From the NCBI GenBank assembly GCA_947459825.1, contig CANHFH010000002.1:17150-81149 (forward strand): DNA of 64,000 bases. Reading direction: 5' to 3'. The DNA is from Pseudomonadota bacterium (lineage in GTDB: Bacteria; Pseudomonadota; Gammaproteobacteria; Steroidobacterales; Steroidobacteraceae). This document shows, in pieces, positions 1-64,000 of the stretch. Under the pieces are notes generated by a model. That model did no database searches, had not been told where the DNA came from, and saw only the letters and a list, made by a program, of their open reading frames with translations. Numbering within the stretch: position 1 is the stretch's first letter; every line of letters begins with the position of its first letter. Both the position numbers and the translations under genes were made by a program.

Positions 1-879
<879 letters not shown>

Positions 880-904
880 GCGCGCGTCTCCTTGAGCGGT
901 GCGT

Positions 905-2521
905 TCAGGCGGTGCGTGAGGCGAACCAGTCTGCCACGGCCCGTGCGGCATCGGGCGACAGGTGCAGGCCGAGTTTGCTGCGGCGCCAGAGCACATCCTC
1001 GGCGCTGCGCGCCCACTCGACCTCGGCGAGGTAGGCGAGCTCGCGCGCGTACAGGCCGGGCGCGACCTCGGCACCGAGGTCGGCGAGGGCACGGGCATCG
1101 CCCAGCAGGCGCTGAACGCGGCTGCCGTAGGCGCGGGCGTAGCGCAGCGCGAGCGGCGCCGGCAGCCAAGGCCGCTCGGCACCGAGGCGCGCGACGAAGG
1201 CCGCGAATTCGTCCTCGGCCCGGCCGGTGCAGAGGCGTCCGCCGCCCGCCAGATCGCCCCCGGGCAGCGGCGCGCCGCCGGTCCAGGACGGCGCGCGACA
1301 GCCGAGCAGCGGGGCGAGCTTCGTCACGGCTTCCTGCGCCAGCGTGCGGTAGGTGGTGATCTTGCCGCCGAACACGCTCAACAGCGGCGCGGGCGCCGTG
1401 TCCATGACGAGCGCATAGTCGCGCGATACGGCGCGTGCGTCGCTGGTCTCGTCCTCGAGCAGCGGTCGTACGCCGGAATAGGTCCACACGACATCGGCCG
1501 GCGCCAAGGCCCTCCGGAAGTAGCGCCTGGCCTCGCGGCAAAGATATGCGACCTCATCGGCGTCGATGCGCGGCGCGGCGGGGTCCGCGTGGTGCTCCAC
1601 ATCCGTGGTGCCGATCAGCGTGAAGTCCGTCTCGTAGGGGATCGCGAACACGATACGGCGGTCGCTGGCCTGGAAGATGTAGGCGTACGGGTGGTCGAAG
1701 AGCTTGGGGACGACGATGTGGCTGCCCTTGACGAGCCGCAGACCGTGGCGCGCCGGACCCGGCGTGGCGAGATCGTGCAGCTGCGCGGCCCACGGCCCTG
1801 CGGCGTTGACGACGGCGCGGGCGCGCAGTGTCGTCGCCGTGGTGCCATCGGTGGCCGTCGCGTCCGTCGTCGATGTCGTCGTCGGCTGCAGCGTGGCGCG
1901 CCAGCCGCCGGCGCCGTCCGGCTCGAGCGCGCTGCAGCGCATGCGGGTGGCGATGGTGGCGCCGCGTTCGGCGGCGTCGAGGGCGTTGAGCACCACGAGC
2001 CTTGCATCGTCGACCCAGCCGTCCGAGTACTCGAAGCCGCGCGGGATCCCTTCGCGCAGCGGCGCGCCGGCCGGGTGCCGTCGCAGGTCGATGCCCTGCG
2101 AGCCCGGCAGATGCCGCCGACGGGCGAGGTGGTCGTACAGGAAGAGGCCGGCACGGATCATCCAGGCCGGGCGCAGCGAGGCGTCATGCGGCATCACGAA
2201 GCGCAGCGGCCACATGATGTGGGGCGCGATGCCGAGCAGCGTCTCGCGCTCGGCGAGCGCCTTGCGCACCAGGCCGAACTGCATGAACTCGAGGTAGCGC
2301 AGGCCGCCGTGGATCAGCTTGGTGCTGGCCGAGGAGGTGTGCGAGGCGAGGTCGTGCTGCTCGACGAGCACCACGCGCAGGCCGCGGCCCGCCGCGTCGC
2401 GCGCGATGCCGGCGCCGTTGACGCCGCCGCCGACGACCAGCAGGTCGCAGTCGGTCGGCAGCGCGGTGCTTGCGCGCTGCGCAGGTGCTGCGCTCTGAGG
2501 CCCGGGGTCGGCGCCGCTCAT
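905..2521 (-). CDS. glpD: aerobic glycerol-3-phosphate dehydrogenase (FAD)
   Basis: ORF 905..2602, with the start taken at the internal ATG 2521 (MSGADPG...) behind GAGG. It has the FAD fold motif [22 protein letters not shown] and GlpD-like [13 protein letters not shown]. Confidence 0.9.
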
Positions 2522-2528
2522 CTCGACC

Positions 2529-3455
2529 TCAATCCTTGAGGTGCCGCAGCACGGCCTCGAGCGTGACGCGGCTGACGCGGACGTTGGACTCGTCGGTGAC
2601 ACCGGCGATGTGCGGCGTCAGGAGCAGGTTCGGCACGCCGGCGAACAGCGCGCCCTGCGCGGCGTCGAGCGGCTCCTGCGCGAACACATCGAGCGCGGCG
2701 CCGCCGAGGTGTCCGCTGCGCAGCGCGGCGGCGAGCGCGGCCTCGTCCACCACACCGCCGCGGGCCGCGTTGAGGAGGATGCTGCCGCGGCGCATCGCGG
2801 CGATGCGCGCGGCGTCGAAGAGGCCACGGGTCTCGTCCGTCAGCGGCACATGGAGGCTCACGACATCGCTGCGCTGCACGAGCTCATCGAGGGTGACGCG
2901 CTCGGCGAGCTTCCACGCCGGATGGTCGGCGGGCAACAGCGGGTCGGCGGCGCAGATGCGCAGGCCGAGCGCCGCGGCGCGGGTGGCGGTCTCGCGTGCG
3001 ATGCCGCCCAAACCCACGAGGCCGAGCGTCTTGCCCGAGGCCTCGCGGCCGATGGTGCTCATGCGCGGCCACGCGCCGGCGATGACCTGCGGTGTCGCGG
3101 ACCACGCGCCGCGCAGCAGCACCAGCATCGCGGTGATCGCCCACTCGGCGACCGCGACATCGTTGGCGCCGGTGGCGGGGCAGACGGCGATGCCGCGCGC
3201 CTTGCAGGTCTCCACATCGATGTTGTCGAGGCCGACGCCGAGGCGTCCGACCACGCGCAGCTTGGGGGCGGCCTCGAGCAGCGCGCCGCGCACCTGCGTG
3301 CGGTTGCGGACGACGAGCGCGCGCGCATCGGCTAGCGCGGCGATGAGATCGGCCGGATGGTCGACGAGCTTGGCATCGTAGAGCACATCACGCCCGGGCA
3401 GCAGCTCGCGGATCGCGGCCTCGTCCATGAATTCGCTGATGACGATGTCGGCCAT
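2529..3455 (-). CDS. D-isomer-specific 2-hydroxyacid dehydrogenase (candidate SlcC-like sulfolactate dehydrogenase)
   Basis: 308 aa with the NAD motif GLVGLGGIARETA and catalytic-region motifs LLNAARGGVVDE and LLTPHIAG. It starts 9 nt after the upstream stop and ends 7 nt before the glpD start. Confidence 0.85.
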   Translation of the reverse strand: MADIVISEFMDEAAIRELLPGRDVLYDAKLVDHPADLIAALADARALVVRNRTQVRGALLEAAPKLRVVGRLGVGLDNIDVETCKARGIAVCPATGANDVAVAEWAITAMLVLLRGAWSATPQVIAGAWPRMSTIGREASGKTLGLVGLGGIARETATRAAALGLRICAADPLLPADHPAWKLAERVTLDELVQRSDVVSLHVPLTDETRGLFDAARIAAMRRGSILLNAARGGVVDEAALAAALRSGHLGGAALDVFAQEPLDAAQGALFAGVPNLLLTPHIAGVTDESNVRVSRVTLEAVLRHLKD

Positions 3456-3464
3456 GGCGGTCCC

Positions 3465-4490
3465 TCAGGCGATGAGCGCGCGGATCTCGGCGAGCAGCGC
3501 CGGCGGTACGGTGAGACCCTCGCTGCGCGCGCGGGCGCGGGCGGCGAGCCGGCGCGAGCCGGGCAGGCGCACCTCGGGTTCCTCGGCCATCGCGGCGGCG
3601 AGCGTCGCCATGCGCGCGCCGAACGCGCCGCCCGCGACCGGGCCGGGATCGATGGCGATGAAGAGGTGCCCCATGTCGGGCGGTGCGCCCTCGGCATCGA
3701 AGAAGGAGCTGGCCTCCCAGCCGAACGCGCCGGCGGTGAGCGCCGCGCCGAGGATCTCCACCATCAGGGCGAGCGCACCGCCTTTGGCGCCGCCGATGGG
3801 CGAGAGCGTGCCGGCGAGCGCGGCCGTGGGATCGGTGGTCGGTTGGCCGTCGCGGTCGACGGCCCAATCGGACGGGATCGCCTTGCCGGCTTTCTGCGCA
3901 GCGACGATCTTGCCGCGCGCCGCCACCGACAACGCGAGGTCGACCACGAGCGGCGCAGCGTCCGCGATCGGCGCTGCGAAGGCGAGCGGGTTGGTGCCGA
4001 GCATCGCGCGCTTGCCGCCGTAGAACGCCATCGCCTTCGGCGTGTTGCCGAAGACGAGCGCGACGAGGCCGGCTTCGGCGAGGCGCTCGGCATGCGCGCC
4101 CACCTGACCGAAGTGGTGCGAGCGATGGATGGCCGCGGCAGCGATGCCTTGCGAGCGGGCGAGCGGCACGAGCTCGGCGATCGCGAGGTCGATGGCGGGG
4201 TACGCGAAGCCTAGTCCTGCATCGACGCGCAGCACGCCGGGTGCGACGCGCGTCGACACCGGCACGGCGTCGCCTTTGACCTTGCCCGAGCGCGCCTGCG
4301 CGGCATAGGCCGGCACGCGCGCGAGGCCGTGCGCGGCCTGGCCATCGGCCTCCGCCACGACCAACGCGCGCGCCGTCGCGCGCGCGGCCGCTTCCGATGC
4401 GCCTTGGGCACGCAGCGCCGTCGCAGCGAGCACCTCGGCTTCGCCAAGCGTGAGGCGCGCCGCGGTGGGCGTCGGGCTGGATGCCGTCAC
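3465..4490 (-). CDS. Ldh_2 family malate/L-lactate/sulfolactate dehydrogenase (ComC-like)
   Basis: 341 aa with a GTG start. Typical Ldh_2 stretches are present: HGLARVPAY, HFGQ.G, GTNPLAFAAP, ARGKI, GGAKG. It is adjacent to the SuyAB-like pair. Confidence 0.8.
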   Translation of the reverse strand: MTASSPTPTAARLTLGEAEVLAATALRAQGASEAAARATARALVVAEADGQAAHGLARVPAYAAQARSGKVKGDAVPVSTRVAPGVLRVDAGLGFAYPAIDLAIAELVPLARSQGIAAAAIHRSHHFGQVGAHAERLAEAGLVALVFGNTPKAMAFYGGKRAMLGTNPLAFAAPIADAAPLVVDLALSVAARGKIVAAQKAGKAIPSDWAVDRDGQPTTDPTAALAGTLSPIGGAKGGALALMVEILGAALTAGAFGWEASSFFDAEGAPPDMGHLFIAIDPGPVAGGAFGARMATLAAAMAEEPEVRLPGSRRLAARARARSEGLTVPPALLAEIRALIA

Positions 4491-4518
4491 GGGAGGTCCT
4501 GCGCGTCGCGCGGCGCCG

Positions 4519-5694
4519 TCAGGCGCTGCGGTAGAGCTTGGTCATGACGAACTCGACATGACCCAGCGCCTCGGCGGCGGTGAGCCGGCCGTTCGCCGTC
4601 TGCTCGATGCAGTCGATGAGCGCGTCGCCCGCCTGGTCGATGGTCATCTCGCGGCGCACCACGCCCGATACGTCGACATCGACATGCTCGGGCATCAAGC
4701 GCACGGTGCGCGGATTACCGGTGACCTTGATCACCGGCATGATCGGGTTGCCGATGACATTGCCCTGGCCGGTCGGGAAGATGTGCACCACATAGCCCGC
4801 GGCGGCCTGCAGCGTGCAGCACTCGGCGGCGGCCGAGGAGGTGTCCATGAAGTAGAGGCCTTGGCCGCGCGCCGGCGCCTCGGCGGGCTCCAGCACATCG
4901 ATGAACTTCACCTTCTTGCCGATCTTCTCGAGGTTGCCGAGCGCTTTCTCTTCGATGGTGGTGAGGCCGCCGGCGATGTTGCCCTTGGTGGGCTGGCTCT
5001 CGGAGAGGTCGGAGGTCTTGTTCGCCTCGATGACATCGTCCTGATAAGCCTGCCAGGTCTTCATGAACTTCTCGCGCACCTCGGGCGTCGCGGCGCGTGC
5101 CGCGGCGAGGTGCTCGGCGCCCGTGAGCTCGGAGGTCTCGCCGAAGCAGCCGTAGAGACCGTGCGGGATCAGCTTGTCGTACATGTTGCCGACGGTGGGG
5201 CAGGAGGCGAGACCGGTGGTGGTGTCGCTCTCGCCGCACTTGGCTGCGACCCACAGCTCGCTGATGTCGCACTCGACGCGCACCTGGCCCGAGGTCTGGT
5301 GCACGAATTCTTTGGCCTTGCGCGACGCGGCGGCCACGGTGGCGATGTCGCCGTTGCCCTCGATCCAGAAGCCGGCGACCGGCTTGCCGGTCTTGGCGAT
5401 GCCGTCGACGATGCGCTGCGTCCAGCCCGGCTCGATGCCGATCACGATGCAGGCGGCGACGTTCGGGTTGGAGCCGGTGCCGATCATCGTGCGGAAGTGC
5501 AGGTCGAGGTCGGCGCCGAACTGCAGGCGCCCGTAGGCGTGCGGCAGCGCGATCGTGCCCTTGATGTTGTTGGCGACGGCCTCGCAGGCGGCGTTCGAGA
5601 TGTCGTCCACCGGCAGGATGGCGACATGGTTGCGGACGCCCACGCGGCCGTTCTCGCGGCGGAAGGCCCAGATCTTGCGGTTGTGATGGCTCAT
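4519..5694 (-). CDS. UxaA-family (altronate dehydratase C-terminal-like) large subunit; SuyB-like
   Basis: ORF 4519..5739, with the start taken at ATG 5694 ([28 protein letters not shown]...). The product is about 391 aa. It contains [21 protein letters not shown] and HIFPTGQGN, which are typical of the UxaA/GarD C-terminal domain. It starts 7 nt after the small-subunit stop. Confidence 0.8.
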
Positions 5695-5701
5695 GTGCGG
5701 C

Positions 5702-5989
5702 TTACCAACGCTTGGTCTTGAGGTTGTGGACATGGACATGCTCGCCCTTGGCGACCGGCGCGACGATGCGGCCGATGTCCTGTCCGTACTTGGTCACCGT
5801 GTCGCCGACCGCGAGGTCGACGAGCGCCACCTTGTGGCCGATCGGCACATCATGGCGGGCGGTGAGGCGGAAATCGGAATTGTCCTCGGTCACGACGCAG
5901 AGCATGTCGGTGCCGGCCTTGAGGCCTTCGACCACGACCACGCCGACGTTGTCCTTGCGATCGTGCACGAGCAGTTGGGGAACGCTCAC
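5702..5989 (-). CDS. SAF-domain small subunit of split UxaA-family enzyme; SuyA-like
   Basis: ORF 5702..6049. The start is taken at GTG 5989 ([18 protein letters not shown]...) with AGGAG about 8 nt upstream. The product is about 95 aa. The SAF-like stretch [16 protein letters not shown] is present. Confidence 0.7.
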
Positions 5990-6025
5990 GGAATAGACTC
6001 CTGGGGTTCGCTTGCGGACTGCAAG

Positions 6026-6037
6026 TCTTATATAAGA
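6026..6037. promoter_or_regulatory. perfect 12-bp palindrome TCTTATATAAGA in the divergent promoter region (candidate GntR/HutC operator and/or -10 region)
   Basis: It lies in the 58-bp gap between the SuyA-like start (5989) and the gntR start (6048). It is an AT-only core in a very GC-rich context, with flanks AGTCTTATATAAGATACT. Confidence 0.4.
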
Positions 6038-6047
6038 TACTAAACAC

Positions 6048-6806
6048 ATGAGTACCCCCGCGGCAAGCCTCCCTGAGCTGCCTGCGGGCGGGGAGCCGCT
6101 GCGCTTCCGCCCGCTCTACGGCCAGGTCTACGAGTCGCTGCTCAAGCGCATCGCCGGCGGCGAGTGGCGCGCCGGCGAGGCGCTGCCGAGCGAGCAGGCG
6201 CTCGCCGCCCAGCTCGGGGTCAGCCAGGGCACCGTGCGCAAGGCGCTCGACGCGCTCGCGCTCGACAAGATGATCGACCGGCGGCAGGGCAAGGGCACCT
6301 TCGTGGCCGAGCTCACGCAGGAGCAGGCGCTGTTCCGCTTCTTCCGCCTCACCCGCGCCGACGGCGAGCGGGCCGTGCCCTCGAGCGCCGACGAGACCCT
6401 GAAGCTGCGACCGGCGCGCGCCGTCGAGCAGCGTGCGCTCGGGCTGGCGCCGGACGAGGAGGTCATCGAGATCCTCCGCACCCGCGTGCTCGACGGTCGT
6501 CCGACCATGGTCGAGCGCGTGGTGGTGCCCGCCGCGGTGTTCCCTGGGCTCGAGCGCCTCGCGCCGCTGCCGAACGCGCTCTATGCGCTCTACCAGCGGG
6601 AATACCGGATCAACATCGCCGCGGTCGACGAGCGGCTGCGTGCCGATGCCGCGCGCCGCGAGGATGTGCGGCGGCTCGGTGTGGTGCTCGGCGCGCCCTT
6701 GCTGCAGATAGAGCGCGTCGCGCGCACCGTCGAAGGGCGGGTGGTCGAATGGCGCCTCAGCCGCTGCGACACCACGCATCTCTCCTATGCGGTGACGCTG
6801 TCGTGA
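6048..6806 (+). CDS. GntR family transcriptional regulator, HutC/UTRA subtype
   Basis: 252 aa. The N-terminal wHTH reads LPSEQALAAQLGVSQGTVRKALDAL...G.GTFV, and the C-terminal effector domain is UTRA-like. Confidence 0.85.
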   Translation: MSTPAASLPELPAGGEPLRFRPLYGQVYESLLKRIAGGEWRAGEALPSEQALAAQLGVSQGTVRKALDALALDKMIDRRQGKGTFVAELTQEQALFRFFRLTRADGERAVPSSADETLKLRPARAVEQRALGLAPDEEVIEILRTRVLDGRPTMVERVVVPAAVFPGLERLAPLPNALYALYQREYRINIAAVDERLRADAARREDVRRLGVVLGAPLLQIERVARTVEGRVVEWRLSRCDTTHLSYAVTLS

Positions 6807-7762
6807 CGGCGGCCGTCGATATCGGCGTCGCCGCCAAGACGGTGCTGTGTGTCGGTCATGCCGTGCAGGACCATGTCTACCGGCTGTCGCGACTGCCGGT
6901 CGGCGGCTCGAAGAACCGCGCCACGGGTTTCACCAGCGTCGGCGGCGGCCCGGCGGCGACGGCCGCGGTGGCCATCGCGCGCCTCGGCGGCCGCGCGCGA
7001 CTCGCGGCTCGCGTCGGCGACGATGCGGTGGCCGACGAGATCGAGCGCGAGCTCCGCGGCCACGGCGTCGATTGCGCGCAGCTGCGCCGCTTCGCGGGGC
7101 GTGCGTCCTCGCGTTCGGCGGTGGTGGTCGACGATCCCGGCGAGCGCATGATCGTCAACCACACCGACCCCGCGATGCCCGCCGACCCGGCCTGGCTCGC
7201 GCAGATCGACCTCACGGGCGTCGATGCGGTGCTCGCCGATGTGCGCTGGCCGGAGGGCGCTGCGCTGATGCTGGCCCGCGCCCGCGCTGCGGCGCTGCCC
7301 GCGGTGCTCGACGCCGATGTGCCGCTGCCGCCCGGCTCGCCGTTGCCGCGGGCGGCGACGCATGTCGCGTTCTCGCTGCCGGGCCTGCGCGACCATCTCG
7401 GGCTCGCGGCGGACACGCCGCTCGATGCGGGCGCCTGTGCGGCGGCTCTGCAGCGCATCGCGCGCGAGACCGGCGCATGGTGCGCGGTGACCATGGGCGC
7501 GGAGGGCGTGCTGCACGGCCGCGCCGGCGCGATCGTGCATTCGCCCGCGTTCCGCGTGACGGCGGTCGACACGCTCGGCGCCGGCGATGTCTGGCACGGC
7601 GCGTTCGCGCTGGCGCTGGCGGAAGGCCTCGACGAGACCGCCGCGGTGCGCGCGGCCTCGGCCGCCGCCGCGATAAAGGTGACGCGCCCGGGTGGGCGTG
7701 CGGGCGCGCCGACGCGCGCGGAACGCGATGCGCTGCTGTCGTCGACGGCAGGCGGCGCCTGA
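6803..7762 (+). CDS. PfkB-family sugar(-phosphate) kinase (YihV-like by context)
   Basis: The frame is that of ORF 6164..7762. The start is taken at GTG 6803, which overlaps the gntR stop (GTGA). Motifs present: GGGPAATAAVAIARLG, ADVRW, DTLGAGDVWHGAF (PfkB signature) and TRPGGRAG. Confidence 0.85.
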   Translation: MTAAVDIGVAAKTVLCVGHAVQDHVYRLSRLPVGGSKNRATGFTSVGGGPAATAAVAIARLGGRARLAARVGDDAVADEIERELRGHGVDCAQLRRFAGRASSRSAVVVDDPGERMIVNHTDPAMPADPAWLAQIDLTGVDAVLADVRWPEGAALMLARARAAALPAVLDADVPLPPGSPLPRAATHVAFSLPGLRDHLGLAADTPLDAGACAAALQRIARETGAWCAVTMGAEGVLHGRAGAIVHSPAFRVTAVDTLGAGDVWHGAFALALAEGLDETAAVRAASAAAAIKVTRPGGRAGAPTRAERDALLSSTAGGA

Positions 7763-7775
7763 AGGAGGACGAGGC

Positions 7776-8822
7776 TTGGACCTTTCAGCTGGGAAATACC
7801 GGGGTATGCGTCGCATGGCGGACGCCGCCGGGCGCTTCAAGATGACGGCGGTCGACCAAAGGCCGCCGATCAAGAACCCGATCCGCGAGAAGCGCGGCAC
7901 GGCGGAGGCGCCGTGGGAGGATGTCGCGGGGTTCAAGGAGATGCTCATCCGCGAGCTGCAGGCGGAGTCGTCGGCGATGCTGCTCGACCCGCACTACGCG
8001 TATCCGCGCGGCGTCACGATGCTCGACGCCTCGCGCGGCATGATCCTCACGCTCGAGGACTCGATCTTCAAAGAAACCCCGGGCGGTCGCCTGTCGTCCG
8101 AGATCGACGATTGGTCGGTGGAGAAGATCAAGCGCGCGGGCGGCGATGCCGTGAAGGTGCTGGCCTGGTACCGGCCGGACGCCGACCCCGCGGTCTGCCG
8201 TGCCCAGCAGGATTTCACGCAGCGCATCGGCGAGGCCTGCAAGCGCTACGACATCCCGTTCGTGTTCGAGCTGCTGGTCTATCCGCTCGCTTCGGATGCG
8301 GCGCAGACCCGCGACTACATCGAGATGCAGGGCAAGCATCCGGAGTTCGTCGTCGAGAGCGTGCGCACCTTCGCCGACCCGCGTTTCGGCGTCGACCTCT
8401 TCAAGCTCGAGAGCCCGGTGCCCGCGGCGCAGGTGCCCGGCGTCGGCGAGCCCGGCTGGGAGGACGCGCAGCGCTGGTTCGACGCCGTCGGTGCGGCCGC
8501 CGGTCGGCCGTGGGTGATGCTGTCGGCGGGCGCCGGCATGACCGAGTTCCGTCGCGTGCTCACGCACGCCTACCGCGCAGGGGCTTCGGGCTATCTCGCG
8601 GGCCGCGCCATCTGGGCGCGGGCGTTCACGCAGTTCCCCGATTGGGATGCGATCCGTGACGGTCTGCGGGGCGAGGCGCGGGAATACATGCGCGGCCTGA
8701 ACGCGCTCACGGATGCCTCGGCGACACCCTGGCACACCCACGCCTGCTACGGTGCGCAAGGTGCGCGCGTGACGCCGGCGGATGCGACCTTCCGCCATGT
8801 TTACCCCGGGTTCGGGTCTTGA
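7776..8822 (+). CDS. class I aldolase of the LacD/YihT (tagatose-bisphosphate aldolase-like) family
   Basis: The frame is that of ORF 7692..8822. The start is taken at TTG 7776, 6 nt after AGGAGGA (7763-7769). Family motifs present: FKMTAVDQR, DLFKLE (candidate Schiff-base Lys), PWVMLSAG, GASGYLAGRAIWA. Confidence 0.8.
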   Translation: MDLSAGKYRGMRRMADAAGRFKMTAVDQRPPIKNPIREKRGTAEAPWEDVAGFKEMLIRELQAESSAMLLDPHYAYPRGVTMLDASRGMILTLEDSIFKETPGGRLSSEIDDWSVEKIKRAGGDAVKVLAWYRPDADPAVCRAQQDFTQRIGEACKRYDIPFVFELLVYPLASDAAQTRDYIEMQGKHPEFVVESVRTFADPRFGVDLFKLESPVPAAQVPGVGEPGWEDAQRWFDAVGAAAGRPWVMLSAGAGMTEFRRVLTHAYRAGASGYLAGRAIWARAFTQFPDWDAIRDGLRGEAREYMRGLNALTDASATPWHTHACYGAQGARVTPADATFRHVYPGFGS

Positions 8823-8835
8823 GGAGGACGATGAC

Positions 8836-10239
8836 ATGCTGACCTATGGCGTGGCGGTGCTCGCCCGACCGACCTTCGATGTGCCCTTCGCGGAAGCGAC
8901 CAAGGAGCGTGCGTTCGCGGCGCTCGAGGCGGCCGGCATCCGCACGGTGGGGCCGCGCGGTCTGCTGTTCGACCGTGCTGCCGCCGAGCAGGCGGTCGCG
9001 GAGATCGCCGCCGCCGGACCCATCGACCTGCTGCTGATCCTGCAGGTCACCTTCACGGACGCCACCATGACGGTGAAGCTCGCGCGCGAGGCCAAGGTGC
9101 CGCTCGCGGTCTGGGCGCTGCCCGAGCCGCGCATCGGCGGTCGTCTGCGCTTGAACGCCTACTGCGGACTCAACCTCGCGGCGCATGCGCTCGGTCGCGC
9201 GGCTGTGCCGCACGGCTCGCTGTACGCGGATCCCGACGCGCCCGGCATCGGCGAGAGCCTGCGTGCGCTCGCGCGGGTGCACGCGATCCCGGCGTCGGTG
9301 GCGCAGCCGCCGGCCGCGGCGGTCGCCGCGGCGGACGCCGCCGCCGCCCGCGTGCTCGGCACGCTGGCCGATTCAAAGATAACGGTCGTGGGCCGTCATC
9401 CGGACGGCTTCGACACCTGCGAATACGATCCGGCGCTGCTCGCTCGGCTCACCGGTATGAGCGTCGAGCAGGTGGAGCTGCCCGATCTCTTCGCGCGGGC
9501 GCGCGCCACCGACCCGGCACGGGTCGCCGCGGTGCGCGAGCGCGTCGAGGCGCAGGTGGCGGGCGTGGCCGAGGTCGATGCCGAGCAGCTCGACCGCTCG
9601 TTCCGCGTGTTCTGCGCGTTGGAAGATGTGCAGCGCGATACGGGCGCGAAGGGCCTCGCGGTGCGCTGCTGGCCCGAGATGTTCACCGAATACGGCTGCG
9701 CGGCCTGCGGGCCGATGGCCATGATGAACCAGAAGAAGGTGCCCTCGGCCTGCGAGGCCGATGTCAACGGCTCGATGACGCAGCTCATCCTCCAGGAACT
9801 CGCGGGCGAGCCCGCATGGATGGCCGATCTCGTCGACATCACCGCCGCCGACGACACCGCCGTGCTGTGGCACTGCGGGCTCGCGCCGCTCTCCATGTGC
9901 GACCCCGAGTTCAAGCCCGAGGCCACCATCCACACCAACCGCCGCATGCCGCTGCTGCACCAGTTCCCGATCAAGCCGGGCCGCATCACGCTGGCGCGCA
10001 TCTCGCGCTCGCGCAACGCGCTCAAGCTCGTGATCGCGGGCGCGGAGGTGTTGCGTGCGCCGATGGCCTTCACCGGCTGCTCGGGCACGGTGCGCTTCGA
10101 CCGCCCGGCGGGCGAGGTGAGCCAGCGCATCCTCGACGAGGCGTTGGAGCACCACTTCGCGCTCGCCTACGGCGACCACCGCGAGGCGCTGCGCGCGTTG
10201 GCGCAGCGCTGGCAGATCCCGGTGCTCGAGCTCGCGTGA
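8836..10239 (+). CDS. L-fucose/L-arabinose isomerase-family protein (uncharacterised subgroup)
   Basis: ATG 8836 follows GAGGAGGA (8821-8828). The product is 467 aa. FucI/AraA-like stretches are present: SACEADVNGSMTQ, VLWHCG, EHHFALAYGDH. Confidence 0.7.
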   Translation: MLTYGVAVLARPTFDVPFAEATKERAFAALEAAGIRTVGPRGLLFDRAAAEQAVAEIAAAGPIDLLLILQVTFTDATMTVKLAREAKVPLAVWALPEPRIGGRLRLNAYCGLNLAAHALGRAAVPHGSLYADPDAPGIGESLRALARVHAIPASVAQPPAAAVAAADAAAARVLGTLADSKITVVGRHPDGFDTCEYDPALLARLTGMSVEQVELPDLFARARATDPARVAAVRERVEAQVAGVAEVDAEQLDRSFRVFCALEDVQRDTGAKGLAVRCWPEMFTEYGCAACGPMAMMNQKKVPSACEADVNGSMTQLILQELAGEPAWMADLVDITAADDTAVLWHCGLAPLSMCDPEFKPEATIHTNRRMPLLHQFPIKPGRITLARISRSRNALKLVIAGAEVLRAPMAFTGCSGTVRFDRPAGEVSQRILDEALEHHFALAYGDHREALRALAQRWQIPVLELA

Positions 10240-12311
10240 TGGATCCCGGCGTCCCGAACTGGGGCCGCATCCCGGCGCTCGCCGTCACGGGCGCTCCGGC
10301 GCTCGTCGCCGTGGGCGCCGGCCACGAGCTGCGCTTGCCGACTTCGGCGGGCGAGATCGTGCTGACGCTGCACGATCACGGGCTGCGGCTGCGTGTCGGA
10401 CCGCCGGTGCGCGACTACGGCATCCTGGTCGCGGCGCCCGTGCCGTTGCAGCTGCAGTTGGAGGCGATCGACGGCGGCTCGCGCGTCACCGCGCGCACCG
10501 CGTCCGGTGGCGCGCTCGAACTGCGCGTCGGCCATGCGCCGTTCCACTTCGAGCTGCTGCTGGATGGTCGCCGGGTGCAGGGCTCGTCGACCGACGGCCA
10601 TTTCGTGCGCCGTTTCCGGCTGCCGCCGCTGGCGCGCCACGACGGACGCTGGCTCTTCACCGTCGATCTCGGCGCCGACACGCCGGTGTACGGTCTCGGC
10701 GAGAAGTCCGGCAAGCTCGACAAGCGCGGGCAGTGGCTGCGCTCCTACAACCACGATGCGCTGGGTCTCAACGCCGAGCGCAGCTACAAGAACGCCCCGT
10801 TCGCCTGGAGTCCGGAGGGTTGGGGCGTGTTCGTGCACGGCCCCGATCCGGTGACCCACGGCGTCGGCTTCGGCCCGTGGTCGCAGCGCGCGTATCTGCT
10901 GGCGGTGGAGGGCGAGGGGCTCGATGTCTTCGTGCTGACCGGTGCCGACGGCGCGGCGCAGCTGCGCCAGTACACCGACCTCACGGGCCGTGCCCCGGAG
11001 CCGCCGCCTTGGAGCCTCGGCACCATCCTCTCGAAGGCGTACTACAAGGACGCCGACGAGATCCTGTCGGTGGCGCGCGAGGTGCGCGCACGCGGGCTGC
11101 CCTGTGAGGTCATCACCTTCGATGGCCGCGCCTGGCAGGACACCGACACGCGCTTCGCGTTCGAGTGGTGCCCGAAGCGCTACCCCGACCCGAAGCCGGT
11201 CATCGACGAGCTCAAGTCCATGGGCTTCCGCATCTGCGTGTGGGAGTACCCGCTGGTGTCGGTGCGGCATCCGCTGTTCGCCGAGATGGCCGCCAAGGGT
11301 TGGCTGCTGCGCGACGCGCGCACCGGCGAGCCGTACCGCTACGCCTGGGACCCGGAACCCTTCGGCGCGGTGCTCACGCAGCTGCCGGAGTCCGGCGTGG
11401 TGGATTTCACCCACCCCGAGGCCTACGCGTTCTGGCGCGACAAGCACCGCGACCTCTTCGAGCTCGGCGTCGACATGATCAAGGCCGATTTCGGCGAGCA
11501 GATCGAGCCGCACATGCTCGCGCGCGACGGCTCGCAGGGCGACGCCCTGCACAACATCTACGCGCTGCTCTACAACCGTTGCGTGTACGAGGCGGCGCAG
11601 CGGTTCGGCCGCGACGGCGCCTTCCTCTTCAGCCGTGCCGGGTGGTCCGGCTCCCAAAGATATCCCTCGCAGTGGGGCGGCGATCCGCAGGCCGACTGGG
11701 GCGGGCTCGCCGGCAACCTGCGCAGCGGCATCTCGTGGGGGCTCACCGGCGCGCCGTACTACGCGACCGATGTGGGCGGCTTCTACGGCGATACCCGCGA
11801 CCCCGTGCTCTATGTCCGCTGGCTGCAGGCGGCGGTGTTCTCCGCGCATCTGCGGCTGCACGGCATCGGTCCGCGCGAGCCGTGGTCCTACGGACCGGAG
11901 GCCGAGCGCATCGCGCGCGCGGCGCTCGAGTTGCGGCAGCGGCTGCTGCCTTATCTGTGGCAGGCGGTGCGCGGGTCGGCGGCCACGGGCCTGCCGGTGC
12001 AGCGACCGATGGTCATCGCCTGCCCCGAGGACCGCGCGTCCTGGGCCTTCGAGGACCAGTTCTTCCTGGGCGGCGACCTGCTGGTCGCACCCTGTCTGCG
12101 CCCGGACGGCGAAGTGACGGTCTATCTGCCGGCGGGGGAGTGGGTGCGGTTCCCGGACGGCCGCGCGGTCGAGGGCGGCCGCGTGCATCGGCTGCGGTTG
12201 GCGCTCGACGAGATCGCGATGTTCGCGCGCCGCGGCGCGCGCATCCCGTTGGGCGGCCCCGCCGGACCGCTGCGCGGCGCCATCGTCGCCACGGAGCACT
12301 GGCAGGCATGA
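10239..12311 (+). CDS. glycoside hydrolase family 31 alpha-glycosidase (YicI-like architecture; candidate sulfoquinovosidase by context only)
   Basis: ATG 10239 overlaps the isomerase stop (TGATG). The product is 690 aa. The GH31 nucleophile motif is GVDMIKADFGE, and a second acid region reads WGGDPQADW...ATDVGGFYG. Confidence 0.85.
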   Translation: MDPGVPNWGRIPALAVTGAPALVAVGAGHELRLPTSAGEIVLTLHDHGLRLRVGPPVRDYGILVAAPVPLQLQLEAIDGGSRVTARTASGGALELRVGHAPFHFELLLDGRRVQGSSTDGHFVRRFRLPPLARHDGRWLFTVDLGADTPVYGLGEKSGKLDKRGQWLRSYNHDALGLNAERSYKNAPFAWSPEGWGVFVHGPDPVTHGVGFGPWSQRAYLLAVEGEGLDVFVLTGADGAAQLRQYTDLTGRAPEPPPWSLGTILSKAYYKDADEILSVAREVRARGLPCEVITFDGRAWQDTDTRFAFEWCPKRYPDPKPVIDELKSMGFRICVWEYPLVSVRHPLFAEMAAKGWLLRDARTGEPYRYAWDPEPFGAVLTQLPESGVVDFTHPEAYAFWRDKHRDLFELGVDMIKADFGEQIEPHMLARDGSQGDALHNIYALLYNRCVYEAAQRFGRDGAFLFSRAGWSGSQRYPSQWGGDPQADWGGLAGNLRSGISWGLTGAPYYATDVGGFYGDTRDPVLYVRWLQAAVFSAHLRLHGIGPREPWSYGPEAERIARAALELRQRLLPYLWQAVRGSAATGLPVQRPMVIACPEDRASWAFEDQFFLGGDLLVAPCLRPDGEVTVYLPAGEWVRFPDGRAVEGGRVHRLRLALDEIAMFARRGARIPLGGPAGPLRGAIVATEHWQA

Positions 12312-12423
12312 ACACTCCGTCGCAGACCCGCCGCGGTGTCTTGTCTGATGGGAACATCTTTGTTAGCGTGCCGGCAGTCTTATGCCGGCCACGCTCGTTG
12401 CGTCGGTACAACACAGGGGAAAC

Positions 12424-14739
12424 ATGATGTCGACGCGAAACAAGTTGGTTGCGGGTGCGGTCGCAGGGATCTGCGCGATGCTCGCGGCGCCGGGGGCCTA
12501 CGCCCAGGACGGCGTCGAGCGTCTCGACGAGATCGTCATCACCGCGCAGAAGCGCGAACAGAAACTGCAGGATGTACCCATCGCGGTCAGCGTGGTCAGC
12601 GGCGCGCTCGCCGAGTCCACCGGCAGCTACAACATCGAGTCGCTGCGCGCACTCGTGCCCTCGCTCAACATCCGCAAGACCAACACCTCGCTGAACCAGT
12701 CGGTGTTCCTGCGCGGCGTCGGCACCATCAACTTCGCGATCGCCGCGCAGCCGAGCGTCGCCACGGTGCTCGACGGCGTGGTGCTGTCGTCGGCCGGTGA
12801 GGCTTTCGGCGATCTCTACGACGTCGAGCGCGTCGAGGTGCTGCGCGGTCCGCAGGGTACGCTGTTCGGCAAGAACGCCTCGGCGGGCGTGGTGAACATC
12901 GTCACCAAGCGTCCGGGCGACGAGTTCGGCGGCTATGTCGACTTCGGCTACTACGAGGACGACGAGGTCCGCGTGAAGGCGGCGGTCGACCTGCCGATCT
13001 CCGAGAACGTCCGTTCGCGCACCACGGTCACCTGGGGCGACTTCAACGGGTACATCAACAACGTCTCCGCCACCGCCGGCGGCGGCAAGATGAACGGCTA
13101 CGACCGCAAGGGCGTACGCAGTTCCTGGGACTTCGACGCCGAGACCAGCAAGTGGCAGCTGAACCTCGATTACCGGCAGTCGGACGACAACTGCTGCGTC
13201 GAAGTGATCGGCACGGCGCCCACCGGCGCCAACGGTCCTGCGCTGCAGTCGCTCATGACCGGCGTCACCTTCCTCGGCGACAAGACGCGCACCGTGCGTC
13301 AGGACCTGCAGATGCGCTCCTTCGAGCGCGCCTGGGGCTTCTCGCTGCAGGGCGATATCGACTGGGACGACAAGACCCTCACCTCGATCACCGCTTATCG
13401 CACATGGGACGCCACCGAGATCCGCGAAGGCGACTGGTTGGACACGGCCGCCGCTTATGTCGGCAACACCTTCGCGCAGCTGCACGATTTCGGTCCGCAG
13501 GAGACCAAGACGCTGTCGCAGGAGCTGCGCATCGCCTCGGCGGGCGGTGAGACGATCGACTATGTCGCCGGTCTCTACTTCTCGAAGACCGATGCCGAGC
13601 GTTTCTTCCGGCGTGACACCATCGTCTGCCGTTCGACCACCCTCCCGGTGAACGCGACGGGCCTCGCGCCCTGCCGCGCCGGCGCCTCGGTGATCGACAC
13701 CACGCCGAGCGCCAACGCCACCTTCGGCGCGAAGTTCCAGAACATGGCCGCCTTCGTCGACGGCACCTGGAACCTGTCCGACCGCTTCCGCGTCATCGGC
13801 GGTCTGCGTGCCACGCGCGACGAGCTGAGCTACTACCACACCTACAACTTCTCGCCCTCGGCGGGTCCCGGCATCCGCACGGCTCCGGCCGGTTCGGGTC
13901 CGACGGCGACGCTCGGCGGCAGCGACACCTCGGGCAACGTCTCGGGGCGTCTGGGTGCGCAGCTCGACTTCACCGACGATGTGATGCTCTACGCGACCTA
14001 CTCGCGCGGCTACAAGGGCCCGGCGTACAACGTGTTCTTCAACATGGGCGTCAACAACACGCCGGTGATCGACGCCGAGATCGTGGACTCCTACGAGGCG
14101 GGCTTGAAGTCGTCGGCCCTCGATGGCCGGATGCTCTTCAACCTGGCGGCGTTCCGCGCCGACTACTCGGACTTCCAGGCCAACAACTTCACCTTCCTGA
14201 ACGGTGCGCTCATCACGACGCTCACCAACGCGGGCGAGGTGTCGTCGCAGGGCGTGGAGTTCGACTTCCAGTTCAAGCCCTCGTCCTACTTCGCGATCGG
14301 CGGCGGCTTGGCCTACACCGATGCGCAGGTGGACAAGTTCTTCACCCCGCCGGGCTCCACGCCGACGGTGCGTGACGGCACCCAGCTGCCGCTCGCCCCG
14401 GAGCTGAAGGGCTCGCTGGTGGTCGAAGGCGCGTTCCCGATCGGCTCGTGGACGCTGGCGCCGAACGTCGTCGTGTCGTACACGGAGGACCAGTTCTCGG
14501 ACCTCAACGAGCCGGCGGCGCTCAAGATCCCGAGCTACACCACGGTCGATGTCGCGCTGGCGCTCACCGATGCGGACGACCGCATCCGCCTCAGCCTGAT
14601 CGGTCGCAACGTCACGGACGAGGCCTACACCGTCCTCAAGACGGCGGGTGGCCCGGGCGGCGTGCCGCGTCTGCAGATCCCGCGTGACGCCGACCGCTAC
14701 TTCGGCATCCAGGCGCGCTTCCGCTTCGGCGGCAACTGA
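12424..14739 (+). CDS. TonB-dependent outer-membrane receptor
   Basis: The signal peptide is MMSTRNKLVAGAVAGICAMLAAPGAYA. The plug region reads DEIVITAQKREQKLQDVPIAVSVV...VEVLRGPQGTLFGKNASAGVVNIVTK, followed by a long beta-barrel. Confidence 0.9.
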   Translation: MMSTRNKLVAGAVAGICAMLAAPGAYAQDGVERLDEIVITAQKREQKLQDVPIAVSVVSGALAESTGSYNIESLRALVPSLNIRKTNTSLNQSVFLRGVGTINFAIAAQPSVATVLDGVVLSSAGEAFGDLYDVERVEVLRGPQGTLFGKNASAGVVNIVTKRPGDEFGGYVDFGYYEDDEVRVKAAVDLPISENVRSRTTVTWGDFNGYINNVSATAGGGKMNGYDRKGVRSSWDFDAETSKWQLNLDYRQSDDNCCVEVIGTAPTGANGPALQSLMTGVTFLGDKTRTVRQDLQMRSFERAWGFSLQGDIDWDDKTLTSITAYRTWDATEIREGDWLDTAAAYVGNTFAQLHDFGPQETKTLSQELRIASAGGETIDYVAGLYFSKTDAERFFRRDTIVCRSTTLPVNATGLAPCRAGASVIDTTPSANATFGAKFQNMAAFVDGTWNLSDRFRVIGGLRATRDELSYYHTYNFSPSAGPGIRTAPAGSGPTATLGGSDTSGNVSGRLGAQLDFTDDVMLYATYSRGYKGPAYNVFFNMGVNNTPVIDAEIVDSYEAGLKSSALDGRMLFNLAAFRADYSDFQANNFTFLNGALITTLTNAGEVSSQGVEFDFQFKPSSYFAIGGGLAYTDAQVDKFFTPPGSTPTVRDGTQLPLAPELKGSLVVEGAFPIGSWTLAPNVVVSYTEDQFSDLNEPAALKIPSYTTVDVALALTDADDRIRLSLIGRNVTDEAYTVLKTAGGPGGVPRLQIPRDADRYFGIQARFRFGGN

Positions 14740-14764
14740 TCCGGCGCAGGGCGGTCCGAGCGTC

Positions 14765-15331
14765 GTGAAGCGCGCGCTCGCGGCCGCCCTGAGGCTGCTC
14801 GGTGCAGTGAACGCCCCCATCGCGAGATGGGGGCTTTCTTTTTCTGCGGCGCTGCTCGCGCTGATGCTGGCGGTGGCGCTGGCGCAGATCGCCTCCCGTG
14901 GCCTCTTCAACCACACCCTCGACTGGGCCGAGGAGATCGCGCGTTGGGCGCTGGTGTGGGGCGCGTTGCTCGCAGCGCCGATGGGCTACCGTGCTGCGGG
15001 ACATGTCGCCATCACGATGCTCGTCGAGGCTTTGCCGCCGCGGCTGCTGTACGCGCTCGCCATCGCGATCAACCTGCTCATCGGCTGGATCTGCCTGATG
15101 TTCCTCATCGAGGGCATCGCTTTCGTGGGCCGCGGCTCGACGCTGGTGGCGACGGCGCTGCCCTTGAGCATGGGCTGGGTGTACGCGATCGTGCCGTTGT
15201 CGCTGGCGGCGCTGCTGTCGGTCTCGGTCGAAGCGGTGCTGCGCCTGCTGCATGACCTGGTCTCGGGCGAGGCGGGCCGCGAGCCGCTGGTCGGGGTGGT
15301 GCCGTTGCTCGAGCGCGAGCCGCAGGACTGA
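14765..15331 (+). CDS. TRAP transporter small permease (DctQ-like)
   Basis: The start is taken at GTG 14765, after the receptor stop. The product is about 188 aa with four hydrophobic helices and lies immediately upstream of the DctM-like gene. Confidence 0.75.
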   Translation: MKRALAAALRLLGAVNAPIARWGLSFSAALLALMLAVALAQIASRGLFNHTLDWAEEIARWALVWGALLAAPMGYRAAGHVAITMLVEALPPRLLYALAIAINLLIGWICLMFLIEGIAFVGRGSTLVATALPLSMGWVYAIVPLSLAALLSVSVEAVLRLLHDLVSGEAGREPLVGVVPLLEREPQD

Positions 15332-15336
15332 CGGTC

Positions 15337-16623
15337 ATGTCCATCGCGTTCTTCTGGATCTTCATCCTGCTGCTGGCGCTCGGCGCACCGGTGGTGTTCG
15401 CGCTGCTGCTCGGGCCGGGCCTGAGCCTCGTCCTCGACGGTGAGACGCGCTACTTCGCGGCGCTGCTCGCGCGTTTCTACAACGGCATCGACAGCTTCCC
15501 GCTGCTGGCCGTGCCGTTCTTCATCCTCGCCGGCGAGCTCATGAACTCCGGCGGCATCACAGCCGCCATCGTGCGCTTCGCGCAGACCCTGGTCGGGCAT
15601 GTGCGCGGCGGCCTCGCGCAGGTCAATGTGCTCTCGTCCATGATGTTCGCCGGCATCTCCGGCTCCGCCGTCGCCGACGCCTCGGCCATCGGCAAGATGC
15701 TGATCCCGGAGATGGAGAAGCAGGGCTACTCGCGGCCCTTCGCGTCGGCGGTCACCGCGGCGGCGGCGGTGATCGGCCCGATCATCCCGCCCTCCGGCAT
15801 CATGGTGCTGTACGGCTTCGTGATGAACGTCTCCATCGGCGCGCTGTTCGCGGCCGGTGTCGTGCCGGGCATCCTCATCGGTCTCGGTCTCATGGGCCTC
15901 ATCCGCTTGCTCGCGGGCCGGTACAAGCTGCCGCCGGCCACGCCGCGCGCGACCTGGGCCGAGCGTGGCCAGGCGTTCCGTGGCGCGTGGCTCGCGTTGC
16001 TGCTGCCCGTGATCCTGCTCGGCGGCATGCTGAGCGGCGTCTTCACGGCCACCGAGGCCGCGGCCGTCGCGGTGGCCTACGCGCTCTTCGTCACCGTCTT
16101 CGTGCTGCGCAACACGGGCTGGCGGGACCTCAAGCGCATCTTCCGCGCCACCGCGCTGCAGTCGGGCGTGATCCTGTTGCTGGTGGGCGCAGCGGTGACC
16201 CTCGGTTGGCTGGTCACCGTTTCCGGACTCGCCACCCGGATCGCCGAGACCATCCTCGCCATCACCGATAACCCGCTGCTGCTGCTGTTCCTGGTCAACA
16301 TCCTGCTGCTGATCGTCGGCATGTTCCTCGACGCCGGCCCCGCGATCCTCATCCTGGGTCCGGTGTTGTCGCCGGTGTTCACGGCGCTCGGCGTCGACCC
16401 GGTGCATTTCGCGCTGGTGATGTGCGTGAACCTCACCATCGGCCTCGCCACGCCGCCGATGGGGCTCGTCCTGTTCGTCACCGCCTCGGTCGCGCGCGAG
16501 CGGCTGGAGAACATCGTGCGCGCCATCCTGCCGTTCCTCGCGGTCGAGATCGCGGTGCTGTTCCTCATCACCTTCTTCCCGGCGCTGGTGCTGACGCTGC
16601 CGCGTTGGCTGGGGCTGCTCTGA
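15337..16623 (+). CDS. TRAP transporter large permease (DctM-like)
   Basis: 428 aa, polytopic, with the typical DctM layout (FPLLAVPFFILAGELMN..GI). Confidence 0.9.
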   Translation: MSIAFFWIFILLLALGAPVVFALLLGPGLSLVLDGETRYFAALLARFYNGIDSFPLLAVPFFILAGELMNSGGITAAIVRFAQTLVGHVRGGLAQVNVLSSMMFAGISGSAVADASAIGKMLIPEMEKQGYSRPFASAVTAAAAVIGPIIPPSGIMVLYGFVMNVSIGALFAAGVVPGILIGLGLMGLIRLLAGRYKLPPATPRATWAERGQAFRGAWLALLLPVILLGGMLSGVFTATEAAAVAVAYALFVTVFVLRNTGWRDLKRIFRATALQSGVILLLVGAAVTLGWLVTVSGLATRIAETILAITDNPLLLLFLVNILLLIVGMFLDAGPAILILGPVLSPVFTALGVDPVHFALVMCVNLTIGLATPPMGLVLFVTASVARERLENIVRAILPFLAVEIAVLFLITFFPALVLTLPRWLGLL

Positions 16624-16636
16624 TGGCGGTGTCCCC

Positions 16637-17689
16637 GTGACCGTGACCTTGCGCCGTTGGCTGCTCGCCGTCGTGGTACTGGCCTGCGTCGCCGGCATCG
16701 TCGGCTCGCGTGCGCAGCAGGCCGAGATCACCATCCGCATCGCTTTCCTCGCTTCGCAGGACGACGAGGACTACATCGGCGCGGTGGCGTTCCGCGAGGC
16801 GCTGCGGCAGCGGCTCGGCGACCGCGTCGCCGTGCAGATCTATCCGTCCGGGCAGTTCTGCGGCAACGAGCGCGAGTGCATGGAGGCGCTGCAGAGCGGC
16901 ATCCTCGAGATGCACCAGACCACCATCGGCGGCCTCGCAGGGCTCTACGGGCCGGCGCAGGTGTTCGATCTGCCGTACACCTTCGCCGACGACGCCGTGG
17001 CCGAGTGCGTGTTCGACGGCGAGGTGCCGCGGGCGATGGGCGAGGCGATCCTGCAGCAAGGTCTCGGGCTGCGCCTGATGGCGGTCGGCAACACCGGCGG
17101 CTGGCGCAGTTTCGCGATGACCGAGCGGCGCATCACGCGCGTCGCGGACCTCGCGGGGCTGCGCATCCGCACGCTGCCGTCGGCGCTCGAGCAGGAGATG
17201 GTGCGCGAGCTCGGCGCGAGCCCGATGGCGCTGCCGTTCTCGGAGATCTACACCGCGCTCGGCGCCGGCATGCTCGCCGGCACCAAGAACAGCATCCAGG
17301 ACGTGATGGGGATGAAGTTCGACGAGCACATCCGGCACCTCTTCGTGGACCGCCACGCCTACATGGCGTCCTTCTGGTGGTATTCGGAGCAGGGTTGGCA
17401 GCGCTTGCCGCCCGATGTGCAGCAGGCGGTGCGCGAGGCGTTCGTGGCGCTCGCCGCGGCGACGCGCCGCGCGGCCAAGGACCGCGAGGCTCCGGCGCTC
17501 GCCGCGTTCGAGACCGGCGGCGGCACCATCGACTACATCACGGATGCGCAGCGCGCCGAGTTCCGCGCCGCGACCGCACCGTTGCGCGAGTGGTATGCGT
17601 CGCGCTACCCCGGCGACTGGCTGCGTCGCGTCGATGACGCGGTCGCCGCTTGCGGCGCGCGTGCCGCGCCCACCGATCCATCGACCTGA
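16637..17689 (+). CDS. TRAP periplasmic solute-binding protein (DctP family)
   Basis: GTG start, signal peptide, and DctP-like blocks (EALQSGILEMHQTT, GLRIRT, YTALGAGMLAGTKNS). The gene order Q-M-P is inverted relative to the common P-Q-M. Confidence 0.8.
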   Translation: MTVTLRRWLLAVVVLACVAGIVGSRAQQAEITIRIAFLASQDDEDYIGAVAFREALRQRLGDRVAVQIYPSGQFCGNERECMEALQSGILEMHQTTIGGLAGLYGPAQVFDLPYTFADDAVAECVFDGEVPRAMGEAILQQGLGLRLMAVGNTGGWRSFAMTERRITRVADLAGLRIRTLPSALEQEMVRELGASPMALPFSEIYTALGAGMLAGTKNSIQDVMGMKFDEHIRHLFVDRHAYMASFWWYSEQGWQRLPPDVQQAVREAFVALAAATRRAAKDREAPALAAFETGGGTIDYITDAQRAEFRAATAPLREWYASRYPGDWLRRVDDAVAACGARAAPTDPST

Positions 17690-17703
17690 AGGAGACGACC
17701 GTC

Positions 17704-18150
17704 GTGAGAGTGCTGTTCGTGGATGCAGGGAACTATTGCCGCTCACCGGTGGCCGAGATCGTGGCGCGTGCGATGGCCGTGCGCAGCGGGGCGGCGGGCT
17801 GGTCCTTCTCTTCGGCCGGCCTCAAGGACAAGCACGCCGGCGACTCGGCGGATCCGCGCTCGATCGCCGCCTGCGCGGCGCGCGGCTACGACCTCACCGC
17901 GTTCCGCTGCCGTGAGATCACCGCGGCGGACTTCGCGGCCCATGACCTCATCCTCGCCATGGACCGCGACAACGCCGCGCAGCTCGAGGCGCGTCGGCCC
18001 GCGGGCAGCGCCGTGCCCGTCCGTCTCTTCCTTGACGACCGTGAGGTGCCGGACCCGTACTACGGCGGCGATGACGGGTTCGGGACGATGATGTCGCAGA
18101 TCGAGGAGGGCGTAAGGCAGCTCTTGGGCGGTGCCGGTCCGGGGGGCTGA
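17704..18150 (+). CDS. low-molecular-weight phosphotyrosine phosphatase homologue with P-loop nucleophile Cys replaced by Asp
   Basis: The N-terminus VRVLFVDAGNYCRSPVAE compares with canonical V(L/I)FVCxGNxCRSP. The codon gat at the nucleophile position was read directly (gtg ctg ttc gtg gat gca ggg aac tat tgc cgc tca). The general-acid motif VPDPYYG is conserved. Confidence 0.75.
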   Translation: MRVLFVDAGNYCRSPVAEIVARAMAVRSGAAGWSFSSAGLKDKHAGDSADPRSIAACAARGYDLTAFRCREITAADFAAHDLILAMDRDNAAQLEARRPAGSAVPVRLFLDDREVPDPYYGGDDGFGTMMSQIEEGVRQLLGGAGPGG

Positions 18151-18230
18151 GCACGGCCGACGGCGGCGCTCCACGCGGCCGCCCGGGGGGGGCGCGATGG
18201 TCTCCGGCCATATGCGCTATATTGATTCCA

Positions 18231-18787
18231 TGGGAGATATCACGGTACTGCTGGGCCGGGCCCGCGACGGCGACCGGGGGGCGTTCGACGGCCTCTTCGA
18301 TGCCCTGTACCCGGATCTGCGGCGCATCGCCCATGCGCGGCTCGCCTCGCACCAGCGCAACACCATGCTCAACACCACGGTGCTGGTGCACGAGTGCTTC
18401 CTCAAGTTCACGGCTGCCGATCGGCTGACGCCGAAGGACCGCTCGCACTTCCTGGCCTACGGTTCGCAGATGATGCGGTCCATCATCGTCGATGTCGCGC
18501 GGGCCCGTCAGGCGGAGCGGCGGGGCGGCGACGCCGCGCACACCACGCTCAACACCGATGTGCGCGACGGCGTGCCCGCGGGCGAAGACGAGATCATGGA
18601 TGTGCACGAGGCGCTCGAGCAGCTCGCCGGGCTCGATGCGCGCCTCGCCAAGGTGGTCGAGATGCGCTACTTCGGCGGTCTGCGCGAAGCCGAGATCGCC
18701 GAAGCGCTCGGCGTCACCGAGCGCACCGTGCGCCGCGATTGGGAGAAGGCGCGACTGCTGCTGGCGGCGGCGCTGCGCACGCGCTGA
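18231..18787 (+). CDS. ECF-type RNA polymerase sigma factor (kinase-associated, TIGR02999/ECF43-like from memory)
   Basis: The N-terminus is MGDITVLLGRARDGDRGAFDGLF. Region 2 reads TTVLVHECFLKF and region 4 reads VVEMRYFGGLREAEIAEALGVTERTVRRDWEKARLLL. Confidence 0.85.
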
Positions 18788-18823
18788 GCGCCGTCTTCCG
18801 CCGTCCGGCGTCCGACCGATCGA

Positions 18824-18856
18824 CGGCGCCGCATCGCGCGAGCGCCGTTTTTTTTT
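18824..18856 (+). terminator. rho-independent terminator after the sigma gene
   Basis: A GC stem GGCGCCGC...GCG(CGA)GCGCC is followed by a run of 9 T (18848-18856). Confidence 0.6.
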
Positions 18857-18981
18857 CGCTCCGATGTCCGGTCGTGCCTTGCCGTTCCGTATTCACTGGC
18901 AAGCAGGCGTTGTGCGGCGGTCGATGGACCCGCGACGCCGGGCGATCCGTCGCCATAACGCAAAGATATCGGAGGTCCGTG

Positions 18982-19194
18982 ATGCCCCTTCTACCGCGCT
19001 TGATGCCCCAGTGGTCCGTGCTCGATCGTCTGCTCGATCAGGCCCTCGACCTCGCCCCCGAGGCGCGCGAGCGCTGGTTGGAGAGCCTCGTGGCCGAGGA
19101 TCTCGCCGTGCGCGCCACGCTGCGCCAGCTGCTCGATGTGCAGTGCGGCATCGAATCCGGTCTCTATCTCGAGCGCCTGCCGAAGGTCGCTTGA
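18982..19194 (+). CDS. 70-aa stand-alone paralogue of the Ser/Thr kinase N-terminal domain
   Basis: ATG 18982 follows GGAGG. MPLLPRLMPQWSVLDRLLDQALDLAPEARERWLESL...TLRQLLDVQCGIESGLYLERLP aligns from residue 1 with the kinase N-terminus MKLLSDLSSQWAVINRLLDEVLALEPSEREAWLDRL...TLRGLLTAQAGIETESFLDTLP, at roughly 40% identity by eye. Confidence 0.65.
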   Translation: MPLLPRLMPQWSVLDRLLDQALDLAPEARERWLESLVAEDLAVRATLRQLLDVQCGIESGLYLERLPKVA

Positions 19195-19214
19195 TGCGCG
19201 GCGCGGCGGAACGG

Positions 19215-19254
19215 ACCTGGATGTCCGCTTCCGCCGCCGTTTTCCGTACTCGTA
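19215..19254 (+). terminator. putative rho-independent terminator after the small gene
   Basis: GGCGGAACGGAC-ctggat-GTCCGCTTCCGCC (one bulge) is followed by GCCGTTTT. Confidence 0.5.
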
Positions 19255-19301
19255 GCTGAGCAGCCGACGAACGGCTTCGCCGAGGTGACCCTTCCGGGGA
19301 G

Positions 19302-19670
19302 ATGATGTCCAGCATCACGAGCCGATCCATCGCACCCGCATCGCTCCATCCGCACCTCCGCAGCGGAGGTGTCCTCCTTTCCCTGATGTTGGCCTTCGCC
19401 GCTGCCAGCCTCTTCGCCGCCGGCCTGGACTCTCCGACGACCAAGTCCGACGGCGTCACCATCCCCTACGGCGACCTCGACCTCAGCACCGTCAACGGCG
19501 CGTTCGAGCTCGAGCGCCGTCTCGTCGAAGCGGCGAGCATCGTCTGCATCGATCTCGACTCGCCCGCGGTGCCGCGCGAGACCTACGACCGCTGTCGCAT
19601 GGACGCGGTCTCGGGGGCTATACTCATCTTGCGTCGACCGCCCTCCGCGGTCGCCGCGGTGACCAGTTGA
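19302..19670 (+). CDS. UrcA-family secreted protein
   Basis: It has a signal/TM segment, then the family hallmark VTIPYGDLDLSTVNGAFELERRLVEAASIVC. Confidence 0.7.
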   Translation: MMSSITSRSIAPASLHPHLRSGGVLLSLMLAFAAASLFAAGLDSPTTKSDGVTIPYGDLDLSTVNGAFELERRLVEAASIVCIDLDSPAVPRETYDRCRMDAVSGAILILRRPPSAVAAVTS

Positions 19671-19735
19671 CCGGCGGGGCGGTCTGTCGCGGGTGATCGA
19701 CCGCGCCGTCATCGCTCCGCGACGGACGGCTAACC

Positions 19736-22534
19736 TTGAAACTGCTCTCCGACCTTTCTTCGCAATGGGCGGTCATCAACCGGCTCCTCGACGAGGTGCT
19801 GGCACTCGAGCCGTCCGAGCGTGAGGCCTGGCTCGACCGCCTCGCCCCCGAACACCATGGCCTGAAGGGCACGCTGCGCGGGCTGCTGACGGCGCAGGCG
19901 GGCATCGAGACGGAGTCCTTCCTCGACACCCTGCCCAGGATGTCCGAGCCGGCCCCCGACCTGAAGCCGGGCGACGAGATCGGCCCCTACCGCATCCTCG
20001 AACGCATCGGCAGCGGCGGCCAAGGCACGGTCTGGCTGGCGCAGCGCGCCGACGGTCAGCTCAAGCGCAAGCTGGCCATCAAGCTGCCGCAGCTCGCCTG
20101 GGCCGAGGGCCTCGCGGCGCGCATGGAGCGCGAGCGGGACATCCTGGGTGCGCTCGACCACCCTTACATCGCGCGGCTCTACGACGCAGGCGTCGACCAG
20201 CGAGGTCGACCGTTCCTCGCCATCGAGTACGTCGAGGGCGTCAACCTCGACCGGTACTGCGACGAGCAGCGTCTCGACATCCGGGCGCGGGTCGCGCTCT
20301 TCATGAACATCCTGGAGGCGGTGCAGTACGCACACACCGCGCTCGTGGTGCACCGCGACCTCAAGCCGGCCAATGTGCTGGTCAACGCCAAGGGCGAGCC
20401 GAAGCTGCTGGATTTCGGCGTCTCCTCTCTGGTCGCCCAGTCCGTGGTCGAGGGCGAGGATGCCGCGACGCAGACCGCGACCCGCGCCATGACGCCGCGC
20501 TACGCGAGCCCGGAACAGATGGAGGGGAAGCGGCTCGGCGTCGGCTCCGATGTGTATTCGCTCGGGGTGATGCTGCATGAGCTGCTGAGCGGCGGATCGC
20601 CCTACGCGGTCAAGCGCGGCTCGGTCGCAGAGTACGAGCACGCCATCCTCGAAGAAGATGTGCGCGCGCCGAGTCGGGTGCAGATGAGCGAGGTGATCGC
20701 CTTCGCCCGCGACTCGACGCCGAGGCGCCTCGCACGCCAGCTGCAGGGCGACCTCGATGCCATCGTGCTGCGTGCGCTGGCCCGTGACCCGCGTGAGCGT
20801 TACGGCTCGGCGCTCGCCCTGCACGACGACCTGCGTCGCTGGTCGACCGGCCGCGCCGTACAGGCCCGGCCACCGTCGGCCTGGATAAGTCTCCGCAAGT
20901 TCCTGGTCCGCAACCGCCTGATCGCAGGCGGCATCACCGCCGGCGTGGTGGCGGTGATGGTGGCGGCCTTGGTGGCGGTGCAGCAGGCCGGCGTCGCCCG
21001 CGAAGAGGCGCGACGCGCCAACGCCACGCGCGACTTCGTGATGGGCATCTTCAACGACGCCAACCCTGCATTGCATGCCGGGCGCGATGTCACGGTGCGC
21101 GAACTGCTCTCGGCCAACGAGCAGAAGCTCATCGACCGGCTGTCCGGCGACCCGATGCTGCAGGCCGATGTGCTCCATTCCGTCGCGCAGGTCTGGGACC
21201 GCTTCGGCGACTTCAGCCGGGTGGTGGATGTCCACCAGAAGCGCGCATCGCTGCTCGGCAGCAACGGCGCTCCGAACGAGTCGGTGGCGCTCGCCTTGCT
21301 CGAGCAAGGCAAGGCGTTGGCGGTGGTCGAGCGGGTGGGGGAGATGGCCGCCGTGCTCGACCGCGTGCGCGACCAGCTGCCTGTGGAGGACATGTCGCCG
21401 CAGGTGCGTGAGCGCTACGAGTGGCAACGCGGCTGGGTGGCGCTGTATGTCGGCGACCGCCGCGAAGCCAAGGAACACTTCACGCGCTCGGTCGAGGCCG
21501 CGCGGATGTCCGGCGATCTCGCCTCGCAGGTCCGCGCATTGTTCGGGCGCAGCGCGAGCGAGACCTGGGTGAACCGGGTCGCGCCCGACCGCGACCGGGC
21601 TGCGGCGCTGCGTGACCATCGCGAGGCGGTGCAGCTGCTCGAGCGGTCGCAGCTCGACCGCCTGCCGCGTTTCGACCAGCGGTTGCAACTGCTGTCCAAC
21701 CTGTTCTGGCTCGGCGAGTACCGCGAGGGCTGGCCCTTGGTCCGTCAGCAGATGGCGGAATCGGATCAGCTCTACGGCGAGCATCCACCCGTCGCGTCGG
21801 CGCTGCCGTTCTTCTACTTGGCCTATCTGTGGAGGCTCGGTCGTCCGCAGGAGGCGCTCGACTGGATGGCCGCGCGCACGCGCCATCAGCGCGCCTCGGG
21901 GACCTTACCGCCTGGACCGCCCCCCTCGCGTGAGGTCGCGCTGCAGGCGCGATTGTGGCTCGCGGTGGGCCAGCCCGCAGAAGCCCGCGACCTGATCGAC
22001 GGGTGGCGTCGGACGAACCTCGACCCTCCGGTGGGGGACCAGCTGCGCATCGGCGTGACCGAGCTCGAGTGGGCGCAGGCCCATTCGACGCCCGCCGAGG
22101 TGCTTCGGCTGTTGGCCGTCAAGCCGTGGTCCGCGCTCACCGACGACGACGACAGCGAGTGGCCGCTCTATCCGCTTTGGCACCGAGGGCTTGCTCTGGA
22201 GCGTCAGGGTGACAGCGCGACGGCCATCCCGCTCCTCGAGACGGCCGTCCGTAAGGCCCATGACGTGTTCGGGGAGGGGCACCCGCGGGTGGCGTTGGTC
22301 CGGCTGTCGCTGGCCTTCGTCCGTTGGCGCGCGGGCGCCGCGGAGGACGCGACCGGGCGGAACATCCTCGCTACGAGTCTGGCGGGGATCGTCACGGACC
22401 TCGAGCAGGGCATGCCGCCCGAGCACCCGGCCTTGAGGGAGGCTCGCGTCTTTTTGGCGCATATCCGTGGCGCGTCCGCCACAGAAGACGACATCCGACG
22501 CTGGAGGGACCCCACCGCCACCTTCTACCCCTAA
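19736..22534 (+). CDS. membrane-anchored Ser/Thr protein kinase with long C-terminal helical-repeat (TPR-like) region
   Basis: The TTG start is supported by alignment with the small paralogue. Kinase motifs present: GSGGQGTVWLA, AIK, HRDLKPANVLV, DFG, SPEQ. One TM segment reads LIAGGITAGVVAVMVAALVAV, followed by a C-terminal domain of about 520 aa. Confidence 0.9.
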   Translation: MKLLSDLSSQWAVINRLLDEVLALEPSEREAWLDRLAPEHHGLKGTLRGLLTAQAGIETESFLDTLPRMSEPAPDLKPGDEIGPYRILERIGSGGQGTVWLAQRADGQLKRKLAIKLPQLAWAEGLAARMERERDILGALDHPYIARLYDAGVDQRGRPFLAIEYVEGVNLDRYCDEQRLDIRARVALFMNILEAVQYAHTALVVHRDLKPANVLVNAKGEPKLLDFGVSSLVAQSVVEGEDAATQTATRAMTPRYASPEQMEGKRLGVGSDVYSLGVMLHELLSGGSPYAVKRGSVAEYEHAILEEDVRAPSRVQMSEVIAFARDSTPRRLARQLQGDLDAIVLRALARDPRERYGSALALHDDLRRWSTGRAVQARPPSAWISLRKFLVRNRLIAGGITAGVVAVMVAALVAVQQAGVAREEARRANATRDFVMGIFNDANPALHAGRDVTVRELLSANEQKLIDRLSGDPMLQADVLHSVAQVWDRFGDFSRVVDVHQKRASLLGSNGAPNESVALALLEQGKALAVVERVGEMAAVLDRVRDQLPVEDMSPQVRERYEWQRGWVALYVGDRREAKEHFTRSVEAARMSGDLASQVRALFGRSASETWVNRVAPDRDRAAALRDHREAVQLLERSQLDRLPRFDQRLQLLSNLFWLGEYREGWPLVRQQMAESDQLYGEHPPVASALPFFYLAYLWRLGRPQEALDWMAARTRHQRASGTLPPGPPPSREVALQARLWLAVGQPAEARDLIDGWRRTNLDPPVGDQLRIGVTELEWAQAHSTPAEVLRLLAVKPWSALTDDDDSEWPLYPLWHRGLALERQGDSATAIPLLETAVRKAHDVFGEGHPRVALVRLSLAFVRWRAGAAEDATGRNILATSLAGIVTDLEQGMPPEHPALREARVFLAHIRGASATEDDIRRWRDPTATFYP

Positions 22535-22650
22535 ATATCCGACAGTTTGTCGGGGTGTCGATGTCCGGTTCCGGCAGGTCAGTCCGTATCCTACGGTGAA
22601 GATTGACTAAATCCGTGATTACCGTCACATCATCGATTCGGAGATGCCCC

Positions 22651-22893
22651 ATGAACAACCGCCGCACCGCCTCCCGCCTCGCCACTTTCGCCGCCCTTGC
22701 CGTCGCCTCGTTCAGCGGCGCTTCGGCCGATGCCGCCACCCTGACCATCGCGGGTCCCGGCAACTCGGGCATCTCCTTCGTCATCGTTCTGGGAGGTACG
22801 GCCTTCACGATCTCATTGACGGGTGTCACGCAGTCGGGCGGTGCGGGGATCTGGATGCGCACGGAGCCCACGCAGTCGGGCGGCGCGGGCTGA
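22651..22893 (+). CDS. small secreted protein of unknown function (80 aa precursor)
   Basis: ATG follows GGAG. The signal peptide is MNNRRTASRLATFAALAVASFSGASADA. Third-position GC is high. The C-terminal motif TQSGGAG is duplicated (acgcagtcgggcgg.gcggg twice). Confidence 0.5.
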   Translation: MNNRRTASRLATFAALAVASFSGASADAATLTIAGPGNSGISFVIVLGGTAFTISLTGVTQSGGAGIWMRTEPTQSGGAG

Positions 22894-23001
22894 TCAGACC
22901 CTGAACGGCGCGGCCCGTCGTCGTCTCCGACGGGTCGAGCGCTCTTCCGGTATCCTCCGCGCGCCGGCATCGTCCGGCGCGCGGAGTGTCTACCGACCGA
23001 C

Positions 23002-23601
23002 ATGAGCACCGAGACGCCTCCTTCCGAGCCGACCGCCTCCGTTCGATCCTCGCCCGTCAGGGCGGCCATCGCGGCCCGTCGCTCCACCAAACGATTCTCC
23101 GATCTGCCGCCGTCGCGGGCCGACATCGAGGCCTTGCTGCAGGCTGCGGTCTGCGCGCCCGACCATGGGCAGCTCGCGCCGTGGCGGTTCACGGTGCTGC
23201 AGGGCGAGGCGCGTGGCGTGTTCGCCGATGCGCTGGCCGAGGCGCTGCGCCGGCGCATGCCGGAGGTCGCCGACGAGGCGGTGGCGCGCGAACGCGAGAA
23301 GGCTTTCCGCTCACCGGTGCTGATCGTGGTGTCGGCGCATGCCGAGCCGCACCCGAAGGTGCCCGCGGTCGAGCAGTGGGTGGCGGTCGGCGCCGCGATC
23401 CAGAATCTTTGGTTGGCGGCCGTCGAGATGGGGCTCGGTCTCGCCTGGAAGACCGGCAACCCCGCCTACGATCCGGTGGTGAAAGAGGCGCTCGGCGTGC
23501 CGGAAGGCGATGCGGTCATCGGCTTCCTGCATGTCGGCACGCCGCTCGCGACGGCGCCGCCGCGCACGCCGGATGCCGCGAGCCGTACGCGCTGGCTGTA
23601 G
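23002..23601 (+). CDS. nitroreductase-family oxidoreductase
   Basis: 199 aa with RRSTKRF, APDHGQLAPWRF and a typical nitroreductase layout. Confidence 0.8.
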   Translation: MSTETPPSEPTASVRSSPVRAAIAARRSTKRFSDLPPSRADIEALLQAAVCAPDHGQLAPWRFTVLQGEARGVFADALAEALRRRMPEVADEAVAREREKAFRSPVLIVVSAHAEPHPKVPAVEQWVAVGAAIQNLWLAAVEMGLGLAWKTGNPAYDPVVKEALGVPEGDAVIGFLHVGTPLATAPPRTPDAASRTRWL

Positions 23602-23616
23602 CGCCGGTCCGCCGTC

Positions 23617-24096
23617 TCAGGCGAGCGCTTCGGCGCTCACGATGATCCCGTTCTCGTCGGCGTAGAGCCATTCGCCGGGACGGAACACCGTACCCGCGAA
23701 ATCGACGACGACATCGCGCTCGCCCGTGCCTTCCTGGCCAGGCCGGGTCGGGCAGATGCCGAGCGCGCGCACCGCCACCGGCATGTCGCGCAGGTTCTCG
23801 ACATCGCGCGCGGCGCCGTTCACCACGATGCCCGCCCAACCATGCTGCAGCAGCAGTGCGCCCAGCTTGTCGCCGATCAGCGCGCGGCGCAGCGAGCCGC
23901 CGCCGTCGACCACCATGACGCGGCCCTCGCCGGGCGTCGAGAGCGTGCGCCGCAGCAGCATGTTGTCCTCGTGGCAACGCAGCGTGGTGATGCGGCCGTG
24001 GAAGACGCGCAGTCCGCCGAAGTCGCGGAACACGGGATCGACGGCGCGCGCGAGCGCAGGGTGGTCATCGGAGAGGTCGCAGATGCTGCGGATCAT
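23617..24096 (-). CDS. rraA: RraA-family protein (RNase E regulator / 4-hydroxy-4-methyl-2-oxoglutarate aldolase family)
   Basis: 159 aa with GRVMVVDGGGSLRRALIGDKL, GWAGIVVNGAARD and YADENGIIV. Confidence 0.85.
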   Translation of the reverse strand: MIRSICDLSDDHPALARAVDPVFRDFGGLRVFHGRITTLRCHEDNMLLRRTLSTPGEGRVMVVDGGGSLRRALIGDKLGALLLQHGWAGIVVNGAARDVENLRDMPVAVRALGICPTRPGQEGTGERDVVVDFAGTVFRPGEWLYADENGIIVSAEALA

Positions 24097-24164
24097 GGCG
24101 GCTGCCTCGGGTTCTGTGGTATCCAGACGCCTTGATTATGCGCCGACCGGCGCCAGGGGGGATG

Positions 24165-25025
24165 ATGATCCTGATCACGGGAGCGACCGGCCGTACGGGT
24201 GGCCAGGCGGCGCGGGACCTCGCGGCGCGCGGCGTGCCGGTGCGCGCCTTGGTGCGCGATGCCGCGAAAGCGGCGCCGCTGGCGGCGGCGGGCGTGGAGC
24301 TCGCCGTGGGTGATGCGGGCGACGCGGCGAGCGTGCGCGCGGCGCTGCGCGGCGTCAGCAAGGTCGCGGTGATCTTCCCGAACGGCGAGCGGCAGCTCGA
24401 GTTCGAGAAGCAGGTCGTCGACCTCGCGGCGGAGGCGCGCGTCGTGCACATCGTCAAGATCTCTTCGATGGAGTCGCTGCCGACCGCGCACAACCCCACG
24501 CACCGCATGCATTGGGACTCGGAGCAGCACATCCGCGCGACGGGCATCCCCTGGACGATGGTGCGTCCGAGCTTCTACATGCAGAACTTCCTCGCCAACG
24601 CCTACACCATCAAGACCGAGGGCAGGTTCCACTATCCTTTCGGCGACACGGGTGCGGCGACGTTCTCGGATTCGCGCGACGCGGGCGCGTTCGCGGCGCA
24701 TTGCCTCGCGACGCCCGGGCACGAGCGCCAGAGCTACGATGTCACGAGCCCCGACAAGCTGACTTTCCACGAGGTCGCCGCGACCTTCAGCCGTGAGCTC
24801 GGCCGCAAGGTCGAGTATGTCCCGCAGGACCCGGCCGCCTACAAGGCTCATCTCGGCAAGTTCCTGACGAGCCGTTGGCATCTCGATGCGGTCTGCGACA
24901 TCTTCGCCGAGATCGCCGCGGGCTATGTGGTCGACCCCACCGACACCTTCCAGCGCGTCATGGGGCGTCCCGCGACCACGCTGGCGCAGTTCATCCGCGA
25001 GCACCGTGCCGTCTTCACGCCCTGA
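24165..25025 (+). CDS. NmrA-like NAD(P)-binding (atypical SDR) protein
   Basis: The N-terminus is MILITGATGRTGGQAARDL. The start was chosen at the ATG giving the Rossmann N-terminus, and 24132 or 24162 are also possible. Confidence 0.8.
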   Translation: MILITGATGRTGGQAARDLAARGVPVRALVRDAAKAAPLAAAGVELAVGDAGDAASVRAALRGVSKVAVIFPNGERQLEFEKQVVDLAAEARVVHIVKISSMESLPTAHNPTHRMHWDSEQHIRATGIPWTMVRPSFYMQNFLANAYTIKTEGRFHYPFGDTGAATFSDSRDAGAFAAHCLATPGHERQSYDVTSPDKLTFHEVAATFSRELGRKVEYVPQDPAAYKAHLGKFLTSRWHLDAVCDIFAEIAAGYVVDPTDTFQRVMGRPATTLAQFIREHRAVFTP

Positions 25026-25548
25026 AGCCGTCGGCCTGCTGCTGCGCGCCACGCGCTTCGCCGCCTGGAAGCACCGCGACCAGCGCCGCAAGGGGCAGCG
25101 CGCCGAGCCGTACATCAACCACCCGCTCGAGCTCGCGCATGTGCTGTGGTTCGAGGGCGGGGTGCGCGACGAGGCGACGCTCGCCGCCGCCCTGCTGCAC
25201 GACACGCTCGAGGACACGCAGACCACGGTGCAGGAGCTGCAGGGCGAGTTCGGCGAGGAGATCGCGTCCATCGTGCTCGAGGTGACCGACGAGCCCTCGC
25301 TCGATTGGCGGGTGCGCAAGAAGCTGCAGATCACGCGCGCCAAGATCGCCTCGTCGCGCGCGCGGCTCGTCAAGCTCGCCGACAAGATCTGCAACCTGCG
25401 CAGCATGATCTCCAGCCCGCCGCAGCGCTGGTCGGTCGAGCGGCGCCGCGCCTACTTCGACTGGGCCCGCGAGGTCGTCGACCAGCTGCGCGGCACCAAT
25501 CCGGCGCTCGAGGAGCGCTTCGACCATGTCTTCCGGCAGCGGCCCTGA
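25006..25548 (+). CDS. HD-domain (p)ppGpp-hydrolase-like protein (small alarmone hydrolase / SpoT-HD type)
   Basis: It contains INHPLELAHVL....ATLAAALLHDTLEDT and KLADKICNLRS. There is no in-frame ATG after the NmrA stop. I propose a GTG 25006 start, overlapping NmrA by 20 nt; this start is uncertain. Confidence 0.7.
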   Translation: MPSSRPEAVGLLLRATRFAAWKHRDQRRKGQRAEPYINHPLELAHVLWFEGGVRDEATLAAALLHDTLEDTQTTVQELQGEFGEEIASIVLEVTDEPSLDWRVRKKLQITRAKIASSRARLVKLADKICNLRSMISSPPQRWSVERRRAYFDWAREVVDQLRGTNPALEERFDHVFRQRP

Positions 25549-25630
25549 TGCGCCGCGGCGTGGTGTGTTCCGGGAGCGTCGGGTGCTACTCTTGAGGACG
25601 GTACGGATGGAGCGTCCCCCGGGAGCAGCC

Positions 25631-27913
25631 ATGAGGAGCGTCATCGATCAGTTCGGCTGGCCTCGGCGGGCGGTCTGGGCGGCGGCAGCGCTGCTCGCGA
25701 CCGCTGCCGTACAGGCCGCGCCGGGCATCCCGTCGGGCGTCAAGCCGACGGCGCTACGGGCGGCAGCGGCGTCGGACGAAGCGACGCCCCGGTCGAGCCG
25801 GCGGTCCGCAACGCCGGCCACGCAGTTGATCGTCCGCTTCCGCGACGAGACGCGCAGCGGTACGCGTGTGTCGATGACGGTCCCGCGCGTCGATAAGCTG
25901 TCGAGGAGCGCCGGGACCCAGCTGCTCTATCGACGCCCGATGGCGGAGCTCGCGCATGTGTTCCGTCTCCGCGAGGCCTTGTCGCAGCCCGCGGCGCAGG
26001 CTCTGGCGGCACGGCTTCGGCGCGACCCGGCGGTGGCCGACGTCGAGGTCGACGAGCTGCTCTACCCGCAGAGCACGCCGAACGACACGATGTATGTGGA
26101 CACCGTCGTCGAGCGGTTGTGGCCCCTCAAGGCACCGACCACGCTGCGCGCCGGCGGCGTCAATCTCCCCGCTGCCTGGCAGATCTCCCGAGGCAAGGGC
26201 GTGGTGGTGGCGGTCATCGACACCGGGATCTTCCGCCACGACGACCTCGAGGCGAACATCATCCGCGGCTTCGATTTCATCGGCCGCGACGAACCCTTCT
26301 TCGGCGGCGGTTTCCTGGTCGCCAACGACGGAGACGGACGGGACGCCGATCCATCGGATCCTGGCGACTGGATCACCGCCGAAGAGGCCGCCAACCCGAT
26401 CTTCTTCGGATGCGAGGTGGGCGACTCCTCCTGGCACGGCACCCATGTCGCGGGCACGGTGGCGGCGGTCGGTGACAACGGGCTCGGCGTGGTGGGTGTC
26501 GCGTACGAGGCCAAAGTCCTCGCGGTGCGCGCGCTCGGCAAGTGTTTCGGCTACAGCTCCGACATCACCGACGCGATCCGTTGGTCGGCGGGCGCAGCGC
26601 CGGACGGCGGCTCGTGGGACGCGCTCGGCATCCCGCCGAACGCCACGCCGGCGCGGGTGATCAACCTCAGTCTCGGAGCCAGCAGCAACGCCTGCCCGCC
26701 GACGCGCCAGTCGGCCATCGATGCGGCACACGCCGCGGGAGCGTTGGTGGTGGCGGCCACCGGCAACGACTCTGCGCTGACGATCGGCTCGCCGGCCAGC
26801 TGCCTGGGTGTCATCGCGGTCACCTCGCACACCGTCGAGGGGGACAATTCAAGCTTCGCCAACGTCGGTGTCGGGACCTCCATCAGCGCGCCGGGTGGTG
26901 GCCGGTGTTCCACCGCGGCGCTCAACTGCTTGCCGAACGGCACCGCCGGGGCGGTCGGGACGCTGTACCGTTCCGTGCTCTCCACCATCAGCGACGGCAC
27001 GCGAGGTCCCGGTACCGACCGGACGGTGTTCGGCGGCGAGGTGGGCACCAGCATGGCCACGCCGCATGTTTCCGGCGTGGCAGCGCTGCTGTTCTCGCAC
27101 ATGCCTACGCTCAAGCCGGATACGGTGCGCAGCCTCATCACCGCCTCGGCGCGACCGTTCCCGGCGGGCACCTATTGCTCGCAGCAGACCGATGCGCGCT
27201 GCGGCACCGGCATGCTCGATGCGACGCGGGCCTTCCAGCGTCTCGCCGACCTCGCCCCGACCGTCACCACGTCCACGCCGACGGCGGTGGTGCGCAACGG
27301 TGCAGCGGTCCCGCTCAACGCTACGGTCACGGCCAAGCCCGGCGCTTCGACGGTCTTCACCTATCGCTGGCAGCAGACCGCCGGGCCTGCCGTCACGCTC
27401 GTCGATACCTCGGCGCTGCAGACCTCTTTCACCGCGCCCTCGCCGGGCGGCGCGATGTCCTTCCGGTTCACCGCCACCGATGCGGACGGCATCGTCGCCA
27501 GCCGGGTGGTGGACCTGCGCGCCAACGGCTTGCCCGTGGTCGCGCCGCTCGCGGCGCTGACGGTCGAGAGCGGCGCCGCGGTCTCGTTGCGCGCCACGGC
27601 GACCGACCCGGAGAACGACGCCCTCACCTTCACGGCCACCGGGGTGCCGGAGGGTGCGACGTTCCGTCCGTCGGGTGAGTTCTCCTGGCCCGCCGCCACA
27701 CCGGCCGGCGCCTACACGCTGTCCATCACCGCCAACGACGGTTTCGAGACGGGCGCGCCGGTCAGCGTGACCATCACCGTGAACCCGCCGCTGCGCGGCG
27801 GGGGCGGCGCGTGGGATCTGCTCGGCCTCGGTCTGCTCGGGTCGTGGCTCGCGTCACGGCTCCTGCATCGCCGGCGCCGGAACGGGTGGGGCCGCGCTTC
27901 GTGTATAATTTGA
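25631..27913 (+). CDS. secreted subtilisin-family (S8) serine protease with PKD-like and Ig-like domains and a GlyGly-CTERM-like tail
   Basis: The catalytic triad contexts are VAVIDTG, WHGTHVAG and GTSMATPHVSG. The C-terminus is GGGGAWDLLGLGLLGSWLASRLLHRRRR. The start is 25631 or 25607. Confidence 0.85.
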   Translation: MRSVIDQFGWPRRAVWAAAALLATAAVQAAPGIPSGVKPTALRAAAASDEATPRSSRRSATPATQLIVRFRDETRSGTRVSMTVPRVDKLSRSAGTQLLYRRPMAELAHVFRLREALSQPAAQALAARLRRDPAVADVEVDELLYPQSTPNDTMYVDTVVERLWPLKAPTTLRAGGVNLPAAWQISRGKGVVVAVIDTGIFRHDDLEANIIRGFDFIGRDEPFFGGGFLVANDGDGRDADPSDPGDWITAEEAANPIFFGCEVGDSSWHGTHVAGTVAAVGDNGLGVVGVAYEAKVLAVRALGKCFGYSSDITDAIRWSAGAAPDGGSWDALGIPPNATPARVINLSLGASSNACPPTRQSAIDAAHAAGALVVAATGNDSALTIGSPASCLGVIAVTSHTVEGDNSSFANVGVGTSISAPGGGRCSTAALNCLPNGTAGAVGTLYRSVLSTISDGTRGPGTDRTVFGGEVGTSMATPHVSGVAALLFSHMPTLKPDTVRSLITASARPFPAGTYCSQQTDARCGTGMLDATRAFQRLADLAPTVTTSTPTAVVRNGAAVPLNATVTAKPGASTVFTYRWQQTAGPAVTLVDTSALQTSFTAPSPGGAMSFRFTATDADGIVASRVVDLRANGLPVVAPLAALTVESGAAVSLRATATDPENDALTFTATGVPEGATFRPSGEFSWPAATPAGAYTLSITANDGFETGAPVSVTITVNPPLRGGGGAWDLLGLGLLGSWLASRLLHRRRRNGWGRASCII

Positions 27914-27938
27914 TGCTGTGGCCGGGCGGGGGCGGGGG

Positions 27939-30900
27939 ATGTCGATCTTGATTTCGCGCCGAGCCTTGTGGGTCCCGTTGCTGGCGTTGAGCGCCTTGGC
28001 GCTCGGCGCGGCGTGGCTCGGCCGCGGCTCGGTGGGGTCCTTTGTCGCCGTGTCCGAGCCGGCCGTCGCGACCTCCGTCGCTGCCGAACGTCAGGCCGCG
28101 GCCCGGCTGGTCGTCCGTTTTGCCCCTGAAGCCGCGAGCGGCAGGCTCGCCACCCGTGCCGAGGCCGAGGCGGGCTTGCGTCGCGTCGGCCGCGCGCTCG
28201 GTCTGACCTTGTCCTACGGTCGTCCGACCTCCAACCTCGCCCACCTCGTCCATGTCCGCTTGCCGTCGGCGGGCACGCTCGAGGACGCCGTGCGGCGGTT
28301 GCGCGCCGATCCGGCCGTGGCGCTGGTCGAAGTCGACGCGGTGGTACGGCCCGCGCTCACGCCCGACGACGAACTCTTCAACGACGCCCGTGAGATCCAG
28401 TGGAACCTCAAGGCGCCGGCGGGCGCGCGCAACGGCGGCGCGAACCTGCCTACGGCATGGGACCGGACACGCGGTGCGGGCGTCACGGTCGCGGTGCTCG
28501 ACACCGGCATCGTCACGCACGCCGATCTCGCGCCGAATGTGTTGTTGAACGCCGACTCGACGATCGCCGGCTACGATTTCGTCGGGACGGATGTCCGCAA
28601 CCCGGATTCGGGGTTCCTGGTCGCCAACGATTCCAACGGTCGTGATGCCGACCCGGCCGATCCCGGTGACTGGATCTCCGCAGGCGATCTCGCTAACAGC
28701 GTGTTCGCCGGCTGCACGGAGGCGTCGAGCTCATGGCATGGCACCGCGATGGCGGGCGTGATCGCCGCGGTGGGCAACAACACCATCGGCATGGCGGGCG
28801 TCGCCTACGAGTCGAAGGTGCTGCCGGTGCGCGTGCTCGGCAAGTGCAAGGGCTTCATGGTCGATGTGGCGGACGCGATCCGCTGGGCCTCGGGCGCGCA
28901 GCCTGAAGGTACTACATGGGAATTGATGGGCATCCCCGCCAACACGACGCCGGCGCGGGTCATCAACCTCAGCCTGAGCGGCATCGGCACCTGCCCCGCC
29001 GACTCCACGCTGCAGAGCGCGATCGACGCCGCGCGCACTGCCGGATCGGTGGTGGTGGTCGCGACCGGCAACGACAGCATGTCCGTCATCGGTTCGCCGG
29101 CCAGCTGTTCCGGCGTCATCTCCGTCACCTCGCACACCGTCGAGGGTGACAAGATGAACACGGCCAACTGGGGCGCGGGGACGGACATCAGCGCCCCCGG
29201 CGGCGGCACCTGCGCGACGCTCACGGGCACGGCCTGTCCGCCCCACGGTACCGCCCTCGCAGCCAACACCACTTGGCGTGAACTTTGGTCGACCGACAAC
29301 ACCGGCACCACCACGCCGGCCACAGATGCAGCGTTGGTGTTCGCCGATGCCGGCACCAGCGTCGCTGCCGCCCATGTCTCGGGCGCCGCGGCGCTGCTCG
29401 TCTCCGCCATGCCCTCGCTCACTCCCGACGGCGTGGAGTCCATCCTCAAGGCGTCGGCGCGCGCGTTCCCGACAGGGACCTATTGTTGGACGAACGAGGT
29501 CGGTACGTTGCGCTGCGGCACCGGTCTGCTCGACGCCTCGGCGGCCATGGCGCGCCTGACGGCGTTGACGCCGACTGTCACGGCGCAGACCAGCGCGGCC
29601 ATCGCGGTCGCCGGCAGCACGGTCACGCTCACCGGTGCGGCGACGCCCGGCAGCGCAGGCTCGTCGGCGGACCTGACCTACCGCTGGCAGCAGATGTCCG
29701 GGCCTGAGATGATGCTGAGCAGCACCACTTCGACCAGCACCACCTTCACCTTCCCCGCGCCGACGCTGGAAGGACCGACGTCGGGCGGAGCGCTGAGCTT
29801 CCGCTTCACCGCCACCGACACCACCGGTGCGTCGGCCTCCGCGACGGTCAACATGCGCGCCAACAACGCGCCGACGGTCGACGCGATCACCAACCCGAGC
29901 GTGCGCGCCGGTCAGACGGTGACCTTCACCGCGACGGGCGGGGATCCTGAGATCGACCCGCTGACCTTCACGGCGACCGGTGTACCGACCGGTGCGACAT
30001 TCAGTTCGGCCGGGGTGTTCAACTGGGCCTCTGCCACGGCCGGCACTTTCTCCGTTTCCGTCACGGCGTCCGACGGCAATCTAGCCAGCGCTCCGCGCAC
30101 GGTGACGATCACGGTGGCGCCGAACACCGCGCCGACGGTCAACGCGATCACCAACCCGAGCGTGCGGGTAGGCGAGGCGGTCAACTTCACCGCGACCGCC
30201 ACCGATGCCGAGAACGATGCGCTCACCTTCGCGGCGACCGGTGTGCCGACCGGTGCGACGTTCAGCGCGGCGGGCGTGTTCAGCTGGCCGACGCCGGTCG
30301 CCGGGACCTACACGGTGTCGGTGACTGCGTCGGACGGTGCGCTCACCAGCGCGGCGCGCACGGTGACGATCACGGTGCGCGCCAACACCGCGCCGACGAT
30401 CAACACGATCACCAACCCGAGCGTGCGGGTAGGCCAGGCGGTCAACTTCACCGCGACGGGCACGGATCCTGAGAGCGACGCGCTGACCTTCGCGGCGACC
30501 GGTGTGCCGACCGGTGCGACGTTCAGCACTGCGGGCGTGTTCAGTTGGCCGTCGCCGGTCGCCGGCACGTACACGGTGTCGATCACGGCCTCGGACGGGC
30601 TGCTCACGAGCGCGGCGCGTACGGTGACGATCACGGTACGCGCCAACACTGCGCCGACGGTCAACGCGATCGCCAATCCGAGCGTCCGGGCGGGTCAGTC
30701 GGTTACCTTCACCGCCACCGGTATCGATGCAGAGGCAGATCCGCTCACCTTCTCGGCGACGGGGGTGCCGAGCGGTGCGACGTTCAGCGCGGCGGGCGTG
30801 TTCAGTTGGTCGGCGGCGGTGGTCGGCGTCTACACGCTCTCGGTCACCGCTTCGGACGGGCTGCTCACGAGCGCGGCGCGCACGGTGACGATCACGGTGC

Positions 30901-32108
30901 GCGCCAACACGGCGCCCGTGGTCAATGCGATCGCCAACCCGAGCGTACGGGTGGGCGAGGCCTTGACCTTCACCGCTGCGGGCACCGACGCCGAGGGTGA
31001 CGCGCTGACCTTCGCAGCGACCGGTGTACCGACCGGTGCGACATTCAGCGCGGCGGGCGTGTTCAGCTGGACGAACGCGACGCCGGCCGGCACCTACACG
31101 GTGTCGATCACGGCCTCGGACGGGCTGCTCACGAGCGCGGCGCGCACGATCACGATTACGGTGCGCGCCAACACCGCGCCGACCTTCGGTTCCCTCTCCA
31201 ACCAGACGACGCGTGCAGGACAAGCCCTGACCTTCAGCGTCCCCGCGGCCGATGCCGAGGGCGATCCCTTGACGGTCTCGATGACCGGCCTGCCGACCGG
31301 AGCGACCGCTACGGTGGTCGACAACGCAGCGGTCTTCTCATGGCCTGCTCCGGTGGCGGGGAGCTACACGGTGACCGTCACGGCTTCGGATGGCCTGCTG
31401 ACCACCAGTCGTCAGATCGGGATCACGGTGACGCCCAACACGGCACCGACGGTGACGGCCTTGCCGCCGCAGACGGTCCGCGCCGGCGCGCCGCTGACCT
31501 TCACGGTGACGGGCACCGACCCGCAGAACGACGCGCTCACCTACGCGGCGACGGGCTTGCCGAGCGGTGCGACGTTCAGCACCGCGGGCGTGTTCAACTG
31601 GTCGAACGCGACGCCCGCGGGCACCTACACGGTGTCGGTCACCGCCTCGGATGGGGTGTTCACGAGCGCCCCGAGCACGGTGACGATCACGGTACGCGCC
31701 AACACCGCGCCGACGGTCACCGTGGTACGCAGCTTCTCGGTGCGCCTGCAGGAGGATGTGAACCTGAACATCACCGGCACCGATCCCGAGAACGATGCGC
31801 TCACCTTCAGCGCGACCGGTCTACCGACGGGAGCGGTGCTCACCTCGGCGGGTGCGCTGACCTGGTCGAGCGCCTCGCCGGGCGGCGACTACACCATCAG
31901 CGTGACCGCCTCGGACGGGCTGCTGACCAGCGCGCCGATGAGTTTCACCATCACCGTCACCAACCGCGCCACCGATCCGGGCGGCGGCGGCTCGATGGAC
32001 CTGCTCGGTCTGGCGTTGTTCGGTGTGTGGGGTCTGGCGCGGGTGCGGCGGCGCCGTGTCGTCGAGAGCGGCGGTCAGGACGCGACGTCGGTCAGAACGC
32101 GACGCTGA
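27939..32108 (+). CDS. large secreted S8 serine protease paralogue with 8 tandem Ig-like repeats and a GlyGly-CTERM-like tail
   Basis: It has a signal peptide. The triad contexts are VAVLDTG, WHGTAMAG and GTSVAAAHVSG. The C-terminus is GGGGSMDLLGLALFGVWGLARVRRRR. Its 3' end overlaps the convergent OMP gene by 17 nt. Confidence 0.85.
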   Translation: MSILISRRALWVPLLALSALALGAAWLGRGSVGSFVAVSEPAVATSVAAERQAAARLVVRFAPEAASGRLATRAEAEAGLRRVGRALGLTLSYGRPTSNLAHLVHVRLPSAGTLEDAVRRLRADPAVALVEVDAVVRPALTPDDELFNDAREIQWNLKAPAGARNGGANLPTAWDRTRGAGVTVAVLDTGIVTHADLAPNVLLNADSTIAGYDFVGTDVRNPDSGFLVANDSNGRDADPADPGDWISAGDLANSVFAGCTEASSSWHGTAMAGVIAAVGNNTIGMAGVAYESKVLPVRVLGKCKGFMVDVADAIRWASGAQPEGTTWELMGIPANTTPARVINLSLSGIGTCPADSTLQSAIDAARTAGSVVVVATGNDSMSVIGSPASCSGVISVTSHTVEGDKMNTANWGAGTDISAPGGGTCATLTGTACPPHGTALAANTTWRELWSTDNTGTTTPATDAALVFADAGTSVAAAHVSGAAALLVSAMPSLTPDGVESILKASARAFPTGTYCWTNEVGTLRCGTGLLDASAAMARLTALTPTVTAQTSAAIAVAGSTVTLTGAATPGSAGSSADLTYRWQQMSGPEMMLSSTTSTSTTFTFPAPTLEGPTSGGALSFRFTATDTTGASASATVNMRANNAPTVDAITNPSVRAGQTVTFTATGGDPEIDPLTFTATGVPTGATFSSAGVFNWASATAGTFSVSVTASDGNLASAPRTVTITVAPNTAPTVNAITNPSVRVGEAVNFTATATDAENDALTFAATGVPTGATFSAAGVFSWPTPVAGTYTVSVTASDGALTSAARTVTITVRANTAPTINTITNPSVRVGQAVNFTATGTDPESDALTFAATGVPTGATFSTAGVFSWPSPVAGTYTVSITASDGLLTSAARTVTITVRANTAPTVNAIANPSVRAGQSVTFTATGIDAEADPLTFSATGVPSGATFSAAGVFSWSAAVVGVYTLSVTASDGLLTSAARTVTITVRANTAPVVNAIANPSVRVGEALTFTAAGTDAEGDALTFAATGVPTGATFSAAGVFSWTNATPAGTYTVSITASDGLLTSAARTITITVRANTAPTFGSLSNQTTRAGQALTFSVPAADAEGDPLTVSMTGLPTGATATVVDNAAVFSWPAPVAGSYTVTVTASDGLLTTSRQIGITVTPNTAPTVTALPPQTVRAGAPLTFTVTGTDPQNDALTYAATGLPSGATFSTAGVFNWSNATPAGTYTVSVTASDGVFTSAPSTVTITVRANTAPTVTVVRSFSVRLQEDVNLNITGTDPENDALTFSATGLPTGAVLTSAGALTWSSASPGGDYTISVTASDGLLTSAPMSFTITVTNRATDPGGGGSMDLLGLALFGVWGLARVRRRRVVESGGQDATSVRTRR
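29862..31964 (+). repeat. in-frame tandem repeat array, 8 units of 261-267 bp (87-89 aa putative Ig / He_PIG-like domains)
   Basis: Unit starts (AAC-AAC/ACN-GCG = N-N/T-A-P) are at 29862, 30123, 30384, 30645, 30906, 31170, 31437 and 31701. The junctions are near-identical, e.g. ACGGTGACGATCACGGTGCGCGCCAACAC. Confidence 0.9.
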
Positions 32109-32946
32109 CGAAGGCCTGCGGTCCGCGGTAGACCCAGTCGACCTTGCCGCGGAAGTCGTCCTGCCTGAGATCGACGTCGACCCCGAACGCGTCATAGCCG
32201 AGACCCACGCCGACGCGTCGGGTCGGCTGCCACACCAGCGCCGCGCGGTAGTTGTAGAGGCTGCCCTTGATGTCGTCGATGGCGAGCGAGAAGTACTGCG
32301 CCTGCGCATCGAGATAGACCTTCTCGCCGAGCCGCCACATCCCGCGCACGCCGACCACCGGCAGCGGAGCCTCGACCGAGCGCGGACCACCGATGGTGCG
32401 TGCGCCCGTGGTGGGTGAGGTCACGGTGGCCGCCAAGCGCGCCTCGAGCGTGGTGTAGTGCAGTCCGATCGAGCCGGCCACTTCGGCGCGCTCGCTCGCC
32501 ACGAAGGCGTATTCGTAGGCGGCCTCGATGACCTCGAAGCCCAATGTGCCGGTCACCTGTGCGTTGACCGGGAAGATGTCGTCGCCCCACTGCACCTCGG
32601 TATCGAGGGTGGTGCGGTCGGTCTGCGAGTAGTCGGTGTAGAGCAGGCGCAGGTGGTGCTTGGGCGAGAAGCGCCACACCGCGTCCATGCGGAAACGCTT
32701 CGAGTTCTGGAGATCGAAGCGCTGGTCCCAGTCGATCTCGGTGCCGGGCAGGTTGGTCGAGGGGTCGAGGCGGATGTCGAGTGCCGTGCTGTTGGCGAAG
32801 GTGCCGACCCAGACGAAGCCGCGGCCGGTGATCAGGTCGATGGGCGCGGTCCCGGACGACCCGTCGGCCTGCGCGACCGGCGTGAGCATGACCGGGGAGG
32901 CGATCGAGATCGCCGCTGCGACGACGACGGAGCCGCGCCGCATCAT
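32092..32946 (-). CDS. putative outer-membrane beta-barrel protein
   Basis: It has a signal peptide ([27 protein letters not shown]), alternating amphipathic strands and a C-terminal ...AFVSVAF. Confidence 0.6.
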
Positions 32947-32953
32947 CGGGCGC

Positions 32954-35260
<2,307 letters not shown>

Positions 35261-35412
35261 GTCTCGGGGGCCCGGGGGCAGGAAATCCGGGCGGTCGCGG
35301 AGGGGGGAAGGTGAACCGGGAATGATACCACAGCGGAGGGTCCCGACCTACCTCCAAGGGTGTCCCGAGCCAGGGACGGCGGACCTCCGCCGCAGGCGCC
35401 CTCGGGTCGCGG

Positions 35413-37284
35413 TCAGCTGCCGGTCGGACCGGCCATCAAGCCCTGAAGTTCCGTCCGCTCCGCGGGGGTGATCGCGCCATCCCGCTCGCGTTCCAGCAGC
35501 TCGTCGAAGCGCCGCCGCCGTCGCTCGGCCTGCATGCGCCCGAGCGCCGTCTGCAGCTCGCGCAGTGCAGCGGCTTTATCGGGGACCAAGACCTCGGCGG
35601 CGGCCAATCGTCCGAAGCGCTCGACCTCCGGCCGCTCCCGCCAGCGCTCGAGCAACTGGCCGGCACTGGCGCAGGGCTCGGCGCGCAGGTCCGCGACCAA
35701 GGCCCGGAGGATGTCGGCACCCGGTTCGTCGAGACCCTCCAGGTCGGCGAGTTCGGCGGCTTCCAACTGGCCGGCGATGGGCGGGTAGTGGACCAGCATC
35801 ATGACCGCCTGCCGCATCAGGCCGCCGCGCCCTGCGCTCTGCCCGGCGCGTCCACGGGCTTGCCCGCCGCCTGGGCCGCCGCGAGCGCCGTCGTTGCGGG
35901 CGCCGGTGAGCGCGCCGAGGCCGGAGGTCGGGCCGGTGCCGCCTCCGCCGCCGCCGCTCCGGCCATCGCCCGCGCCCCACAATTCGCGCAGACGGGCGGC
36001 GGGCAGACGGATCGCCTCGGCGAGGCGCTCCACCAGCAGTTCGCGGAACACACCCTCGGGGACCTTCGCGACCATGGGCCGCGCGCTCTCGGCGAAGCGT
36101 GCGCGGCCGTCCGCGTGCGCGAGGTCGACCTGCGAGCCGAGCTCCTGCACCAGATATTCCGAGAGCGGCAGCGCACCCTCGAGCCGCGACTCGAAGGCCT
36201 CGCGGCCCTCGGCGCCGACCAAAGAATCCGGGTCCTGCCCGTCGGGCAGGAAGAGGAAGCGCAGCTGCCGGCCCTCGCGCGCCTCGGGCAGCGCGTTGTT
36301 GAGGGCGCGCCAGGCGGCGGCGCGACCGGCGCGGTCGCCGTCGAAGGCGAACACCACCTCCGGGACGAGCCGGAACGCGCGCTTCAGGTGCTCAGGCGTG
36401 GTCGCGGTGCCGAGCGTGGCGACGGCGTAGGTGATGCCGGCCTGATGCAGCCGCACGACATCCATGTAGCCCTCGACCACCAGCAGGCGCTTGAACGGCG
36501 CGCGCGACTGACGCACCTCGTAGAGGCCGTAGAGCTCGCGGCCCTTGTGGAAGAGGGTGGTCTCGGGCGAGTTGAGGTATTTGGGTTCACCCTGGTCGAT
36601 GATGCGGCCGCCGAAGGCGATCACGCGGCCGCGTGCATCGCGGATCGGGAACATCAGCCGGTCGCGGAAACGGTCGTAGTGGCGCTCGCCGCCCTGCGAG
36701 CCGCCGCCCTCGCGCTCGATGACGAGGCCGCAGGCCGCGAGCTGCTCGGCGCCGCGTGCGTTGCCGCCGCCCCCGCTGAACCGGCGCAGCACATCGTTCC
36801 AGGAGTTCGCGGCGTAGCCCACCATGAAGCGTGCGAGCGTGTCCGGGGTGAGCCCGCGCTGCTCGAGCGCGTAGCGTGAGGCGCGGGCGTCGGCACGCAG
36901 CAGGCCCTGCCAGTGCGAGGCCACCTGGCCCATCAGCGCGCTGAGGTCCGCCGCGTCGCGGCTGCGGCCGTCATCGGGACGCGCCTCGCGCGGTATCTCG
37001 ACGCCGGCGCGCGAGGCGAGCTCCTCGACCGCTTCGGGGAAGGTCAGCCGGTCGTGGTTCATCAGGAAGCCGAGCGCGCTGCCGTGCGCGCTGCAGCCGA
37101 AGCAATGGTAGAACTGCTTGTCGGGGCTGACCCAGAAAGAGGGCGTCTTCTCGCCGTGGAAGGGGCAGCAGGCCTTGTACTCGCGGCCGGATTTTTTGAG
37201 CGTGATGCGGCTGCCGATGAGCTCGACGATGTCGGTGCGCGCCAACAGGTCGTCGATGAAAGCCTGGGGGATGCGCCCGCTCAT
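35413..37284 (-). CDS. dnaG: DNA primase
   Basis: The zinc finger is CCPFHGEKTPSFWVSPDKQFYHCFGCSAHG, followed by a TOPRIM region. Confidence 0.95.
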   Translation of the reverse strand: MSGRIPQAFIDDLLARTDIVELIGSRITLKKSGREYKACCPFHGEKTPSFWVSPDKQFYHCFGCSAHGSALGFLMNHDRLTFPEAVEELASRAGVEIPREARPDDGRSRDAADLSALMGQVASHWQGLLRADARASRYALEQRGLTPDTLARFMVGYAANSWNDVLRRFSGGGGNARGAEQLAACGLVIEREGGGSQGGERHYDRFRDRLMFPIRDARGRVIAFGGRIIDQGEPKYLNSPETTLFHKGRELYGLYEVRQSRAPFKRLLVVEGYMDVVRLHQAGITYAVATLGTATTPEHLKRAFRLVPEVVFAFDGDRAGRAAAWRALNNALPEAREGRQLRFLFLPDGQDPDSLVGAEGREAFESRLEGALPLSEYLVQELGSQVDLAHADGRARFAESARPMVAKVPEGVFRELLVERLAEAIRLPAARLRELWGAGDGRSGGGGGGTGPTSGLGALTGARNDGARGGPGGGQARGRAGQSAGRGGLMRQAVMMLVHYPPIAGQLEAAELADLEGLDEPGADILRALVADLRAEPCASAGQLLERWRERPEVERFGRLAAAEVLVPDKAAALRELQTALGRMQAERRRRRFDELLERERDGAITPAERTELQGLMAGPTGS

Positions 37285-37308
37285 GGGCGACAGGATACGC
37301 GGCGTCCG

Positions 37309-37758
37309 TCAGACCGTGGCGAGCTTCGCCTTGATGAGCGCGCCGACGGCGCCCATGTCGGCACGGCCGGCGGCGCGGCCCTTCACGAGGCCCATCACCT
37401 TGCCCATGTCCTTGACGGTGGTGGCGCCGGTCTCGGCGATCGCCGCGGCGACCAGCGCCTCGAGCTCGGCGGCGGAGAGCTGTTCGGGCAGGTAGGTCTG
37501 CAGCAGCGTGATCTCGGTGGCCTCTTTGGCGGCGAGGTCGGCGCGACCGCCGGCCTCGAACTGCGCGATGGCCTCGCGACGCTGCTTGATCATCTTCTCG
37601 AGCACCGCCATCACCTGCGTGTCGTCGAGCGTGATGCGCTCGTCGACCTCGCGCTGCTTGATGGCGGCCTGCAGCATGCGGATCTGACCGAGGCGCTCCT
37701 TGTCACCGGAGCGCATCGCGGTCTTCATGTCCTCGGTGATGCGCTCCTTGAGCGACAT
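37309..37758 (-). CDS. GatB/YqeY-domain protein
   Basis: 149 aa, starting MSLKERITEDMKTAMRSGDKERL. It sits in the conserved position between rpsU and dnaG. Confidence 0.85.
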   Translation of the reverse strand: MSLKERITEDMKTAMRSGDKERLGQIRMLQAAIKQREVDERITLDDTQVMAVLEKMIKQRREAIAQFEAGGRADLAAKEATEITLLQTYLPEQLSAAELEALVAAAIAETGATTVKDMGKVMGLVKGRAAGRADMGAVGALIKAKLATV

Positions 37759-37783
37759 CGTGCGTACCCGCAGCGGGTGCGGA

Positions 37784-37990
37784 TCAGCGGGCGCGCGCGA
37801 TGCGCGGGCCCGAGCGCTTGATGGCGCGCTTCACGGCGGCGGCCTTCTTGCGCTTACGCTCCTGCGTCGGCTTCTCGTAGAATTCGCGGCGGCGCAGCTC
37901 GGTCAGCACACCCGCCTTCTCGCAGGCGCGCTTGAAACGCCGCAGGGCGGCGTCGAAGTATTCATTCTCGCGGACACGAACGCTCGGCAT
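37784..37990 (-). CDS. rpsU: 30S ribosomal protein S21
   Basis: The sequence starts [48 protein letters not shown]. The start is taken at the internal ATG 37990. Confidence 0.93.
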
Positions 37991-38100
37991 CTGAAACCTC
38001 AAAGCCTTGATCGGTAAGGGAAAACCACTGGAACGCCGCTCTGCCCCATCGAGGCAGGGGCGGGGATTCTAATGTCCCCCGCCCGGAAAGGCAAAACCCC

Positions 38101-39144
38101 ATGCGTATCCTCGCCCTCGAATCCTCCTGTGATGAGTCCGCCGCCGCCGTCCTCGACGACCAGCGGGGGTTGCTGGCGCATGCCCTGTTCTCGCAGGTCG
38201 ACCTGCATCGGGCGTATGGCGGGGTGGTCCCGGAGCTCGCCTCCCGGGACCATGTCCAGCGGCTGCTGCCCCTGGTGCACAGCGCCTTGGCCGAAGCCGA
38301 CACCACCCCGTCCGACCTCGGCGGCATCGCCTATACGGCCGGCCCCGGCCTGATCGGAGCCTTGCTCACCGGATCAGCGCTCGCTCGGTCGCTGGCGACG
38401 GCCTGGGGGCTGCCGACCATCGGTGTGCACCATCTCGAGGGTCACCTGCTCGCGCCGCTGCTCGAGCCTGACCCGCCGCCGTTCCCGCACCTCGCGTTGC
38501 TGGTGTCGGGCGGGCACACCATGCTCATCGAGGCGCGCGCGATCGGCGACTACCGGCTGCTCGGCGAGACCCGTGACGATGCCGCCGGCGAGGCCTTCGA
38601 CAAGAGCGCGAAGCTGCTCGGTCTGCCGTACCCCGGCGGTCCGCATCTTGCGCGCCTCGCCGAGCGCGGTCGCGCAGGCGTCCACGAGTTCCCGCGCCCC
38701 ATGCTCGATCGGCCGGGGCTCGAGTTCAGCTTCTCGGGCCTCAAGACCGCGGTGCTGCACGCGGTGCGCGCCTTGCCCGCGGATGCGGGCGAGGCGGACC
38801 GCGCCGACATCGCACGCGCCCTCGAGGAGGCCGTCGTCGACACGCTGGTCGCGAAAGCGATGCGCGCGCTCGAGGAGACCGGTCTCGATGCGCTCGTCGT
38901 GTCGGGCGGCGTCGGCGCCAACCTGCGGCTGCGCGAGAGACTGCATGCTGCGGCGCGCCGGCGCGGCGCCCGCGTGTACCATCCGCGGCTGGAGTTCTGC
39001 ACCGACAACGCGGCGATGATCGCGGTGGCCGGGCTCGCGAGGCTCGCGGCCGGCGAGCATGACGGCCCCGGCATCCGCGCCCGCGCACGCTGGCCGCTCG
39101 ATACGCTGCGGCCGCCCGCCGCGGTGCGGGACCACGCCCCATGA
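38101..39144 (+). CDS. tsaD: tRNA N6-adenosine threonylcarbamoyltransferase
   Basis: It contains [17 protein letters not shown] and HLEGHLLAP. It is divergent from rpsU, as in many bacteria. Confidence 0.93.
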
Positions 39145-39166
39145 CGCGCCGATACGAGAGCATCAC

Positions 39167-39556
39167 ATGACCCAGCACCACGGCGACAGCATCTGCCTGC
39201 GCGGCCTCGAGGTCGAGTGCATCATCGGCGTCAATGATTGGGAGCGGCGCGTGAAGCAGCGCGTGGTCATCGACCTCGAACTCCCGGTCGATTGCGCGCG
39301 CGCCGCGGTGCGCGACGACATCGCCGATACGGTCGACTACGGCCGCGTGGCCGGGACCGTGCAGGACTTCGTCGGCGCGTCCTCCTTCATGCTGGTCGAG
39401 ACCATGGCCGAGCGCACGGCGCTCCTGCTGCTGCGCGGGTTCGGCGTCGCCTGGGTGCGCATCCAGATCGACAAGCCGGGCGCCGTGCGCGGCGCGCGCG
39501 CGGTGGGCATCGCCCTCGAGCGCACGCGGGACGACCTCGCCGCCGCGGGCGGCTGA
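39167..39556 (+). CDS. folB: dihydroneopterin aldolase
   Basis: The start is taken at ATG 39167. The sequence reads ICLRGLEVECIIGVNDWERRVKQRVVIDLEL...DTVDYGRV. Confidence 0.8.
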   Translation: MTQHHGDSICLRGLEVECIIGVNDWERRVKQRVVIDLELPVDCARAAVRDDIADTVDYGRVAGTVQDFVGASSFMLVETMAERTALLLLRGFGVAWVRIQIDKPGAVRGARAVGIALERTRDDLAAAGG

Positions 39557-39561
39557 GGCGC

Positions 39562-40851
39562 ATGTCCGGCGCGTCACCGCGCGGGCCGTCCGTCGCCGAC
39601 CGCGGCACATGGCCGTCGCCCGGCGCGGAGGCCGCCGCACACTCGCGCCGGCTCGCGGGCGTCATCGGCTCCGCGCTCGACGCGGCGGGCGGCTGGCTGT
39701 CCTTCGCCGACTACATGCAGCTCGCGCTCTACGCGCCCGGGCTCGGCTACTACGCCGCGGGTGCGGACAAGTTCGGCGAGGCGGGGGACTTCGTCACCGC
39801 ACCGGAGATCTCGCCGCTGTTCGCCGAGGTCTGCGCCGCGCAGATCGACGGCGTGCTGCGTGCGCTCGGCGGCGGCGAGGTGCTCGAACTCGGCCCCGGC
39901 ACGGGACGGTTCGCGGCGGGGGCGCTCGCCGAGTTCAGGGCGCGAGGCACTCCCATCACCGGTTATTCACTGCTCGAGGTCAGCCCGGACCTGCGCTCGC
40001 GTCAACAGGCGCTGCTCGCCGCGTCGGACGAGCCGCCGGTCGACGCACGCCGCATCCCGCCGCGCTGGCTTGATTCTCTGCCTGCGCCGTTCCGCGGCGT
40101 GCTGTTCGCCAACGAGGTGATCGACGCGCTGCCCTGCGAGCGCTTCGTGATGCGCGGCGGTGCTGCGTGGCGGCTCGGCGTCGGTCGCGCCGCGGGTGCG
40201 GCGCGCGACGACATGCCGCGCTTCGAGTGGCGCGCGCGTCCCGCCGACGGCGCTTGTACGGGCGATGCGGGCTTCGTCGCGGCGATGGCGCAGCGCCTCG
40301 ACGATCTGGCCGCCGCCGGGGTGACGCTGCCGGAGGGCTGCTGCGGCGAGTTCCACCCGCAGCTCGCGGCCTGGGTGGCCTCGCTCGCCGATGTGCTCGA
40401 GGCCGGCCTGCTGCTGTTCGTCGACTACGGCTTGCCGCGCACGCAGCTGCTGCATCCCGACCGTGCGATGGGCAGCCTGCGCTGCCACCACCGCCATCAC
40501 GCGCACGGCGACCCGTTTCTTTGGCCCGGCTTGCAGGACATCACCGCCTGGGTCGATTTCACCGCGCTCGCCGAGGCCGGCGTGGCGGCGGGGCTGGAGG
40601 TGGCGGGCTTCACCACCCAAGCCGGCTTCCTGCTCGGCGGCGGCATCGAGGCGCGGCTCGCGGCGCGGCTCGCGCCGCCGACGGCGGGCGAGGCCGCGCT
40701 CGGCGAGGTCGCGCGCGCGCAGCTGGCGCAGGGCGTGCGGCGGTTGCTGCTGCCCGGCGAGATGGGCGAGGCGGTGAAGGTCATGGCGCTCGCCAAAGAT
40801 TGCGGGGCGCCGACGGCCTTCGCGCTGCAGGACCTCAGGCGCGGGCTGTAG
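39562..40851 (+). CDS. SAM-dependent methyltransferase, DUF185 / MidA (NDUFAF7-like) family
   Basis: The start is taken at ATG 39562 within ORF 39238..40851. It contains FADYMQLALYAPGLGYYA, GDFVTAPEISPLF and ELGPGTG. Confidence 0.75.
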   Translation: MSGASPRGPSVADRGTWPSPGAEAAAHSRRLAGVIGSALDAAGGWLSFADYMQLALYAPGLGYYAAGADKFGEAGDFVTAPEISPLFAEVCAAQIDGVLRALGGGEVLELGPGTGRFAAGALAEFRARGTPITGYSLLEVSPDLRSRQQALLAASDEPPVDARRIPPRWLDSLPAPFRGVLFANEVIDALPCERFVMRGGAAWRLGVGRAAGAARDDMPRFEWRARPADGACTGDAGFVAAMAQRLDDLAAAGVTLPEGCCGEFHPQLAAWVASLADVLEAGLLLFVDYGLPRTQLLHPDRAMGSLRCHHRHHAHGDPFLWPGLQDITAWVDFTALAEAGVAAGLEVAGFTTQAGFLLGGGIEARLAARLAPPTAGEAALGEVARAQLAQGVRRLLLPGEMGEAVKVMALAKDCGAPTAFALQDLRRGL

Positions 40852-40893
40852 CGGCCGAGCCGTGTGGCCTGCATCGCCGCCGCGCGGCGACGG

Positions 40894-42114
40894 TCACTTC
40901 GGGCAGGCGGCCTCGACGGCGGCGAGCCGCTTGCGGCGCAGCCGTTCGCCGTACGCTGGCCCCACGAGGCCCACGCGTTCCGTCTCGTCGAGCTGCACCG
41001 CGGCAGCGGCGGCGAGACCCGCCTCGACCCGGGCGCGCTGCGGATAAGGCTCCGCTTCGCGGCCGAGCCGGCCGCGGGCGTCGCACTCGCAGACCTCCAG
41101 CAGCTCGGCGAACCGCGCCGGCCGCCGGAACGCATCGCAGGCCTCGTACATCTCGAGCAGCGTCGCGGACCGCAGCTCGAGGCCGCGGTGCACATGGGTA
41201 TGGAAGCGGCTCGCGAGCAGCGCGAGGTCGCGGTGTTCCTGCGGCGCGCGCAGCCGGGCGCAGGCGGCCTCGATGGGGGCGAGGCCGCGGGTCTCGTGGG
41301 CGATGTGGCGCGGCAGCTCCTCGCGCGGCGTCAGCGCCTTGCCGAGGTCGTGCAGCAGCACCGCGAAGCGCACCGGAACGCTCGCGCCGCGCGCCGCGGC
41401 GGCCTGCAGCGCGAGCAGCACATGCTCGCCGCTGTCGACCTCCGGGTGGTGCTGCGGCGGTTGCGGCACGCCGAACAGCGCATCGAGCTCCGGCAGCAGC
41501 ACGCGCAGCGCGCCGCAGGCGCGCAGCGTCTCGATGGCGGCGCGCGGCTGCGGTTCGCCGAGCGCGCGCTCGATCTCGCGCCACACGCGTTCGGGCACCA
41601 ACGCGTCGACCTCGCCGTCGGCGACCATGCGCTGCATCAGCGTCATGGTCTCGGGCGCGATGCTGAAGCCGAGCGGCGCGAAGCGCGCCGCGAAGCGCGC
41701 CACGCGCAGGATGCGCACCGGGTCCTCGACGAACGCCGGCGAGACATGGCGCAGCACGCGGCGCTCGAGGTCGGCACGCCCGCCGTAGGGGTCGATGAGC
41801 CGTCCGTCGGCGGCGCGCGCCATGGCGTTGACGGTGAGGTCGCGCCGCGCGAGGTCCTGCTCCAGCGTGACGGTCGGCGCGAAGTCGGTGGTGAAGCCGC
41901 GGTAGCCGGGCGCGACCTTGCGCTCGAGCCGCGCCAGCGCGTACTCCTCGTGGGTCTGCGGGTGCAGGAACACCGGGAAGTCGCGGCCGACGGCGCGGAA
42001 GCCCTGTGCCTCGAGATCGGCGGGCGTCGCGCCCACCACCACCCAGTCCCGCTCGCCCACCGGACGACCGAGCAGCTCGTCACGCACCGCACCGCCGACC
42101 AGATAGGTCTCCAT
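40894..42114 (-). CDS. cca: multifunctional CCA-adding tRNA nucleotidyltransferase with HD domain
   Basis: It contains [38 protein letters not shown] and [11 protein letters not shown]. Confidence 0.9.
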
Positions 42115-42166
42115 GCGTCGCATGGTAACCGAGGCGGCGCGCGGCGGCGCCGCGCCGCATGCGGGC

Positions 42167-43111
42167 TCAGCGGCGCAGGTAGGTCGGACCGACGGCGCGC
42201 AGCGAGGCGGGCGTGATGCCGAGACGGGCGCAGCCGTCGTCGTCGCTGATGTTGTCGACGGTCAGCGACCGGTAGTTGTCGGTGGAGAAGGGCTTGCCCG
42301 GGACGAAGTCCATCACCCGCGCCTGCAGCCGCGCCGCCCAGTCGGGCAGCGGCAGCACGTGCGCGCGCGTGCCGGAGAATCCTCCCGCGAGCCGCACCAG
42401 CGCACCGAGCGTGAACACCTCGGGACCGCAGAGATCGTAGGACTTGCCGACGGTGCCGCGGTCGGCGAGCGCACGCGCGAAGGCCTCCGCGACATCGCCC
42501 ACCCACACCGGCGCGAAGCGCGCCTCGGCGCGCGCCAACGGGATGACGCCTCGGGACAACCGCAGCAGACCCGCGAAGCGGTTCATGAAGGAGTCGCCCG
42601 CGCCGAAGATCACCGACGGACGCAGGATGGTCCAGCCGAGCGCGGGCGGTGCGGCGCGCACATGGCGCTCGGCCACGCCCTTGGACTGCAGATAGAAGCT
42701 GGGGCCGCCCTCGGCCGCGCCCAGGGCGCTCATGTGCAGCAGCCGCGTCGCGCCCGCCGCCACCGCGGCGGCGACGGTCTTGCGCGCTAGCTCGGCGTGG
42801 GCTTCGGCGAAGCCGCGGCCCGAGAAGCCCTTTTCATTGAGGATGCCGACCAGGTTGACGACGGTGTCGCAGCCCTCGAGCGCTCTGCGCAGCGCGGCCT
42901 CGTCGTGCACATCGGCGCGCAGCACGCGCGCGCCGGGCAGCACACGCAGATGGTCGGCACGGCGCGGGTCGCGGGTGAGCAGCCGCAGTTCGTGGCCGTC
43001 GGCGGCGAGCCTGGCGGCGAGCGCGGTGCCGACGAAACCCGTCCCGCCGAGCAGGGCGATGCGGCGCGGCGCGGGCGTGGCGTCGAGGCCATCCATGCGG
43101 GGAGCGCTCAT
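42167..43111 (-). CDS. NAD-dependent epimerase/dehydratase, complex I NDUFA9-like family
   Basis: It contains [17 protein letters not shown]. Its start overlaps the degQ-like stop (ATGA). Confidence 0.75.
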
Positions 43112-44601
43112 CGCAGCAGCACGATGGTGGTCTCGCCGTTGCGGCGCACCTGCAGCACCAGCGTGCCGCCGCGCGCGGCGGCCGCCGACGAGGCCGCGAC
43201 GAGGTCGGTGCGCCGCGCGATGCGTGCGCCGTTGGCGGCGATGATCACATCGCCCGCGCGCAGACCCCCGCCCGCAGCCGGTGTGCCCGCCGTGATGCCG
43301 CGCACGACGACGCCGCCGTCCGGCTGGTCCTCGAGCTGTGCACCGTCGAGACCGCGATGCAGCGCGCCGGGCGCCGCGGCGCCGGCGGGGCCGCCCTGCG
43401 CGGGCTGCGCGGCGATGCCGTTCGCCGCCGGGTCGGTGACCACGGCCGAGACCTTGACCGGCTTGCCTTCGCGCAGCAGCGCGATCTCGGCGCGGTCGCC
43501 GACCCGCATCAGGCCGATGGCGTTGCGGAACTCCGCGACCGACCTCACCGCCTTGCCGTTGACGCCGGTGACGACATCGCCGGCGCGCAGACCGGCGCGC
43601 GCGGCGGCGGACTCGCGCGCGACCTGCGTCACCAATGCACCGTTCGGCGCGGCGAGGCCGAGCGCCTGCGCGATGTCGGCGGTGACCGGTGCCAGCGTCA
43701 CGCCGATCTGGCCGCGTCGCACCGAGCCGAAGCGGATCAGCTGGTCCATCACCGATCGCGCCATGTTCACCGGGATCGCGAAGCCGATGCCGATGTTCCC
43801 GCCGCTGCCGGAGAGGATCATGTTGTTGATGCCGACCAGTTCGCCGCGCAGGTTCACGAGGGCGCCGCCCGAGTTGCCGGGGTTGATGGAGGCGTCGGTC
43901 TGGATGAGGCTCTCGAAGCCGTCGGGGTTCATGCCGGAGCGGCCGAGCGCGCTCACGATGCCGTACGACACCGAGTGCTGCAGGCCGAAAGGGTTGCCGA
44001 TGGCGGCGACATAGTCGCCGGGCTCGAGCCGGTCGGAATCGCCGAGCGAGATCTGCGTGAGACCGGGCGCCTCGATCTGCACCACCGCGATGTCGGTGCG
44101 CGGGTCGCTGCCGACCAGCTTCGCCGGGAACTCGCGTTCATCGAACAGAGTGACGGTGATCTCGCGCGCGTTCTCGACCACATGCGCGTTGGTGATGATG
44201 TAGCCGCGACGCGCATCGACGATCACGCCCGACCCGGCCGACTGGAACGGCCGCTCGCGCGCGCCCTGCTGGCCCTGGTCGGGCGGGACATTGAAGAAGC
44301 GGCGGAAGAACGGGTCGTCGAGCAGCGGGTTGCGCTGCTGTTCGCGCACGGCGCCGCGGATGCCGATGCTGACCACGGCGGGCGAGACCCGCTTGATCAT
44401 CGGCGCGAGCGAGGGCATCGGCGCGACCTCTCGGTCTGCGGGCCGGTCTGCGGGCCGTTCCGCCGGCCGGTTCTGGGCGACGGCGCCCGGAGCGAGGCCG
44501 AGCAGACCGGCGAAGGAGGTCAGCAACAGGGCGAGGAGCGCGGACGGTCGCGGCATGCGGCGGTCACCAGAGCGAAAAGGACCCCCAGGGGCGGGAGCCA
44601 C
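43108..44601 (-). CDS. periplasmic serine endoprotease DegP/DegQ (HtrA family, two PDZ domains)
   Basis: It has a signal peptide. The catalytic motifs are TNAHVV, DIAVVQI and GNSGGALVN. Two PDZ-like segments follow. Confidence 0.9.
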   Translation of the reverse strand: MAPAPGGPFRSGDRRMPRPSALLALLLTSFAGLLGLAPGAVAQNRPAERPADRPADREVAPMPSLAPMIKRVSPAVVSIGIRGAVREQQRNPLLDDPFFRRFFNVPPDQGQQGARERPFQSAGSGVIVDARRGYIITNAHVVENAREITVTLFDEREFPAKLVGSDPRTDIAVVQIEAPGLTQISLGDSDRLEPGDYVAAIGNPFGLQHSVSYGIVSALGRSGMNPDGFESLIQTDASINPGNSGGALVNLRGELVGINNMILSGSGGNIGIGFAIPVNMARSVMDQLIRFGSVRRGQIGVTLAPVTADIAQALGLAAPNGALVTQVARESAAARAGLRAGDVVTGVNGKAVRSVAEFRNAIGLMRVGDRAEIALLREGKPVKVSAVVTDPAANGIAAQPAQGGPAGAAAPGALHRGLDGAQLEDQPDGGVVVRGITAGTPAAGGGLRAGDVIIAANGARIARRTDLVAASSAAAARGGTLVLQVRRNGETTIVLLR

Positions 44602-44649
44602 CTGGGGGATTGTAGGCGGGGGTCGTCTGTATCGTCAGGTCGTCGTCGG

Positions 44650-45009
44650 TCAGGCCGCCTCGACCGTGATCCGGCGCGGCTGGACCTTCGTGAGCTTCGC
44701 GATCGCGACCTCGAGCACGCCGTGGGACGAACGGGCCGAGATCTGCTCGGCATCGGCGTCCTCGGGCAGCGCGAAGCGGCGCTGGAAGCGGGTCACGGTG
44801 CCCTGGGGATGGTTGGCCGGGCGCTGTGCCTCGAGGGTCAGCACGCCCTGCTCGACGGTGATCTGGGTGTCCTGCGGGGCGACCCCCGGCAGGTCGGCGC
44901 GCAGCACATATCGGTCGGCTTCTTCCTGGGCCTCGACCCGCGGCAGCAGGGCGAGCGGGCGGGCATCGGCCGGGTTGAGCAGGCTCCATTCATAACGCAT
45001 CAGGCTCAT
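44650..45009 (-). CDS. Hsp20/alpha-crystallin small heat-shock protein
   Basis: The start is taken at ATG 45009 (MSLMRYEW...). The ACD region reads YVLRADLPGV....SSHGVLEVAIAK. Confidence 0.8.
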   Translation of the reverse strand: MSLMRYEWSLLNPADARPLALLPRVEAQEEADRYVLRADLPGVAPQDTQITVEQGVLTLEAQRPANHPQGTVTRFQRRFALPEDADAEQISARSSHGVLEVAIAKLTKVQPRRITVEAA

Positions 45010-45068
45010 GGTCGTCTCCTTGCCCCTTGGGGCGGATCTGTGACGGGCATCGGCCCGGTTGATTCGGG

Positions 45069-45096
45069 ATATGCGGATGTCCGGTCGGCTTTCAAG
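45069..45096 (-). promoter_or_regulatory. sigma-32-type heat-shock promoter for hsp20
   Basis: The minus strand reads CTTGAAA-N13-CCGCATAT, against consensus CTTGAAA-N13-15-CCCCATNT. It lies about 60 nt upstream of the hsp20 ATG. Confidence 0.6.
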
Positions 45097-45312
45097 GGGA
45101 TAACTTGTGGACGAAGTGTGGAGTACTCCTGACACAACATGTTGCGGCGAGGGTACAACCGAGTCGGATGGCCGATGGAGAGAGGCTTGACGAATCGTTT
45201 ATCGGCCCGTGTTTCCGTAACATGTTGATCTGATTAAATTTTCGCTTCCTTCGACTTAATCATTGCAAAGCCTTGACGCTGTTCCGGGCCATGCTTAACC
45301 TTCCCCCCGTCG

Positions 45313-45328
45313 ACACAACATCTTGTGT
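45313..45328 (+). promoter_or_regulatory. NrdR-box-like 16-bp palindrome upstream of nrdJ
   Basis: ACACAAcatcTTGTGT compares with the remembered consensus acaCwAtATaTwGtgt. It lies just downstream of a possible promoter, TTGACG (45273-45278)-N17-TAACCT. Weaker relatives sharing AACATGTTG sit at 45132-45147 and 45219-45227. Confidence 0.45.
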
Positions 45329-45568
45329 GTCCGGGCCTCGTGCACCGGGCGCCGCGGGGTGAGGGGTCGGGACAGGGGAGAGCGGCCTTTGGACGATGGC
45401 CGACCGGATCCACGGCAAAAAATCCCGGCGCCATCGGCAGCCGGAGACCGCCGGGTCCGCATCTTTTTTTGAGTCCAGGGCTTTTCAAGGTTTTTCCCGG
45501 GTTTTCCGGGGGTTTTTCCGCCGGCCTGACCGCCGGCTTCAAGCATTTCGACGGGAGTTCCGCCGCGC

Positions 45569-47716
45569 ATGAACAGTGTCGTCAAGTTCGTCGAACACGA
45601 CCTCGATGCCATCCCTTTCCAGGAGGCATCGCTCGACATCTGGGACAAGAAGTATCGCTTGGTATCCAAGTCCGGCGAGCCGATCGACCTCGCGATGGAC
45701 GACACCTACAAGCGCGTCGCGCGCGCGCTCGCCGATGTCGAAGCGCCCGCAGAGCGTGAGCACTGGTACGAGCGTTTTCTTTGGGCGTTGCGCCGCGGCG
45801 CGATCCCCGCGGGCCGCATCACCTCGAACGCCGGCGCGCTCGAGCACAAGCCCGCCACCTCCACCATCAACTGCACCGTGTCCGGCACCATCCAGGACTC
45901 GATGGACGACATCCTCGACAAGGTGCATGAGGCCGGCCTCACGCTGAAGGCGGGTTGCGGCATCGGCTACGAGTTCTCGACGCTGCGTCCGCGCGGCGCG
46001 TATGTCTCGGGCGCCGGCGCCTACACCTCGGGTCCGCTGTCCTTCATGGATATCTACGACAAGATGTGCTTCACGGTGTCGTCCGCCGGCGGCCGTCGCG
46101 GCGCGCAGATGGGCACCTTCGATGTCGGCCACCCCGACGCCATGGAGTTCATCCGCGCCAAGCGCGAGAACGGGCGGCTGCGCCAGTTCAACCTGTCGCT
46201 GCTCATCACCGACGAGTTCATGCAGGCCGTGCGCGAGGACCGCGAGTGGAAGCTCGCGTTCCCGATCTCCCGCAAGGAGTACGACGCCGACAAGCCCGAC
46301 CTCAAGGACGAGACGAAGTTCGTGTGGCGCGAGTGGCCCTACGACGGCCGCTTCGTCGTCAACGAGACCGGCCTCGTCGCCTGCAAGGTCTACAAGACCA
46401 TGCCGGCGCGCCGCATGTGGGACAGCATCATGTCCTCCACCTACGATTTCGCGGAGCCGGGCTTCATCCTCATCGACCGCGTCAACGAGATGAACAACAA
46501 CTGGTGGTGCGAGAACATCCGCGCCACCAACCCCTGCGGCGAGCAGCCGCTGCCGCCGTACGGCTCCTGCCTGCTCGGCTCGGTCAACCTCACGCGCTTC
46601 GTGCGCAAGCCGTTCACGGCCGAGGCCGAGTTCGACTGGGCCGAGTACCGCGAGGTCGTCAAGGTCTTCACGCGCATGCTCGACAACGTGGTCGAGGTGA
46701 ACGGCCTGCCGCTCGAGGGCCAGCGCAACGAGATCCTGCGCAAGCGCCGTCACGGCATGGGCTTCCTCGGCTTGGGCAGCACCATGACGCTGCTGCGCAT
46801 GAAGTACGGCTCGCCCGAGTCCGTGCAGTTCACCGAGGATGTCTCGCGCGAGATGGCGGTCGCCGGCTGGGAGGCCGGACTCGACCTCGCCCGCGAGAAG
46901 GGTCCTGCGCCCATCATGAACGAGGAGTTCACCGTCACCGCCGAGATGCTGCGCAAGCGTCCCGAGATGGCGCGCGACGGCTGGAAGGTCGGCAGCAAGA
47001 TCCCGGGCCGCGTGCTGCATGCGCGCTACAGCCGCTACATGCAGCGCATCGCGGGCGTCGCGCCGAACCTCGTCGAGCAGCTCGCGCTGGTCGGCGCGCG
47101 CTTCACGCACCACACCTCGATCGCGCCCACCGGCACCATCAGCCTCTCGCTCGCCAACAACGCGAGCAACGGCATCGAGCCCTCGTTCGCGCACCACTAC
47201 TTCCGCAACGTGATCCGCGAAGGCAAGAAGTCCAAGGAGAAGGTCGATGTCTTCTCCTACGAGCTGCTCGCCTACCGTGAGCTCATCAACCGCCAGGCGA
47301 TGCCGAACGGCACCAGCGTCGCCGAGAAGCTGCCCGACTACTTCACGACGGCCGATGACATCACGCCGACCGCGCATGTCGACATCCAGGCCGCCTCGCA
47401 GAAGTGGATCGACTCCTCGATCTCCAAGACCGCGAACGTGCCCACCGACTTCAAGTACGAGTCCTTCAAGGACATCTACCTGTACGCGCACGAGAAGGGT
47501 CTGAAGGGCTGCACCACCTTCCGCTTCAACCCGGAAGCCTTCCAGGGCGTGCTCGTCAAGGAAGAGGACCTCAAGAACACCACCTATGTGTTCACGCTCG
47601 ACGACGGCACCGAGGTGTCGGTCAAGGGCGACGAGGAGATCGAGTACGACGGTGAGAAGCACACCGCCGCCAACCTTTTCGATGCCCTCAAAGAAGGGTA
47701 TTACGGCAAGTTCTGA
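45569..47716 (+). CDS. nrdJ: adenosylcobalamin-dependent (class II) ribonucleotide reductase, large N-terminal fragment
   Basis: 715 aa with INCTVSG, GCGIGYEFSTLRPRGA, NPCGEQPLPPYGSCLLGS and SIAPTGT. Confidence 0.9.
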   Translation: MNSVVKFVEHDLDAIPFQEASLDIWDKKYRLVSKSGEPIDLAMDDTYKRVARALADVEAPAEREHWYERFLWALRRGAIPAGRITSNAGALEHKPATSTINCTVSGTIQDSMDDILDKVHEAGLTLKAGCGIGYEFSTLRPRGAYVSGAGAYTSGPLSFMDIYDKMCFTVSSAGGRRGAQMGTFDVGHPDAMEFIRAKRENGRLRQFNLSLLITDEFMQAVREDREWKLAFPISRKEYDADKPDLKDETKFVWREWPYDGRFVVNETGLVACKVYKTMPARRMWDSIMSSTYDFAEPGFILIDRVNEMNNNWWCENIRATNPCGEQPLPPYGSCLLGSVNLTRFVRKPFTAEAEFDWAEYREVVKVFTRMLDNVVEVNGLPLEGQRNEILRKRRHGMGFLGLGSTMTLLRMKYGSPESVQFTEDVSREMAVAGWEAGLDLAREKGPAPIMNEEFTVTAEMLRKRPEMARDGWKVGSKIPGRVLHARYSRYMQRIAGVAPNLVEQLALVGARFTHHTSIAPTGTISLSLANNASNGIEPSFAHHYFRNVIREGKKSKEKVDVFSYELLAYRELINRQAMPNGTSVAEKLPDYFTTADDITPTAHVDIQAASQKWIDSSISKTANVPTDFKYESFKDIYLYAHEKGLKGCTTFRFNPEAFQGVLVKEEDLKNTTYVFTLDDGTEVSVKGDEEIEYDGEKHTAANLFDALKEGYYGKF

Positions 47717-47728
47717 GGACCGCCCACG

Positions 47729-48445
47729 ATGGCTGCGATCAAGATAGACAAGAAGATCTCCAAGTACCGCGTGCAGAAGCCGGGCGGCGAGCCCGTGCCC
47801 GCCGCGACCGCCACCAATGTCGCCGAGCTGCCCACCAGCCACGGCGGCAAGGTCGTGCGCCTGACGGAGGAGGTCCAGCGCCCCGAGGTGCTGATCGGCT
47901 CCACATACAAGATCAAGACGCCGGTCTCCGACCACGCGATGTATGTCACGATCAACGACATCATCCTCAACGAAGGCACCGAGCACGAGCAGCGTCGCCC
48001 GTTCGAGGTCTTCATCAACAGCAAGAACCTCGACCACTACCAGTGGATCGTGGCGCTGACGCGCATCATCTCCGCCGTGTTCCGCAAGGGCGGTGATGTC
48101 GCGTTCCTCGTCGAGGAGCTGAAGGCCGTGTTCGACCCGCGCGGCGGCTACTGGCAGCCGGGCGGCAAGTTCATGCCCTCGATCATCGCCGAACTCGGCC
48201 ATGTCATCGAGAAGCACCTGCAGACCATCGGCCTGATGGGGCGCACCGAGCTCGACGAGCACCAGAAGAAGCTCATCGACGAGAAGCGCGCCGAGTTCGA
48301 GGCCCGCGGCAAGCAGACCGACGCCTTCTCCAAGTCGCACTTCCCCGAAGGCGCGCAGCTCTGCAGCAAGTGCAGCACCGCCGCCGTCGTGATGATGGAC
48401 GGCTGCATGACCTGCCTGAACTGCGGGGACTCGAAGTGCGGCTGA
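47729..48445 (+). CDS. nrdJ: class II ribonucleotide reductase C-terminal fragment (NrdJb-like) with terminal Cys cluster
   Basis: 238 aa, starting 12 nt after the nrdJa stop. It contains YKIKTP..DHAMYVTIND and ends CSKCSTAAVVMMDGCMTCLNCGDSKCG. Confidence 0.85.
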   Translation: MAAIKIDKKISKYRVQKPGGEPVPAATATNVAELPTSHGGKVVRLTEEVQRPEVLIGSTYKIKTPVSDHAMYVTINDIILNEGTEHEQRRPFEVFINSKNLDHYQWIVALTRIISAVFRKGGDVAFLVEELKAVFDPRGGYWQPGGKFMPSIIAELGHVIEKHLQTIGLMGRTELDEHQKKLIDEKRAEFEARGKQTDAFSKSHFPEGAQLCSKCSTAAVVMMDGCMTCLNCGDSKCG

Positions 48446-49674
48446 GGCCGCTGGCCTCGACCCTCCGTCCCCCGCTGCTCATCCTCGCGCTCCTGCTTGC
48501 AGGCGCGGGGCTATCGGGCGTCGCGTCCGCTCAATCCGTCATGCCGCGCTACACCGAGCTGCAGCGCGATGTCGACTTCTGGATCCGCGTCTACACCGAG
48601 ATCAGCACGCGGCAGGGCTTCGTGCACGACGCACGCAACCTCGGCGTGGTCTACGGCGTCGCGGCGCTGCCCGATGCGCCGCCGGGGTCCGACCCGCGGC
48701 GCGAGGCCATCACCGCCGCGCGCGACCGTTGGTCCGCCGCGCTGCGCGCCGCCGCCGACGCGCTCACCGCCGGGCAGCCGCTGCAGGGCGATGCCGCGTG
48801 GGTCACGACGGTGTGGCGCGATGCGCTCGGCCGCGATCCCGATGCCGCGGTGCTCACCGCCGCGTTGGCGGATGTGCGCTTCCAGCTCGGTCAGGCCGAC
48901 CGGTTCCGTGCCGGGGTCGAGCGCTCGGGTGCTTGGCGCGAGCACATCGCCGCCGTGATCGCCGCGGCGCAGCTGCCGCCGGAGCTCATCGCGCTGCCGC
49001 ATGTCGAGTCGTCCTTCGATCCGACCGCGTACTCGAAGGTCGGCGCCGCCGGGATGTGGCAGTTCATGCCGGGCACGGCGCGGCTCTACATGCGCGTCGA
49101 CGGAGCGGTCGACGAGCGCATGGACCCGTTCCGCGCCACCGAGGCCGCGGCGCAGCTGCTGGCCAACAATTTCCGTCTGCTGGGGTCATGGCCGCTGGCG
49201 CTCACCGCCTACAACCACGGCGCCGCCGGCATGCGCCGCGCGCGCGACGCCATGGGCACCGACGATTTCGCGGTGATCGCGCGCCGCTACCGCGGCCCGG
49301 CGTTCGGTTTCGCCTCGCGCAACTTCTATCCCTCGTTCCTCGCCGCGCTCACCATCGATCAGGATCCGCAGCGCTACTTCCCGGGCGTGCAGCGGGCCGC
49401 GCCGCTGCGCCCCGTCGAGATCGCGCTGCCGACGGCGGTGGCGGCGGCGGAGCTCGGCCGTGTGCTCGACCTGCCGCAGCCGATGCTGCGTGAGCTCAAC
49501 CCCGCGCTGCGCCCCGCGGTCTGGAACGGCGAGCGGCCGGTGCCGGCGGGGTATCGGCTGCGGCTGCCGACCGGGAGTCCCTGGACGCCCGAGCGGCTCG
49601 CGGCCGTGCTGCGCGTCACGCCTTCGGCGCCCGGCGCCGCAGGAGCCACCGCGAGCGACACCGCCGCGCCCTGA
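48436..49674 (+). CDS. lytic murein transglycosylase (SLT domain, MltD-like)
   Basis: The start is taken at GTG 48436, overlapping the nrdJb stop. It has a signal peptide. The SLT motif is LPHVESSFDPTAYSKVGAAGMWQFMPGTA...AYNHG. Confidence 0.8.
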   Translation: MRLRPLASTLRPPLLILALLLAGAGLSGVASAQSVMPRYTELQRDVDFWIRVYTEISTRQGFVHDARNLGVVYGVAALPDAPPGSDPRREAITAARDRWSAALRAAADALTAGQPLQGDAAWVTTVWRDALGRDPDAAVLTAALADVRFQLGQADRFRAGVERSGAWREHIAAVIAAAQLPPELIALPHVESSFDPTAYSKVGAAGMWQFMPGTARLYMRVDGAVDERMDPFRATEAAAQLLANNFRLLGSWPLALTAYNHGAAGMRRARDAMGTDDFAVIARRYRGPAFGFASRNFYPSFLAALTIDQDPQRYFPGVQRAAPLRPVEIALPTAVAAAELGRVLDLPQPMLRELNPALRPAVWNGERPVPAGYRLRLPTGSPWTPERLAAVLRVTPSAPGAAGATASDTAAP

Positions 49675-49707
49675 CCCGCGCCTACAATCAACGCCTATAA
49701 TCAGCGG

Positions 49708-50289
49708 ATGGGTCTGCCGTCACGCTGGTGCATCGCGATGCTGTGGGTCGTCCTCTCGGCCGTCGCGCCTGCCGCGAACGCTGCGACCGCCGCGACCGCC
49801 GCCAGCGCATCCTCGACGCCCAACTTCGACTCGCGCACCGCGCGGCTGCGCGACTCCGACCTCCCCATCGCGACCCATGTGGTGGTGCACAAGGCCGAGC
49901 GCCGCCTCGAGATCTTCCAGGGCGATGAGCAGCTGCGCGAGTTCCGCATCGCGCTCGGCGGCGACCCCACCGGCCACAAGATGTTCGAGGGCGATTCGCG
50001 CACGCCGGAAGGCCGCTACATGCTCGGCGCCCGCAACGCACGCAGCGAGTTCTTCCTCTCGATGCATGTCTCCTACCCGAACGCTACCGACACCGCGCGC
50101 GCCCGGAAGATGGGCCGGCGCCCCGGCGGTCTGATCATGGTCCACGGTCAGCCGAACGAGCCGAAGCGCTCCGCACGCTATTACGAGAGCGAGGACTGGA
50201 CCGACGGCTGCATCGCGCTCACCAACGCCGACATGATGGAGTTCTGGCTGCTGGTGCCCTCCAACACCCCGATCGACATCCGGCCCTGA
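49708..50289 (+). CDS. L,D-transpeptidase (YkuD) family protein
   Basis: It has a signal peptide. The catalytic region reads GLIMVHG....TDGCIALTN. Confidence 0.8.
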   Translation: MGLPSRWCIAMLWVVLSAVAPAANAATAATAASASSTPNFDSRTARLRDSDLPIATHVVVHKAERRLEIFQGDEQLREFRIALGGDPTGHKMFEGDSRTPEGRYMLGARNARSEFFLSMHVSYPNATDTARARKMGRRPGGLIMVHGQPNEPKRSARYYESEDWTDGCIALTNADMMEFWLLVPSNTPIDIRP

Positions 50290-50312
50290 TCCCGCGCCGC
50301 CCGAGAGACCCC

Positions 50313-51701
50313 ATGGAAACCAGCATCGTCATCCCCGAGTCCGTCGACGCGCGCGTCGCGCCGCGCGGCGCGCTCGAGACGCTCTCGCAGGAGGAGATGG
50401 AGCAGCTTCTGTCGAGCGGGCAGGGCGGCCTGTATCCGCTCTTCCGCCGCTGCGCGCTCGCCGTGCTCAACGCCGGCAGCGACACCGACGACGCGCGCGC
50501 CATCTTCGAGCGCTACCGCGATTTCGACATCAAGCTCGTGCGCCACTCCTTCGGCGTCAAGCTCGAGATCAAGAACGCCCCCGCGATGGCCTTCGTCGAC
50601 GGGCAGATGATCCGCGGCACCAAGGAGCTGCTGTTCGCGGTGCTGCGCGATGTGGTCTACACCGCCAACGAGATCGTCGAGAGCGGCCGCTTCGACCTCA
50701 GCAAGCCCCAGTCCATCACCAACGCCGTGTTCCACATCCTGCGCAACGCGCGGCTGATGGGCCACAAGCTGCGGCCGAACCTGGTCGTGTGCTGGGGCGG
50801 CCACTCCATCAACCGGGTCGAATACGAGTACACCAAGAAGGTCGGCTACGAGCTCGGCCTGCGCGGCCTCGATGTCTGCACCGGCTGCGGTCCGGGCGCC
50901 ATGAAGGGCCCGATGAAGGGCGCGACCATCGGCCACGCCAAGCAGCGCATCGTCGGCGGCCGCTACATCGGCCTCACCGAGCCCGGCATCATCGCCGCCG
51001 AGCCGCCGAACCCCATCGTCAACAACCTCGTGATCCTGCCCGACATCGAGAAGCGGCTCGAGGCCTTCGTGCGCGTGGCGCACGGCCTCGTCGTGTTCCC
51101 GGGCGGCGTCGGTACCGCCGAGGAGATCTTCTACCTGCTCGGCATCCTGCTCGACCCGGCGAACGCCGCGCAGCCGTTCCCGCTGGTGCTCACCGGTCCG
51201 CGCGCGAGCGCGGAATACTTCGAGCGCATCCGCACCTTCCTCGCCGGCACGCTCGGCCCCGCCGCGCTCGAGCGCATCCGCATCGTCATCGACGACCCCG
51301 CCGAGGTCGCGCGCATCATGGACCGCGGCGTCGAGACCGTGCGCGAGTTCCGCCGCCGCGAGTCCGACTCCTACAACTACAACTGGCTGCTGCGCATCGA
51401 CCCCGAGTTCCAGCGGCCCTTCGAGGTGACCCACGCCTCGATGCGCACCCTGCGCCTGCACCGCGACCAGCCGGTGCACGAGCTCGCCGCCGACCTGCGC
51501 CGCGCGTTCTCCGGCATCGTCACCGGCAACGTCAAGGAGCACGGCATCCGCGCCATCGAGCGCCACGGCCCCTTCGAGATCGTCGGCGACCCCGCCATCA
51601 CCCACATGCTCGACGAGCTCCTCGCCTCGTTCGTGGCCCAGCAGCGCATGAAGCTGCCCGGCTCGGCCTATGTGCCCTGCTACCGGGTGGTGAAGGGCTG
51701 A
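50313..51701 (+). CDS. ppnN: nucleotide 5'-monophosphate nucleosidase PpnN/YgdH (LOG family)
   Basis: 462 aa with [24 protein letters not shown] and the LOG motif [11 protein letters not shown]. Confidence 0.8.
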
Positions 51702-51729
51702 ACCGCAGGCGGCGGGCGTCCGACGCGCC

Positions 51730-52272
51730 ATGCTCATCGCCTTCAACAAGCCCTACGGAGTGCTCTGCAAGTTCACGCCGGAGCCCGGGAGGTCGACGCT
51801 CGCGGATCACATCCGCATCCCGCGCGTCCATCCCGCAGGCCGTCTCGACCACGACAGCGAGGGTCTGCTGCTGTTGACCGATGACGGGCCGCTGCAGGCG
51901 CGCATCACCGAACCGCGGCACAAACTGCCCAAGGTCTACTGGGCGCAGGTGGAGGGCCTCGTGACCGAGGAGGCCCTCGCGAGGCTGCGGCAGGGCGTGG
52001 ATCTCGGCGATTTCACGACCCGTCCCGCCGAGGCGCAGCGCATCGACGAACCCCCGGACCTCTGGTCGCGCGATCCACCCATCCGCTATCGGGCCCGCAT
52101 CCCGACCTCCTGGGTCGAGCTCACCCTGCGCGAAGGCCGCAACCGTCAGGTGCGTCGCATGACGGCCCGGGTCGGCTTCCCGACGCTGCGGTTGGTACGC
52201 GTACGGATCGGCCGCATCGGTCTCGAGGGGCTTGCGCCCGGATCCTGGCGCGAGGTGACGATACCCCCTTGA
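51730..52272 (+). CDS. rluE: RsuA/RluE-family rRNA pseudouridine synthase
   Basis: It starts [14 protein letters not shown], has the catalytic motif [18 protein letters not shown], and contains [11 protein letters not shown]. Confidence 0.8.
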
Positions 52273-52295
52273 AACCACACGCCTTGGCCCCATGC
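52268..52295 (+). promoter_or_regulatory. sigma-32-type heat-shock promoter for htpG
   Basis: CTTGAAA (52268-52274)-N13-CCCCATGC (52288-52295) lies about 40 nt upstream of the htpG ATG and overlaps the rluE stop. Confidence 0.65.
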
Positions 52296-52336
52296 TGCAA
52301 AGGCCCTTGTGTGCGGGCCTCGCGTGGAGCTCTGAC

Positions 52337-54283
52337 ATGACCGAACCGACGACCGCGTCGACCGACCCTTCCAGCGCCGGCAACGGCGCCCCCACCCCCC
52401 CGAACAGCGCAGAGAAGCACGGCTTCCAGGCCGAGGTGCGTGAGCTACTGAAGCTCATGATCCACTCGCTCTACAGCCACCGCGAGATCTTCCTGCGCGA
52501 ACTCATCTCGAACGCCTCGGACGCCAACGACAAGCTGCGTTTCCTGGCGCTCGCCCAGCCTGACCTGATGGCGGGCGAGGCCGAGCTCAAGGTCTGGGTG
52601 GACTACGACGCGGCCAAGGGCACGCTCTCCATCCGCGACAACGGCATCGGCATGACGCGCGAGGAGGCGATCGCCCACCTCGGCACCATCGCCAAGTCGG
52701 GCACCGGGGAGTTCTTCAAGCGGCTCACGGGCGATCAGCAGAAGGACTCGCAGCTCATCGGCCAGTTCGGCGTCGGCTTCTATTCGGCGTTCATCGTCGC
52801 CGACGAGGTCGAGGTGTTCACCCGCAAGGCGGGCGAGCCGGCCTCCGCCGGTGTCCGCTGGGCCTCGAAGGCCGACGGCGACTTCACCATCGAGACCTCG
52901 CCGCGCGAGGAGCGCGGCACGATGGTGGTGCTGCATCTCAAGGACGACGCCAAGGACTTCGCCGACGGTTGGCGGCTGCGCTCGTTGGTGCGCCGCTATT
53001 CGGACCACATCGCCTTCCCGGTGCTGATGCGCAAGGAGGGCGAGGCCAGCCTCGACTGGGAGCCCGCCAACCAGGGGCAGGCGCTGTGGACGCGGCCGCG
53101 CAGCGAGGTCACGGACGACGAATACAAAGAATTCTACCGGCATGTCGCGCACGACTTCGCCGACCCCCTCGCCTGGAGCCACAACAAGGTCGAGGGCAAG
53201 CGCGAGTACACCTCGCTGCTCTACATCCCCGGCCGTGCGCCCTTCGACCTCTACCAGCGCGACGCCTCGCGGGGCCTCAAGCTCTATGTGCGACGCGTGT
53301 TCATCATGGACGACGCCGAGCAGTTCCTGCCGATGTACCTGCGCTTCATGCGCGGCGTACTCGATTCAAACGACCTGCCGCTCAACGTCTCGCGCGAGCT
53401 GCTGCAGAAGGACGCCGAGGTCGAGGCGATGCGCGCCGCGCTCACGAAGCGTGCGCTGGATCTCCTCGCGCGGCTCGCCAAGGATGAGCCCGAGAAGTAC
53501 GCCGCGTTCTGGAAGGAGTTCGGACCGGTGCTGAAGGAAGGCACGGGCGAGGACCCCTCGAACCGCGACAAGATCCTGCCGCTGCTGCGTTTCGCGAGCA
53601 CCCATGAGGAGTCGGACGAGCCGAAGACGACGCTCGCCGAGTACATCGCCCGCATGAAGACCGGGCAGGACCGCATCTACTACCTCATCGCCGACACGGT
53701 GACCGCGGCCCGCGGCAGCCCGTATCTCGAGCAGCTGCGCGCCAAGGGCGTCGAGGTGCTGCTGCTCGCCGATCGCGTCGACGAGTGGATGATGGGCCAC
53801 CTGCGCGAGTTCGAAGGCAAGCGCTTCAAGGACGCCGCGCGCGGCGACCTCGAGCTCGGCGGGCTCGAGGGCGAGGCCGACAAGGCCGCGGCCGAGGCGG
53901 CGCTCAAGGACGCCGAACCCCTGCTCAAGCGCCTCAAGGACGCGCTCGGCGAACGCGTGAGCGAGGTCAAGGTCAGCACCCGCCTCGCGGATTCGCCGGC
54001 CTGTCTCGTGCTCGACGAAGGGGATGTCGGCGCGCAGATGCGCCGCATCCTGGCCGCTGCGGGACAGCCCGTACCCGAGGCCCAGCCCGCGCTCGAGGTC
54101 AACGCCGGCCACCCGTTGCTGCGGCGGCTCGAGGCGACGCCGGACGGCGAGGGGTTCAACGACCTCGCGCTGCTGGTGTTCGACCAGGCGAAGTTGGCCG
54201 AGTCCGGCTCGGTCGCCAACCCCGGGGAGTTCGTACGGCGGCTGAACCGCCTGCTCGGGCAGTTGATGACCCCGGGCGGCTGA
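52337..54283 (+). CDS. htpG: molecular chaperone HtpG (Hsp90)
   Basis: The start is taken at ATG 52337. It contains [34 protein letters not shown] and [11 protein letters not shown]. Confidence 0.95.
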
Positions 54284-54325
54284 CCGCCCCGCAGCGGCCG
54301 CCGGTCGGCATGCCATAATCGCGGC

Positions 54326-54769
54326 ATGGCGACCGGCACCCCGCCCAACCCGCCCGCGACCTGCGGCGCGACCGACGACCTGCGCGATCGGCTCTCGCCG
54401 CTCGCCTTCGAGGTCACGCAGCACAAGGGCACGGAGCGCGCCTTCACGGGCGCGTTCACCCACAACAAGGAACGCGGCACCTACGGTTGCGTGTGCTGCG
54501 GCGCGGATCTCTTCGCCTCCGACACCAAGTACGACTCGGGTTCCGGCTGGCCGAGCTTCTGGACGCCGCTCGCCGGCGACCGCGTGCGCGAGATCCGCGA
54601 CACGAGCCACGGCATGGTGCGCACCGAGGTGGTCTGCGCGGCCTGCGGCGCGCATCTCGGCCATGTGTTCGACGACGGACCGCGGCCCACCGGGCTGCGC
54701 TACTGCATCAACTCCGTGTCGCTGTCGTTCGCGCCGGCCTCCGGGACTGCGTCGGGGGCCGAGCCATGA
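54326..54769 (+). CDS. msrB: peptide-methionine (R)-S-oxide reductase
   Basis: It contains [31 protein letters not shown] and RYCINS. Confidence 0.9.
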
Positions 54770-55347
54770 CGCTGCGCGCTGCCGCCACCATCATCCTCGT
54801 GCTGATGGGTCTCACCGTGCTCGCGATGCGCGTCGTGCCAGAGCTCTTCTATCGAACTCCGACGGCCGAGGCAGCGGATGCGGGTCCGCCTGCGGGCCTC
54901 ACGGAGCCTGAGTTGCCCGCCGGGATCGCCGAGGCCATGCCCGTCGATGCTGGACAAGCCCCTGCCCCCACCACCGTACCTCCTGGAGCGCCCATGTCAC
55001 CTGATCAACTGCAAGCCCAAGACCTCGAGCCGGGCACCGGTCCTGCCGTCGCTGCCGGACAGACCGCGGTGGTCCATTACACCGGCTGGCTGTGGGATGC
55101 CGCGGCGCCCGACAACAAAGGCCGCAAGTTCGACAGCTCGCGCGACCATGGCGATACCTTCTCTTTCCGCGTCGGCGGGGGAGAGGTCATCCGTGGTTGG
55201 GACCAGGGGGTCGAGGGCATGAAGGTCGGCGGCAAGCGGCGGCTCGTGATCCCGCCGGAACTCGGGTACGGCGCGCGCGGCGCGGGCGGCGTGATCCCGG
55301 GCGGCGCCACCTTGGTCTTCGATGTCGAACTGATGGGCATCCGCTGA
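54766..55347 (+). CDS. FKBP-type peptidyl-prolyl cis-trans isomerase, membrane-anchored or secreted
   Basis: ATG 54766 overlaps the msrB stop (ATGA). It contains VHYTGWL....FDSSRD....[34 protein letters not shown]. Confidence 0.85.
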
Positions 55348-56660
55348 TGGCCGCGCGTCGGCGCGCCGTGGCGGCGACCGCGATGATGGTGTCGACGGCG
55401 CTCGCTGCGATGGTCGGATCGCAGGCGTCCGCCGCCACGCTCATACACGCCGGTCGCGTCGTCGACGGCGTCACCGACAAGGTGCAGCGCGAGCGCACGG
55501 TCGTGGTCGACGGCGGCCGCATCGTCGCGATCGAGGCGGGCTACCGCGCGCCCGGTGCGGGCGACACCGTCATCGACCTGCGCGGCTCGACCTTGATGCC
55601 GGGCCTGATGGACATGCATGTCCATCTCACGAGCGAATACAGCCGTAGCAGCGCCGGCGACGCGTTCCGCAAGAACGGTACGGATGTCGCGCTCGACGGC
55701 GCGATGTTCGCCGAGCGTACGCTGCAGGCGGGTTTCACCACGGTGCGCGACCTCGGCGACACCTTCTTGGCCTCGATCGCGCTGCGCAACGCCATCAACG
55801 CCGGTAAGGTGCCGGGGCCGCGCGTCTTCGCGGCCGGCAAGTCGATCGCCACCACCGGCGGCCATGCCGACCCGACCAACGGCTGGGCCCAGCATCTCGG
55901 CGGACGCGATGTTGGCCCCGCGGAGGGCGTGGTCAACGGGCCGGAGCAGGCGGCGCAGGCCGTACGACAGCGCTACAAGGACGGCTCGGACGTCATCAAG
56001 ATCACCGCCACCGGCGGCGTGCTCTCGATCGCCAAGAACGGGCTCAACCCCCAGTTCACCGAGGACGAGATCCGCGCGGTCGTCGCCACGGCGCGCGACT
56101 ACGGCTTCACGGTGGCCGCGCATGCGCACGGCGCGGAGGGCCTCAAGCGCGCGGTGCGCGCCGGCGTCGACACCATCGAGCACGGCACCTTCATGGACGA
56201 GGAGGGCATGAAGCTCATGAAGGAGCGCGGCACCTGGTATGTGCCGACCATCACGGCGGGCCGCTGGGTGTTCGACCGTTCGCAGGAGCCGGGTTTCTTC
56301 CCGGAGATCGTGCGGCCGAAAGCCGCCACCATCGGGCCGCTGATCCAATCGACCTTCGGCAAGGCCTACAAGGCGGGCGTGAAGATCCTGTTCGGCACCG
56401 ACACGGGCGTCTCGGCCCACGGCGACAACGCGCGCGAGTTCGTGCTGATGGTCGAGGCGGGCATGCCCGCGATGGCGGCGATCCAATCGGCGACCTCGCT
56501 GCCCGCGAAGTTCCTCGGCATCGACGAGCAGCTCGGCAGCGTGCAGGTCGGCAAGACCGCCGATCTCGTCGCGGTGCCCGGCGATCCGCTCGCGGACATC
56601 ACGGCGATGCAGCGTCTGCACTTCGTCATGAAGGATGGCGTCGTCCACCGTCGGCCCTGA
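55347..56660 (+). CDS. secreted metal-dependent amidohydrolase-family protein
   Basis: ATG 55347 overlaps the FKBP stop (TGATG). It has a signal peptide. Motifs present: [26 protein letters not shown]. Confidence 0.8.
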
Positions 56661-57321
56661 CGGCGGGCGCCGGCTGATCGCCGGCGCTGCGGGCGACATC
56701 GAGCTCATCGTCGACCTGCCGGCGGCCGCGCCGCGCGCGGTCGCGGTGTGCTGTCATCCGCACCCGCTCTTCGGCGGCACGCTCACCAACAAGGTGATCC
56801 ACACCGTGGCGCGCAGCTTCACGGCGCAGGGCGCTGCGGCGGTGCGCTTCAATTTCCGTGGTGTGGGCGCTTCGCAGGGAGCGCATGACGACGGCATCGG
56901 CGAGACCGACGACCTGGTGACGGTCGCGGACTGGGCGCGGTCGCGGTGGCCGGACCTGCCGCTGTGGCTCGGCGGGTTCTCGTTCGGGTCGTATGTCGCG
57001 CTGCGCGGCGCCGCGCGGCTCGCACCCGCGCTGCTGGTGACGGTCGCGCCGCCCGTCGGCCGCTGGGACTTCTCGTCCATCGCCGCGCCGTCCTTCCCGT
57101 GGCTCGTGGTGCAGGGCAGCGAGGACGAACTCGTACCCGCCGCAGGCGTCGTCGCATGGGCGCAGACCCTGCAGCCGGCGGTGCGCATCGCGATGCTCGA
57201 CGGCGCGACGCATTTCTTCCATGGCCGCCTGCACGAGCTGCAGGACACGGTGTCGGCGTTCGTCGTCGATGCGGCGCCCGCCGCCGGAGCGGCGTCCGAC
57301 GCTCAGGCGTACATCGAGTAG
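56635..57321 (+). CDS. alpha/beta-fold hydrolase
   Basis: 228 aa with [10 protein letters not shown], the nucleophile elbow GGFSFGS, and HFFHG. It overlaps the upstream gene by 26 nt if ATG 56635 is used. Confidence 0.7.
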
Positions 57322-57971
57322 CCCACGCCGCGCACGGTGTGGATCAGCGGTCGCTCGAATTCTTTGTCGACCGCCTGCCGCAGGCGGCTGACATGCACAT
57401 CGACGATGTTGGTCTGCGGATCGTAATGGATGTCCCAGACGCTCTGCAGCAGCATCGCCCGGGTGACGACCTTGCCGGCGTGCCGCGCGAGGTACTCGAG
57501 CAGCCGGAACTCGCGCGCGGTGAGGTCGAGCGCGCGGCCGGCGCGGCTCGCGCGCCGCTGCAGCAGGTCGAGCTCGAGGTCGTCGACGCGCAGCGTGGTG
57601 AGCGCGGCGCTCGCGGAGCGGCGCAGCAGCGATTCGACCCGCGCCACCAGCTCCTCGATGGCGAACGGCTTGCCGAGATAGTCGTCGCTGCCGGCGCGCA
57701 GTCCGCGCACGCGTTCATCCACGGCATCGAGCGCGGAGAGGACCAGGATGGGCGTGCGGTCGCCCGACTCGCGCAGCCGGCGGACGATGTCCAGTCCGTC
57801 GATCTGCGGCAACATGCGGTCGGTGATGACGGCCGAGAAGCCGCCGCCCAGCGCCGCCGCGAGACCGGCCGCGCCTTCGGCGACATGGGTGACCGTGAGG
57901 TCGCGCGCAGCCAAAGCCGCCGTGACCTCGGCGGCGAGCGCGAGGTCGTCCTCGATGAGCAGCAGCGGCAT
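57303..57971 (-). CDS. OmpR-family response regulator
   Basis: The start is taken at ATG 57971 (MPLLLIEDD...). The receiver Asp lies in VITDRMLP, followed by GKPF. The C-terminal winged helix reads TAREFRLLEYL...VRGVGY. Confidence 0.9.
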   Translation of the reverse strand: MPLLLIEDDLALAAEVTAALAARDLTVTHVAEGAAGLAAALGGGFSAVITDRMLPQIDGLDIVRRLRESGDRTPILVLSALDAVDERVRGLRAGSDDYLGKPFAIEELVARVESLLRRSASAALTTLRVDDLELDLLQRRASRAGRALDLTAREFRLLEYLARHAGKVVTRAMLLQSVWDIHYDPQTNIVDVHVSRLRQAVDKEFERPLIHTVRGVGYSMYA

Positions 57972-58035
57972 GGCAGATCCCATCCTGTCCGAGATTGTAG
58001 TCCGGGGCTCCGTCGGCCGTGGCATCCTTCGCCCC

Positions 58036-59388
58036 ATGACCCCGTGGATCTTCGACCGCCGCGCGATGCTCGCCGGGGCGCTCGCCCTGACGGCGGTCGT
58101 CATCGCTTTCGTCGGTGCGTTCTGGTGGCTGCAGACCCGGATGATGGCGGTGCATGTGCGCGAGACCTATTCGCTGCTCGACCAGGACCTGAGCCTGCGG
58201 CAGCGGTTGGGCGAGCTGCTCGGCCGACAGACGCTGACGCAGACCCTGGAAGTGCGTCGGGCGGTGCTGCCCGAGGCGCCCGAGTTCGTGCTGCTCGATG
58301 CGCGTGGCGAGGCGCTGGTGGGCGACCTCAAGACCGTGCCCGGCGGGCGTGCGGTGCTGTCGGCGCCCGCATTGCGCATGCAGTTCGCCCACGAGGACGG
58401 TTCACGCAGCTATGTCGTGGCGCGACGCCTCGACGACGGCGCGGCGCTGATCATCAGCCGGCGCGACAACGCCGCACGGGAGATGGCGTTGTCGCTGGGT
58501 CTCGCGGGTCTGGTGGCGACGACGGTGGTCATCCTCGTCGCTCTGCTCGCCGGTTGGGTGTTCAACCGCTTCGTGCTCGACCATGTATCCGGCCTGGCGG
58601 CGGCGGCACGCGACATCCAGCGCGGGCAGATGGCGGCGCGGGCACCGGCGCGGCAGCGGCTCGACGCGCTCGGCGCGCTCACCAGCACGGTCAACGAGAT
58701 GCTCGACCAGAACGAGGCGTTGGTCGGCGGCATGCGCACCGTGACAGAGAGCCTCGCGCACGACCTGCGCGCGCCGCTGATGCGGGTCGGCCGCGCCATC
58801 GGCGCGGCGCGGGGCGCAGCCGAGGAGTCCGTGCGCGAGGTGCATCTGCGCGACGCCGAGACGGAGGCCACGCGCGCGCTGCAGACCTTCAACGCGCTGG
58901 TCGACCTCGCGCGCGCCGAGGCGGGTCTGTCGCGCGACGCGATGGAGCCGGTGGATGTCGGCGCGTTGACCGCCGATCTCGCGGAGTTCTTCGGACCGCT
59001 CGCCGAGGAGCGCGGGCAGCGGCTCGAGTGCCGCATCGACTCATGCCAGGTGGTGGCGCACCGCCAGATCCTCGCGCAGGCCATCGGCAACCTGCTCGAG
59101 AACGCCATCAAGTACGCACCGCGCGGCTCCCGACTCGAGCTCGAGGTGCACAAGCTGGGCACCGGTGGCGCGGAGGTGCTGGTGCGCGACGAGGGTCCGG
59201 GCATCCCCGAGCATGCGCGCGAGCAGGCGTTGCGACCGTTCGTGCGCCTCGAAGGGGCGGCGCAGCAACCCGGCAAGGGACTCGGGCTCGCGATCGCGGC
59301 GGCGGTCGCTCGGCTGCACCGCGGGAAGCTGCTGCTCGAGGGCGCCGAGCCCGGGCTGCGCGTACGCCTGCAGCTCAACCCGGTCTGA
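58036..59388 (+). CDS. sensor histidine kinase (divergent from the response regulator)
   Basis: The start is taken at ATG 58036. It has two TM segments. The H-box is SLAHDLRAPL, the N-box is NLLENAIKYA, and the G-boxes are DEGPGIP and GKGLGLAI. Confidence 0.85.
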   Translation: MTPWIFDRRAMLAGALALTAVVIAFVGAFWWLQTRMMAVHVRETYSLLDQDLSLRQRLGELLGRQTLTQTLEVRRAVLPEAPEFVLLDARGEALVGDLKTVPGGRAVLSAPALRMQFAHEDGSRSYVVARRLDDGAALIISRRDNAAREMALSLGLAGLVATTVVILVALLAGWVFNRFVLDHVSGLAAAARDIQRGQMAARAPARQRLDALGALTSTVNEMLDQNEALVGGMRTVTESLAHDLRAPLMRVGRAIGAARGAAEESVREVHLRDAETEATRALQTFNALVDLARAEAGLSRDAMEPVDVGALTADLAEFFGPLAEERGQRLECRIDSCQVVAHRQILAQAIGNLLENAIKYAPRGSRLELEVHKLGTGGAEVLVRDEGPGIPEHAREQALRPFVRLEGAAQQPGKGLGLAIAAAVARLHRGKLLLEGAEPGLRVRLQLNPV

Positions 59389-60847
59389 TCGGAGTCCCGC
59401 TCGTCGCGTCGCCGGCCGCGTCCGCGGCGGGCCACCAGAGACGCATCTCGAGGCCAGAGGGTTTCGTGCCCGCCGACGCCGCGGCGTCAGCGACTGCCGG
59501 GGCGATGTTGCGCGCTTCGATGCGACCGCTGTGCGCCGCCATGGATCTCGCGGCGATGGCCAGACCGAGCCCGGTCCCGCCCGGTGCCGCGGCGTCGGCC
59601 ACGCGGTGGAAGGGTTCGAAGATCTGCTCGAGCTCGGCCTCCGGCACGCCGGGTCCGGCGTCGCGCACCCGCAGCGCGTAGCCACCGTCCTCGGGCGAGA
59701 GCCGGATCCTGACGGCGGTGCCGGGCGCCGTGTGACGCAGTGCGTTCCGCACCACGTTCTCGATGGCGGCGGTCACCCAGTGTGGATCGCCCAGGATCGT
59801 CGGCGCCACGATCGCTCCATCGCTCGTCGTGGTGACGGGATCAGTGGGCGGCTCCCAGTCGATGTGCTTGCCGAGCGCGTCGGCCTCGAAGCGTGCGTCC
59901 GCCACCGACCGCTCGATGACGGGCAGCAGTTCCATCGGCTCGCGGGACAGCGGCGGCGCGCCCGGCGCGAGGCGCGAGACATCGAGGATGCCGCTGACGA
60001 GCGCATCGAGCCGTTCCACCTCGGTATCGATGCGTGCGAGCTGGATGGCCGGGTCCGCGCCCTGCGCCGCGAGCCCGGTGGCGAGGCGCATGCGCGCGAG
60101 CGGCGAGCGGATCTCGTGCGACACATCCCGCAGCAGCCGTTCGCGCGACTGCAGCAGCGCGCCGATGCGCGAAGCCATCGCGTCGAAGGCGCCGGCGAGA
60201 CGACCGAGCTCGTCGCGGCGTGCGGCGGTGCGCGCGGGAGCGCGGGCCTCGAGGCGGCCGGCCGTGAGCGCCTCGGTCGCATCCTGCAGGTCGAGCACCG
60301 GTCGCGTGATGGAGCGGGCGAGCCACAGGCTCGCCAGCGCGGTGATGCCGAGCGCCATCAGCAGCAGCGATGCGGGGAGCCCCGGCAGGTCGAAGGGACC
60401 GAGCCGACGGCCGCGGGGCGGCAGCGGCAACAGCCGGAAGCGCTCGCCGTCATCGCTGGTGAGCGTCGGGATGCGCAGCCGCGCGCGCTCCATGACCTCG
60501 GGAGCCTGCGGTAGCGGCGTCGTCGAGGCGTCATCGAGGCGTGCTTGCAGCGGGGGCGGGATCGGTCGTCCGAGCAGCTCATCGCCCCAGTCATCGACCA
60601 CCAGGAAGCGCGGCCGACGGTCGCGCGGGTCCGCATCCTGCGCCTTCGCCCAAGCGGCGAGCCCGTCCCGTCCACCTTCGGCCAACGCGATCGCCGCCGC
60701 CTGCACCGCGCTGCGCGAGGCCTCGGCGGTCTGCTCGCGCTGCGCATCGAGCCACCAAGAGGTGAGCGCGACCGTGCCCGCGGCGACCGACAGCAGCGTG
60801 AGGAAGATCGCCGAAAAGATCCGCATGGCGAGCCGACCGCGGATCAT
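59375..60847 (-). CDS. sensor histidine kinase, CpxA-like
   Basis: ATG 60847 overlaps the response regulator stop (ATGA). It has a HAMP domain. The H-box is VSHEIRSPLARM, the N-box is NVVRNALRHT, and the G-boxes are DAGPGVP and GTGLGLAI. Its 3' end overlaps the convergent kinase by 14 nt. Confidence 0.85.
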   Translation of the reverse strand: MIRGRLAMRIFSAIFLTLLSVAAGTVALTSWWLDAQREQTAEASRSAVQAAAIALAEGGRDGLAAWAKAQDADPRDRRPRFLVVDDWGDELLGRPIPPPLQARLDDASTTPLPQAPEVMERARLRIPTLTSDDGERFRLLPLPPRGRRLGPFDLPGLPASLLLMALGITALASLWLARSITRPVLDLQDATEALTAGRLEARAPARTAARRDELGRLAGAFDAMASRIGALLQSRERLLRDVSHEIRSPLARMRLATGLAAQGADPAIQLARIDTEVERLDALVSGILDVSRLAPGAPPLSREPMELLPVIERSVADARFEADALGKHIDWEPPTDPVTTTSDGAIVAPTILGDPHWVTAAIENVVRNALRHTAPGTAVRIRLSPEDGGYALRVRDAGPGVPEAELEQIFEPFHRVADAAAPGGTGLGLAIAARSMAAHSGRIEARNIAPAVADAAASAGTKPSGLEMRLWWPAADAAGDATSGTPIRPG

Positions 60848-61578
60848 GCGGCGCCGTCCTCGATGAGCTCGTAGCCGGAGCCGCGTACCGCGCGGATCTG
60901 GACGCCGCCGCCCGCGGCCGAGATCTTGCGGCGCAGGTTGCTGACATGGGTGTCGATGGCGCGGTCGTAGAGCGCGAGCTTGCGGCCGAGCGCTTGCTGG
61001 GTGAGCGCACCGCGCTCGACCGGGGCGTCCGCGACCTGGGCCAGGCAGAGCAGCACGCGCCACTCCGCGCCGGTGAGCTCGAGCTGGGTCCCGCGCAGCG
61101 CCGCCCGTCGACGACGCGGGTCGAGCAGCAGCGGTCCGCACTGCAGCGGCGTGTCGTTGGGCGCAGCAGCCGCAGTTCCGGACCCGCCCCCGGCGTCCGC
61201 GGCCCCCGGCGACGGCGTGCGCCGCAGGATGGCGCGGACGCGAGCGGCGAGCTCGCGCGGATCGAAGGGCTTGGGTAGGTAATCGTCGGCACCGAGCTCG
61301 AGACCGACGATACGGTCCACGGGGTCGCCCCTCGCCGTCAGCATCAGCACCGGCAGCCGCGGGCGTGTGGCGCGCAGGTCGCGCAGCAGATCGAGGCCGC
61401 TGCGCCCGGGCAGCATGACATCGAGGATGACGAGGTCGGGCTCACGCGCGGCGAGGGCGCTCGCGGCGGCCTCGGCGTCGGGTGCGCTCGTCACGCCGAA
61501 GCCTTCACGCGAGAGATACTCGCCGAGCATACCGGCGAGTTCGCGGTCGTCGTCGATGATGAGGATGTGGCCGGGCAT
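60844..61578 (-). CDS. OmpR-family response regulator, CpxR-like
   Basis: It starts MPGHILIIDDD, with LVILDVMLP, DDYLPKPF and VRGSGY. It is divergent from a CpxP/Spy-family gene. Confidence 0.88.
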   Translation of the reverse strand: MPGHILIIDDDRELAGMLGEYLSREGFGVTSAPDAEAAASALAAREPDLVILDVMLPGRSGLDLLRDLRATRPRLPVLMLTARGDPVDRIVGLELGADDYLPKPFDPRELAARVRAILRRTPSPGAADAGGGSGTAAAAPNDTPLQCGPLLLDPRRRRAALRGTQLELTGAEWRVLLCLAQVADAPVERGALTQQALGRKLALYDRAIDTHVSNLRRKISAAGGGVQIRAVRGSGYELIEDGAA

Positions 61579-61748
61579 GTGATGGGCGGGATGTTGCCTT
61601 CCGGGGCCATGTTTGCAAAGGTGGCCGCCCGCTCTTCACACAACTTTTCAAGCCCTTTGCGGAATGCTCGCTCGTCCCACGGGTCTCAAGCGGTAGAGTG
61701 TGCGGCATCGAAGTGCCGCGGTCCGATCCCTGAACCAGGAGCCCAGAC

Positions 61749-62534
61749 ATGTCCCCGCGTTCCGCCAACCCCTCCTTCCTCATCGCCTCGGCGCTCTGCG
61801 CCGGCGCGTTGATCGCCGGCCGCGCGCTGGCCGACCAAGCACCGCCGCCCCCGCCGCCGCCGGGCGCGCCCACCACGGTCGTCGCCGAGCGTGTGATCGT
61901 GGTCGACAAGGACGGAAAGCTCATGGAGCAAGGGGCTGCGGCGATCAACGGCCGCCGCGTCGTCATCATCGACCACGACGGTGACGCCGAGGGTAGCGGC
62001 ATGGCCGGACCGGATGGTCGACGCCGTGACATCCTCATCATGAGCGACGGGCCGGGCGCGGACGGACGCCCGGGTGCTCGCATGATGCCGGGCAGGGGCA
62101 TGGAAGGCCCGCGCATGCGGGGCGGCAGGGTGGACGGGCCGGGCCATCGCGGCGTCGAGTGGATGATGCGCATGTCCCGCGAACTCGACTTCACGCCGGA
62201 GCAGCGGACGAAGATGCGCGGCCTGATGGAAGCGTCGCGACCGAAGATGGACGAACTGCGCGGGCAGCTGCGCGCGCAGCGGCTGAAGCTGCGCGAGGCG
62301 GACCCGAACGCGAAGGGCTACGACGCGCTGGTCGCGTCGACCTCGAAGCGCATCGGCGAACTGTCCGCTCAGCGCGAGCAGCAGCGTGCGCAGTTGCGGC
62401 GGCAGGTGTGGCAGCTGCTGACGCCCGAGCAGCGCGCCAAAGCCGACACCAAGAAGGCCGAGGCGAAGAAACGCCGCGACGAGCAGGCCGACCGCATGGA
62501 GCGCCGCGCGCGGGAGCTGCGCGGCACGCCCTGA
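61749..62534 (+). CDS. periplasmic CpxP/Spy-family (LTxxQ) protein with extended Pro/Gly/Arg/Met-rich N-terminal half
   Basis: It has a signal peptide. Two LTxxQ-type motifs are present (FTPEQRTKM and LTPEQRAKA) in the C-terminal half. The total length is 261 aa. Confidence 0.7.
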   Translation: MSPRSANPSFLIASALCAGALIAGRALADQAPPPPPPPGAPTTVVAERVIVVDKDGKLMEQGAAAINGRRVVIIDHDGDAEGSGMAGPDGRRRDILIMSDGPGADGRPGARMMPGRGMEGPRMRGGRVDGPGHRGVEWMMRMSRELDFTPEQRTKMRGLMEASRPKMDELRGQLRAQRLKLREADPNAKGYDALVASTSKRIGELSAQREQQRAQLRRQVWQLLTPEQRAKADTKKAEAKKRRDEQADRMERRARELRGTP

Positions 62535-62595
62535 CACCGCGGCGGCGCAGGCCGCGCGAGGGGGTCGGGCGCATCGGGCCGGCCGGACAGAGCTC

Positions 62596-62633
62596 AAAAA
62601 AAAGCCCGGGACGTCGCCGTCCCGGGCTTTTTC
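62596..62633. terminator. bidirectional rho-independent terminator
   Basis: A8-AGCCCGGGAC-gtcgcc-GTCCCGGGCT-T5 lies between the convergent cpxP-like and HU genes. Confidence 0.85.
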
Positions 62634-62652
62634 ATGGCTATGGCCTGATCGG

Positions 62653-62964
62653 TCAGTTGACCATGTTCTTCAGGTTCTTCAGCGCCATGGCGCGGATCTT
62701 CTTCGAGGCGGGCTTGGCCTTGAAGACCATCTTCTCGCCGGTGAAGGGGTTGATGCCCTCGCGCGCCTTGGTGGCGGGCTTCTTCACGACCTTGAACTTG
62801 GCGACGCCCGGCAGCGTGAACAGGCTGTTCGCGCGCAGGCTCTTCTTCATGACGCCGTTCAGGGACTCGAACACGGAACTCACGGCCTTGCGCGAGAGAC
62901 CGGTGTCTTTCGCGATCTGGTTGAGGATTTCCGACTTGGTCGGCGGGCCGGCCTTTTTCGCCAT
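62653..62964 (-). CDS. HU/IHF-family nucleoid-associated DNA-binding protein
   Basis: The start is taken at ATG 62964. It begins MAKKAGPPTKSEILNQIAKDTGLSRKAVSSVFESL and contains GINPFTGEKMVFKAKPA. Confidence 0.85.
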   Translation of the reverse strand: MAKKAGPPTKSEILNQIAKDTGLSRKAVSSVFESLNGVMKKSLRANSLFTLPGVAKFKVVKKPATKAREGINPFTGEKMVFKAKPASKKIRAMALKNLKNMVN

Positions 62965-63098
62965 CTGTTGATTCTCCTGGTTTTTATGGGTGCGCGGCAT
63001 GCCGCGCGTCGCATTTCGGGGCGAAACATAGCACATCAAGCCGCGGGAAAAAACACTTTTCGCGCGTCCCGAGGCTAGAAAAACCGGCATTTCGCGCA

Positions 63099-63629
63099 TC
63101 AGCGCAAGAGGATCAGCAGCACCTGGATGATGATCGCCGCCCACATCGGCGAGAGGTCCAGTCCCGCGAAGGAAGGTACGGCACGGCGGATGCGCGAGAG
63201 CACGGGTTCGCAGAGCGCCTCGAGGATGTCGAGCAACGGCGAATCCTGGCCCGGCGCGATCATCGACAGCAGGGCGTAGATGAAGATCGCCCAGAAATAG
63301 AGCCAAAGCGCCGAGCGCAGGACCTCACGCCCGGCCTCCAACAGCCAGGTCCCGGCATCCGGGAAGCCGCCGCCGGTGAGCAGCGCGAGCACGCCGATCT
63401 GGGCGAGAGCCACTGCGAGCACCGCCACCACCGACCCGGTATCGATGCGGCCGAACGACGGCAGCACGCGCCGCAGCGGCAATACGAGCCAGTCCGTGGC
63501 CTGCAGGATCGCTGCGCCGAAGGGGTTGCGGAACCCCGCGCGCACCCATTGCAGGAGGCAGCGCAGCAGGAACGCCCAAAAGAGCAGCGAGAACAGTGTG
63601 TCGACCAGGAACGCCAGCGCGTCGATCAT
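63099..63629 (-). CDS. yggT: YggT-family integral membrane protein
   Basis: 176 aa with duplicated YggT repeats. It lies immediately downstream of proC, as in many bacteria. Confidence 0.8.
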   Translation of the reverse strand: MIDALAFLVDTLFSLLFWAFLLRCLLQWVRAGFRNPFGAAILQATDWLVLPLRRVLPSFGRIDTGSVVAVLAVALAQIGVLALLTGGGFPDAGTWLLEAGREVLRSALWLYFWAIFIYALLSMIAPGQDSPLLDILEALCEPVLSRIRRAVPSFAGLDLSPMWAAIIIQVLLILLR

Positions 63630-63630
63630 G

Positions 63631-64000
63631 TCAGCCTCTCTTGACGGTGCTGTCCGGTACGGCCTGCGCGAGTTCGCGGCCGCGGCGGGTGGCCGATTCC
63701 ACCGCCTCCGCGACGAGGCGCTCTAGACCGCCGGCTTCAAGGGTGGTGAGCGCGGCCGCGGTGGTGCCGCCACGCGAGGTCACGGCGGCGCGCAGGCCTG
63801 CGAGGTCGGCGTCGGCTGCGGCCATGGCGCCGGCGCCCGCGAGCGTCGCCGCGGCCAGCCGCGCCGCGACCTCCGCGGGCAGACCCTGGGCGCGCCCGGC
63901 ATCGGCCAAAGCCTCGGCGAGTCTGAAGAAATAGGCCGGGCCGCTGCCCGAGACGGCGGTGACCGCGTCCATCAGCATCTCGGAGTCGATCCACGCCACC
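63631..64000 (-). CDS. proC: pyrroline-5-carboxylate reductase, C-terminal part (gene runs off the right edge)
   Basis: It contains SGSGPAYFF and VTSRGGTTAAAL. The stop is at 63631 and the N-terminus lies outside the window. Confidence 0.85.
   Translation of the reverse strand, partial: VAWIDSEMLMDAVTAVSGSGPAYFFRLAEALADAGRAQGLPAEVAARLAAATLAGAGAMAAADADLAGLRAAVTSRGGTTAAALTTLEAGGLERLVAEAVESATRRGRELAQAVPDSTVKRG

Follow-up and report, generated by a model that had tools for sequence, protein, structure and literature searches.

A probable sulfoquinovose degradation locus combining sulfo-EMP-type enzymes, an SqgH-type glycosidase and sulfolactate desulfonation genes

Introduction

Four tightly packed genes, encoding a PfkB-family kinase, a class I aldolase, a FucI/AraA-fold isomerase and a GH31 glycosidase, raise the question of which sugar their products degrade. 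An earlier note on this DNA had offered two readings, a variant sulfoglycolysis route with non-orthologous replacement of the isomerase, or a pathway for a different 6-substituted or rare hexoside. Relying on homology and gene context, we propose that the whole locus is most likely a sulfoquinovose (SQ) breakdown cluster, to which SQ, a sulfosugar of plants, would be delivered as sulfoquinovosyl-glycerol (SQGro), and that it is a mosaic ('hybrid') of sulfo-EMP enzymes, an SqgH-type sulfoquinovosidase and sulfolactate desulfonation. The first of the two readings is thus supported, by the kinase triad, the SftI match of the isomerase, the SqgH-type GH31 and the flanking genes, and the second is disfavoured by the SqgH match.

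Results and Discussion

Organization of the locus

The analysed window is the whole 64-kb stretch of DNA. Around the four-gene string lies a larger conserved locus. Its glpK-glpD-slcC-comC-suyB-suyA operon is divergently oriented, its GntR regulator has a conserved palindrome as probable operator, and it also encodes a TonB-dependent receptor (TBDR) and a TRAP transporter (Table 1).

Table 1. Features of the proposed SQ degradation locus (positions in the window)
Feature	Position	Strand	Proposed function	Basis
glpK	2..879	-	Glycerol kinase, N-terminal part; gene runs past the window start	Pfam FGGY_N, 245 bits; NCBIfam GlpK, 448 bits over 292 aa
glpD	905..2521	-	Aerobic glycerol-3-phosphate dehydrogenase	NCBIfam equivalog NF008899, 732 bits vs cut-off 360
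2-Hacid_dh gene	2529..3455	-	2-Hydroxyacid dehydrogenase, candidate SlcC-type sulfolactate dehydrogenase	Pfam 2-Hacid_dh_C and 2-Hacid_dh
Ldh_2 gene	3465..4490	-	Candidate ComC-type (R)-sulfolactate dehydrogenase	Pfam Ldh_2, 320 bits
suyB	4519..5694	-	(R)-Sulfolactate sulfo-lyase, large subunit	Pfam GD_AH_second and GD_AH_C, without SAF domain
suyA	5702..5989	-	Sulfolactate sulfo-lyase, small SAF-domain subunit	95 aa, Pfam SAF
TCTTATATAAGA	6026..6037	.	Perfect palindrome, probable GntR/HutC operator	Within the 58-bp divergent promoter region
gntR	6048..6806	+	HutC-subfamily regulator (GntR HTH and UTRA effector domain)	Pfam GntR and UTRA
Kinase gene	6803..7762	+	PfkB family, probable sulfofructose kinase (YihV-type)	Best PDB match 7AG6; sulfonate triad
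Aldolase gene	7776..8822	+	Class I (Schiff-base), LacD/PRK12858 subfamily, probable sulfofructose-1-phosphate aldolase	NCBIfam NF009498; PDB scores
Isomerase gene	8836..10239	+	FucI/AraA-fold aldose-ketose isomerase, probable SQ isomerase (divergent SftI/SqvD type)	NCBIfam, Pfam, Foldseek
GH31 gene	10239..12311	+	SqgH clade, probable cytoplasmic sulfoquinovosidase on SQGro	Identity to sulfo-SDO GH31s; binding residues
TBDR gene	12424..14739	+	TonB-dependent outer-membrane receptor, probable SQ/SQGro uptake	Pfam Plug and TonB_dep_Rec_b-barrel
dctQ	14765..15331	+	TRAP small membrane subunit	Pfam DctQ
dctM	15337..16623	+	TRAP large membrane subunit	Pfam DctM on public contig; conserved in 47 loci
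dctP	16637..17689	+	TRAP substrate-binding protein, probable inner-membrane uptake of anionic sulfosugar	Pfam DctP, NCBIfam TRAP_S1; conserved in 46 loci

GC3 frame analysis of this ~70% G+C sequence supports the kinase, aldolase, isomerase and GH31 frames as coding, and the public annotation of the identical metagenome contig calls the kinase, isomerase and GH31 genes in the same way. The public call for the aldolase starts at ATG 7806 and not at TTG 7776; the latter is the better start, because the frame opened there already shows homology to 8TNF from its residue 4 onwards. The junctions lie where the earlier note had placed them: the gntR stop overlaps the kinase GTG start as GTGA (6803-6806), AGGAGGA stands 6 nt ahead of the aldolase TTG, GAGGAGGA precedes the isomerase ATG, and the isomerase stop overlaps the GH31 start as TGATG (10237-10241). 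The motifs it had listed are likewise all found in the translations, namely GGGPAATAAVA, ADVRW and TRPGGRAG in the kinase; AVDQR, DLFKLE, PWVMLSAG and GASGYLAGRAIWA in the aldolase; ACEADVNG, WHCG and HHFALAYGDH in the isomerase (467 aa); and IKADFGE, FDGRAWQDTDTRFAFEW and GGFY in the GH31 enzyme.

The GH31 glycosidase

The GH31 enzyme had been called YicI-like, and YicI is indeed its best match in a PDB search (332 bits vs 162 bits for YihQ). Its identity is 32-34% to YicI, 28-30% to YihQ and 61-62% to SqgH-type GH31s within sulfo-SDO clusters. The SqgH clade of GH31 sulfoquinovosidases was characterised in 2025 in Nat Commun; AmSqgH from A. macleodii hydrolysed PNPSQ and SQGro, not PNPXyl or PNPGlc, YicI (GH31_3) was inactive on PNPSQ, and the binding residues of AmSqgH are AlphaFold and docking predictions with mutagenesis support and no crystal structure (PMC12780224). 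All four predicted SQGro-binding residues are kept in the present enzyme, in which R305, T380, K415 and F515 correspond, in a comparison made via orthologues and not with the A. macleodii sequence itself, to the published R302, T377, K412 and F513, with the same spacing (75/35/101). In 79-80 of 80 relatives, neither these residues nor the catalytic D417 and D482 vary. The Arg that the earlier note saw in TRFAFEW in place of a YicI Trp is R305, the equivalent of the predicted sulfonate-binding Arg of SqgH. The YihQ Arg/Trp/Tyr sulfonate triad, on which that note had been undecided, is absent, because SqgH relies on different residues; R305 and T380, the latter on a clade-specific 8-residue loop, are predicted to bind the substrate in its stead. 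The enzyme belongs by sequence to the SqgH clade and is probably a sulfoquinovosidase for SQGro.

Public annotation names this protein 'alpha-xylosidase' and the isomerase 'L-fucose isomerase-like', and these names, together with YicI as top PDB match and an aldolase that exceeds the cut-off of a 'tagatose 1,6-diphosphate aldolase' subfamily, would suit an ordinary neutral-sugar locus, in which an alpha-xylosidase or alpha-glucosidase would work with a pathway of the tagatose or fuculose type (isomerase, kinase, aldolase) that has nothing to do with sulfonates. Such a locus is highly improbable, however: the GH31 enzyme scores 423 bits, below the alpha-xylosidase equivalog cut-off of 606 in NCBIfam, it carries the Arg substitution and the T380 loop, the activities of YicI and AmSqgH do not overlap on the substrates given above, the kinase has the sulfonate-specific KRN triad and not the phosphate RRS/TR motif, and the neighbouring genes encode SuyAB, sulfolactate dehydrogenases and a TRAP transporter.

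The isomerase, kinase and aldolase

The FucI/AraA fold assigned to the isomerase in the earlier note is borne out by a weak Pfam Fucose_iso_C match (28.8 bits), by the NCBIfam SftI match and by Foldseek, in which the top matches are all L-arabinose or L-fucose isomerases, the former (E 3e-14) ahead of FucI (E 1e-8); the AF2 model has a pLDDT of 73. In NCBIfam the protein matches one family only, that of the SQ isomerase SftI (260 bits, E 3e-77), far under the equivalog cut-off of 700, and residues E307, D309, H346, H439 and H440 are invariant. SftI and SqvD are FucI-family SQ isomerases that replace YihS in 'hybrid sulfo-EMP1/2' clusters (PMC9594981, PMC10665668). We propose that the present protein is probably an SQ isomerase of a divergent SftI/SqvD type. 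Replacement of the isomerase and this kind of GH31, both considered odd when the locus was first read, are already published.

The earlier statement that the kinase and aldolase closely mirror YihV and YihT holds for the kinase, whose top PDB match is the E. coli sulfofructose (SF) kinase YihV (7AG6; 216 bits, 43% identity), but not for the aldolase, which is 28% identical to YihT (67 bits) and has in common with it motifs general to the DeoC/LacD family. The K/R/N (KRN) sulfonate triad of SF kinase has been structurally defined (PMC8006165). It is complete here as K27, N109 and R138 (YihV K37, N119 and R148), D13 and S95 correspond to YihV D23 and S105, and the GAGD motif is retained, all of these being invariant in 44-45 loci. 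The enzyme is probably, judging by these residues, a YihV-type sulfofructose kinase.

The aldolase scores 318 bits against 8TNF and ~140 bits against LacD tagatose-bisphosphate aldolases in the PDB, and 341 bits against NF009498 (cut-off 184). The Schiff-base Lys K210 and the anion-binding Arg R277 are conserved, and its conserved residues separate neither sulfonate from phosphate nor the C4 configuration; gene context suggests that it probably acts on sulfofructose-1-phosphate (SFP). Relatives with ~50% identity are encoded next to kinases bearing the KRN triad in rhizobial clusters that also encode sulfatases and a TSUP exporter. These clusters resemble cluster 2 of Paracoccus wurundjeri, for which a hypothetical 'sulfofucolytic EMP' was proposed. 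The aldolase relatives, the LacD/PRK12858 membership and the distant kinship of the isomerase to characterised SftI would fit another 6-sulfo hexoside. One example is sulfofucose (6-deoxy-6-sulfo-D-galactose) in the form of an alpha-glycoside, which would be degraded via sulfotagatose and sulfotagatose-1-phosphate to DHAP and sulfolactaldehyde (SLA) and on to SuyAB. We regard such a substrate as unlikely, since the identity of the sugar is set by the glycosidase, which is 61-62% identical to SqgH orthologues from SQ-specific sulfo-SDO clusters and whose predicted binding residues are invariant, and since sulfofucose is by far the rarer of the two sugars in nature. Likeness to LacD does not imply a galacto substrate, because class I aldolases of the LacD type distinguish configurations at C3/C4 poorly. 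Sulfofucose, moreover, did not induce the kinase and aldolase pair of P. wurundjeri, in which a sulfotagatose route was not detected.

Desulfonation and glycerol genes

SuyB shares 68% identity with SuyB of the Cupriavidus pinatubonensis hpsN-hpsO-hpsP-suyAB cluster and 73-78% with homologues from Paracoccus and Sinorhizobium, and the SAF and UxaA-type parts are split as in annotated suyAB pairs. The two adjacent dehydrogenase genes are syntenic with suyAB in Sinorhizobium mexicanum, where homologues of the 2-Hacid_dh (62%) and Ldh_2 (55%) proteins adjoin suyAB; this species is reported to carry SlcC/ComC/SuyAB (PMC12421959). The top NCBIfam match of the Ldh_2 protein is L-sulfolactate dehydrogenase (185 bits, under the cut-off of 500), and we infer the SlcC role for the 2-Hacid_dh protein and the ComC role for the Ldh_2 protein. 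GlpD and GlpK are genuine by their family scores; the glpK position on the public contig holds a 495-aa FGGY gene, and glpD adjoins the module in 31 loci.

Regulation and co-conservation of the two operons

Homologues of gntR (43-49% identity) adjoin suyAB in Paracoccus and Sinorhizobium and sqgH in sulfo-SDO loci. The palindrome TCTTATATAAGA occurs only once in the window even when up to 2 mismatches are allowed (0.03 expected by chance) and is kept in 33 of 35 suyA-gntR spacers. Marine sulfo-SDO loci have 2-4 copies, which precede sqgH, the TBDR gene and the dioxygenase operon, so that the probable operator is common to both pathway types. The GntR/HutC regulator, whose gene is translationally coupled to that of the kinase, probably binds it, and would repress both divergent operons until a sulfonated effector binds the UTRA domain.

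A search of the window and of about 39 complete loci finds no SLA dehydrogenase or reductase, so that the connection of the upper pathway to SuyAB is incomplete. This gap, and the GntR-suyAB units that stand alone in Paracoccus versutus and S. mexicanum, could mean that the upper pathway processes SQ separately, SLA being exported as DHPS or sulfolactate via enzymes encoded elsewhere, while suyAB-slcC-comC serves imported sulfolactate and is co-located only through a shared sulfonate-responsive regulator. The probability of this arrangement is low, given that the two operons are strictly co-conserved in about 38 loci of Gamma- and Alphaproteobacteria and controlled from one 58-bp region with a single operator. 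Furthermore, in a Sphingomonadales locus (L059) that retains suyAB, the upper operon includes a gene for a GabD-type aldehyde dehydrogenase, inserted after gntR and ahead of the kinase gene, sqgH directly adjoins suyAB in Azospirillaceae loci, and 'extended' sulfoglycolysis clusters with SuyAB were earlier proposed for sulfo-TAL. Deinococcus peraridilitoris has the same isomerase/kinase/aldolase/GH31 set with GabD and an exporter; this variant and the Sphingomonadales one supply the expected extra enzyme.

Transport and proposed pathway

In 64 of 80 loci, among them sulfo-SDO loci (TBDR identity 39-41%), the TBDR gene follows the GH31 gene. Organic anions are the cargo of TRAP transporters. 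In Roseobacter denitrificans, a TRAP system with a binding protein is encoded in the SQ gene cluster, and SQ/SQGro import was proposed for it; the TBDR counterpart in A. macleodii showed a 107-fold higher abundance on SQ (PMC12780224).

It is proposed that SQGro or SQ would cross the outer membrane via the TBDR and the inner membrane via DctPQM, after which the cytoplasmic GH31 enzyme would split SQGro into SQ and glycerol, the latter being converted to DHAP by GlpK and GlpD. SQ would then be isomerized to SF by the SftI/SqvD-like metal-dependent isomerase, phosphorylated to SFP by the YihV-type kinase with its sulfonate triad, and cleaved to DHAP and (S)-SLA by the LacD-type aldolase through a Schiff base on K210. 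Oxidation of SLA to (S)-sulfolactate would fall to an enzyme encoded outside the window; the 2-Hacid_dh and Ldh_2 pair would convert (S)-sulfolactate via sulfopyruvate to (R)-sulfolactate, and SuyAB would form pyruvate and sulfite, in which form the sulfur of SQ is probably released. Neither the window nor the set of about 39 complete loci contains a mutarotase gene, and no sulfite exporter is evident within the window. The host, a freshwater or soil proteobacterium, most likely takes up and splits SQGro by means of this cluster.

Comparison with known systems

Among the independent contexts of this GH31 clade, 55 loci have sulfo-EMP-hybrid genes, 9 are sulfo-SDO, 2 stand beside a YihS-family isomerase and 2 have SuyAB only. 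The home of AmSqgH in A. macleodii is a sulfo-SDO cluster (TauD-type dioxygenase, AKR, GntR, TBDR), whereas the SqgH-type GH31 studied here lies within sulfo-EMP genes. Every enzyme type of the cluster has been described previously, and the combination is not found in the literature searched. New relative to that literature are SqgH joined to sulfo-EMP instead of sulfo-SDO genes, beyond marine Gammaproteobacteria, sulfolactate desulfonation within a locus that has no recognisable sulfolactaldehyde dehydrogenase, and a LacD-type aldolase in the slot of the SFP aldolase.

Organization of the locus

The four reading frames downstream of gntR, encoding a kinase, an aldolase, an isomerase and a GH31 glycosidase, all scored as coding in a GC3 analysis of this window of ~70% G+C. 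An actinobacterial origin, which such a base composition might suggest, is excluded by the TonB-dependent receptor and by the relatives in Steroidobacteraceae. The close spacing that an earlier note had described from the sequence alone is present exactly as claimed: the gntR stop overlaps the kinase start as GTGA at 6803-6806, AGGAGGA lies 6 nt upstream of the aldolase TTG at 7776, GAGGAGGA precedes the isomerase ATG at 8836, and the isomerase stop overlaps the GH31 start as TGATG at 10237-10241; the peptide motifs quoted with them were all found in the translations. Public gene calls on an 81-kb metagenome contig (ENA ERZ27280167), which is identical in sequence to the window over the shared part, match these frames for the kinase, isomerase and GH31 genes and start the aldolase at ATG 7806. 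TTG 7776 is the better aldolase start, because similarity to the closest PDB structure (8TNF) begins at residue 4 of this longer frame and a strong Shine-Dalgarno sequence precedes it; the sequence in the public record probably lacks 10 residues. A promoter and terminator scan of positions 1-19000 returned nothing beyond shuffled expectation. Outside the locus, the ten larger ORFs that were sampled from the rest of the window encode housekeeping functions.

Features of the locus and its surroundings (window coordinates)
Feature	Position	Strand	Assignment
glpK	upstream	-	genuine match
glpD	upstream	-	genuine match, 732 bits (cut-off 360)
2-hydroxyacid dehydrogenase	upstream	-	
Ldh_2 dehydrogenase	upstream	-	top NCBIfam match sulfolactate dehydrogenase
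suyB	upstream	-	UxaA-type, GD_AH domains
suyA	upstream	-	95 aa, SAF domain
Palindrome in suyA-gntR spacer	6026-6037		putative GntR operator
gntR	6048-6806	+	GntR/HutC regulator
Kinase	6803-7762	+	PfkB (Pfam)
Aldolase	7776-8822	+	DeoC/LacD class I (Pfam)
Isomerase	8836-10239	+	SftI relative
GH31	10239-12311	+	three Pfam GH31 domains
TonB-dependent receptor (TBDR) and TRAP transporter DctQMP	downstream of GH31		Pfam/NCBIfam
Low-molecular-weight phosphotyrosine phosphatase, ECF sigma factor, 932-aa Ser/Thr kinase with TPR	17704-22534, straight after TRAP genes		no evident sulfosugar link

The GH31 glycosidase

The GH31 protein is assigned, from its sequence, to the SqgH-type sulfoquinovosidases. 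The characterised member, AmSqgH from Alteromonas macleodii ATCC 27126, was described in 2025 as representing a GH31 clade adjoining subfamily 3 (YicI), to which CAZy HMMs would formally assign it; it cleaves PNPSQ and sulfoquinovosyl-glycerol (SQGro) and not PNPXyl or PNPGlc, lacks the Q/E-RWY motif of YihQ, and is predicted to contact SQGro through R302, T377, K412 and F513, while E. coli YicI is inactive on PNPSQ (PMC12780224). The window protein shares 61% identity with the GH31 of an Aestuariibacter sulfo-SDO locus (L080) and 62% with P0286, above the threshold of at least 50% used for SqgH membership in that study. In a comparison made through orthologues and conserved residue spacing rather than with the A. 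macleodii sequence itself, R305/T380/K415/F515 align with R304/T379/K414/F515 of the Aestuariibacter protein and R301/T376/K411/F512 of 689-aa homologues. These orthologues reproduce the published 75/35/101 spacing of the four residues, and the last interval in the window protein is 100 owing to a one-residue deletion after K415. The catalytic residues of YicI and YihQ are matched in alignment by D417 and D482, which all 80 relatives keep; the R/T/K/F set together with both catalytic Asp is invariant in 79-80 of the 80. A second clade-specific Arg, R297 (FDGRAW), is likewise invariant.

The Arg noticed earlier where YicI has Trp (TRFAFEW) is R305. Its alignment with R302 of SqgH, the Trp at this position in YicI and its invariance among relatives identify it as the predicted sulfonate-binding Arg. 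The YihQ Arg/Trp/Tyr triad had been left undecided; R301, W304 and Y508 of YihQ have no counterparts here, with the reservation that identity to YihQ is 28-30% over the catalytic domain and BLAST, which sets R301 opposite R297, and MAFFT disagree over the motif region. Nor is the enzyme of the YihQ type (GH31_13) by the full Q/E-RWY motif (Q288, R301, W304, Y508), which it lacks. On the PRK10426 alpha-glucosidase model, which we take to be the YihQ-type model, its 205 bits fall short of the cut-off of 553, and its PDB scores are 332 bits for YicI and 162 bits for YihQ.

Assignment as a YicI-type alpha-xylosidase (GH31_3) was considered and rejected: the score is 423 bits against an equivalog cut-off of 606, the YicI Trp is replaced by Arg, and the protein has an extra 8-residue loop, bearing T380, that is missing from YicI. 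In two homologue searches nearly all named relatives were labelled 'alpha-xylosidase' or 'alpha-D-xyloside xylohydrolase', a few being called generic GH31 or TIM-barrel proteins.

The SqgH clade has been reported only with sulfo-SDO in marine Gammaproteobacteria, a co-location that is an association in the published survey and not a property of the enzyme (PMC12780224). The window has no TauD-family (SqoD-type) gene; the genes coupled to its GH31 are those for the isomerase, kinase and aldolase.

The kinase, isomerase and aldolase

The resemblance of the kinase to YihV, stated in the earlier note, was borne out by its top PDB match, the E. coli sulfofructose (SF) kinase YihV (7AG6; 216 bits, 43% identity). 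In YihV crystal structures a sulfonate triad, K27/N109/R138, takes the place of the phosphate motif of PfkB and tagatose-6-phosphate kinases (PMC8006165). The window kinase carries K37/N119/R148 at these positions, together with D23, S105 and the catalytic GAGD, and all of these are invariant across 44-45 related loci; it thus combines the features of YihV, namely the PfkB fold, the GXGD catalytic Asp and the sulfonate triad instead of the TR/RRS motif. A neutral-sugar pathway, as the automatic annotations would have it, is contradicted by this triad, by the SqgH residues of the glycosidase and by the neighbouring genes.

The only NCBIfam match of the isomerase is SftI (NF048012), at 260 bits against an equivalog cut-off of 700 (E 3e-77), which points to a distant SftI relative and not an equivalog. 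Its Pfam Fucose_iso_C match is sub-threshold and a PDB sequence search gave no match. The FucI/AraA fold claimed for it was confirmed by Foldseek with an AlphaFold2 model (pLDDT 73), which matched only L-arabinose isomerases (AraA, E 3e-14) and then L-fucose/D-arabinose isomerases (E 1e-8), at a TM of ~0.45. E307, D309, H346, H439 and H440 are invariant among relatives and are putative counterparts of the Mn ligands of AraA/FucI. Database relatives of the isomerase are annotated as 'L-fucose isomerase-like' or hypothetical.

The aldolase departs from the close mirror of YihT described in the earlier note. Identity to YihT is 28% (67 bits), and the scores favour 8TNF (318 bits), LacD (~140 bits) and the NCBIfam PRK12858 'tagatose 1,6-diphosphate aldolase' subfamily model (341 bits, cut-off 184). 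K210 (Schiff-base Lys) and R277 (anion-binding Arg) correspond to Lys193 and Arg253 of YihT, and LacD tagatose-bisphosphate aldolases share both. The protein is classed by sequence as LacD-type, outside the YihT group, so a close YihT likeness is not supported. In tblastn, 8TNF groups with rhizobial 'tagatose-1,6-diphosphate aldolases' at ~68% identity. A literature search on PDB 8TNF gave unrelated papers only and one on 'DUF2090 aldolase' nothing relevant; the searched literature, with most subscription papers outside it and hence weak evidence, holds no description of this subfamily as a sulfofructose-1-phosphate (SFP) aldolase. In two metagenome-assembled loci (L028 and L044) the isomerase comes straight after the kinase, leaving a gap into which an aldolase gene would not fit, and the remaining cluster is intact.

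The same aldolase subfamily (49-54% identity) adjoins kinases keeping the YihV K/N/R triad in three loci on Rhizobium, Neorhizobium and Variovorax megaplasmids (L084, L085 and L086). The Rhizobium and Neorhizobium clusters are annotated with a LacI regulator, an ABC transporter, a Zn-ADH, an SDR, a formylglycine-generating enzyme and sulfatases; an enolase-like protein is annotated in the Rhizobium cluster only, and the TSUP exporter of Rhizobium is 'hypothetical' in Neorhizobium. The LacD-type aldolase and its pairing with KRN-triad kinases in the rhizobial clusters have suggested sulfofucose or another epimer as the substrate in place of sulfoquinovose (SQ), and a hypothetical sulfotagatose route has already been proposed for Paracoccus wurundjeri; no sign of such a route was seen in that organism, however, and the identity of the window glycosidase speaks for SQ.

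Desulfonation genes and missing steps

SuyB shares 68% identity with SuyB of the hpsN-hpsO-hpsP-suyAB cluster of C. pinatubonensis and 73-78% with Paracoccus and Sinorhizobium homologues, and the arrangement as a split SAF-type small subunit beside a UxaA-type large subunit, the latter similar in sequence to SuyB of characterised clusters, is that of SuyAB. We infer that the two adjacent dehydrogenases form a two-enzyme sulfolactate racemase, in which the 2-Hacid_dh member is presumably SlcC and the Ldh_2 member, with its NCBIfam sulfolactate dehydrogenase match, ComC. Homologues of both are syntenic with suyAB in S. mexicanum, an organism listed as a carrier of SlcC, ComC and SuyAB (PMC12421959).

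The window contains no obvious sulfite exporter and neither of the in-cluster activities of a complete sulfo-EMP pathway, a mutarotase (YihR/SqvB) and a sulfolactaldehyde (SLA) reductase or dehydrogenase. Neither the ten larger ORFs sampled outside the locus nor a tblastn search of the whole window with two GabD-type proteins revealed an aldehyde dehydrogenase. Homologues of YihR, YihU and GabD are absent from the window and from most related loci, GabD occurring only in one Sphingomonadales locus (L059), Deinococcus and Zymomonas. A gap at the point where SLA is oxidised is likewise acknowledged for P. wurundjeri (PMC12421959).

A putative shared GntR operator

The 58-bp suyA-gntR spacer holds a perfect palindrome, TCTTATATAAGA, which is its single match in the window (0.03 expected by chance) and is kept in 33 of 35 equivalent spacers across Gamma- and Alphaproteobacteria. 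Marine sulfo-SDO loci have 2-4 copies each, upstream of sqgH, the TBDR gene and the TauD-type dioxygenase operon; the loci bearing it include L061, L065, L073, L080, L082 and 33 others. The palindrome is probably a GntR/HutC operator common to two different SQ pathways, GntR being the predicted binding protein with an effector likewise deduced from context. Its occurrence in both locus types suggests that GntR/HutC, operator, SqgH and TBDR constitute a module common to two chemically different SQ pathways.

Conservation of the locus

A scan of one genome per species gave 80 loci whose GH31 protein shares 60% identity or more with that of the window. Sulfo-EMP-hybrid genes are present in 55 of them, 39 with all three and most others cut by contig ends. 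Nine are sulfo-SDO loci (TauD-type dioxygenase, aldo-keto reductase, GntR, GH31, SSF transporter, TBDR), a layout that equals the published SqgH context. The GH31 gene directly follows a YihS-family (PF07221) isomerase in two loci from cultured Nitrospirillum and accompanies the SuyAB module only in two from Azospirillaceae; neighbours are uninformative in one, and the upstream sequence is too short to class in 11.

The full order, glpD-slcC-comC-suyB-suyA divergent from gntR-kinase-aldolase-isomerase-GH31-TBDR-dctQMP, recurs in Steroidobacteraceae and Nevskiaceae MAGs, many of them apparently lake-derived from their isolate names, and also in Caulobacterales, Parvularculaceae and Sphingomonadales. 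A SuyAB module functionally separate from the upper pathway is possible but disfavoured, given this strict co-conservation and the one control region common to both operons.

Two variants supply, as predicted from their sequences, the expected missing enzyme, GabD. In L059, from an uncultured Sphingomonadales, a GabD/SlaB-type aldehyde dehydrogenase gene (5185-6612) lies between gntR and the kinase gene, synteny being otherwise kept and suyAB present; a weak YihR-like (mutarotase) match lies at 15597-16445, and the window and the other SuyAB-type loci have neither. The cultured bacterium Deinococcus peraridilitoris DSM 19664 carries on plasmid pDEIPE01 (record 89944-101607; L087) genes for GabD and GntR, a divergent ABC transporter, an SftI-like isomerase, a PfkB kinase with a variant triad R/R/R, a LacD-like aldolase, an AEC exporter and a GH31 that has 45-47% identity to that of the window and keeps the SqgH residue set.

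Two further arrangements were seen. In Nitrospirillum amazonense BR 11880 (L062, 8266-12049) and Nitrospirillum sp. BR 11164 (L064), a 522-aa YihS-family (PF07221) gene is directly upstream of the SqgH-like GH31 gene; the other neighbours are unrelated (AcrB efflux, sulfotransferase), so the rest of any SQ pathway would lie elsewhere in the genome. Plasmid pZZM402 of Zymomonas mobilis ZM4 (128-11361) encodes an SftI-like isomerase (37-39% identity), a class II FBP-type aldolase, an aldose epimerase, a Gfo/Idh/MocA oxidoreductase, two MFS transporters, a TBDR and a GabD-like dehydrogenase, with neither a kinase nor a glycosidase within this stretch, and looks like a sulfo-EMP2-like hybrid.

Proposed pathway and its implications

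We propose that SQ released by the GH31 enzyme would be cut by the successive action of isomerase, kinase and aldolase (C-C cleavage), followed by desulfonation by SuyAB, with the predicted direction of transport through the TBDR and TRAP system being inward; the sulfonate is probably mineralised rather than excreted as DHPS. The sequences themselves establish how the genes are ordered and coupled, the families, the kinase triad, the SqgH residues, the kinship of SuyB and the conservation of the locus, whereas the substrates, the transport direction, what the two dehydrogenases do and the regulation are predictions. The first interpretation in the earlier note, a variant sulfoglycolysis with a non-orthologous isomerase, is supported by the kinase triad, the SqgH residues and the neighbouring genes, and both of its surprises, the FucI-type isomerase and the YicI-like GH31, are already explained by published families. 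The database labels of the GH31 and isomerase relatives are likely to be systematic mis-annotations of SQ genes.

A more far-reaching joint reading, which we hold to be rather unlikely, makes the Steroidobacteraceae-type locus a self-contained, single-organism route from SQGro to pyruvate, DHAP and sulfite, with a LacD-type SFP aldolase, SLA oxidation independent of GabD/SlaB and a shared-operator module. Two things would be new under that joint reading: the LacD-type protein would represent a third type of SFP aldolase, not recognised until now, and SLA would be oxidised by an enzyme likewise unrecognised, which may be one of the locus's own dehydrogenases. The GntR operator would then mark out a single sulfosugar regulon module, made up of regulator, SqgH and TBDR, that has been joined to two or more chemically different SQ pathways.

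SQ production is ~10 Pg per year (PMC13436972), and according to a 2026 review freshwater SQ degraders and their pathways are largely unresolved and sulfoglycolysis normally requires a second organism for sulfur release. If the proposal holds, the abundant Steroidobacteraceae of lakes and soil, as well as several lineages of Alphaproteobacteria, would be candidates for primary SQ degradation and would mineralise the sulfonate themselves, and the SqgH clade would extend beyond marine sulfo-SDO bacteria. Such organisms would be missed by surveys that use YihQ/YihT markers or trust 'alpha-xylosidase' and 'tagatose-bisphosphate aldolase' labels. The locus would also be a defined place to seek the missing SLA-oxidising enzyme and would offer a testable regulator-operator pair for sulfosugar sensing; D. 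peraridilitoris is a ready test organism.

Comparison with known systems

In the literature searched, which left most subscription papers outside and is weak evidence on this point, no paper links SqgH with sulfo-EMP and none deals with SQ in Steroidobacteraceae. New against that literature is the way in which an SqgH sulfoquinovosidase is combined with a mosaic sulfo-EMP core, whose aldolase is LacD-type, and with desulfonation genes in the same locus; the hosts, the missing SLA dehydrogenase and the shared operator are new as well. Its separate elements have precedents. The non-orthologous exchange of YihS for SqvD/SftI has been published, as have mosaic sulfo-EMP1/2 clusters (PMC9594981, PMC10665668, PMC13372026), SuyAB-'extended' sulfoglycolysis has been proposed for sulfo-TAL (PMC9594981), and a tandem pathway has been shown for sulfofucose (PMC12421959).

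The closest relatives of the upper pathway are the hybrid sulfo-EMP1/2 clusters (Liu et al. 2021; Sharma et al. 2023, PMC10665668; a Vibrio case, PMC13372026), whose published hallmark is isozyme mixing by non-orthologues. They match the window in its predicted chemistry and in the Pfam mix, with a FucI-family SQ isomerase (PF02952, SqvD/SftI) for YihS, an SF kinase of the PfkB family (PF00294) and, as aldolase, a class I PF01791 enzyme. The window differs in its SqgH-type glycosidase, as opposed to YihQ (GH31_13), in its LacD/PRK12858-type aldolase and in having no mutarotase (YihR/SqvB), SLA reductase/dehydrogenase or CsqR regulator, and it adds SlcC/ComC/SuyAB, GlpK/GlpD, the TBDR and the TRAP transporter. 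With the E. coli yih sulfo-EMP pathway it has in common the predicted sequence from SQ glycoside through SQ, SF and SFP to DHAP and SLA, and a kinase that is a YihV homologue (43%) and bears the same sulfonate triad, whereas the isomerase fold, the GH31 clade and its sulfonate-binding residues and the aldolase subfamily are different, and YihR, YihU, YihO/P and CsqR are absent.

The sulfo-SDO cluster of A. macleodii (PMC12780224) has in common with the window the GH31 clade with the R/T/K/F set and no Q/E-RWY, a cytoplasmic GH31 (no signal peptide), an adjacent TBDR, a GntR/HutC regulator with the same operator and a GlpD-like gene nearby. It relies on the TauD-type SQ dioxygenase SqoD and an aldo-keto reductase, whereas the window would use C-C cleavage and SuyAB; the inner-membrane transporter is an SSF symporter there and TRAP here, and the hosts are marine Gammaproteobacteria there and, here, Steroidobacteraceae of freshwater or soil, Alphaproteobacteria and Deinococcus.

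The combination of sulfosugar cleavage, SlcC/ComC racemisation and SuyAB predicted here for one organism is shared with the sulfofucolytic-sulfolactate sulfolyase pathway of P. wurundjeri (PMC12421959) and with 'extended' sulfo-TAL (PMC9594981), as is the unexplained absence of a GabD/SlaB-type SLA dehydrogenase. In P. wurundjeri, however, the upper pathway is of the ED type and acts on free sulfofucose taken up by ABC import, whereas that of the window is of the EMP type, would begin with a sulfoquinovosidase and is accompanied by a TBDR and a TRAP transporter.

Follow-up and report, generated by a model that had tools for sequence, protein, structure and literature searches.

Two described sigma-kinase systems come closest to the locus analyzed here. 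EcfK/PknS of Xanthomonas citri pairs an ECF43 sigma factor with a Hanks kinase that is a TPR receptor (PMC13147305; PDB 9EED). EcfP/PknT of Vibrio parahaemolyticus is also an ECF43 system (Iyer et al. 2020, as cited in PMC8999054 and PMC8103513); according to the passages of those two papers that summarize it, the second Thr of an STTA motif in EcfP is the phospho-acceptor and the output of the system is polymyxin resistance. In the 64-kb stretch of DNA that we analyzed (the window) we identified a locus that is likely a phosphorylation-gated ECF43-type sigma module like these two, which would make it an ordinary member of a known switch class in which a membrane kinase activates a sigma factor. 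Its unusual part is a clade-specific extra, a small gene that copies only the first 70 residues of the kinase.

The sigma factor and its kinase

The sigma gene and its flanks comprise the following features:

18218..18223, plus strand: TATATT box, 6 nt upstream of the sigma start codon, recognized by its conservation
18230..18787, plus strand: gene for an ECF43-type sigma factor of 185 residues, from matches to PF07638 and TIGR02999 and the alignment of relatives
18822..18856, plus strand: intrinsic terminator of the sigma gene, from predicted folding, sequence and conservation of the T-run

The sigma gene was found where the original prediction had placed it, with a start one base earlier: the in-frame ATG is at 18230 rather than 18231, and the reading frame ends at 18787. 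Pfam family PF07638 (Sigma70_ECF) covers the product end to end (E-value 2.5e-45), and the NCBIfam model TIGR02999 scored it at 176 bits relative to a cut-off of 126. Ordinary sigma factors have an acidic DAED patch in region 2.2; here this position reads N48-T49-T50-V51, followed by LVHE, and has no acidic residues. In our alignment Thr50 corresponds to phospho-Thr51 of EcfK, and the EcfK phosphopeptide AGLQA-T51-ELVHEAWMR and the NTTV-LVHE stretch can be aligned residue by residue (NTTV can also be aligned with the STTA and QTTA motifs described for ECF43). The linker of the sigma factor contains a cluster of Thr residues (T105, T106 and T109). T106, the linker residue that is important in EcfK, had no certain aligned counterpart, which may be Asn108.

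Upstream of the gene, the TAT of the box was invariant and TATAT(T/C) was kept in the six closest of 7 aligned relatives, always 6–8 nt from the sigma ATG, and no Shine-Dalgarno sequence was found 5' of the start codon. The box is probably the -10 element of a housekeeping-type promoter that gives a leaderless sigma mRNA. Downstream, the terminator that had been predicted for the gene is a strong one, consisting of a G+C-rich stem of 11 bp (18822-18847) and nine T residues (18848-18856), with the T-run conserved in the alignment of relatives; a simple terminator scanner did not pick it up.

The kinase gene is divided as follows:

19736..22534, plus strand: Hanks kinase gene, 932 residues, TTG start, third gene 3' of the sigma gene
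19736..19945, plus strand: helical N-domain (residues 1-70), homolog of the 83-residue N-extension of PknS
19988..20824, plus strand: Hanks Ser/Thr kinase domain (residues 85-363), PF00069 E-value 9.4e-40
20918..20980, plus strand: single transmembrane helix (residues 395-415), from hydropathy
21002..22534, plus strand: sensor domain, a periplasmic TPR-like solenoid (residues 423-932, plus the stop codon), from AF2, Foldseek and Pfam

This gene was, as foreseen, the third downstream of the sigma gene, and it encodes an intact Hanks kinase with all catalytic motifs in place (GSGGQG92, K116, HRDLK206, DFG226 and SPE258). The layout proposed for it, a helical N-domain of ~70 residues followed by a Hanks domain and one membrane helix, also held, with the correction that the C-terminal repeats extend over ~510 residues rather than ~520. 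The membrane helix has a basic stretch (RKFLVRNR) on its N-terminal side, and a single helix with basic residues on that side was present in 57/57 complete related kinases. AF2 modeled the C-terminal ~510 residues as about 24 paired helices (pLDDT 92.5, pTM 0.90); Foldseek matched this solenoid to TPR scaffolds (CNOT10, APC/C subunits, LGN and OGT, with E-values of 1e-5 to 1e-4), and Pfam TPR_12 was found at residues 815-872. Among proteins of solved structure, PknS was the best match to the kinase (9EED, E-value 7.5e-56; PknB, 7.6e-38), and the alignment to PknS ran from residue 8 to residue 369, N-terminal extension included. A profile built from the N-domain only also matched the PknS N-terminus (E-value 6e-6), and this domain had no match to a Pfam family. 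Because PknS is the best relative, N-T-T-V takes the place of the acidic patch, and Thr50 corresponds to EcfK Thr51, homology supports the original prediction of a sigma/kinase pair like EcfP/PknT and EcfK/PknS, in which phosphorylation is presumed to exert the control.

The kinase N-terminal domain as a separate gene

Pfam and NCBIfam searches gave no matches of the neighboring products to zinc-finger or membrane anti-sigma families, which agrees with the earlier claim that no anti-sigma gene follows the sigma gene; that claim nevertheless overlooked a conserved small gene, which adjoins the sigma gene on its 3' side and lies between it and the kinase gene:

18865..18892, plus strand: P1, TGTCCGG-N15-CCGTAT, 90 nt 5' of the 70-residue gene, 33.5 bits
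18982..19194, plus strand: gene for a stand-alone, 70-residue paralog of the kinase N-terminal domain, from homology, selection and a GGAGG sequence

Its product is 46% identical to kinase residues 3-70 (E-value 1e-19), keeps every invariant or nearly invariant residue of 59 N-domains, and was modeled by AF2 as a three-helix bundle with a short additional helix (pLDDT 83). Homologs of the gene fell into 21 clusters, mostly of exactly 70 residues, and dN/dS values of 0.09-0.27, at synonymous distances reaching 1.3, indicated purifying selection. Conservation extended to the start codon, to a stop codon following LPKVA and to a strong GGAGG ribosome-binding site (18971-18975), and in the same relatives the small product was better conserved than the whole kinase (84% vs 74% identity).

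This product could be a true anti-sigma factor that holds the unphosphorylated sigma until the kinase, or phosphorylation, frees it, in which case the module has an anti-sigma after all. The small gene has the position usual for anti-sigma genes, immediately 3' of the sigma gene, and both its conservation under purifying selection and the predicted small helical bundle of its product would fit such a role, as would the presence of the RskA anti-sigma domain (4nqw_B) among three weak Foldseek matches. However, the RskA match, third in rank, was not significant (E-value 8.8, probability 0.06, TM 0.37), the N-domain had no significant match to solved folds (best Foldseek E-value 7.2), and neither sequence nor profile comparisons found similarity to any anti-sigma family. 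Moreover, the gene has a putative sigma-dependent promoter (P1) rather than being co-transcribed with the sigma gene, and most related sigma/kinase pairs do not have a gene of this type, which is therefore accessory to the module rather than part of its core. While worth weighing, a true anti-sigma factor thus described is in our view unlikely; from its sequence, the 70-residue protein is probably a feedback modulator that tunes the sigma switch.

A promoter-like motif at the sigma-kinase locus

P1 is one of three copies of a bipartite motif, TGTCCG(G/C)-N15-CCGTA(T/C), in the 64-kb window, all of them in the sigma-kinase locus:

19222..19249, plus strand: P2, TGTCCGC-N15-CCGTAC, 5' of urcA and the kinase gene, 28.9 bits
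19302..19670, plus strand: UrcA-family small exported protein, 122 residues, TIGR04433 43 bits (cut-off 25)
19678..19731, plus strand: stable hairpin in the urcA-kinase intergenic region, with no T-run, -38.5 kcal/mol, z -2.2
22562..22589, plus strand: P3, TGTCCGG-N15-CCGTAT, 28 nt past the kinase stop codon, 31.6 bits
22651..22893, plus strand: gene for an 80-residue secreted protein, from an ORF and a Shine-Dalgarno sequence (GGAG at 22640)

P2 overlaps the 3' arm of a hairpin located after the 70-residue gene. A pattern search with TGTCCGG-N15-CCGTAT found two matches (P1 and P3) against 0.05 expected. Scored with a PWM, P1-P3 reached 29-34 bits while the next best site on both strands of the window reached 6.5, and they were the top three sites of the 2.6-Mb genome, although both results are partly circular because the matrix included the three window sites. 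The pattern search and a count of the motif at 80 related sigma loci are free of this circularity. That count gave 59 matches against 4.0 +/- 1.7 expected (~15-fold enrichment), with 12 of the 59 within 150 nt past the sigma stop codon and several directly 5' of a kinase gene. P1 was conserved in the alignment of relatives, and conservation also extended to P2 (in one relative directly 5' of the kinase gene) and to P3 (including a relative with 78% sigma identity).

The UrcA-family secreted protein that had been reported between sigma and kinase was recovered, with a signal-peptide-like hydrophobic segment around residues 19-44; urcA was found at this locus only in the closest relatives. The hairpin that follows it is a possible attenuator of kinase expression, judging from its predicted fold. 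The 80-residue secreted protein had no family match in Pfam and ends in a tail with a duplicated TQSGGAG; a homolog was found in related locus L025, and loci L018-L022 have a gene of similar size at this position. Among the genes for which the original prediction had proposed a shared upstream motif, only the regulon candidate at 22651 had one (P3), and it is probably an output gene of the sigma factor; the motif was absent in the window search 5' of the sigma gene and 5' of the two proteases at about 25.5-32.1 kb (best PWM scores -4.8 and -6.1 bits), which are thus not supported as regulon members.

Since many ECF sigma factors autoregulate, the lack of the motif at the sigma gene would fit a binding site of another regulator, or a promoter of a paralogous sigma. 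The genome encodes a second sigma on contig C116, 61% identical to this one, that might read the motif too, and other parts of the genome have weaker sites resembling the motif. Yet the two elements of the motif, one of them a CGTA -10 element, keep the constant spacing and orientation of an ECF promoter. Found alongside PF07638 sigma genes in Steroidobacteraceae, Burkholderiales and Acidobacteriota, the motif typically lies just past the sigma stop codon and 5' of the kinase gene, and it has its three best genomic sites at this one locus. We consider it rather improbable that the motif belongs to another regulator or to the paralog, and favor a promoter used by the sigma factor of this locus.

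Sigma-kinase pairing across relatives

The pairing is beyond chance, as 58/80 related sigma loci have, on the strand of the sigma gene, a Hanks kinase whose start is no more than 1.5 kb downstream. Conversely, of six distant N-domain kinases chosen irrespective of any sigma nearby, four had a PF07638 sigma within 2.5 kb, and in the second sigma-kinase pair of the genome, on contig C116, the two genes are neighbors separated by 22 nt. At our locus, unlike most relatives, a terminator and two genes part sigma from kinase, and with phosphorylation presumed from homology one could suppose that the two are uncoupled, the sigma factor being an orphan or otherwise controlled and the kinase having other substrates. 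This is very unlikely: the order sigma, small gene, urcA, kinase was kept in all close relatives, the genes are directly adjacent in same-genus orthologous pairs and adjacent in more distant orthologs, and there are just two N-domain kinases in the genome for two such sigmas. In addition, the sigma factor keeps the phospho-acceptor Thr and is without the acidic residues, and therefore a kinase should be needed. Finally, P1 and the small gene resemble a copy of P2 and the kinase 5' end, and in one relative both copies stand in tandem with nothing between them, but a nonfunctional remnant of such a partial duplication is scarcely credible given the dN/dS values, the conserved start, stop and GGAGG, and the higher identity of the small product than of the whole kinase.

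Proposed mechanism

Phosphorylation, the dependence of the motif on the sigma factor and the action of the small protein are inferred here from what the sequences show: which genes are present, how their domains are arranged, their homologies and conservation, the selection acting on the small gene, and the motif statistics. The sigma gene would form an insulated unit with a housekeeping-type -10 box, a probably leaderless mRNA and its own terminator. With N-T-T-V in place of the acidic DAED patch in region 2.2, unphosphorylated sigma would bind RNA polymerase poorly. Through its TPR solenoid the membrane kinase would sense a signal in the periplasm, which is probably a protein or peptide, and would phosphorylate Thr50, and possibly also linker Thr105, Thr106 or Thr109, restoring negative charge. 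Active sigma would then transcribe from the three promoters: the free N-domain copy from P1; urcA and, by read-through, the kinase gene from P2, giving positive feedback; and the 80-residue secreted protein from P3. The free copy and the N-domain of the kinase would probably compete for the partner of the latter, which is most likely the sigma factor, and such negative feedback would do part of the job done elsewhere by an anti-sigma factor.

Comparison with known systems

As in classical ECF sigma/anti-sigma pairs such as SigK-RskA, a gene for a small helical protein lies directly 3' of the sigma gene, and this protein may bind the sigma factor or its activator and restrain signaling. It differs in being a paralog of the kinase N-terminus, with neither zinc motif nor membrane helix, in resembling anti-sigma domains neither in sequence or profile nor significantly in fold, and in its gene apparently having a sigma-dependent promoter of its own.

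The comparison with EcfP/PknT was made by published description, as far as PMC8999054 and PMC8103513 give it, and not by sequence. On that basis the two share a DAED patch without acidic residues and with two adjacent Thr (STTA in EcfP, NTTV here) and a predicted logic in which the sigma factor is inactive until phosphorylated, whereas the outputs here are small exported proteins instead of polymyxin resistance, and those descriptions include no free N-domain gene.

The likeness to EcfK/PknS covers the kinase, with its helical N-extension of ~80 residues, Hanks domain, one membrane helix and periplasmic TPR, as well as the Thr at the position of EcfK T51 followed by an identical LVHE and the Thr cluster in the sigma2-sigma4 linker. 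EcfK, however, keeps one acidic residue (QATE) where the sigma factor here has none (NTTV), our locus has no type VI secretion genes in its vicinity, and here a terminator, the free N-domain gene and urcA stand between the sigma and kinase genes. The kinase is also larger than PknS (932 vs 833 residues), with a longer solenoid of about 11-12 helix pairs compared to the three TPRs annotated in PknS.

Organization of the locus and pairing of sigma factor and kinase

The source of this DNA is a 2.6-Mb metagenome-assembled genome of 70% G+C, whose nearest public relatives are genomes of aquatic Steroidobacteraceae, with lakes among their sources. The region predicted to hold an ECF sigma factor and a partner kinase carries the following genes:

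17650-18150, + strand, LMW-PTP-like gene
18230-18787, + strand, sigma gene, followed by a terminator
18982-19194, + strand, 70-aa gene
19302-19670, + strand, UrcA-family gene
19736-22534, + strand, kinase gene (932 aa, TTG start)
22651-22893, + strand, 80-aa secreted-protein gene
3' of the 80-aa gene, + strand, nitroreductase gene

The original prediction had rightly placed a sigma gene here, although its start at 18231 is out of frame by one base; an ATG at 18230 gives a 185-residue product. The kinase gene is the third gene 3' of the sigma gene, and in the genus orthologous sigma genes have a kinase gene directly 3'. In the genome as a whole, strong PF07638 sigma genes number exactly two, and so do kinases with the helical N-terminal domain of ~70 residues (N-domain) discussed below, the second sigma-kinase pair being adjacent on contig C116 with a 22-nt gap. 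In a survey of the 80 closest sigma loci from one-genome-per-species collections, 58 had a Hanks kinase whose start lies no more than 1.5 kb 3' of the sigma gene on the same strand, with an N-domain detected in 52 of these 58 downstream kinases, and a further 12 loci had a kinase elsewhere in the locus. In each of the 57 complete kinases a membrane helix comes ~30 residues beyond the kinase domain, and roughly 310-600 more residues follow it. The reverse sample, six distant kinases taken from the N-domain profile matches, gave a PF07638 sigma gene within 2.5 kb in four cases. A 1228-residue protein at another locus (P0133, L103:3001-6687) joins the same N-terminal domain and a Hanks kinase to the DNA-binding domains Trans_reg_C and HTH_77, with no PF07638 sigma gene within 3 kb.

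We left the first gene listed outside the module because its linkage to the sigma gene is restricted to the closest relatives. Its product, a low-molecular-weight phosphotyrosine-phosphatase homologue, reads VDAGNYCRS, with Asp where an earlier reading of this DNA puts the family nucleophile Cys, and this Asp is kept in five relatives.

The sigma factor

The 185-residue sigma factor matched PF07638 over residues 1-183 (E-value 2.5e-45) and TIGR02999 (176 bits; cut-off 126), with Sigma70_r4_2 at residues 128-175. It thus fits the Pfam and NCBIfam models of a two-domain ECF sigma factor (sigma2 and sigma4 only), as expected of ECF43. In ordinary sigma factors an acidic DxxDxxQE patch contacts the beta' clamp of RNA polymerase. 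Region 2.2 here reads N48-T49-T50-V51 followed by LVHE, so that uncharged residues replace the acidic DAED patch and the Thr is kept, again in agreement with ECF43, whose members lack DAED and have the group consensus QTTA (QATE in EcfK). EcfP of Vibrio parahaemolyticus has STTA, the second Thr of which is phosphorylated, as described in PMC8999054 and PMC8103513. For EcfK of Xanthomonas citri, the supplement of PMC13147305 gives the phosphopeptide AGLQA-T51-ELVHEAWMR, which aligns without gaps to LN-T-T50-VLVHECFLK of our sigma factor; this makes Thr50 the counterpart of T51, the site mapped by experiment. The linker between sigma2 and sigma4 has further candidate residues (H-T105-T106-L-N-T109-D), and EcfK is listed with T104, T106, S108, and S110 in the same linker region (PMC13147305 supplement), the exact equivalence of the two sets being uncertain from the alignment. 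The sigma factor of the second pair (L002, C116:3621-6452), which is likewise of ECF43 type, has an exact QTTA and an Asp in its linker (TLDTD); the contig ends within its kinase gene.

The sigma gene appears to be insulated from the genes that follow. Folding identified a terminator with its stem at 18822-18847 followed by nine T, a T-run that is kept in relatives, at a place where a simple promoter/terminator scanner had missed it. Upstream (18197-18232), the one conserved element in all close relatives is a TATAT(T/C) box 6-8 nt 5' of the sigma ATG, and there is no Shine-Dalgarno or other ribosome-binding site before that ATG, which together suggest that a housekeeping-type promoter yields a leaderless transcript. 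Such a promoter and the terminator fit a sigma factor that is made constitutively and is inactive until phosphorylated. None of the neighbouring gene products matched an anti-sigma family in Pfam or NCBIfam, with the 70-aa gene as a caveat that we take up below.

The kinase

The Hanks domain spans residues 85-363 (PF00069, E-value 9.4e-40) and has all of its catalytic motifs (GSGGQG92, K116, HRDLK206, DFG226, and SPE258), so by sequence the kinase should be catalytically competent. Hydropathy gave one hydrophobic helix at 395-415; basic residues lie on its N-terminal side, and the kinase domain is therefore placed in the cytoplasm. An AF2 model of the C-terminal 510 residues, made with an alignment of 54 relatives, had ~24 paired helices (pLDDT 92.5, pTM 0.90), and Foldseek matched it to TPR scaffolds such as CNOT10, APC/C subunits, LGN, and the TPR domain of OGT. 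These scaffolds are protein- or peptide-binding solenoids.

By sequence, the best solved relative of residues 1-405 was 9EED (E-value 7.5e-56, versus 7.6e-38 for PknB), in an alignment that begins at residue 8 of our kinase. This structure covers residues 1-364 of X. citri PknS, for which phosphorylation of the ECF43 sigma factor EcfK has been demonstrated (PMC13147305). PknS has an 83-residue N-terminal extension with three or four predicted helices that is invisible in the crystal; of its role the study says only that it "may play a functional role" (PMC13147305). A hairpin (19678-19731, -38 kcal/mol) without a T-run separates urcA from the TTG at which the kinase gene starts, and in relatives, too, the kinase gene begins with a non-ATG codon (TTG or GTG).

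A promoter-like motif shared by three genes

When the spacer between the sigma gene and the 70-aa gene was aligned in six relatives, it contained an invariant GTGTCCGGT and, 13 nt on, CGT(T/G)(C/G)CGTAT. GTCCGG-N15-CCGTAT occurs twice in the window (at 18866 and 22563), versus 0.05 copies expected, and a third copy, with CCGTAC, begins at 19222 before urcA. We designated the sites before the 70-aa gene, urcA, and the 80-aa gene P1 (18865-18892), P2 (19222-19249), and P3 (22562-22589). With a matrix of 13 sites from six genomes, in which these three sites are included, P1-P3 scored 29-34 bits whereas the next best site in the 64 kb, both strands counted, scored 6.5 bits; they also outrank every other site in the genome. 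Each of them is conserved in relatives. A relative without urcA has its second site directly 5' of the kinase gene, and relatives without the small gene have a single site between sigma and kinase.

The looser pattern TGTCC-N16-19-CGTA(T/C) was found 59 times in the closest 80 loci, where first-order Markov simulations gave 4.0 +/- 1.7. Twelve of these copies are on the strand of the sigma gene and at most 150 nt 3' of its stop codon, eight are divergent and no more than 260 nt 5' of the sigma gene, and many are 5-50 nt 5' of N-domain kinase genes, in Burkholderiales, a Bryobacteraceae genome, and Steroidobacteraceae. The opposite-strand motifs in several Burkholderiales loci point to divergent lipoprotein or membrane-protein genes, and the divergent motifs suggest conserved divergent target genes. 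Loci with the motif ~100-260 nt upstream of sigma on the opposite strand are L027, L032, L034, L039, L044, L047, L077, and L096.

The geometry of the motif and its CGTA -10 element would suit an ECF promoter, and we infer that it is probably read by the sigma factor of this module. Within the window there is no motif before the sigma gene, directly before the kinase gene, or before the genes for the nitroreductase and the two S8 proteases. The original prediction had proposed a search for a motif shared by the sigma gene and its regulon candidates; the outcome supports the gene at 22651, which has P3 upstream, and not the two proteases at 25.5-32.1 kb, neither of which has the motif upstream. 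Autoregulation of the sigma gene is likewise disfavoured, its upstream region having the conserved TATATT box instead of the motif. Weaker copies of 17-23 bits on other contigs of the genome, at C17:14828(-), C115:2718(-), C162:3478(+), C23:28790(+), and C64:6471(+), precede genes for a 128-aa membrane protein, HlyD-like export, and small membrane proteins, and may mark further targets of one of the two sigma factors.

A free copy of the kinase N-domain

The ORF between the sigma gene and urcA has 70 codons, an ATG start, and GGAGG six bases upstream. Over its whole length the product is 46% identical to residues 3-70 of the kinase (E-value 1e-19), and it retains all of the invariant or nearly invariant residues of an alignment of 59 N-domains. 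We found 21 clusters of homologs at 73-92% identity, mostly of exactly 70 residues, and those whose C-termini were read all end in LP(K/E)(V/F)A. Pairwise dN/dS values of 0.09-0.27, at synonymous distances of up to 1.3, show that this copy is conserved under selection. Its predicted structure is a three-helix bundle with a short helix (pLDDT 83).

The gene is confined to a sub-clade consisting of the window genome, three public Steroidobacteraceae assemblies, and several metagenome contigs, in which the gene order is constant (LMW-PTP, sigma, small gene, urcA, kinase, small secreted gene, nitroreductase). In one more genome of the genus urcA is missing from an otherwise similar set of sigma, small gene, and kinase, and in more distant relatives the small gene and urcA are both missing. 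The N-domain itself is widespread: its profile found 1,858 protein clusters at E-values of 0.001 or less in a search of 1.84 billion proteins, and among the top matches listed it was mostly at the N-terminus of proteins of 800-1000 residues. We claim no wider family of free copies, because most short matches outside the clade continue into a kinase domain or look frameshifted or truncated.

We also considered whether the 70-aa protein and the N-domain might be homologs of anti-sigma factors. A search of the 59 members found no Pfam family for the N-domain at E-values up to 10, and no anti-sigma family was matched in Pfam or NCBIfam. Against all PDB sequences the N-domain profile matched only the N-terminus of PknS (residues 3-54, E-value 6e-6). 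Foldseek with the AF2 model of the 70-aa protein gave no significant fold, the anti-sigma factor RskA being third at an E-value of 8.8, and the 70-aa sequence has neither a zinc motif (HxxxCxxC) nor a hydrophobic helix. With PknS as the sole PDB match and no significant fold, we do not claim anti-sigma homology.

The exported proteins

The 122-residue product of the gene before the kinase belongs to the UrcA family (TIGR04433, 43 bits against a cut-off of 25) and has an N-terminal hydrophobic segment in keeping with export. UrcA, a periplasmic protein whose function is not known, takes its name from induction by uranium in Caulobacter. In the 5' UTR between P3 and the 80-aa gene there is a conserved inverted repeat, GTGATTAC(C/G)GTCAC at 22615-22628 (alignment A8), possibly with a role as operator or RNA element. 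After the 80-aa gene there are two very stable hairpins (22906-22986; z -4.6 versus shuffles), one with a perfect 13-bp stem. We speculate that the UrcA-like and 80-aa proteins are ligands or partners of the TPR sensor.

Proposed mechanism and relation to known systems

In the mechanism we propose, the kinase would sense a periplasmic cue through its TPR solenoid and phosphorylate Thr50, and perhaps the linker Thr residues too; the phosphorylated sigma factor would then bind core polymerase and direct transcription from P1, P2, and P3. P1 would serve the free N-domain gene, P2 urcA and then the kinase gene by reading through the T-less hairpin, and P3 the 80-aa secreted protein. Since P2 would drive the kinase gene, the kinase would be under positive feedback. 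If the free N-domain competes with that of the kinase, either for sigma or in kinase dimerisation, negative feedback would be added. The sigma gene in this wiring is insulated and not autoregulated, and the kinase gene lies behind a putative sigma-dependent promoter.

From the arrangement of sites and genes, P1 and the small gene seem to have arisen by partial tandem duplication of P2 and the 5' end of the kinase gene, and urcA seems to have entered later, between P2 and the kinase gene. Taken together, one tentative reading, which we consider possible and rather doubtful, is that the N-domain, present on well over a thousand ECF43-associated kinases, docks the sigma factor, and that the partial duplication of promoter and N-domain in this Steroidobacteraceae lineage gave a free copy that is induced by the sigma factor and inhibits its phosphorylation by competition, with the co-induced exported proteins as possible TPR ligands. 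Were this true, the free copy would be a kinase-mimicking, anti-sigma-like factor that builds negative feedback into the switch.

The module is of moderate interest as a route to study a widespread N-domain of unestablished function, and its conserved stand-alone copy offers a direct handle on the binding partner of that domain. The candidate motif is found again beside related sigma genes of several phyla, and it predicts a compact local regulon as well as what stays outside it. Activation of ECF43 sigma factors by kinases is a recognised mechanism of which few pairs have been studied, such as EcfK/PknS and EcfP/PknT. Judged by sequence and model, our kinase is a PknS-like receptor kinase, with a Hanks domain, a helical N-terminal extension of ~80 residues, a single membrane helix, and a predicted periplasmic TPR domain; the free N-domain gene and the wiring make the module a clade-specific variant.

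Follow-up and report, generated by a model that had tools for sequence, protein, structure and literature searches.

A stand-alone copy of a kinase N-terminal domain, encoded directly after an ECF43-like sigma factor gene in Steroidobacteraceae, as a candidate feedback component

A gene of 70 codons (18982–19194) lies directly after the gene of an ECF43-like sigma factor, and its product corresponds to the N-terminal helical domain (N-domain) of the PknS-like transmembrane kinase encoded downstream. Positions are those of the window, the whole stretch of 64,000 nucleotides that was analysed, and all features given here lie on its + strand. The reading put forward, which we hold to have about an even chance of being right, is that the small gene is a selected duplicate encoding a kinase-less partner-binding module, and that this module would give feedback on the phosphorylation of the sigma factor. 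A tandem duplication would have copied the 5′ end of a PknS-like kinase gene, from the promoter through the leader to the N-domain, and the copy would then have been selectively kept. Its product would be the three-helix module alone, which all kinases of ECF43-like sigma factors appear to carry before a flexible linker, with the catalytic domain absent. Transcription would start from a motif of the type found before the urcA-kinase operon, probably read by the neighbouring sigma factor, and the free module would occupy the partner surface that is normally used by the kinase N-domain. The partner would most likely be the sigma factor, and less likely the kinase, because every stand-alone copy is strictly sigma-adjacent. 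Binding without phosphorylation would result in competition with the kinase or in buffering of the sigma factor and, since the small gene is apparently sigma-dependent, in feedback on sigma activation that is most likely negative. That the small protein binds the sigma factor, and with which sign it acts, we infer from this arrangement; the N-domain could alternatively serve self-association of the kinase, or have some other partner.

The locus opens with an LMW phosphatase-like gene (17650–18150; PF01451), the ORF of which reaches into the start region of the sigma gene; LMWPc is found directly 5′ of the sigma gene in related contigs too. The sigma factor gene (18230–18787) encodes 185 aa from a conserved MGDIT start. 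Beyond the small ORF lies a gene for a secreted protein of the UrcA family (19302–19670; TIGR04433, 3.7e-11), which stands between the small ORF and the kinase gene in part of the clade and is absent in L036 and L052–L055. The kinase gene (19736–22534) encodes a PknS-like transmembrane Hanks-type Ser/Thr kinase of 932 aa (Pkinase, 9.4e-40; TPR_12), which consists of the N-domain paralogous to the small ORF (residues 1–70, 19736–19945), a kinase domain (85–363) and a C-terminal region with TPR matches. An 80-aa secreted protein is encoded at 22651–22893, downstream of the third copy of a promoter-like motif (P3, 22562–22589) that begins just 3′ of the kinase stop; a 69-aa gene is called at the same position in related contigs, and the gene is probably a member of the same regulon. 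A scan of 17500–23000 against Rfam returned nothing relevant. By name, the related contigs are Steroidobacteraceae MAGs, several of which come from lake metagenomes. The same genome features a second, canonical pair on another contig, in which a QTTA sigma gene is followed 41 nt later by a kinase gene. The whole module is absent from two genomes of the same genus, and is thus accessory.

The small ORF was first proposed in an earlier note on this DNA, and the description holds: 70 codons with an ATG start are present, preceded by a GGAGG Shine-Dalgarno sequence (18971–18975) 6 nt 5′ of the ATG. The alignment with the kinase N-terminus that had been claimed is also borne out, as BLASTP pairs residues 1–70 of the product with residues 1–70 of the kinase without gaps (32/70 identities or 46%, 64% positives, E 1e-17), a similarity far beyond chance. 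Conservation beside related kinases, which the same note had set as a check, is found at 24 related loci with identities down to 67%. A homologue search restricted by length returned 21 protein clusters of 73–92% identity, mostly 70 aa long and all ending in ...LPK(V/F/I)A, and genome and metagenome scans added further loci down to 67% identity. Each of the 24 related loci has 70 codons, a conserved ATG and TGA and no indels, and each ORF ends at the domain boundary, with no fusion to the linker and Hanks domain. The Shine-Dalgarno sequence is conserved as GGAGG across the related loci, and as AGAGG in the most distant clade. The residues that are invariant in the family (L17, L18, D19 and L22) are all kept in the small ORF.

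The pattern of substitution is that of a protein-coding sequence. Pairwise Nei-Gojobori dN/dS of the small ORF is 0.20 at dS of up to about 1.4; the corresponding values are 0.23 over codons 1–70 of the kinase and 0.07 over the sigma gene. Variable sites are distributed 32/17/61 over the three codon positions, so that 61 of 70 third positions vary, and the ratio rises to 1.44 and 2.37 when the DNA is read off frame. For practical purposes this pattern rules out that the ORF arose by chance in GC-rich DNA, that it is a pseudogene or decaying fragment, or that it is an RNA element under purely RNA-level constraint; the 70-aa ORF is a genuine conserved gene under purifying selection. The kinase starts with TTG and has no GGAGG-like Shine-Dalgarno sequence, and TTG or GTG starts are found among the related kinases. 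The ATG and GGAGG of the small ORF, set against these starts without a comparable ribosome-binding sequence, would favour an excess of the free module.

The domain that is duplicated belongs to a particular type of kinase. The window kinase aligns with PknS of Xanthomonas citri (9EED_A, the crystallised fragment of residues 1–364) over residues 8–369 to 6–362 (E 6.6e-56), N-domain included, whereas PknB-type kinases align to it from residue 84 only. Residues 1–81 of PknS are not seen in its crystal; according to AF2 they form three to four antiparallel helices, tied to the kinase domain by a flexible linker, and the study gives them no function (PMC13147305). A profile built from the stand-alone copies matches 1356 proteins at E<=1e-3, and in the long proteins (about 800–1200 aa) among the best 150 of these 1356 the match is N-terminal. 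Against 9EED, the N-domain profile matches residues 2–55 in register, albeit weakly (E 0.04). AF2 modelling of the small ORF from a 56-row alignment predicts helices at residues 8–23, 26–35 and 38–59 and a short one at 62–65, with a mean pLDDT of 69 and a pTM of 0.43; a Foldseek search of the PDB with this model of moderate confidence gave no match at E<3, and no solved anti-sigma domain. No Pfam or NCBIfam model covers the small ORF or the N-domain, and the 56 N-domain sequences returned only noise at E<=5. The anti-sigma family models of Pfam and NCBIfam and the H-x3-C-x2-C zinc motif were likewise not found in the small ORF, the product of which has a single cysteine (C55) and no histidine. 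By homology, the small ORF is a kinase-less copy of a module that is specific to sigma-coupled kinases.

The sigma factor itself matches two models above cut-off, PF07638 at 3.5e-45 (154.6 bits against a cut-off of 21.1) and TIGR02999 at 1e-51 (175.4 bits against a cut-off of 126.15). Its region 2.2 reads LNTTVLVHE, with the TT present (NTTV) and the acidic DAED motif absent, and the TT is kept in 41 of the 41 related sigma factors listed. A conserved threonine in region 2.2 (consensus QTTA/STTA) together with the loss of the acidic DAED-type motif is the hallmark of the ECF43 group (PMC13147305, PMC8999054). A Hanks-type kinase is co-encoded with the sigma factor, and none of the neighbouring products matches an anti-sigma family of Pfam or NCBIfam. 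The sigma factor is ECF43-like by sequence, and its dependence on phosphorylation is proposed by analogy.

The N-domain and this type of sigma factor are tightly tied to each other well beyond the window. Among 58 N-domain loci that lie outside the window clade and have enough upstream sequence, 44 have a TIGR02999-like sigma gene on the same strand at most 400 nt upstream. In the canonical layout, then, the N-domain end of a kinase gene comes directly after a sigma gene, and the small ORF of the window sits exactly in this slot. As far as the sequences indicate, the N-domain is found only on kinases that are coupled to the ECF43-like type of sigma factor.

Stand-alone copies of the N-domain are not confined to the window type. 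A second family of 69–74 aa, ending in ...TLPKF/L, comprises 18 clusters of 80–93% identity, mostly from soil-derived Steroidobacteraceae, and has a dN/dS of 0.14–0.19 at dS of 0.6–0.8. Its members lie directly after an ECF43-like sigma gene and before a DUF4331 gene; some genomes also encode a full-length kinase with its own N-domain about 2.5 kb upstream, past a divergent DUF5122 gene. One locus (L097) keeps the pair of sigma gene and small gene but lacks the kinase at its syntenic place within 10 kb. In one lineage of this family (L043-type), the C-terminal third of the protein has been replaced. Two singletons, P0129 (70 aa) and P0152 (69 aa), are complete genes directly after a sigma gene as well, and every stand-alone copy lies directly 3′ of a sigma gene. 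Many other short matches in the representative library were not counted; these include contig-end fragments that still have the glycine loop of the kinase, frameshifted kinases, and P0128 on a contig of 556 nt.

A tree of 56 N-domains places the free copies of the window type in one clade (support 99/95) and the kinase N-domains of the same loci in a separate one (98/93). At moderate support (84/92), both clades share a node with three other kinase N-domains. The second free family falls in another part of the tree, beside a kinase, and the positions of the two free families indicate at least two independent origins of stand-alone N-domain genes.

As to how the window-type copy arose, the most informative loci are the relatives without urcA, in which the small ORF lies about 130 nt 5′ of the kinase. 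Here the locus can be read as two units of motif, leader and N-domain of about 337 nt each, with distances from motif to start of 105 and 111 nt. Coding identity between the two units is 54.5%. With the motif blocks excluded, their non-coding identity (44–45%) is not above that of shuffled controls (46 +/- 5.5%). Homology of the leaders was accordingly dropped, and only the equal geometry stands. The small gene is most simply explained by a tandem duplication that took in the 5′ part of the kinase gene, with urcA inserted, or lost, later.

Comparison of the intergenic regions yielded the motif GATGTCCG(G/C)-N15-(C/G)CGTA(T/C) upstream (P1, 18865–18892) and just downstream (P2, 19222–19249) of the small ORF. 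Promoter-like P1 has the sequence TGTCCGG-N15-CCGTAT, is preceded by GA and lies 117 nt 5′ of the small-ORF ATG, while P2 (TGTCCGC-N15-CCGTAC) lies 5′ of urcA, or of the kinase in relatives without urcA. The conserved pattern GATGTCCGG-N15-CCGTAT is found 5′ of the small gene, the urcA-kinase operon and the gene for the small secreted protein. Searched genome-wide, the strict pattern gives six matches, against 1–5 in shuffled sequence; three of the six fall within a stretch of 3.7 kb at this locus, all on the + strand and all intergenic, and GA precedes the motif in all six, though it was outside the search pattern. In the 24 related loci the three sites are kept in position, and their two blocks are fixed while the spacer sequence varies, which is the footprint expected of a promoter.

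The motif also occurs in about ten other lineages, the sigma factors of which are only 47–60% identical. There it stands between the sigma gene and the N-domain gene as well as before divergent neighbouring genes, and 34 of 39 matches lie within about 110 nt of an end of a sigma gene. Its presence beside sigma genes of this subfamily in so many lineages suggests that it is probably the cognate promoter. If so, we infer that the genes behind P1, P2 and P3 (the small gene, urcA with the kinase, and the gene for the secreted protein) would all be sigma-dependent. The genome encodes a second ECF43-like sigma factor, which is an alternative candidate for reading the motif.

The earlier note had also described terminator-like hairpins on both flanks of the small ORF and an independent, insulated transcription unit; the first claim stands in part, and the second does not hold in the form given. 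The hairpin that ends the sigma gene (18822–18856; stem 18822–18849, T9 at 18848–18856) is retained with its T9 in all relatives, and in L049 the stem has undergone a compensatory change from GGCGC/GCGCC to GGTGC/ACACC; it is a credible terminator on the strength of its fold and conservation. A scan for consensus terminators found neither of the two flanking hairpins, the upstream one being missed because its loop exceeds 8 nt. The downstream hairpin, which the note gives as 19215–19254, is real (19203–19237; 19203–19242 with its T tract) but less convincing as a terminator. Its fold over 71 nt reaches -33.7 kcal/mol (z -2.1), only four T follow it, its 3′ arm doubles as the -35-like block of P2, and it is not recognisable in the distant relatives L051 and L052. 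Furthermore, the stop of the small ORF overlaps the start of urcA (TGATG) in L029–L031, where neither the downstream hairpin nor the second motif is present. The downstream hairpin may be a weak terminator or an attenuator. Its doubtful nature and the overlap in L029–L031 mean that insulation on both sides is not a conserved property; the small gene has a promoter-like element of its own, but is generally not insulated from the genes downstream.

The position of the small gene suggests a tie to the sigma factor, and structure prediction adds a weak hint of contact. A single stop separates the sigma gene of L049 from its small ORF, which lies in the same frame, and the pair was folded as one sigma-linker-small chain with the stop set to Gly, from an AF2 alignment of 14 rows made up of L049 and 13 other natural in-frame read-throughs from a sigma factor into an N-domain. 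This single, uncontrolled run on a 14-row alignment gave a pTM of 0.62, with about one third of the residues disordered. In the same uncontrolled run, for which pLDDT and pTM are the only measures, the helices of the N-domain reach a pLDDT of 85–91, versus 76–80 for the domain alone, and confidence drops over the last 18 residues. In Foldseek comparisons the sigma part fits only loosely, at an rmsd of 11–12 A to anti-sigma-bound ECF sigma factors versus 21–27 A to holoenzyme-bound ones. The fusion model is a hint, at best, that the N-domain packs on the sigma factor, as AF2 may tend to give ECF sigma factors a compact form regardless. A wider proposal, tentative and somewhat doubtful, is that the kinase N-domain of about 70 aa is a sigma-binding domain, anti-sigma-like or docking, that has so far gone unrecognised, and that the stand-alone forms would be minimal soluble partners for sigma factors that depend on phosphorylation, produced under the sigma factor's own promoters.

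An alternative that is unlikely on balance is a microprotein directed at the kinase, wherein the free N-domain would pair with the N-domain of the kinase as a helical-bundle heterodimer and alter its oligomerisation or activation, either as a dominant-negative or as a priming subunit. Homotypic association is common for small helical domains, the small ORF is a paralogue of the helical module on the adjacent kinase, and both stand-alone families have a full-length N-domain kinase nearby in at least some genomes. However, the copies all hold their place after the sigma gene rather than by the kinase, and L097 keeps the pair in spite of the kinase missing from its syntenic position. The restriction of the N-domain to kinases coupled to this sigma type, seen in the survey of 58 loci and in the PknB-type alignments that start past it, also speaks against a microprotein directed at the kinase.

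About as unlikely is a reading that takes the same evidence of sigma association in the opposite direction. The free N-domain would act as a positive adaptor or chaperone: bound to the sigma factor before its phosphorylation, it would either stabilise the sigma factor or bring it to the kinase in the membrane, which would amount to positive feedback; in a variant of this reading, it could protect the phosphorylated sigma factor. A need for such a binding partner fits the finding that EcfK is insoluble when made alone in E. coli (PMC13147305). Nevertheless, a duplicate of the kinase's own domain is more simply explained as a competitor for the same surface. Finally, a relic of partial gene duplication, or an RNA or leader role in expression of urcA and the kinase, is highly improbable: the likeness to a tandem duplicate of the kinase 5′ end and the replaced C-terminal third in the L043-type lineage are what a relic might leave behind, but this reading is largely refuted by the substitution pattern, with no indels or internal stops in 24 loci, start, Shine-Dalgarno sequence and stop conserved, off-frame ratios above 1, a second, independent family under purifying selection, and no Rfam match.

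The preferred reading, a sigma-directed module that competes or buffers, can be set beside systems that are already characterised. EcfK-PknS of Xanthomonas citri and EcfP-PknT of Vibrio parahaemolyticus share with the window a sigma factor of the PF07638/TIGR02999 type in which TT replaces the acidic motif of region 2.2, an adjacent transmembrane Hanks-type kinase built of a helical N-terminal domain (about 80 aa), a TM segment and a C-terminal region with TPRs, and the absence of a classical anti-sigma gene. EcfP-PknT has been co-expressed in E. coli (PMC13147305). As described, these systems consist of two components, whereas the window adds a third gene for the N-domain alone. Also unlike them, the window has a sigma gene with a terminator of its own, and three copies of one promoter-like motif, which precede the small gene, the urcA-kinase operon and the gene for the secreted protein.

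Class I anti-sigma domains (RseA-N, RsiW-N) and minimal NepR proteins resemble the small protein in being small, all-helical and cytoplasmic, and in being encoded directly after an ECF sigma gene. The small protein differs from class I anti-sigmas in having no zinc motif, no match to an anti-sigma family and no Foldseek match, and from the anti-sigma families in its homology to a kinase domain and its three predicted helices. A further difference lies in the sigma factor: the type encoded in the window is thought to be intrinsically inactive until phosphorylated, so that sequestration of the usual kind would not be needed.

Another parallel is found among regulators of eukaryotic transcription. 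MicroProteins, or dominant-negative single-domain paralogues, include the plant LITTLE ZIPPER and the Id-type proteins. Like the small protein, they contain only the interaction domain of a larger regulator, are derived by duplication, and are predicted to titrate a partner; the likeness is one of logic only. To our knowledge, there is no characterised bacterial case of a microProtein for the docking module of a Hanks-type kinase. In full-text literature searches, neither a protein consisting of the N-domain alone nor a role of this domain came up, in agreement with the earlier view that the arrangement is uncharacterised.

Direct Ser/Thr phosphorylation, as in ECF43, is a recently established way of controlling ECF sigma factors, and two systems of this kind have been dissected. 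The arrangement in the window is an ECF43 module of sigma factor and kinase with an extra, recurrent component, which probably adds a feedback step that is not described in the literature searched. A selected copy beside the sigma gene, a promoter-like motif of the kind that precedes the kinase operon, and repeated origin together suggest that the N-domain is an autonomous interaction module, and the small protein offers a simple reagent of 70 residues for finding its partner. Should this protein compete for the sigma factor, the ECF43 scheme would gain a feedback element, and synthetic sigma circuits a compact, orthogonal part. Ultimately, if the N-domain is a sigma-binding domain, the ECF43 systems, of which the lack of an anti-sigma factor is now a defining feature, would gain a layer of sequestration or buffering, and on at least two occasions, in some lineages, this layer would have become a gene of its own.

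The sigma gene overlaps in its start region with a low-molecular-weight phosphatase-like gene (PF01451; window 17650-18150), and the two genes are syntenic in all relatives. The P-loop of the PF01451 product reads VDAGNYCRS, with an aspartate at the expected place of the nucleophilic cysteine. This protein might act together with the kinase/sigma module, as a partner, or might instead be a dead enzyme. Further downstream, urcA and the kinase's TTG start codon are separated by 65 nt (window 19671-19735), and this spacer is filled by a hairpin of very high stability (-37.4 kcal/mol, z -2.5) that lacks a T-run, and which could limit translation of the kinase or serve as a site of transcript processing. 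Immediately 3′ of P3 (22562-22589), the third copy of the promoter-like motif, lies a gene for an 80-aa secreted protein (window 22651-22893) whose tail carries a repeated TQSGGAG; relatives feature a gene of about 69 aa at the equivalent position.

Outside the sigma/kinase locus, the remaining three strict matches to the motif in the same genome lie on contigs C17 (14824, minus strand), C23 (28794, plus strand), and C162 (3482, plus strand). Of the genes that these matches precede, one encodes a membrane protein of 128 aa; the other two are nearly identical to each other, and their products look by eye like HlyD/CvaA-type secretion proteins. The genes behind these matches may be additional regulon members.

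The motif also appears in the second family of stand-alone N-domain genes, where it additionally precedes the divergent DUF5122 gene. The gene order of this family, represented by loci L095 (4645-11747) and L097 (5706-11914), is amidohydrolase (minus), kinase (plus), DUF5122 (minus), sigma, small gene, DUF4331, and Big_9, with the kinase absent from the syntenic spot in L097. One stand-alone N-domain gene of this family, L043:4877-5179, belongs to a lineage shared with L073, L076, and L077, and encodes 100 aa in total, wherein residues 1-54 are retained and the last helix is replaced by an unrelated tail. This tail swap may stem from rearrangement or mark the beginning of decay.

L035 (NZ_JBIPLW010000040.1) is a contig bearing a Steroidobacteraceae-type locus, with a small ORF of 84% identity, in a MAG named Flavobacterium sp.; the contig is probably mis-binned. 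In L062, L065, and L021, the kinase domain following the N-domain is recovered as two tblastn segments, each covering different domain parts, which may reflect frameshifted kinases or assembly errors.

The window's own genome encodes a second, canonical ECF43 sigma/kinase pair (L003, C116 ~3640-6450). Region 2.2 of its sigma factor reads QTTA, the N-domain kinase begins 41 nt downstream, and the pair has no stand-alone copy of the N-domain. This pair is a possible source of cross-talk, and provides a useful internal comparison for the window locus.
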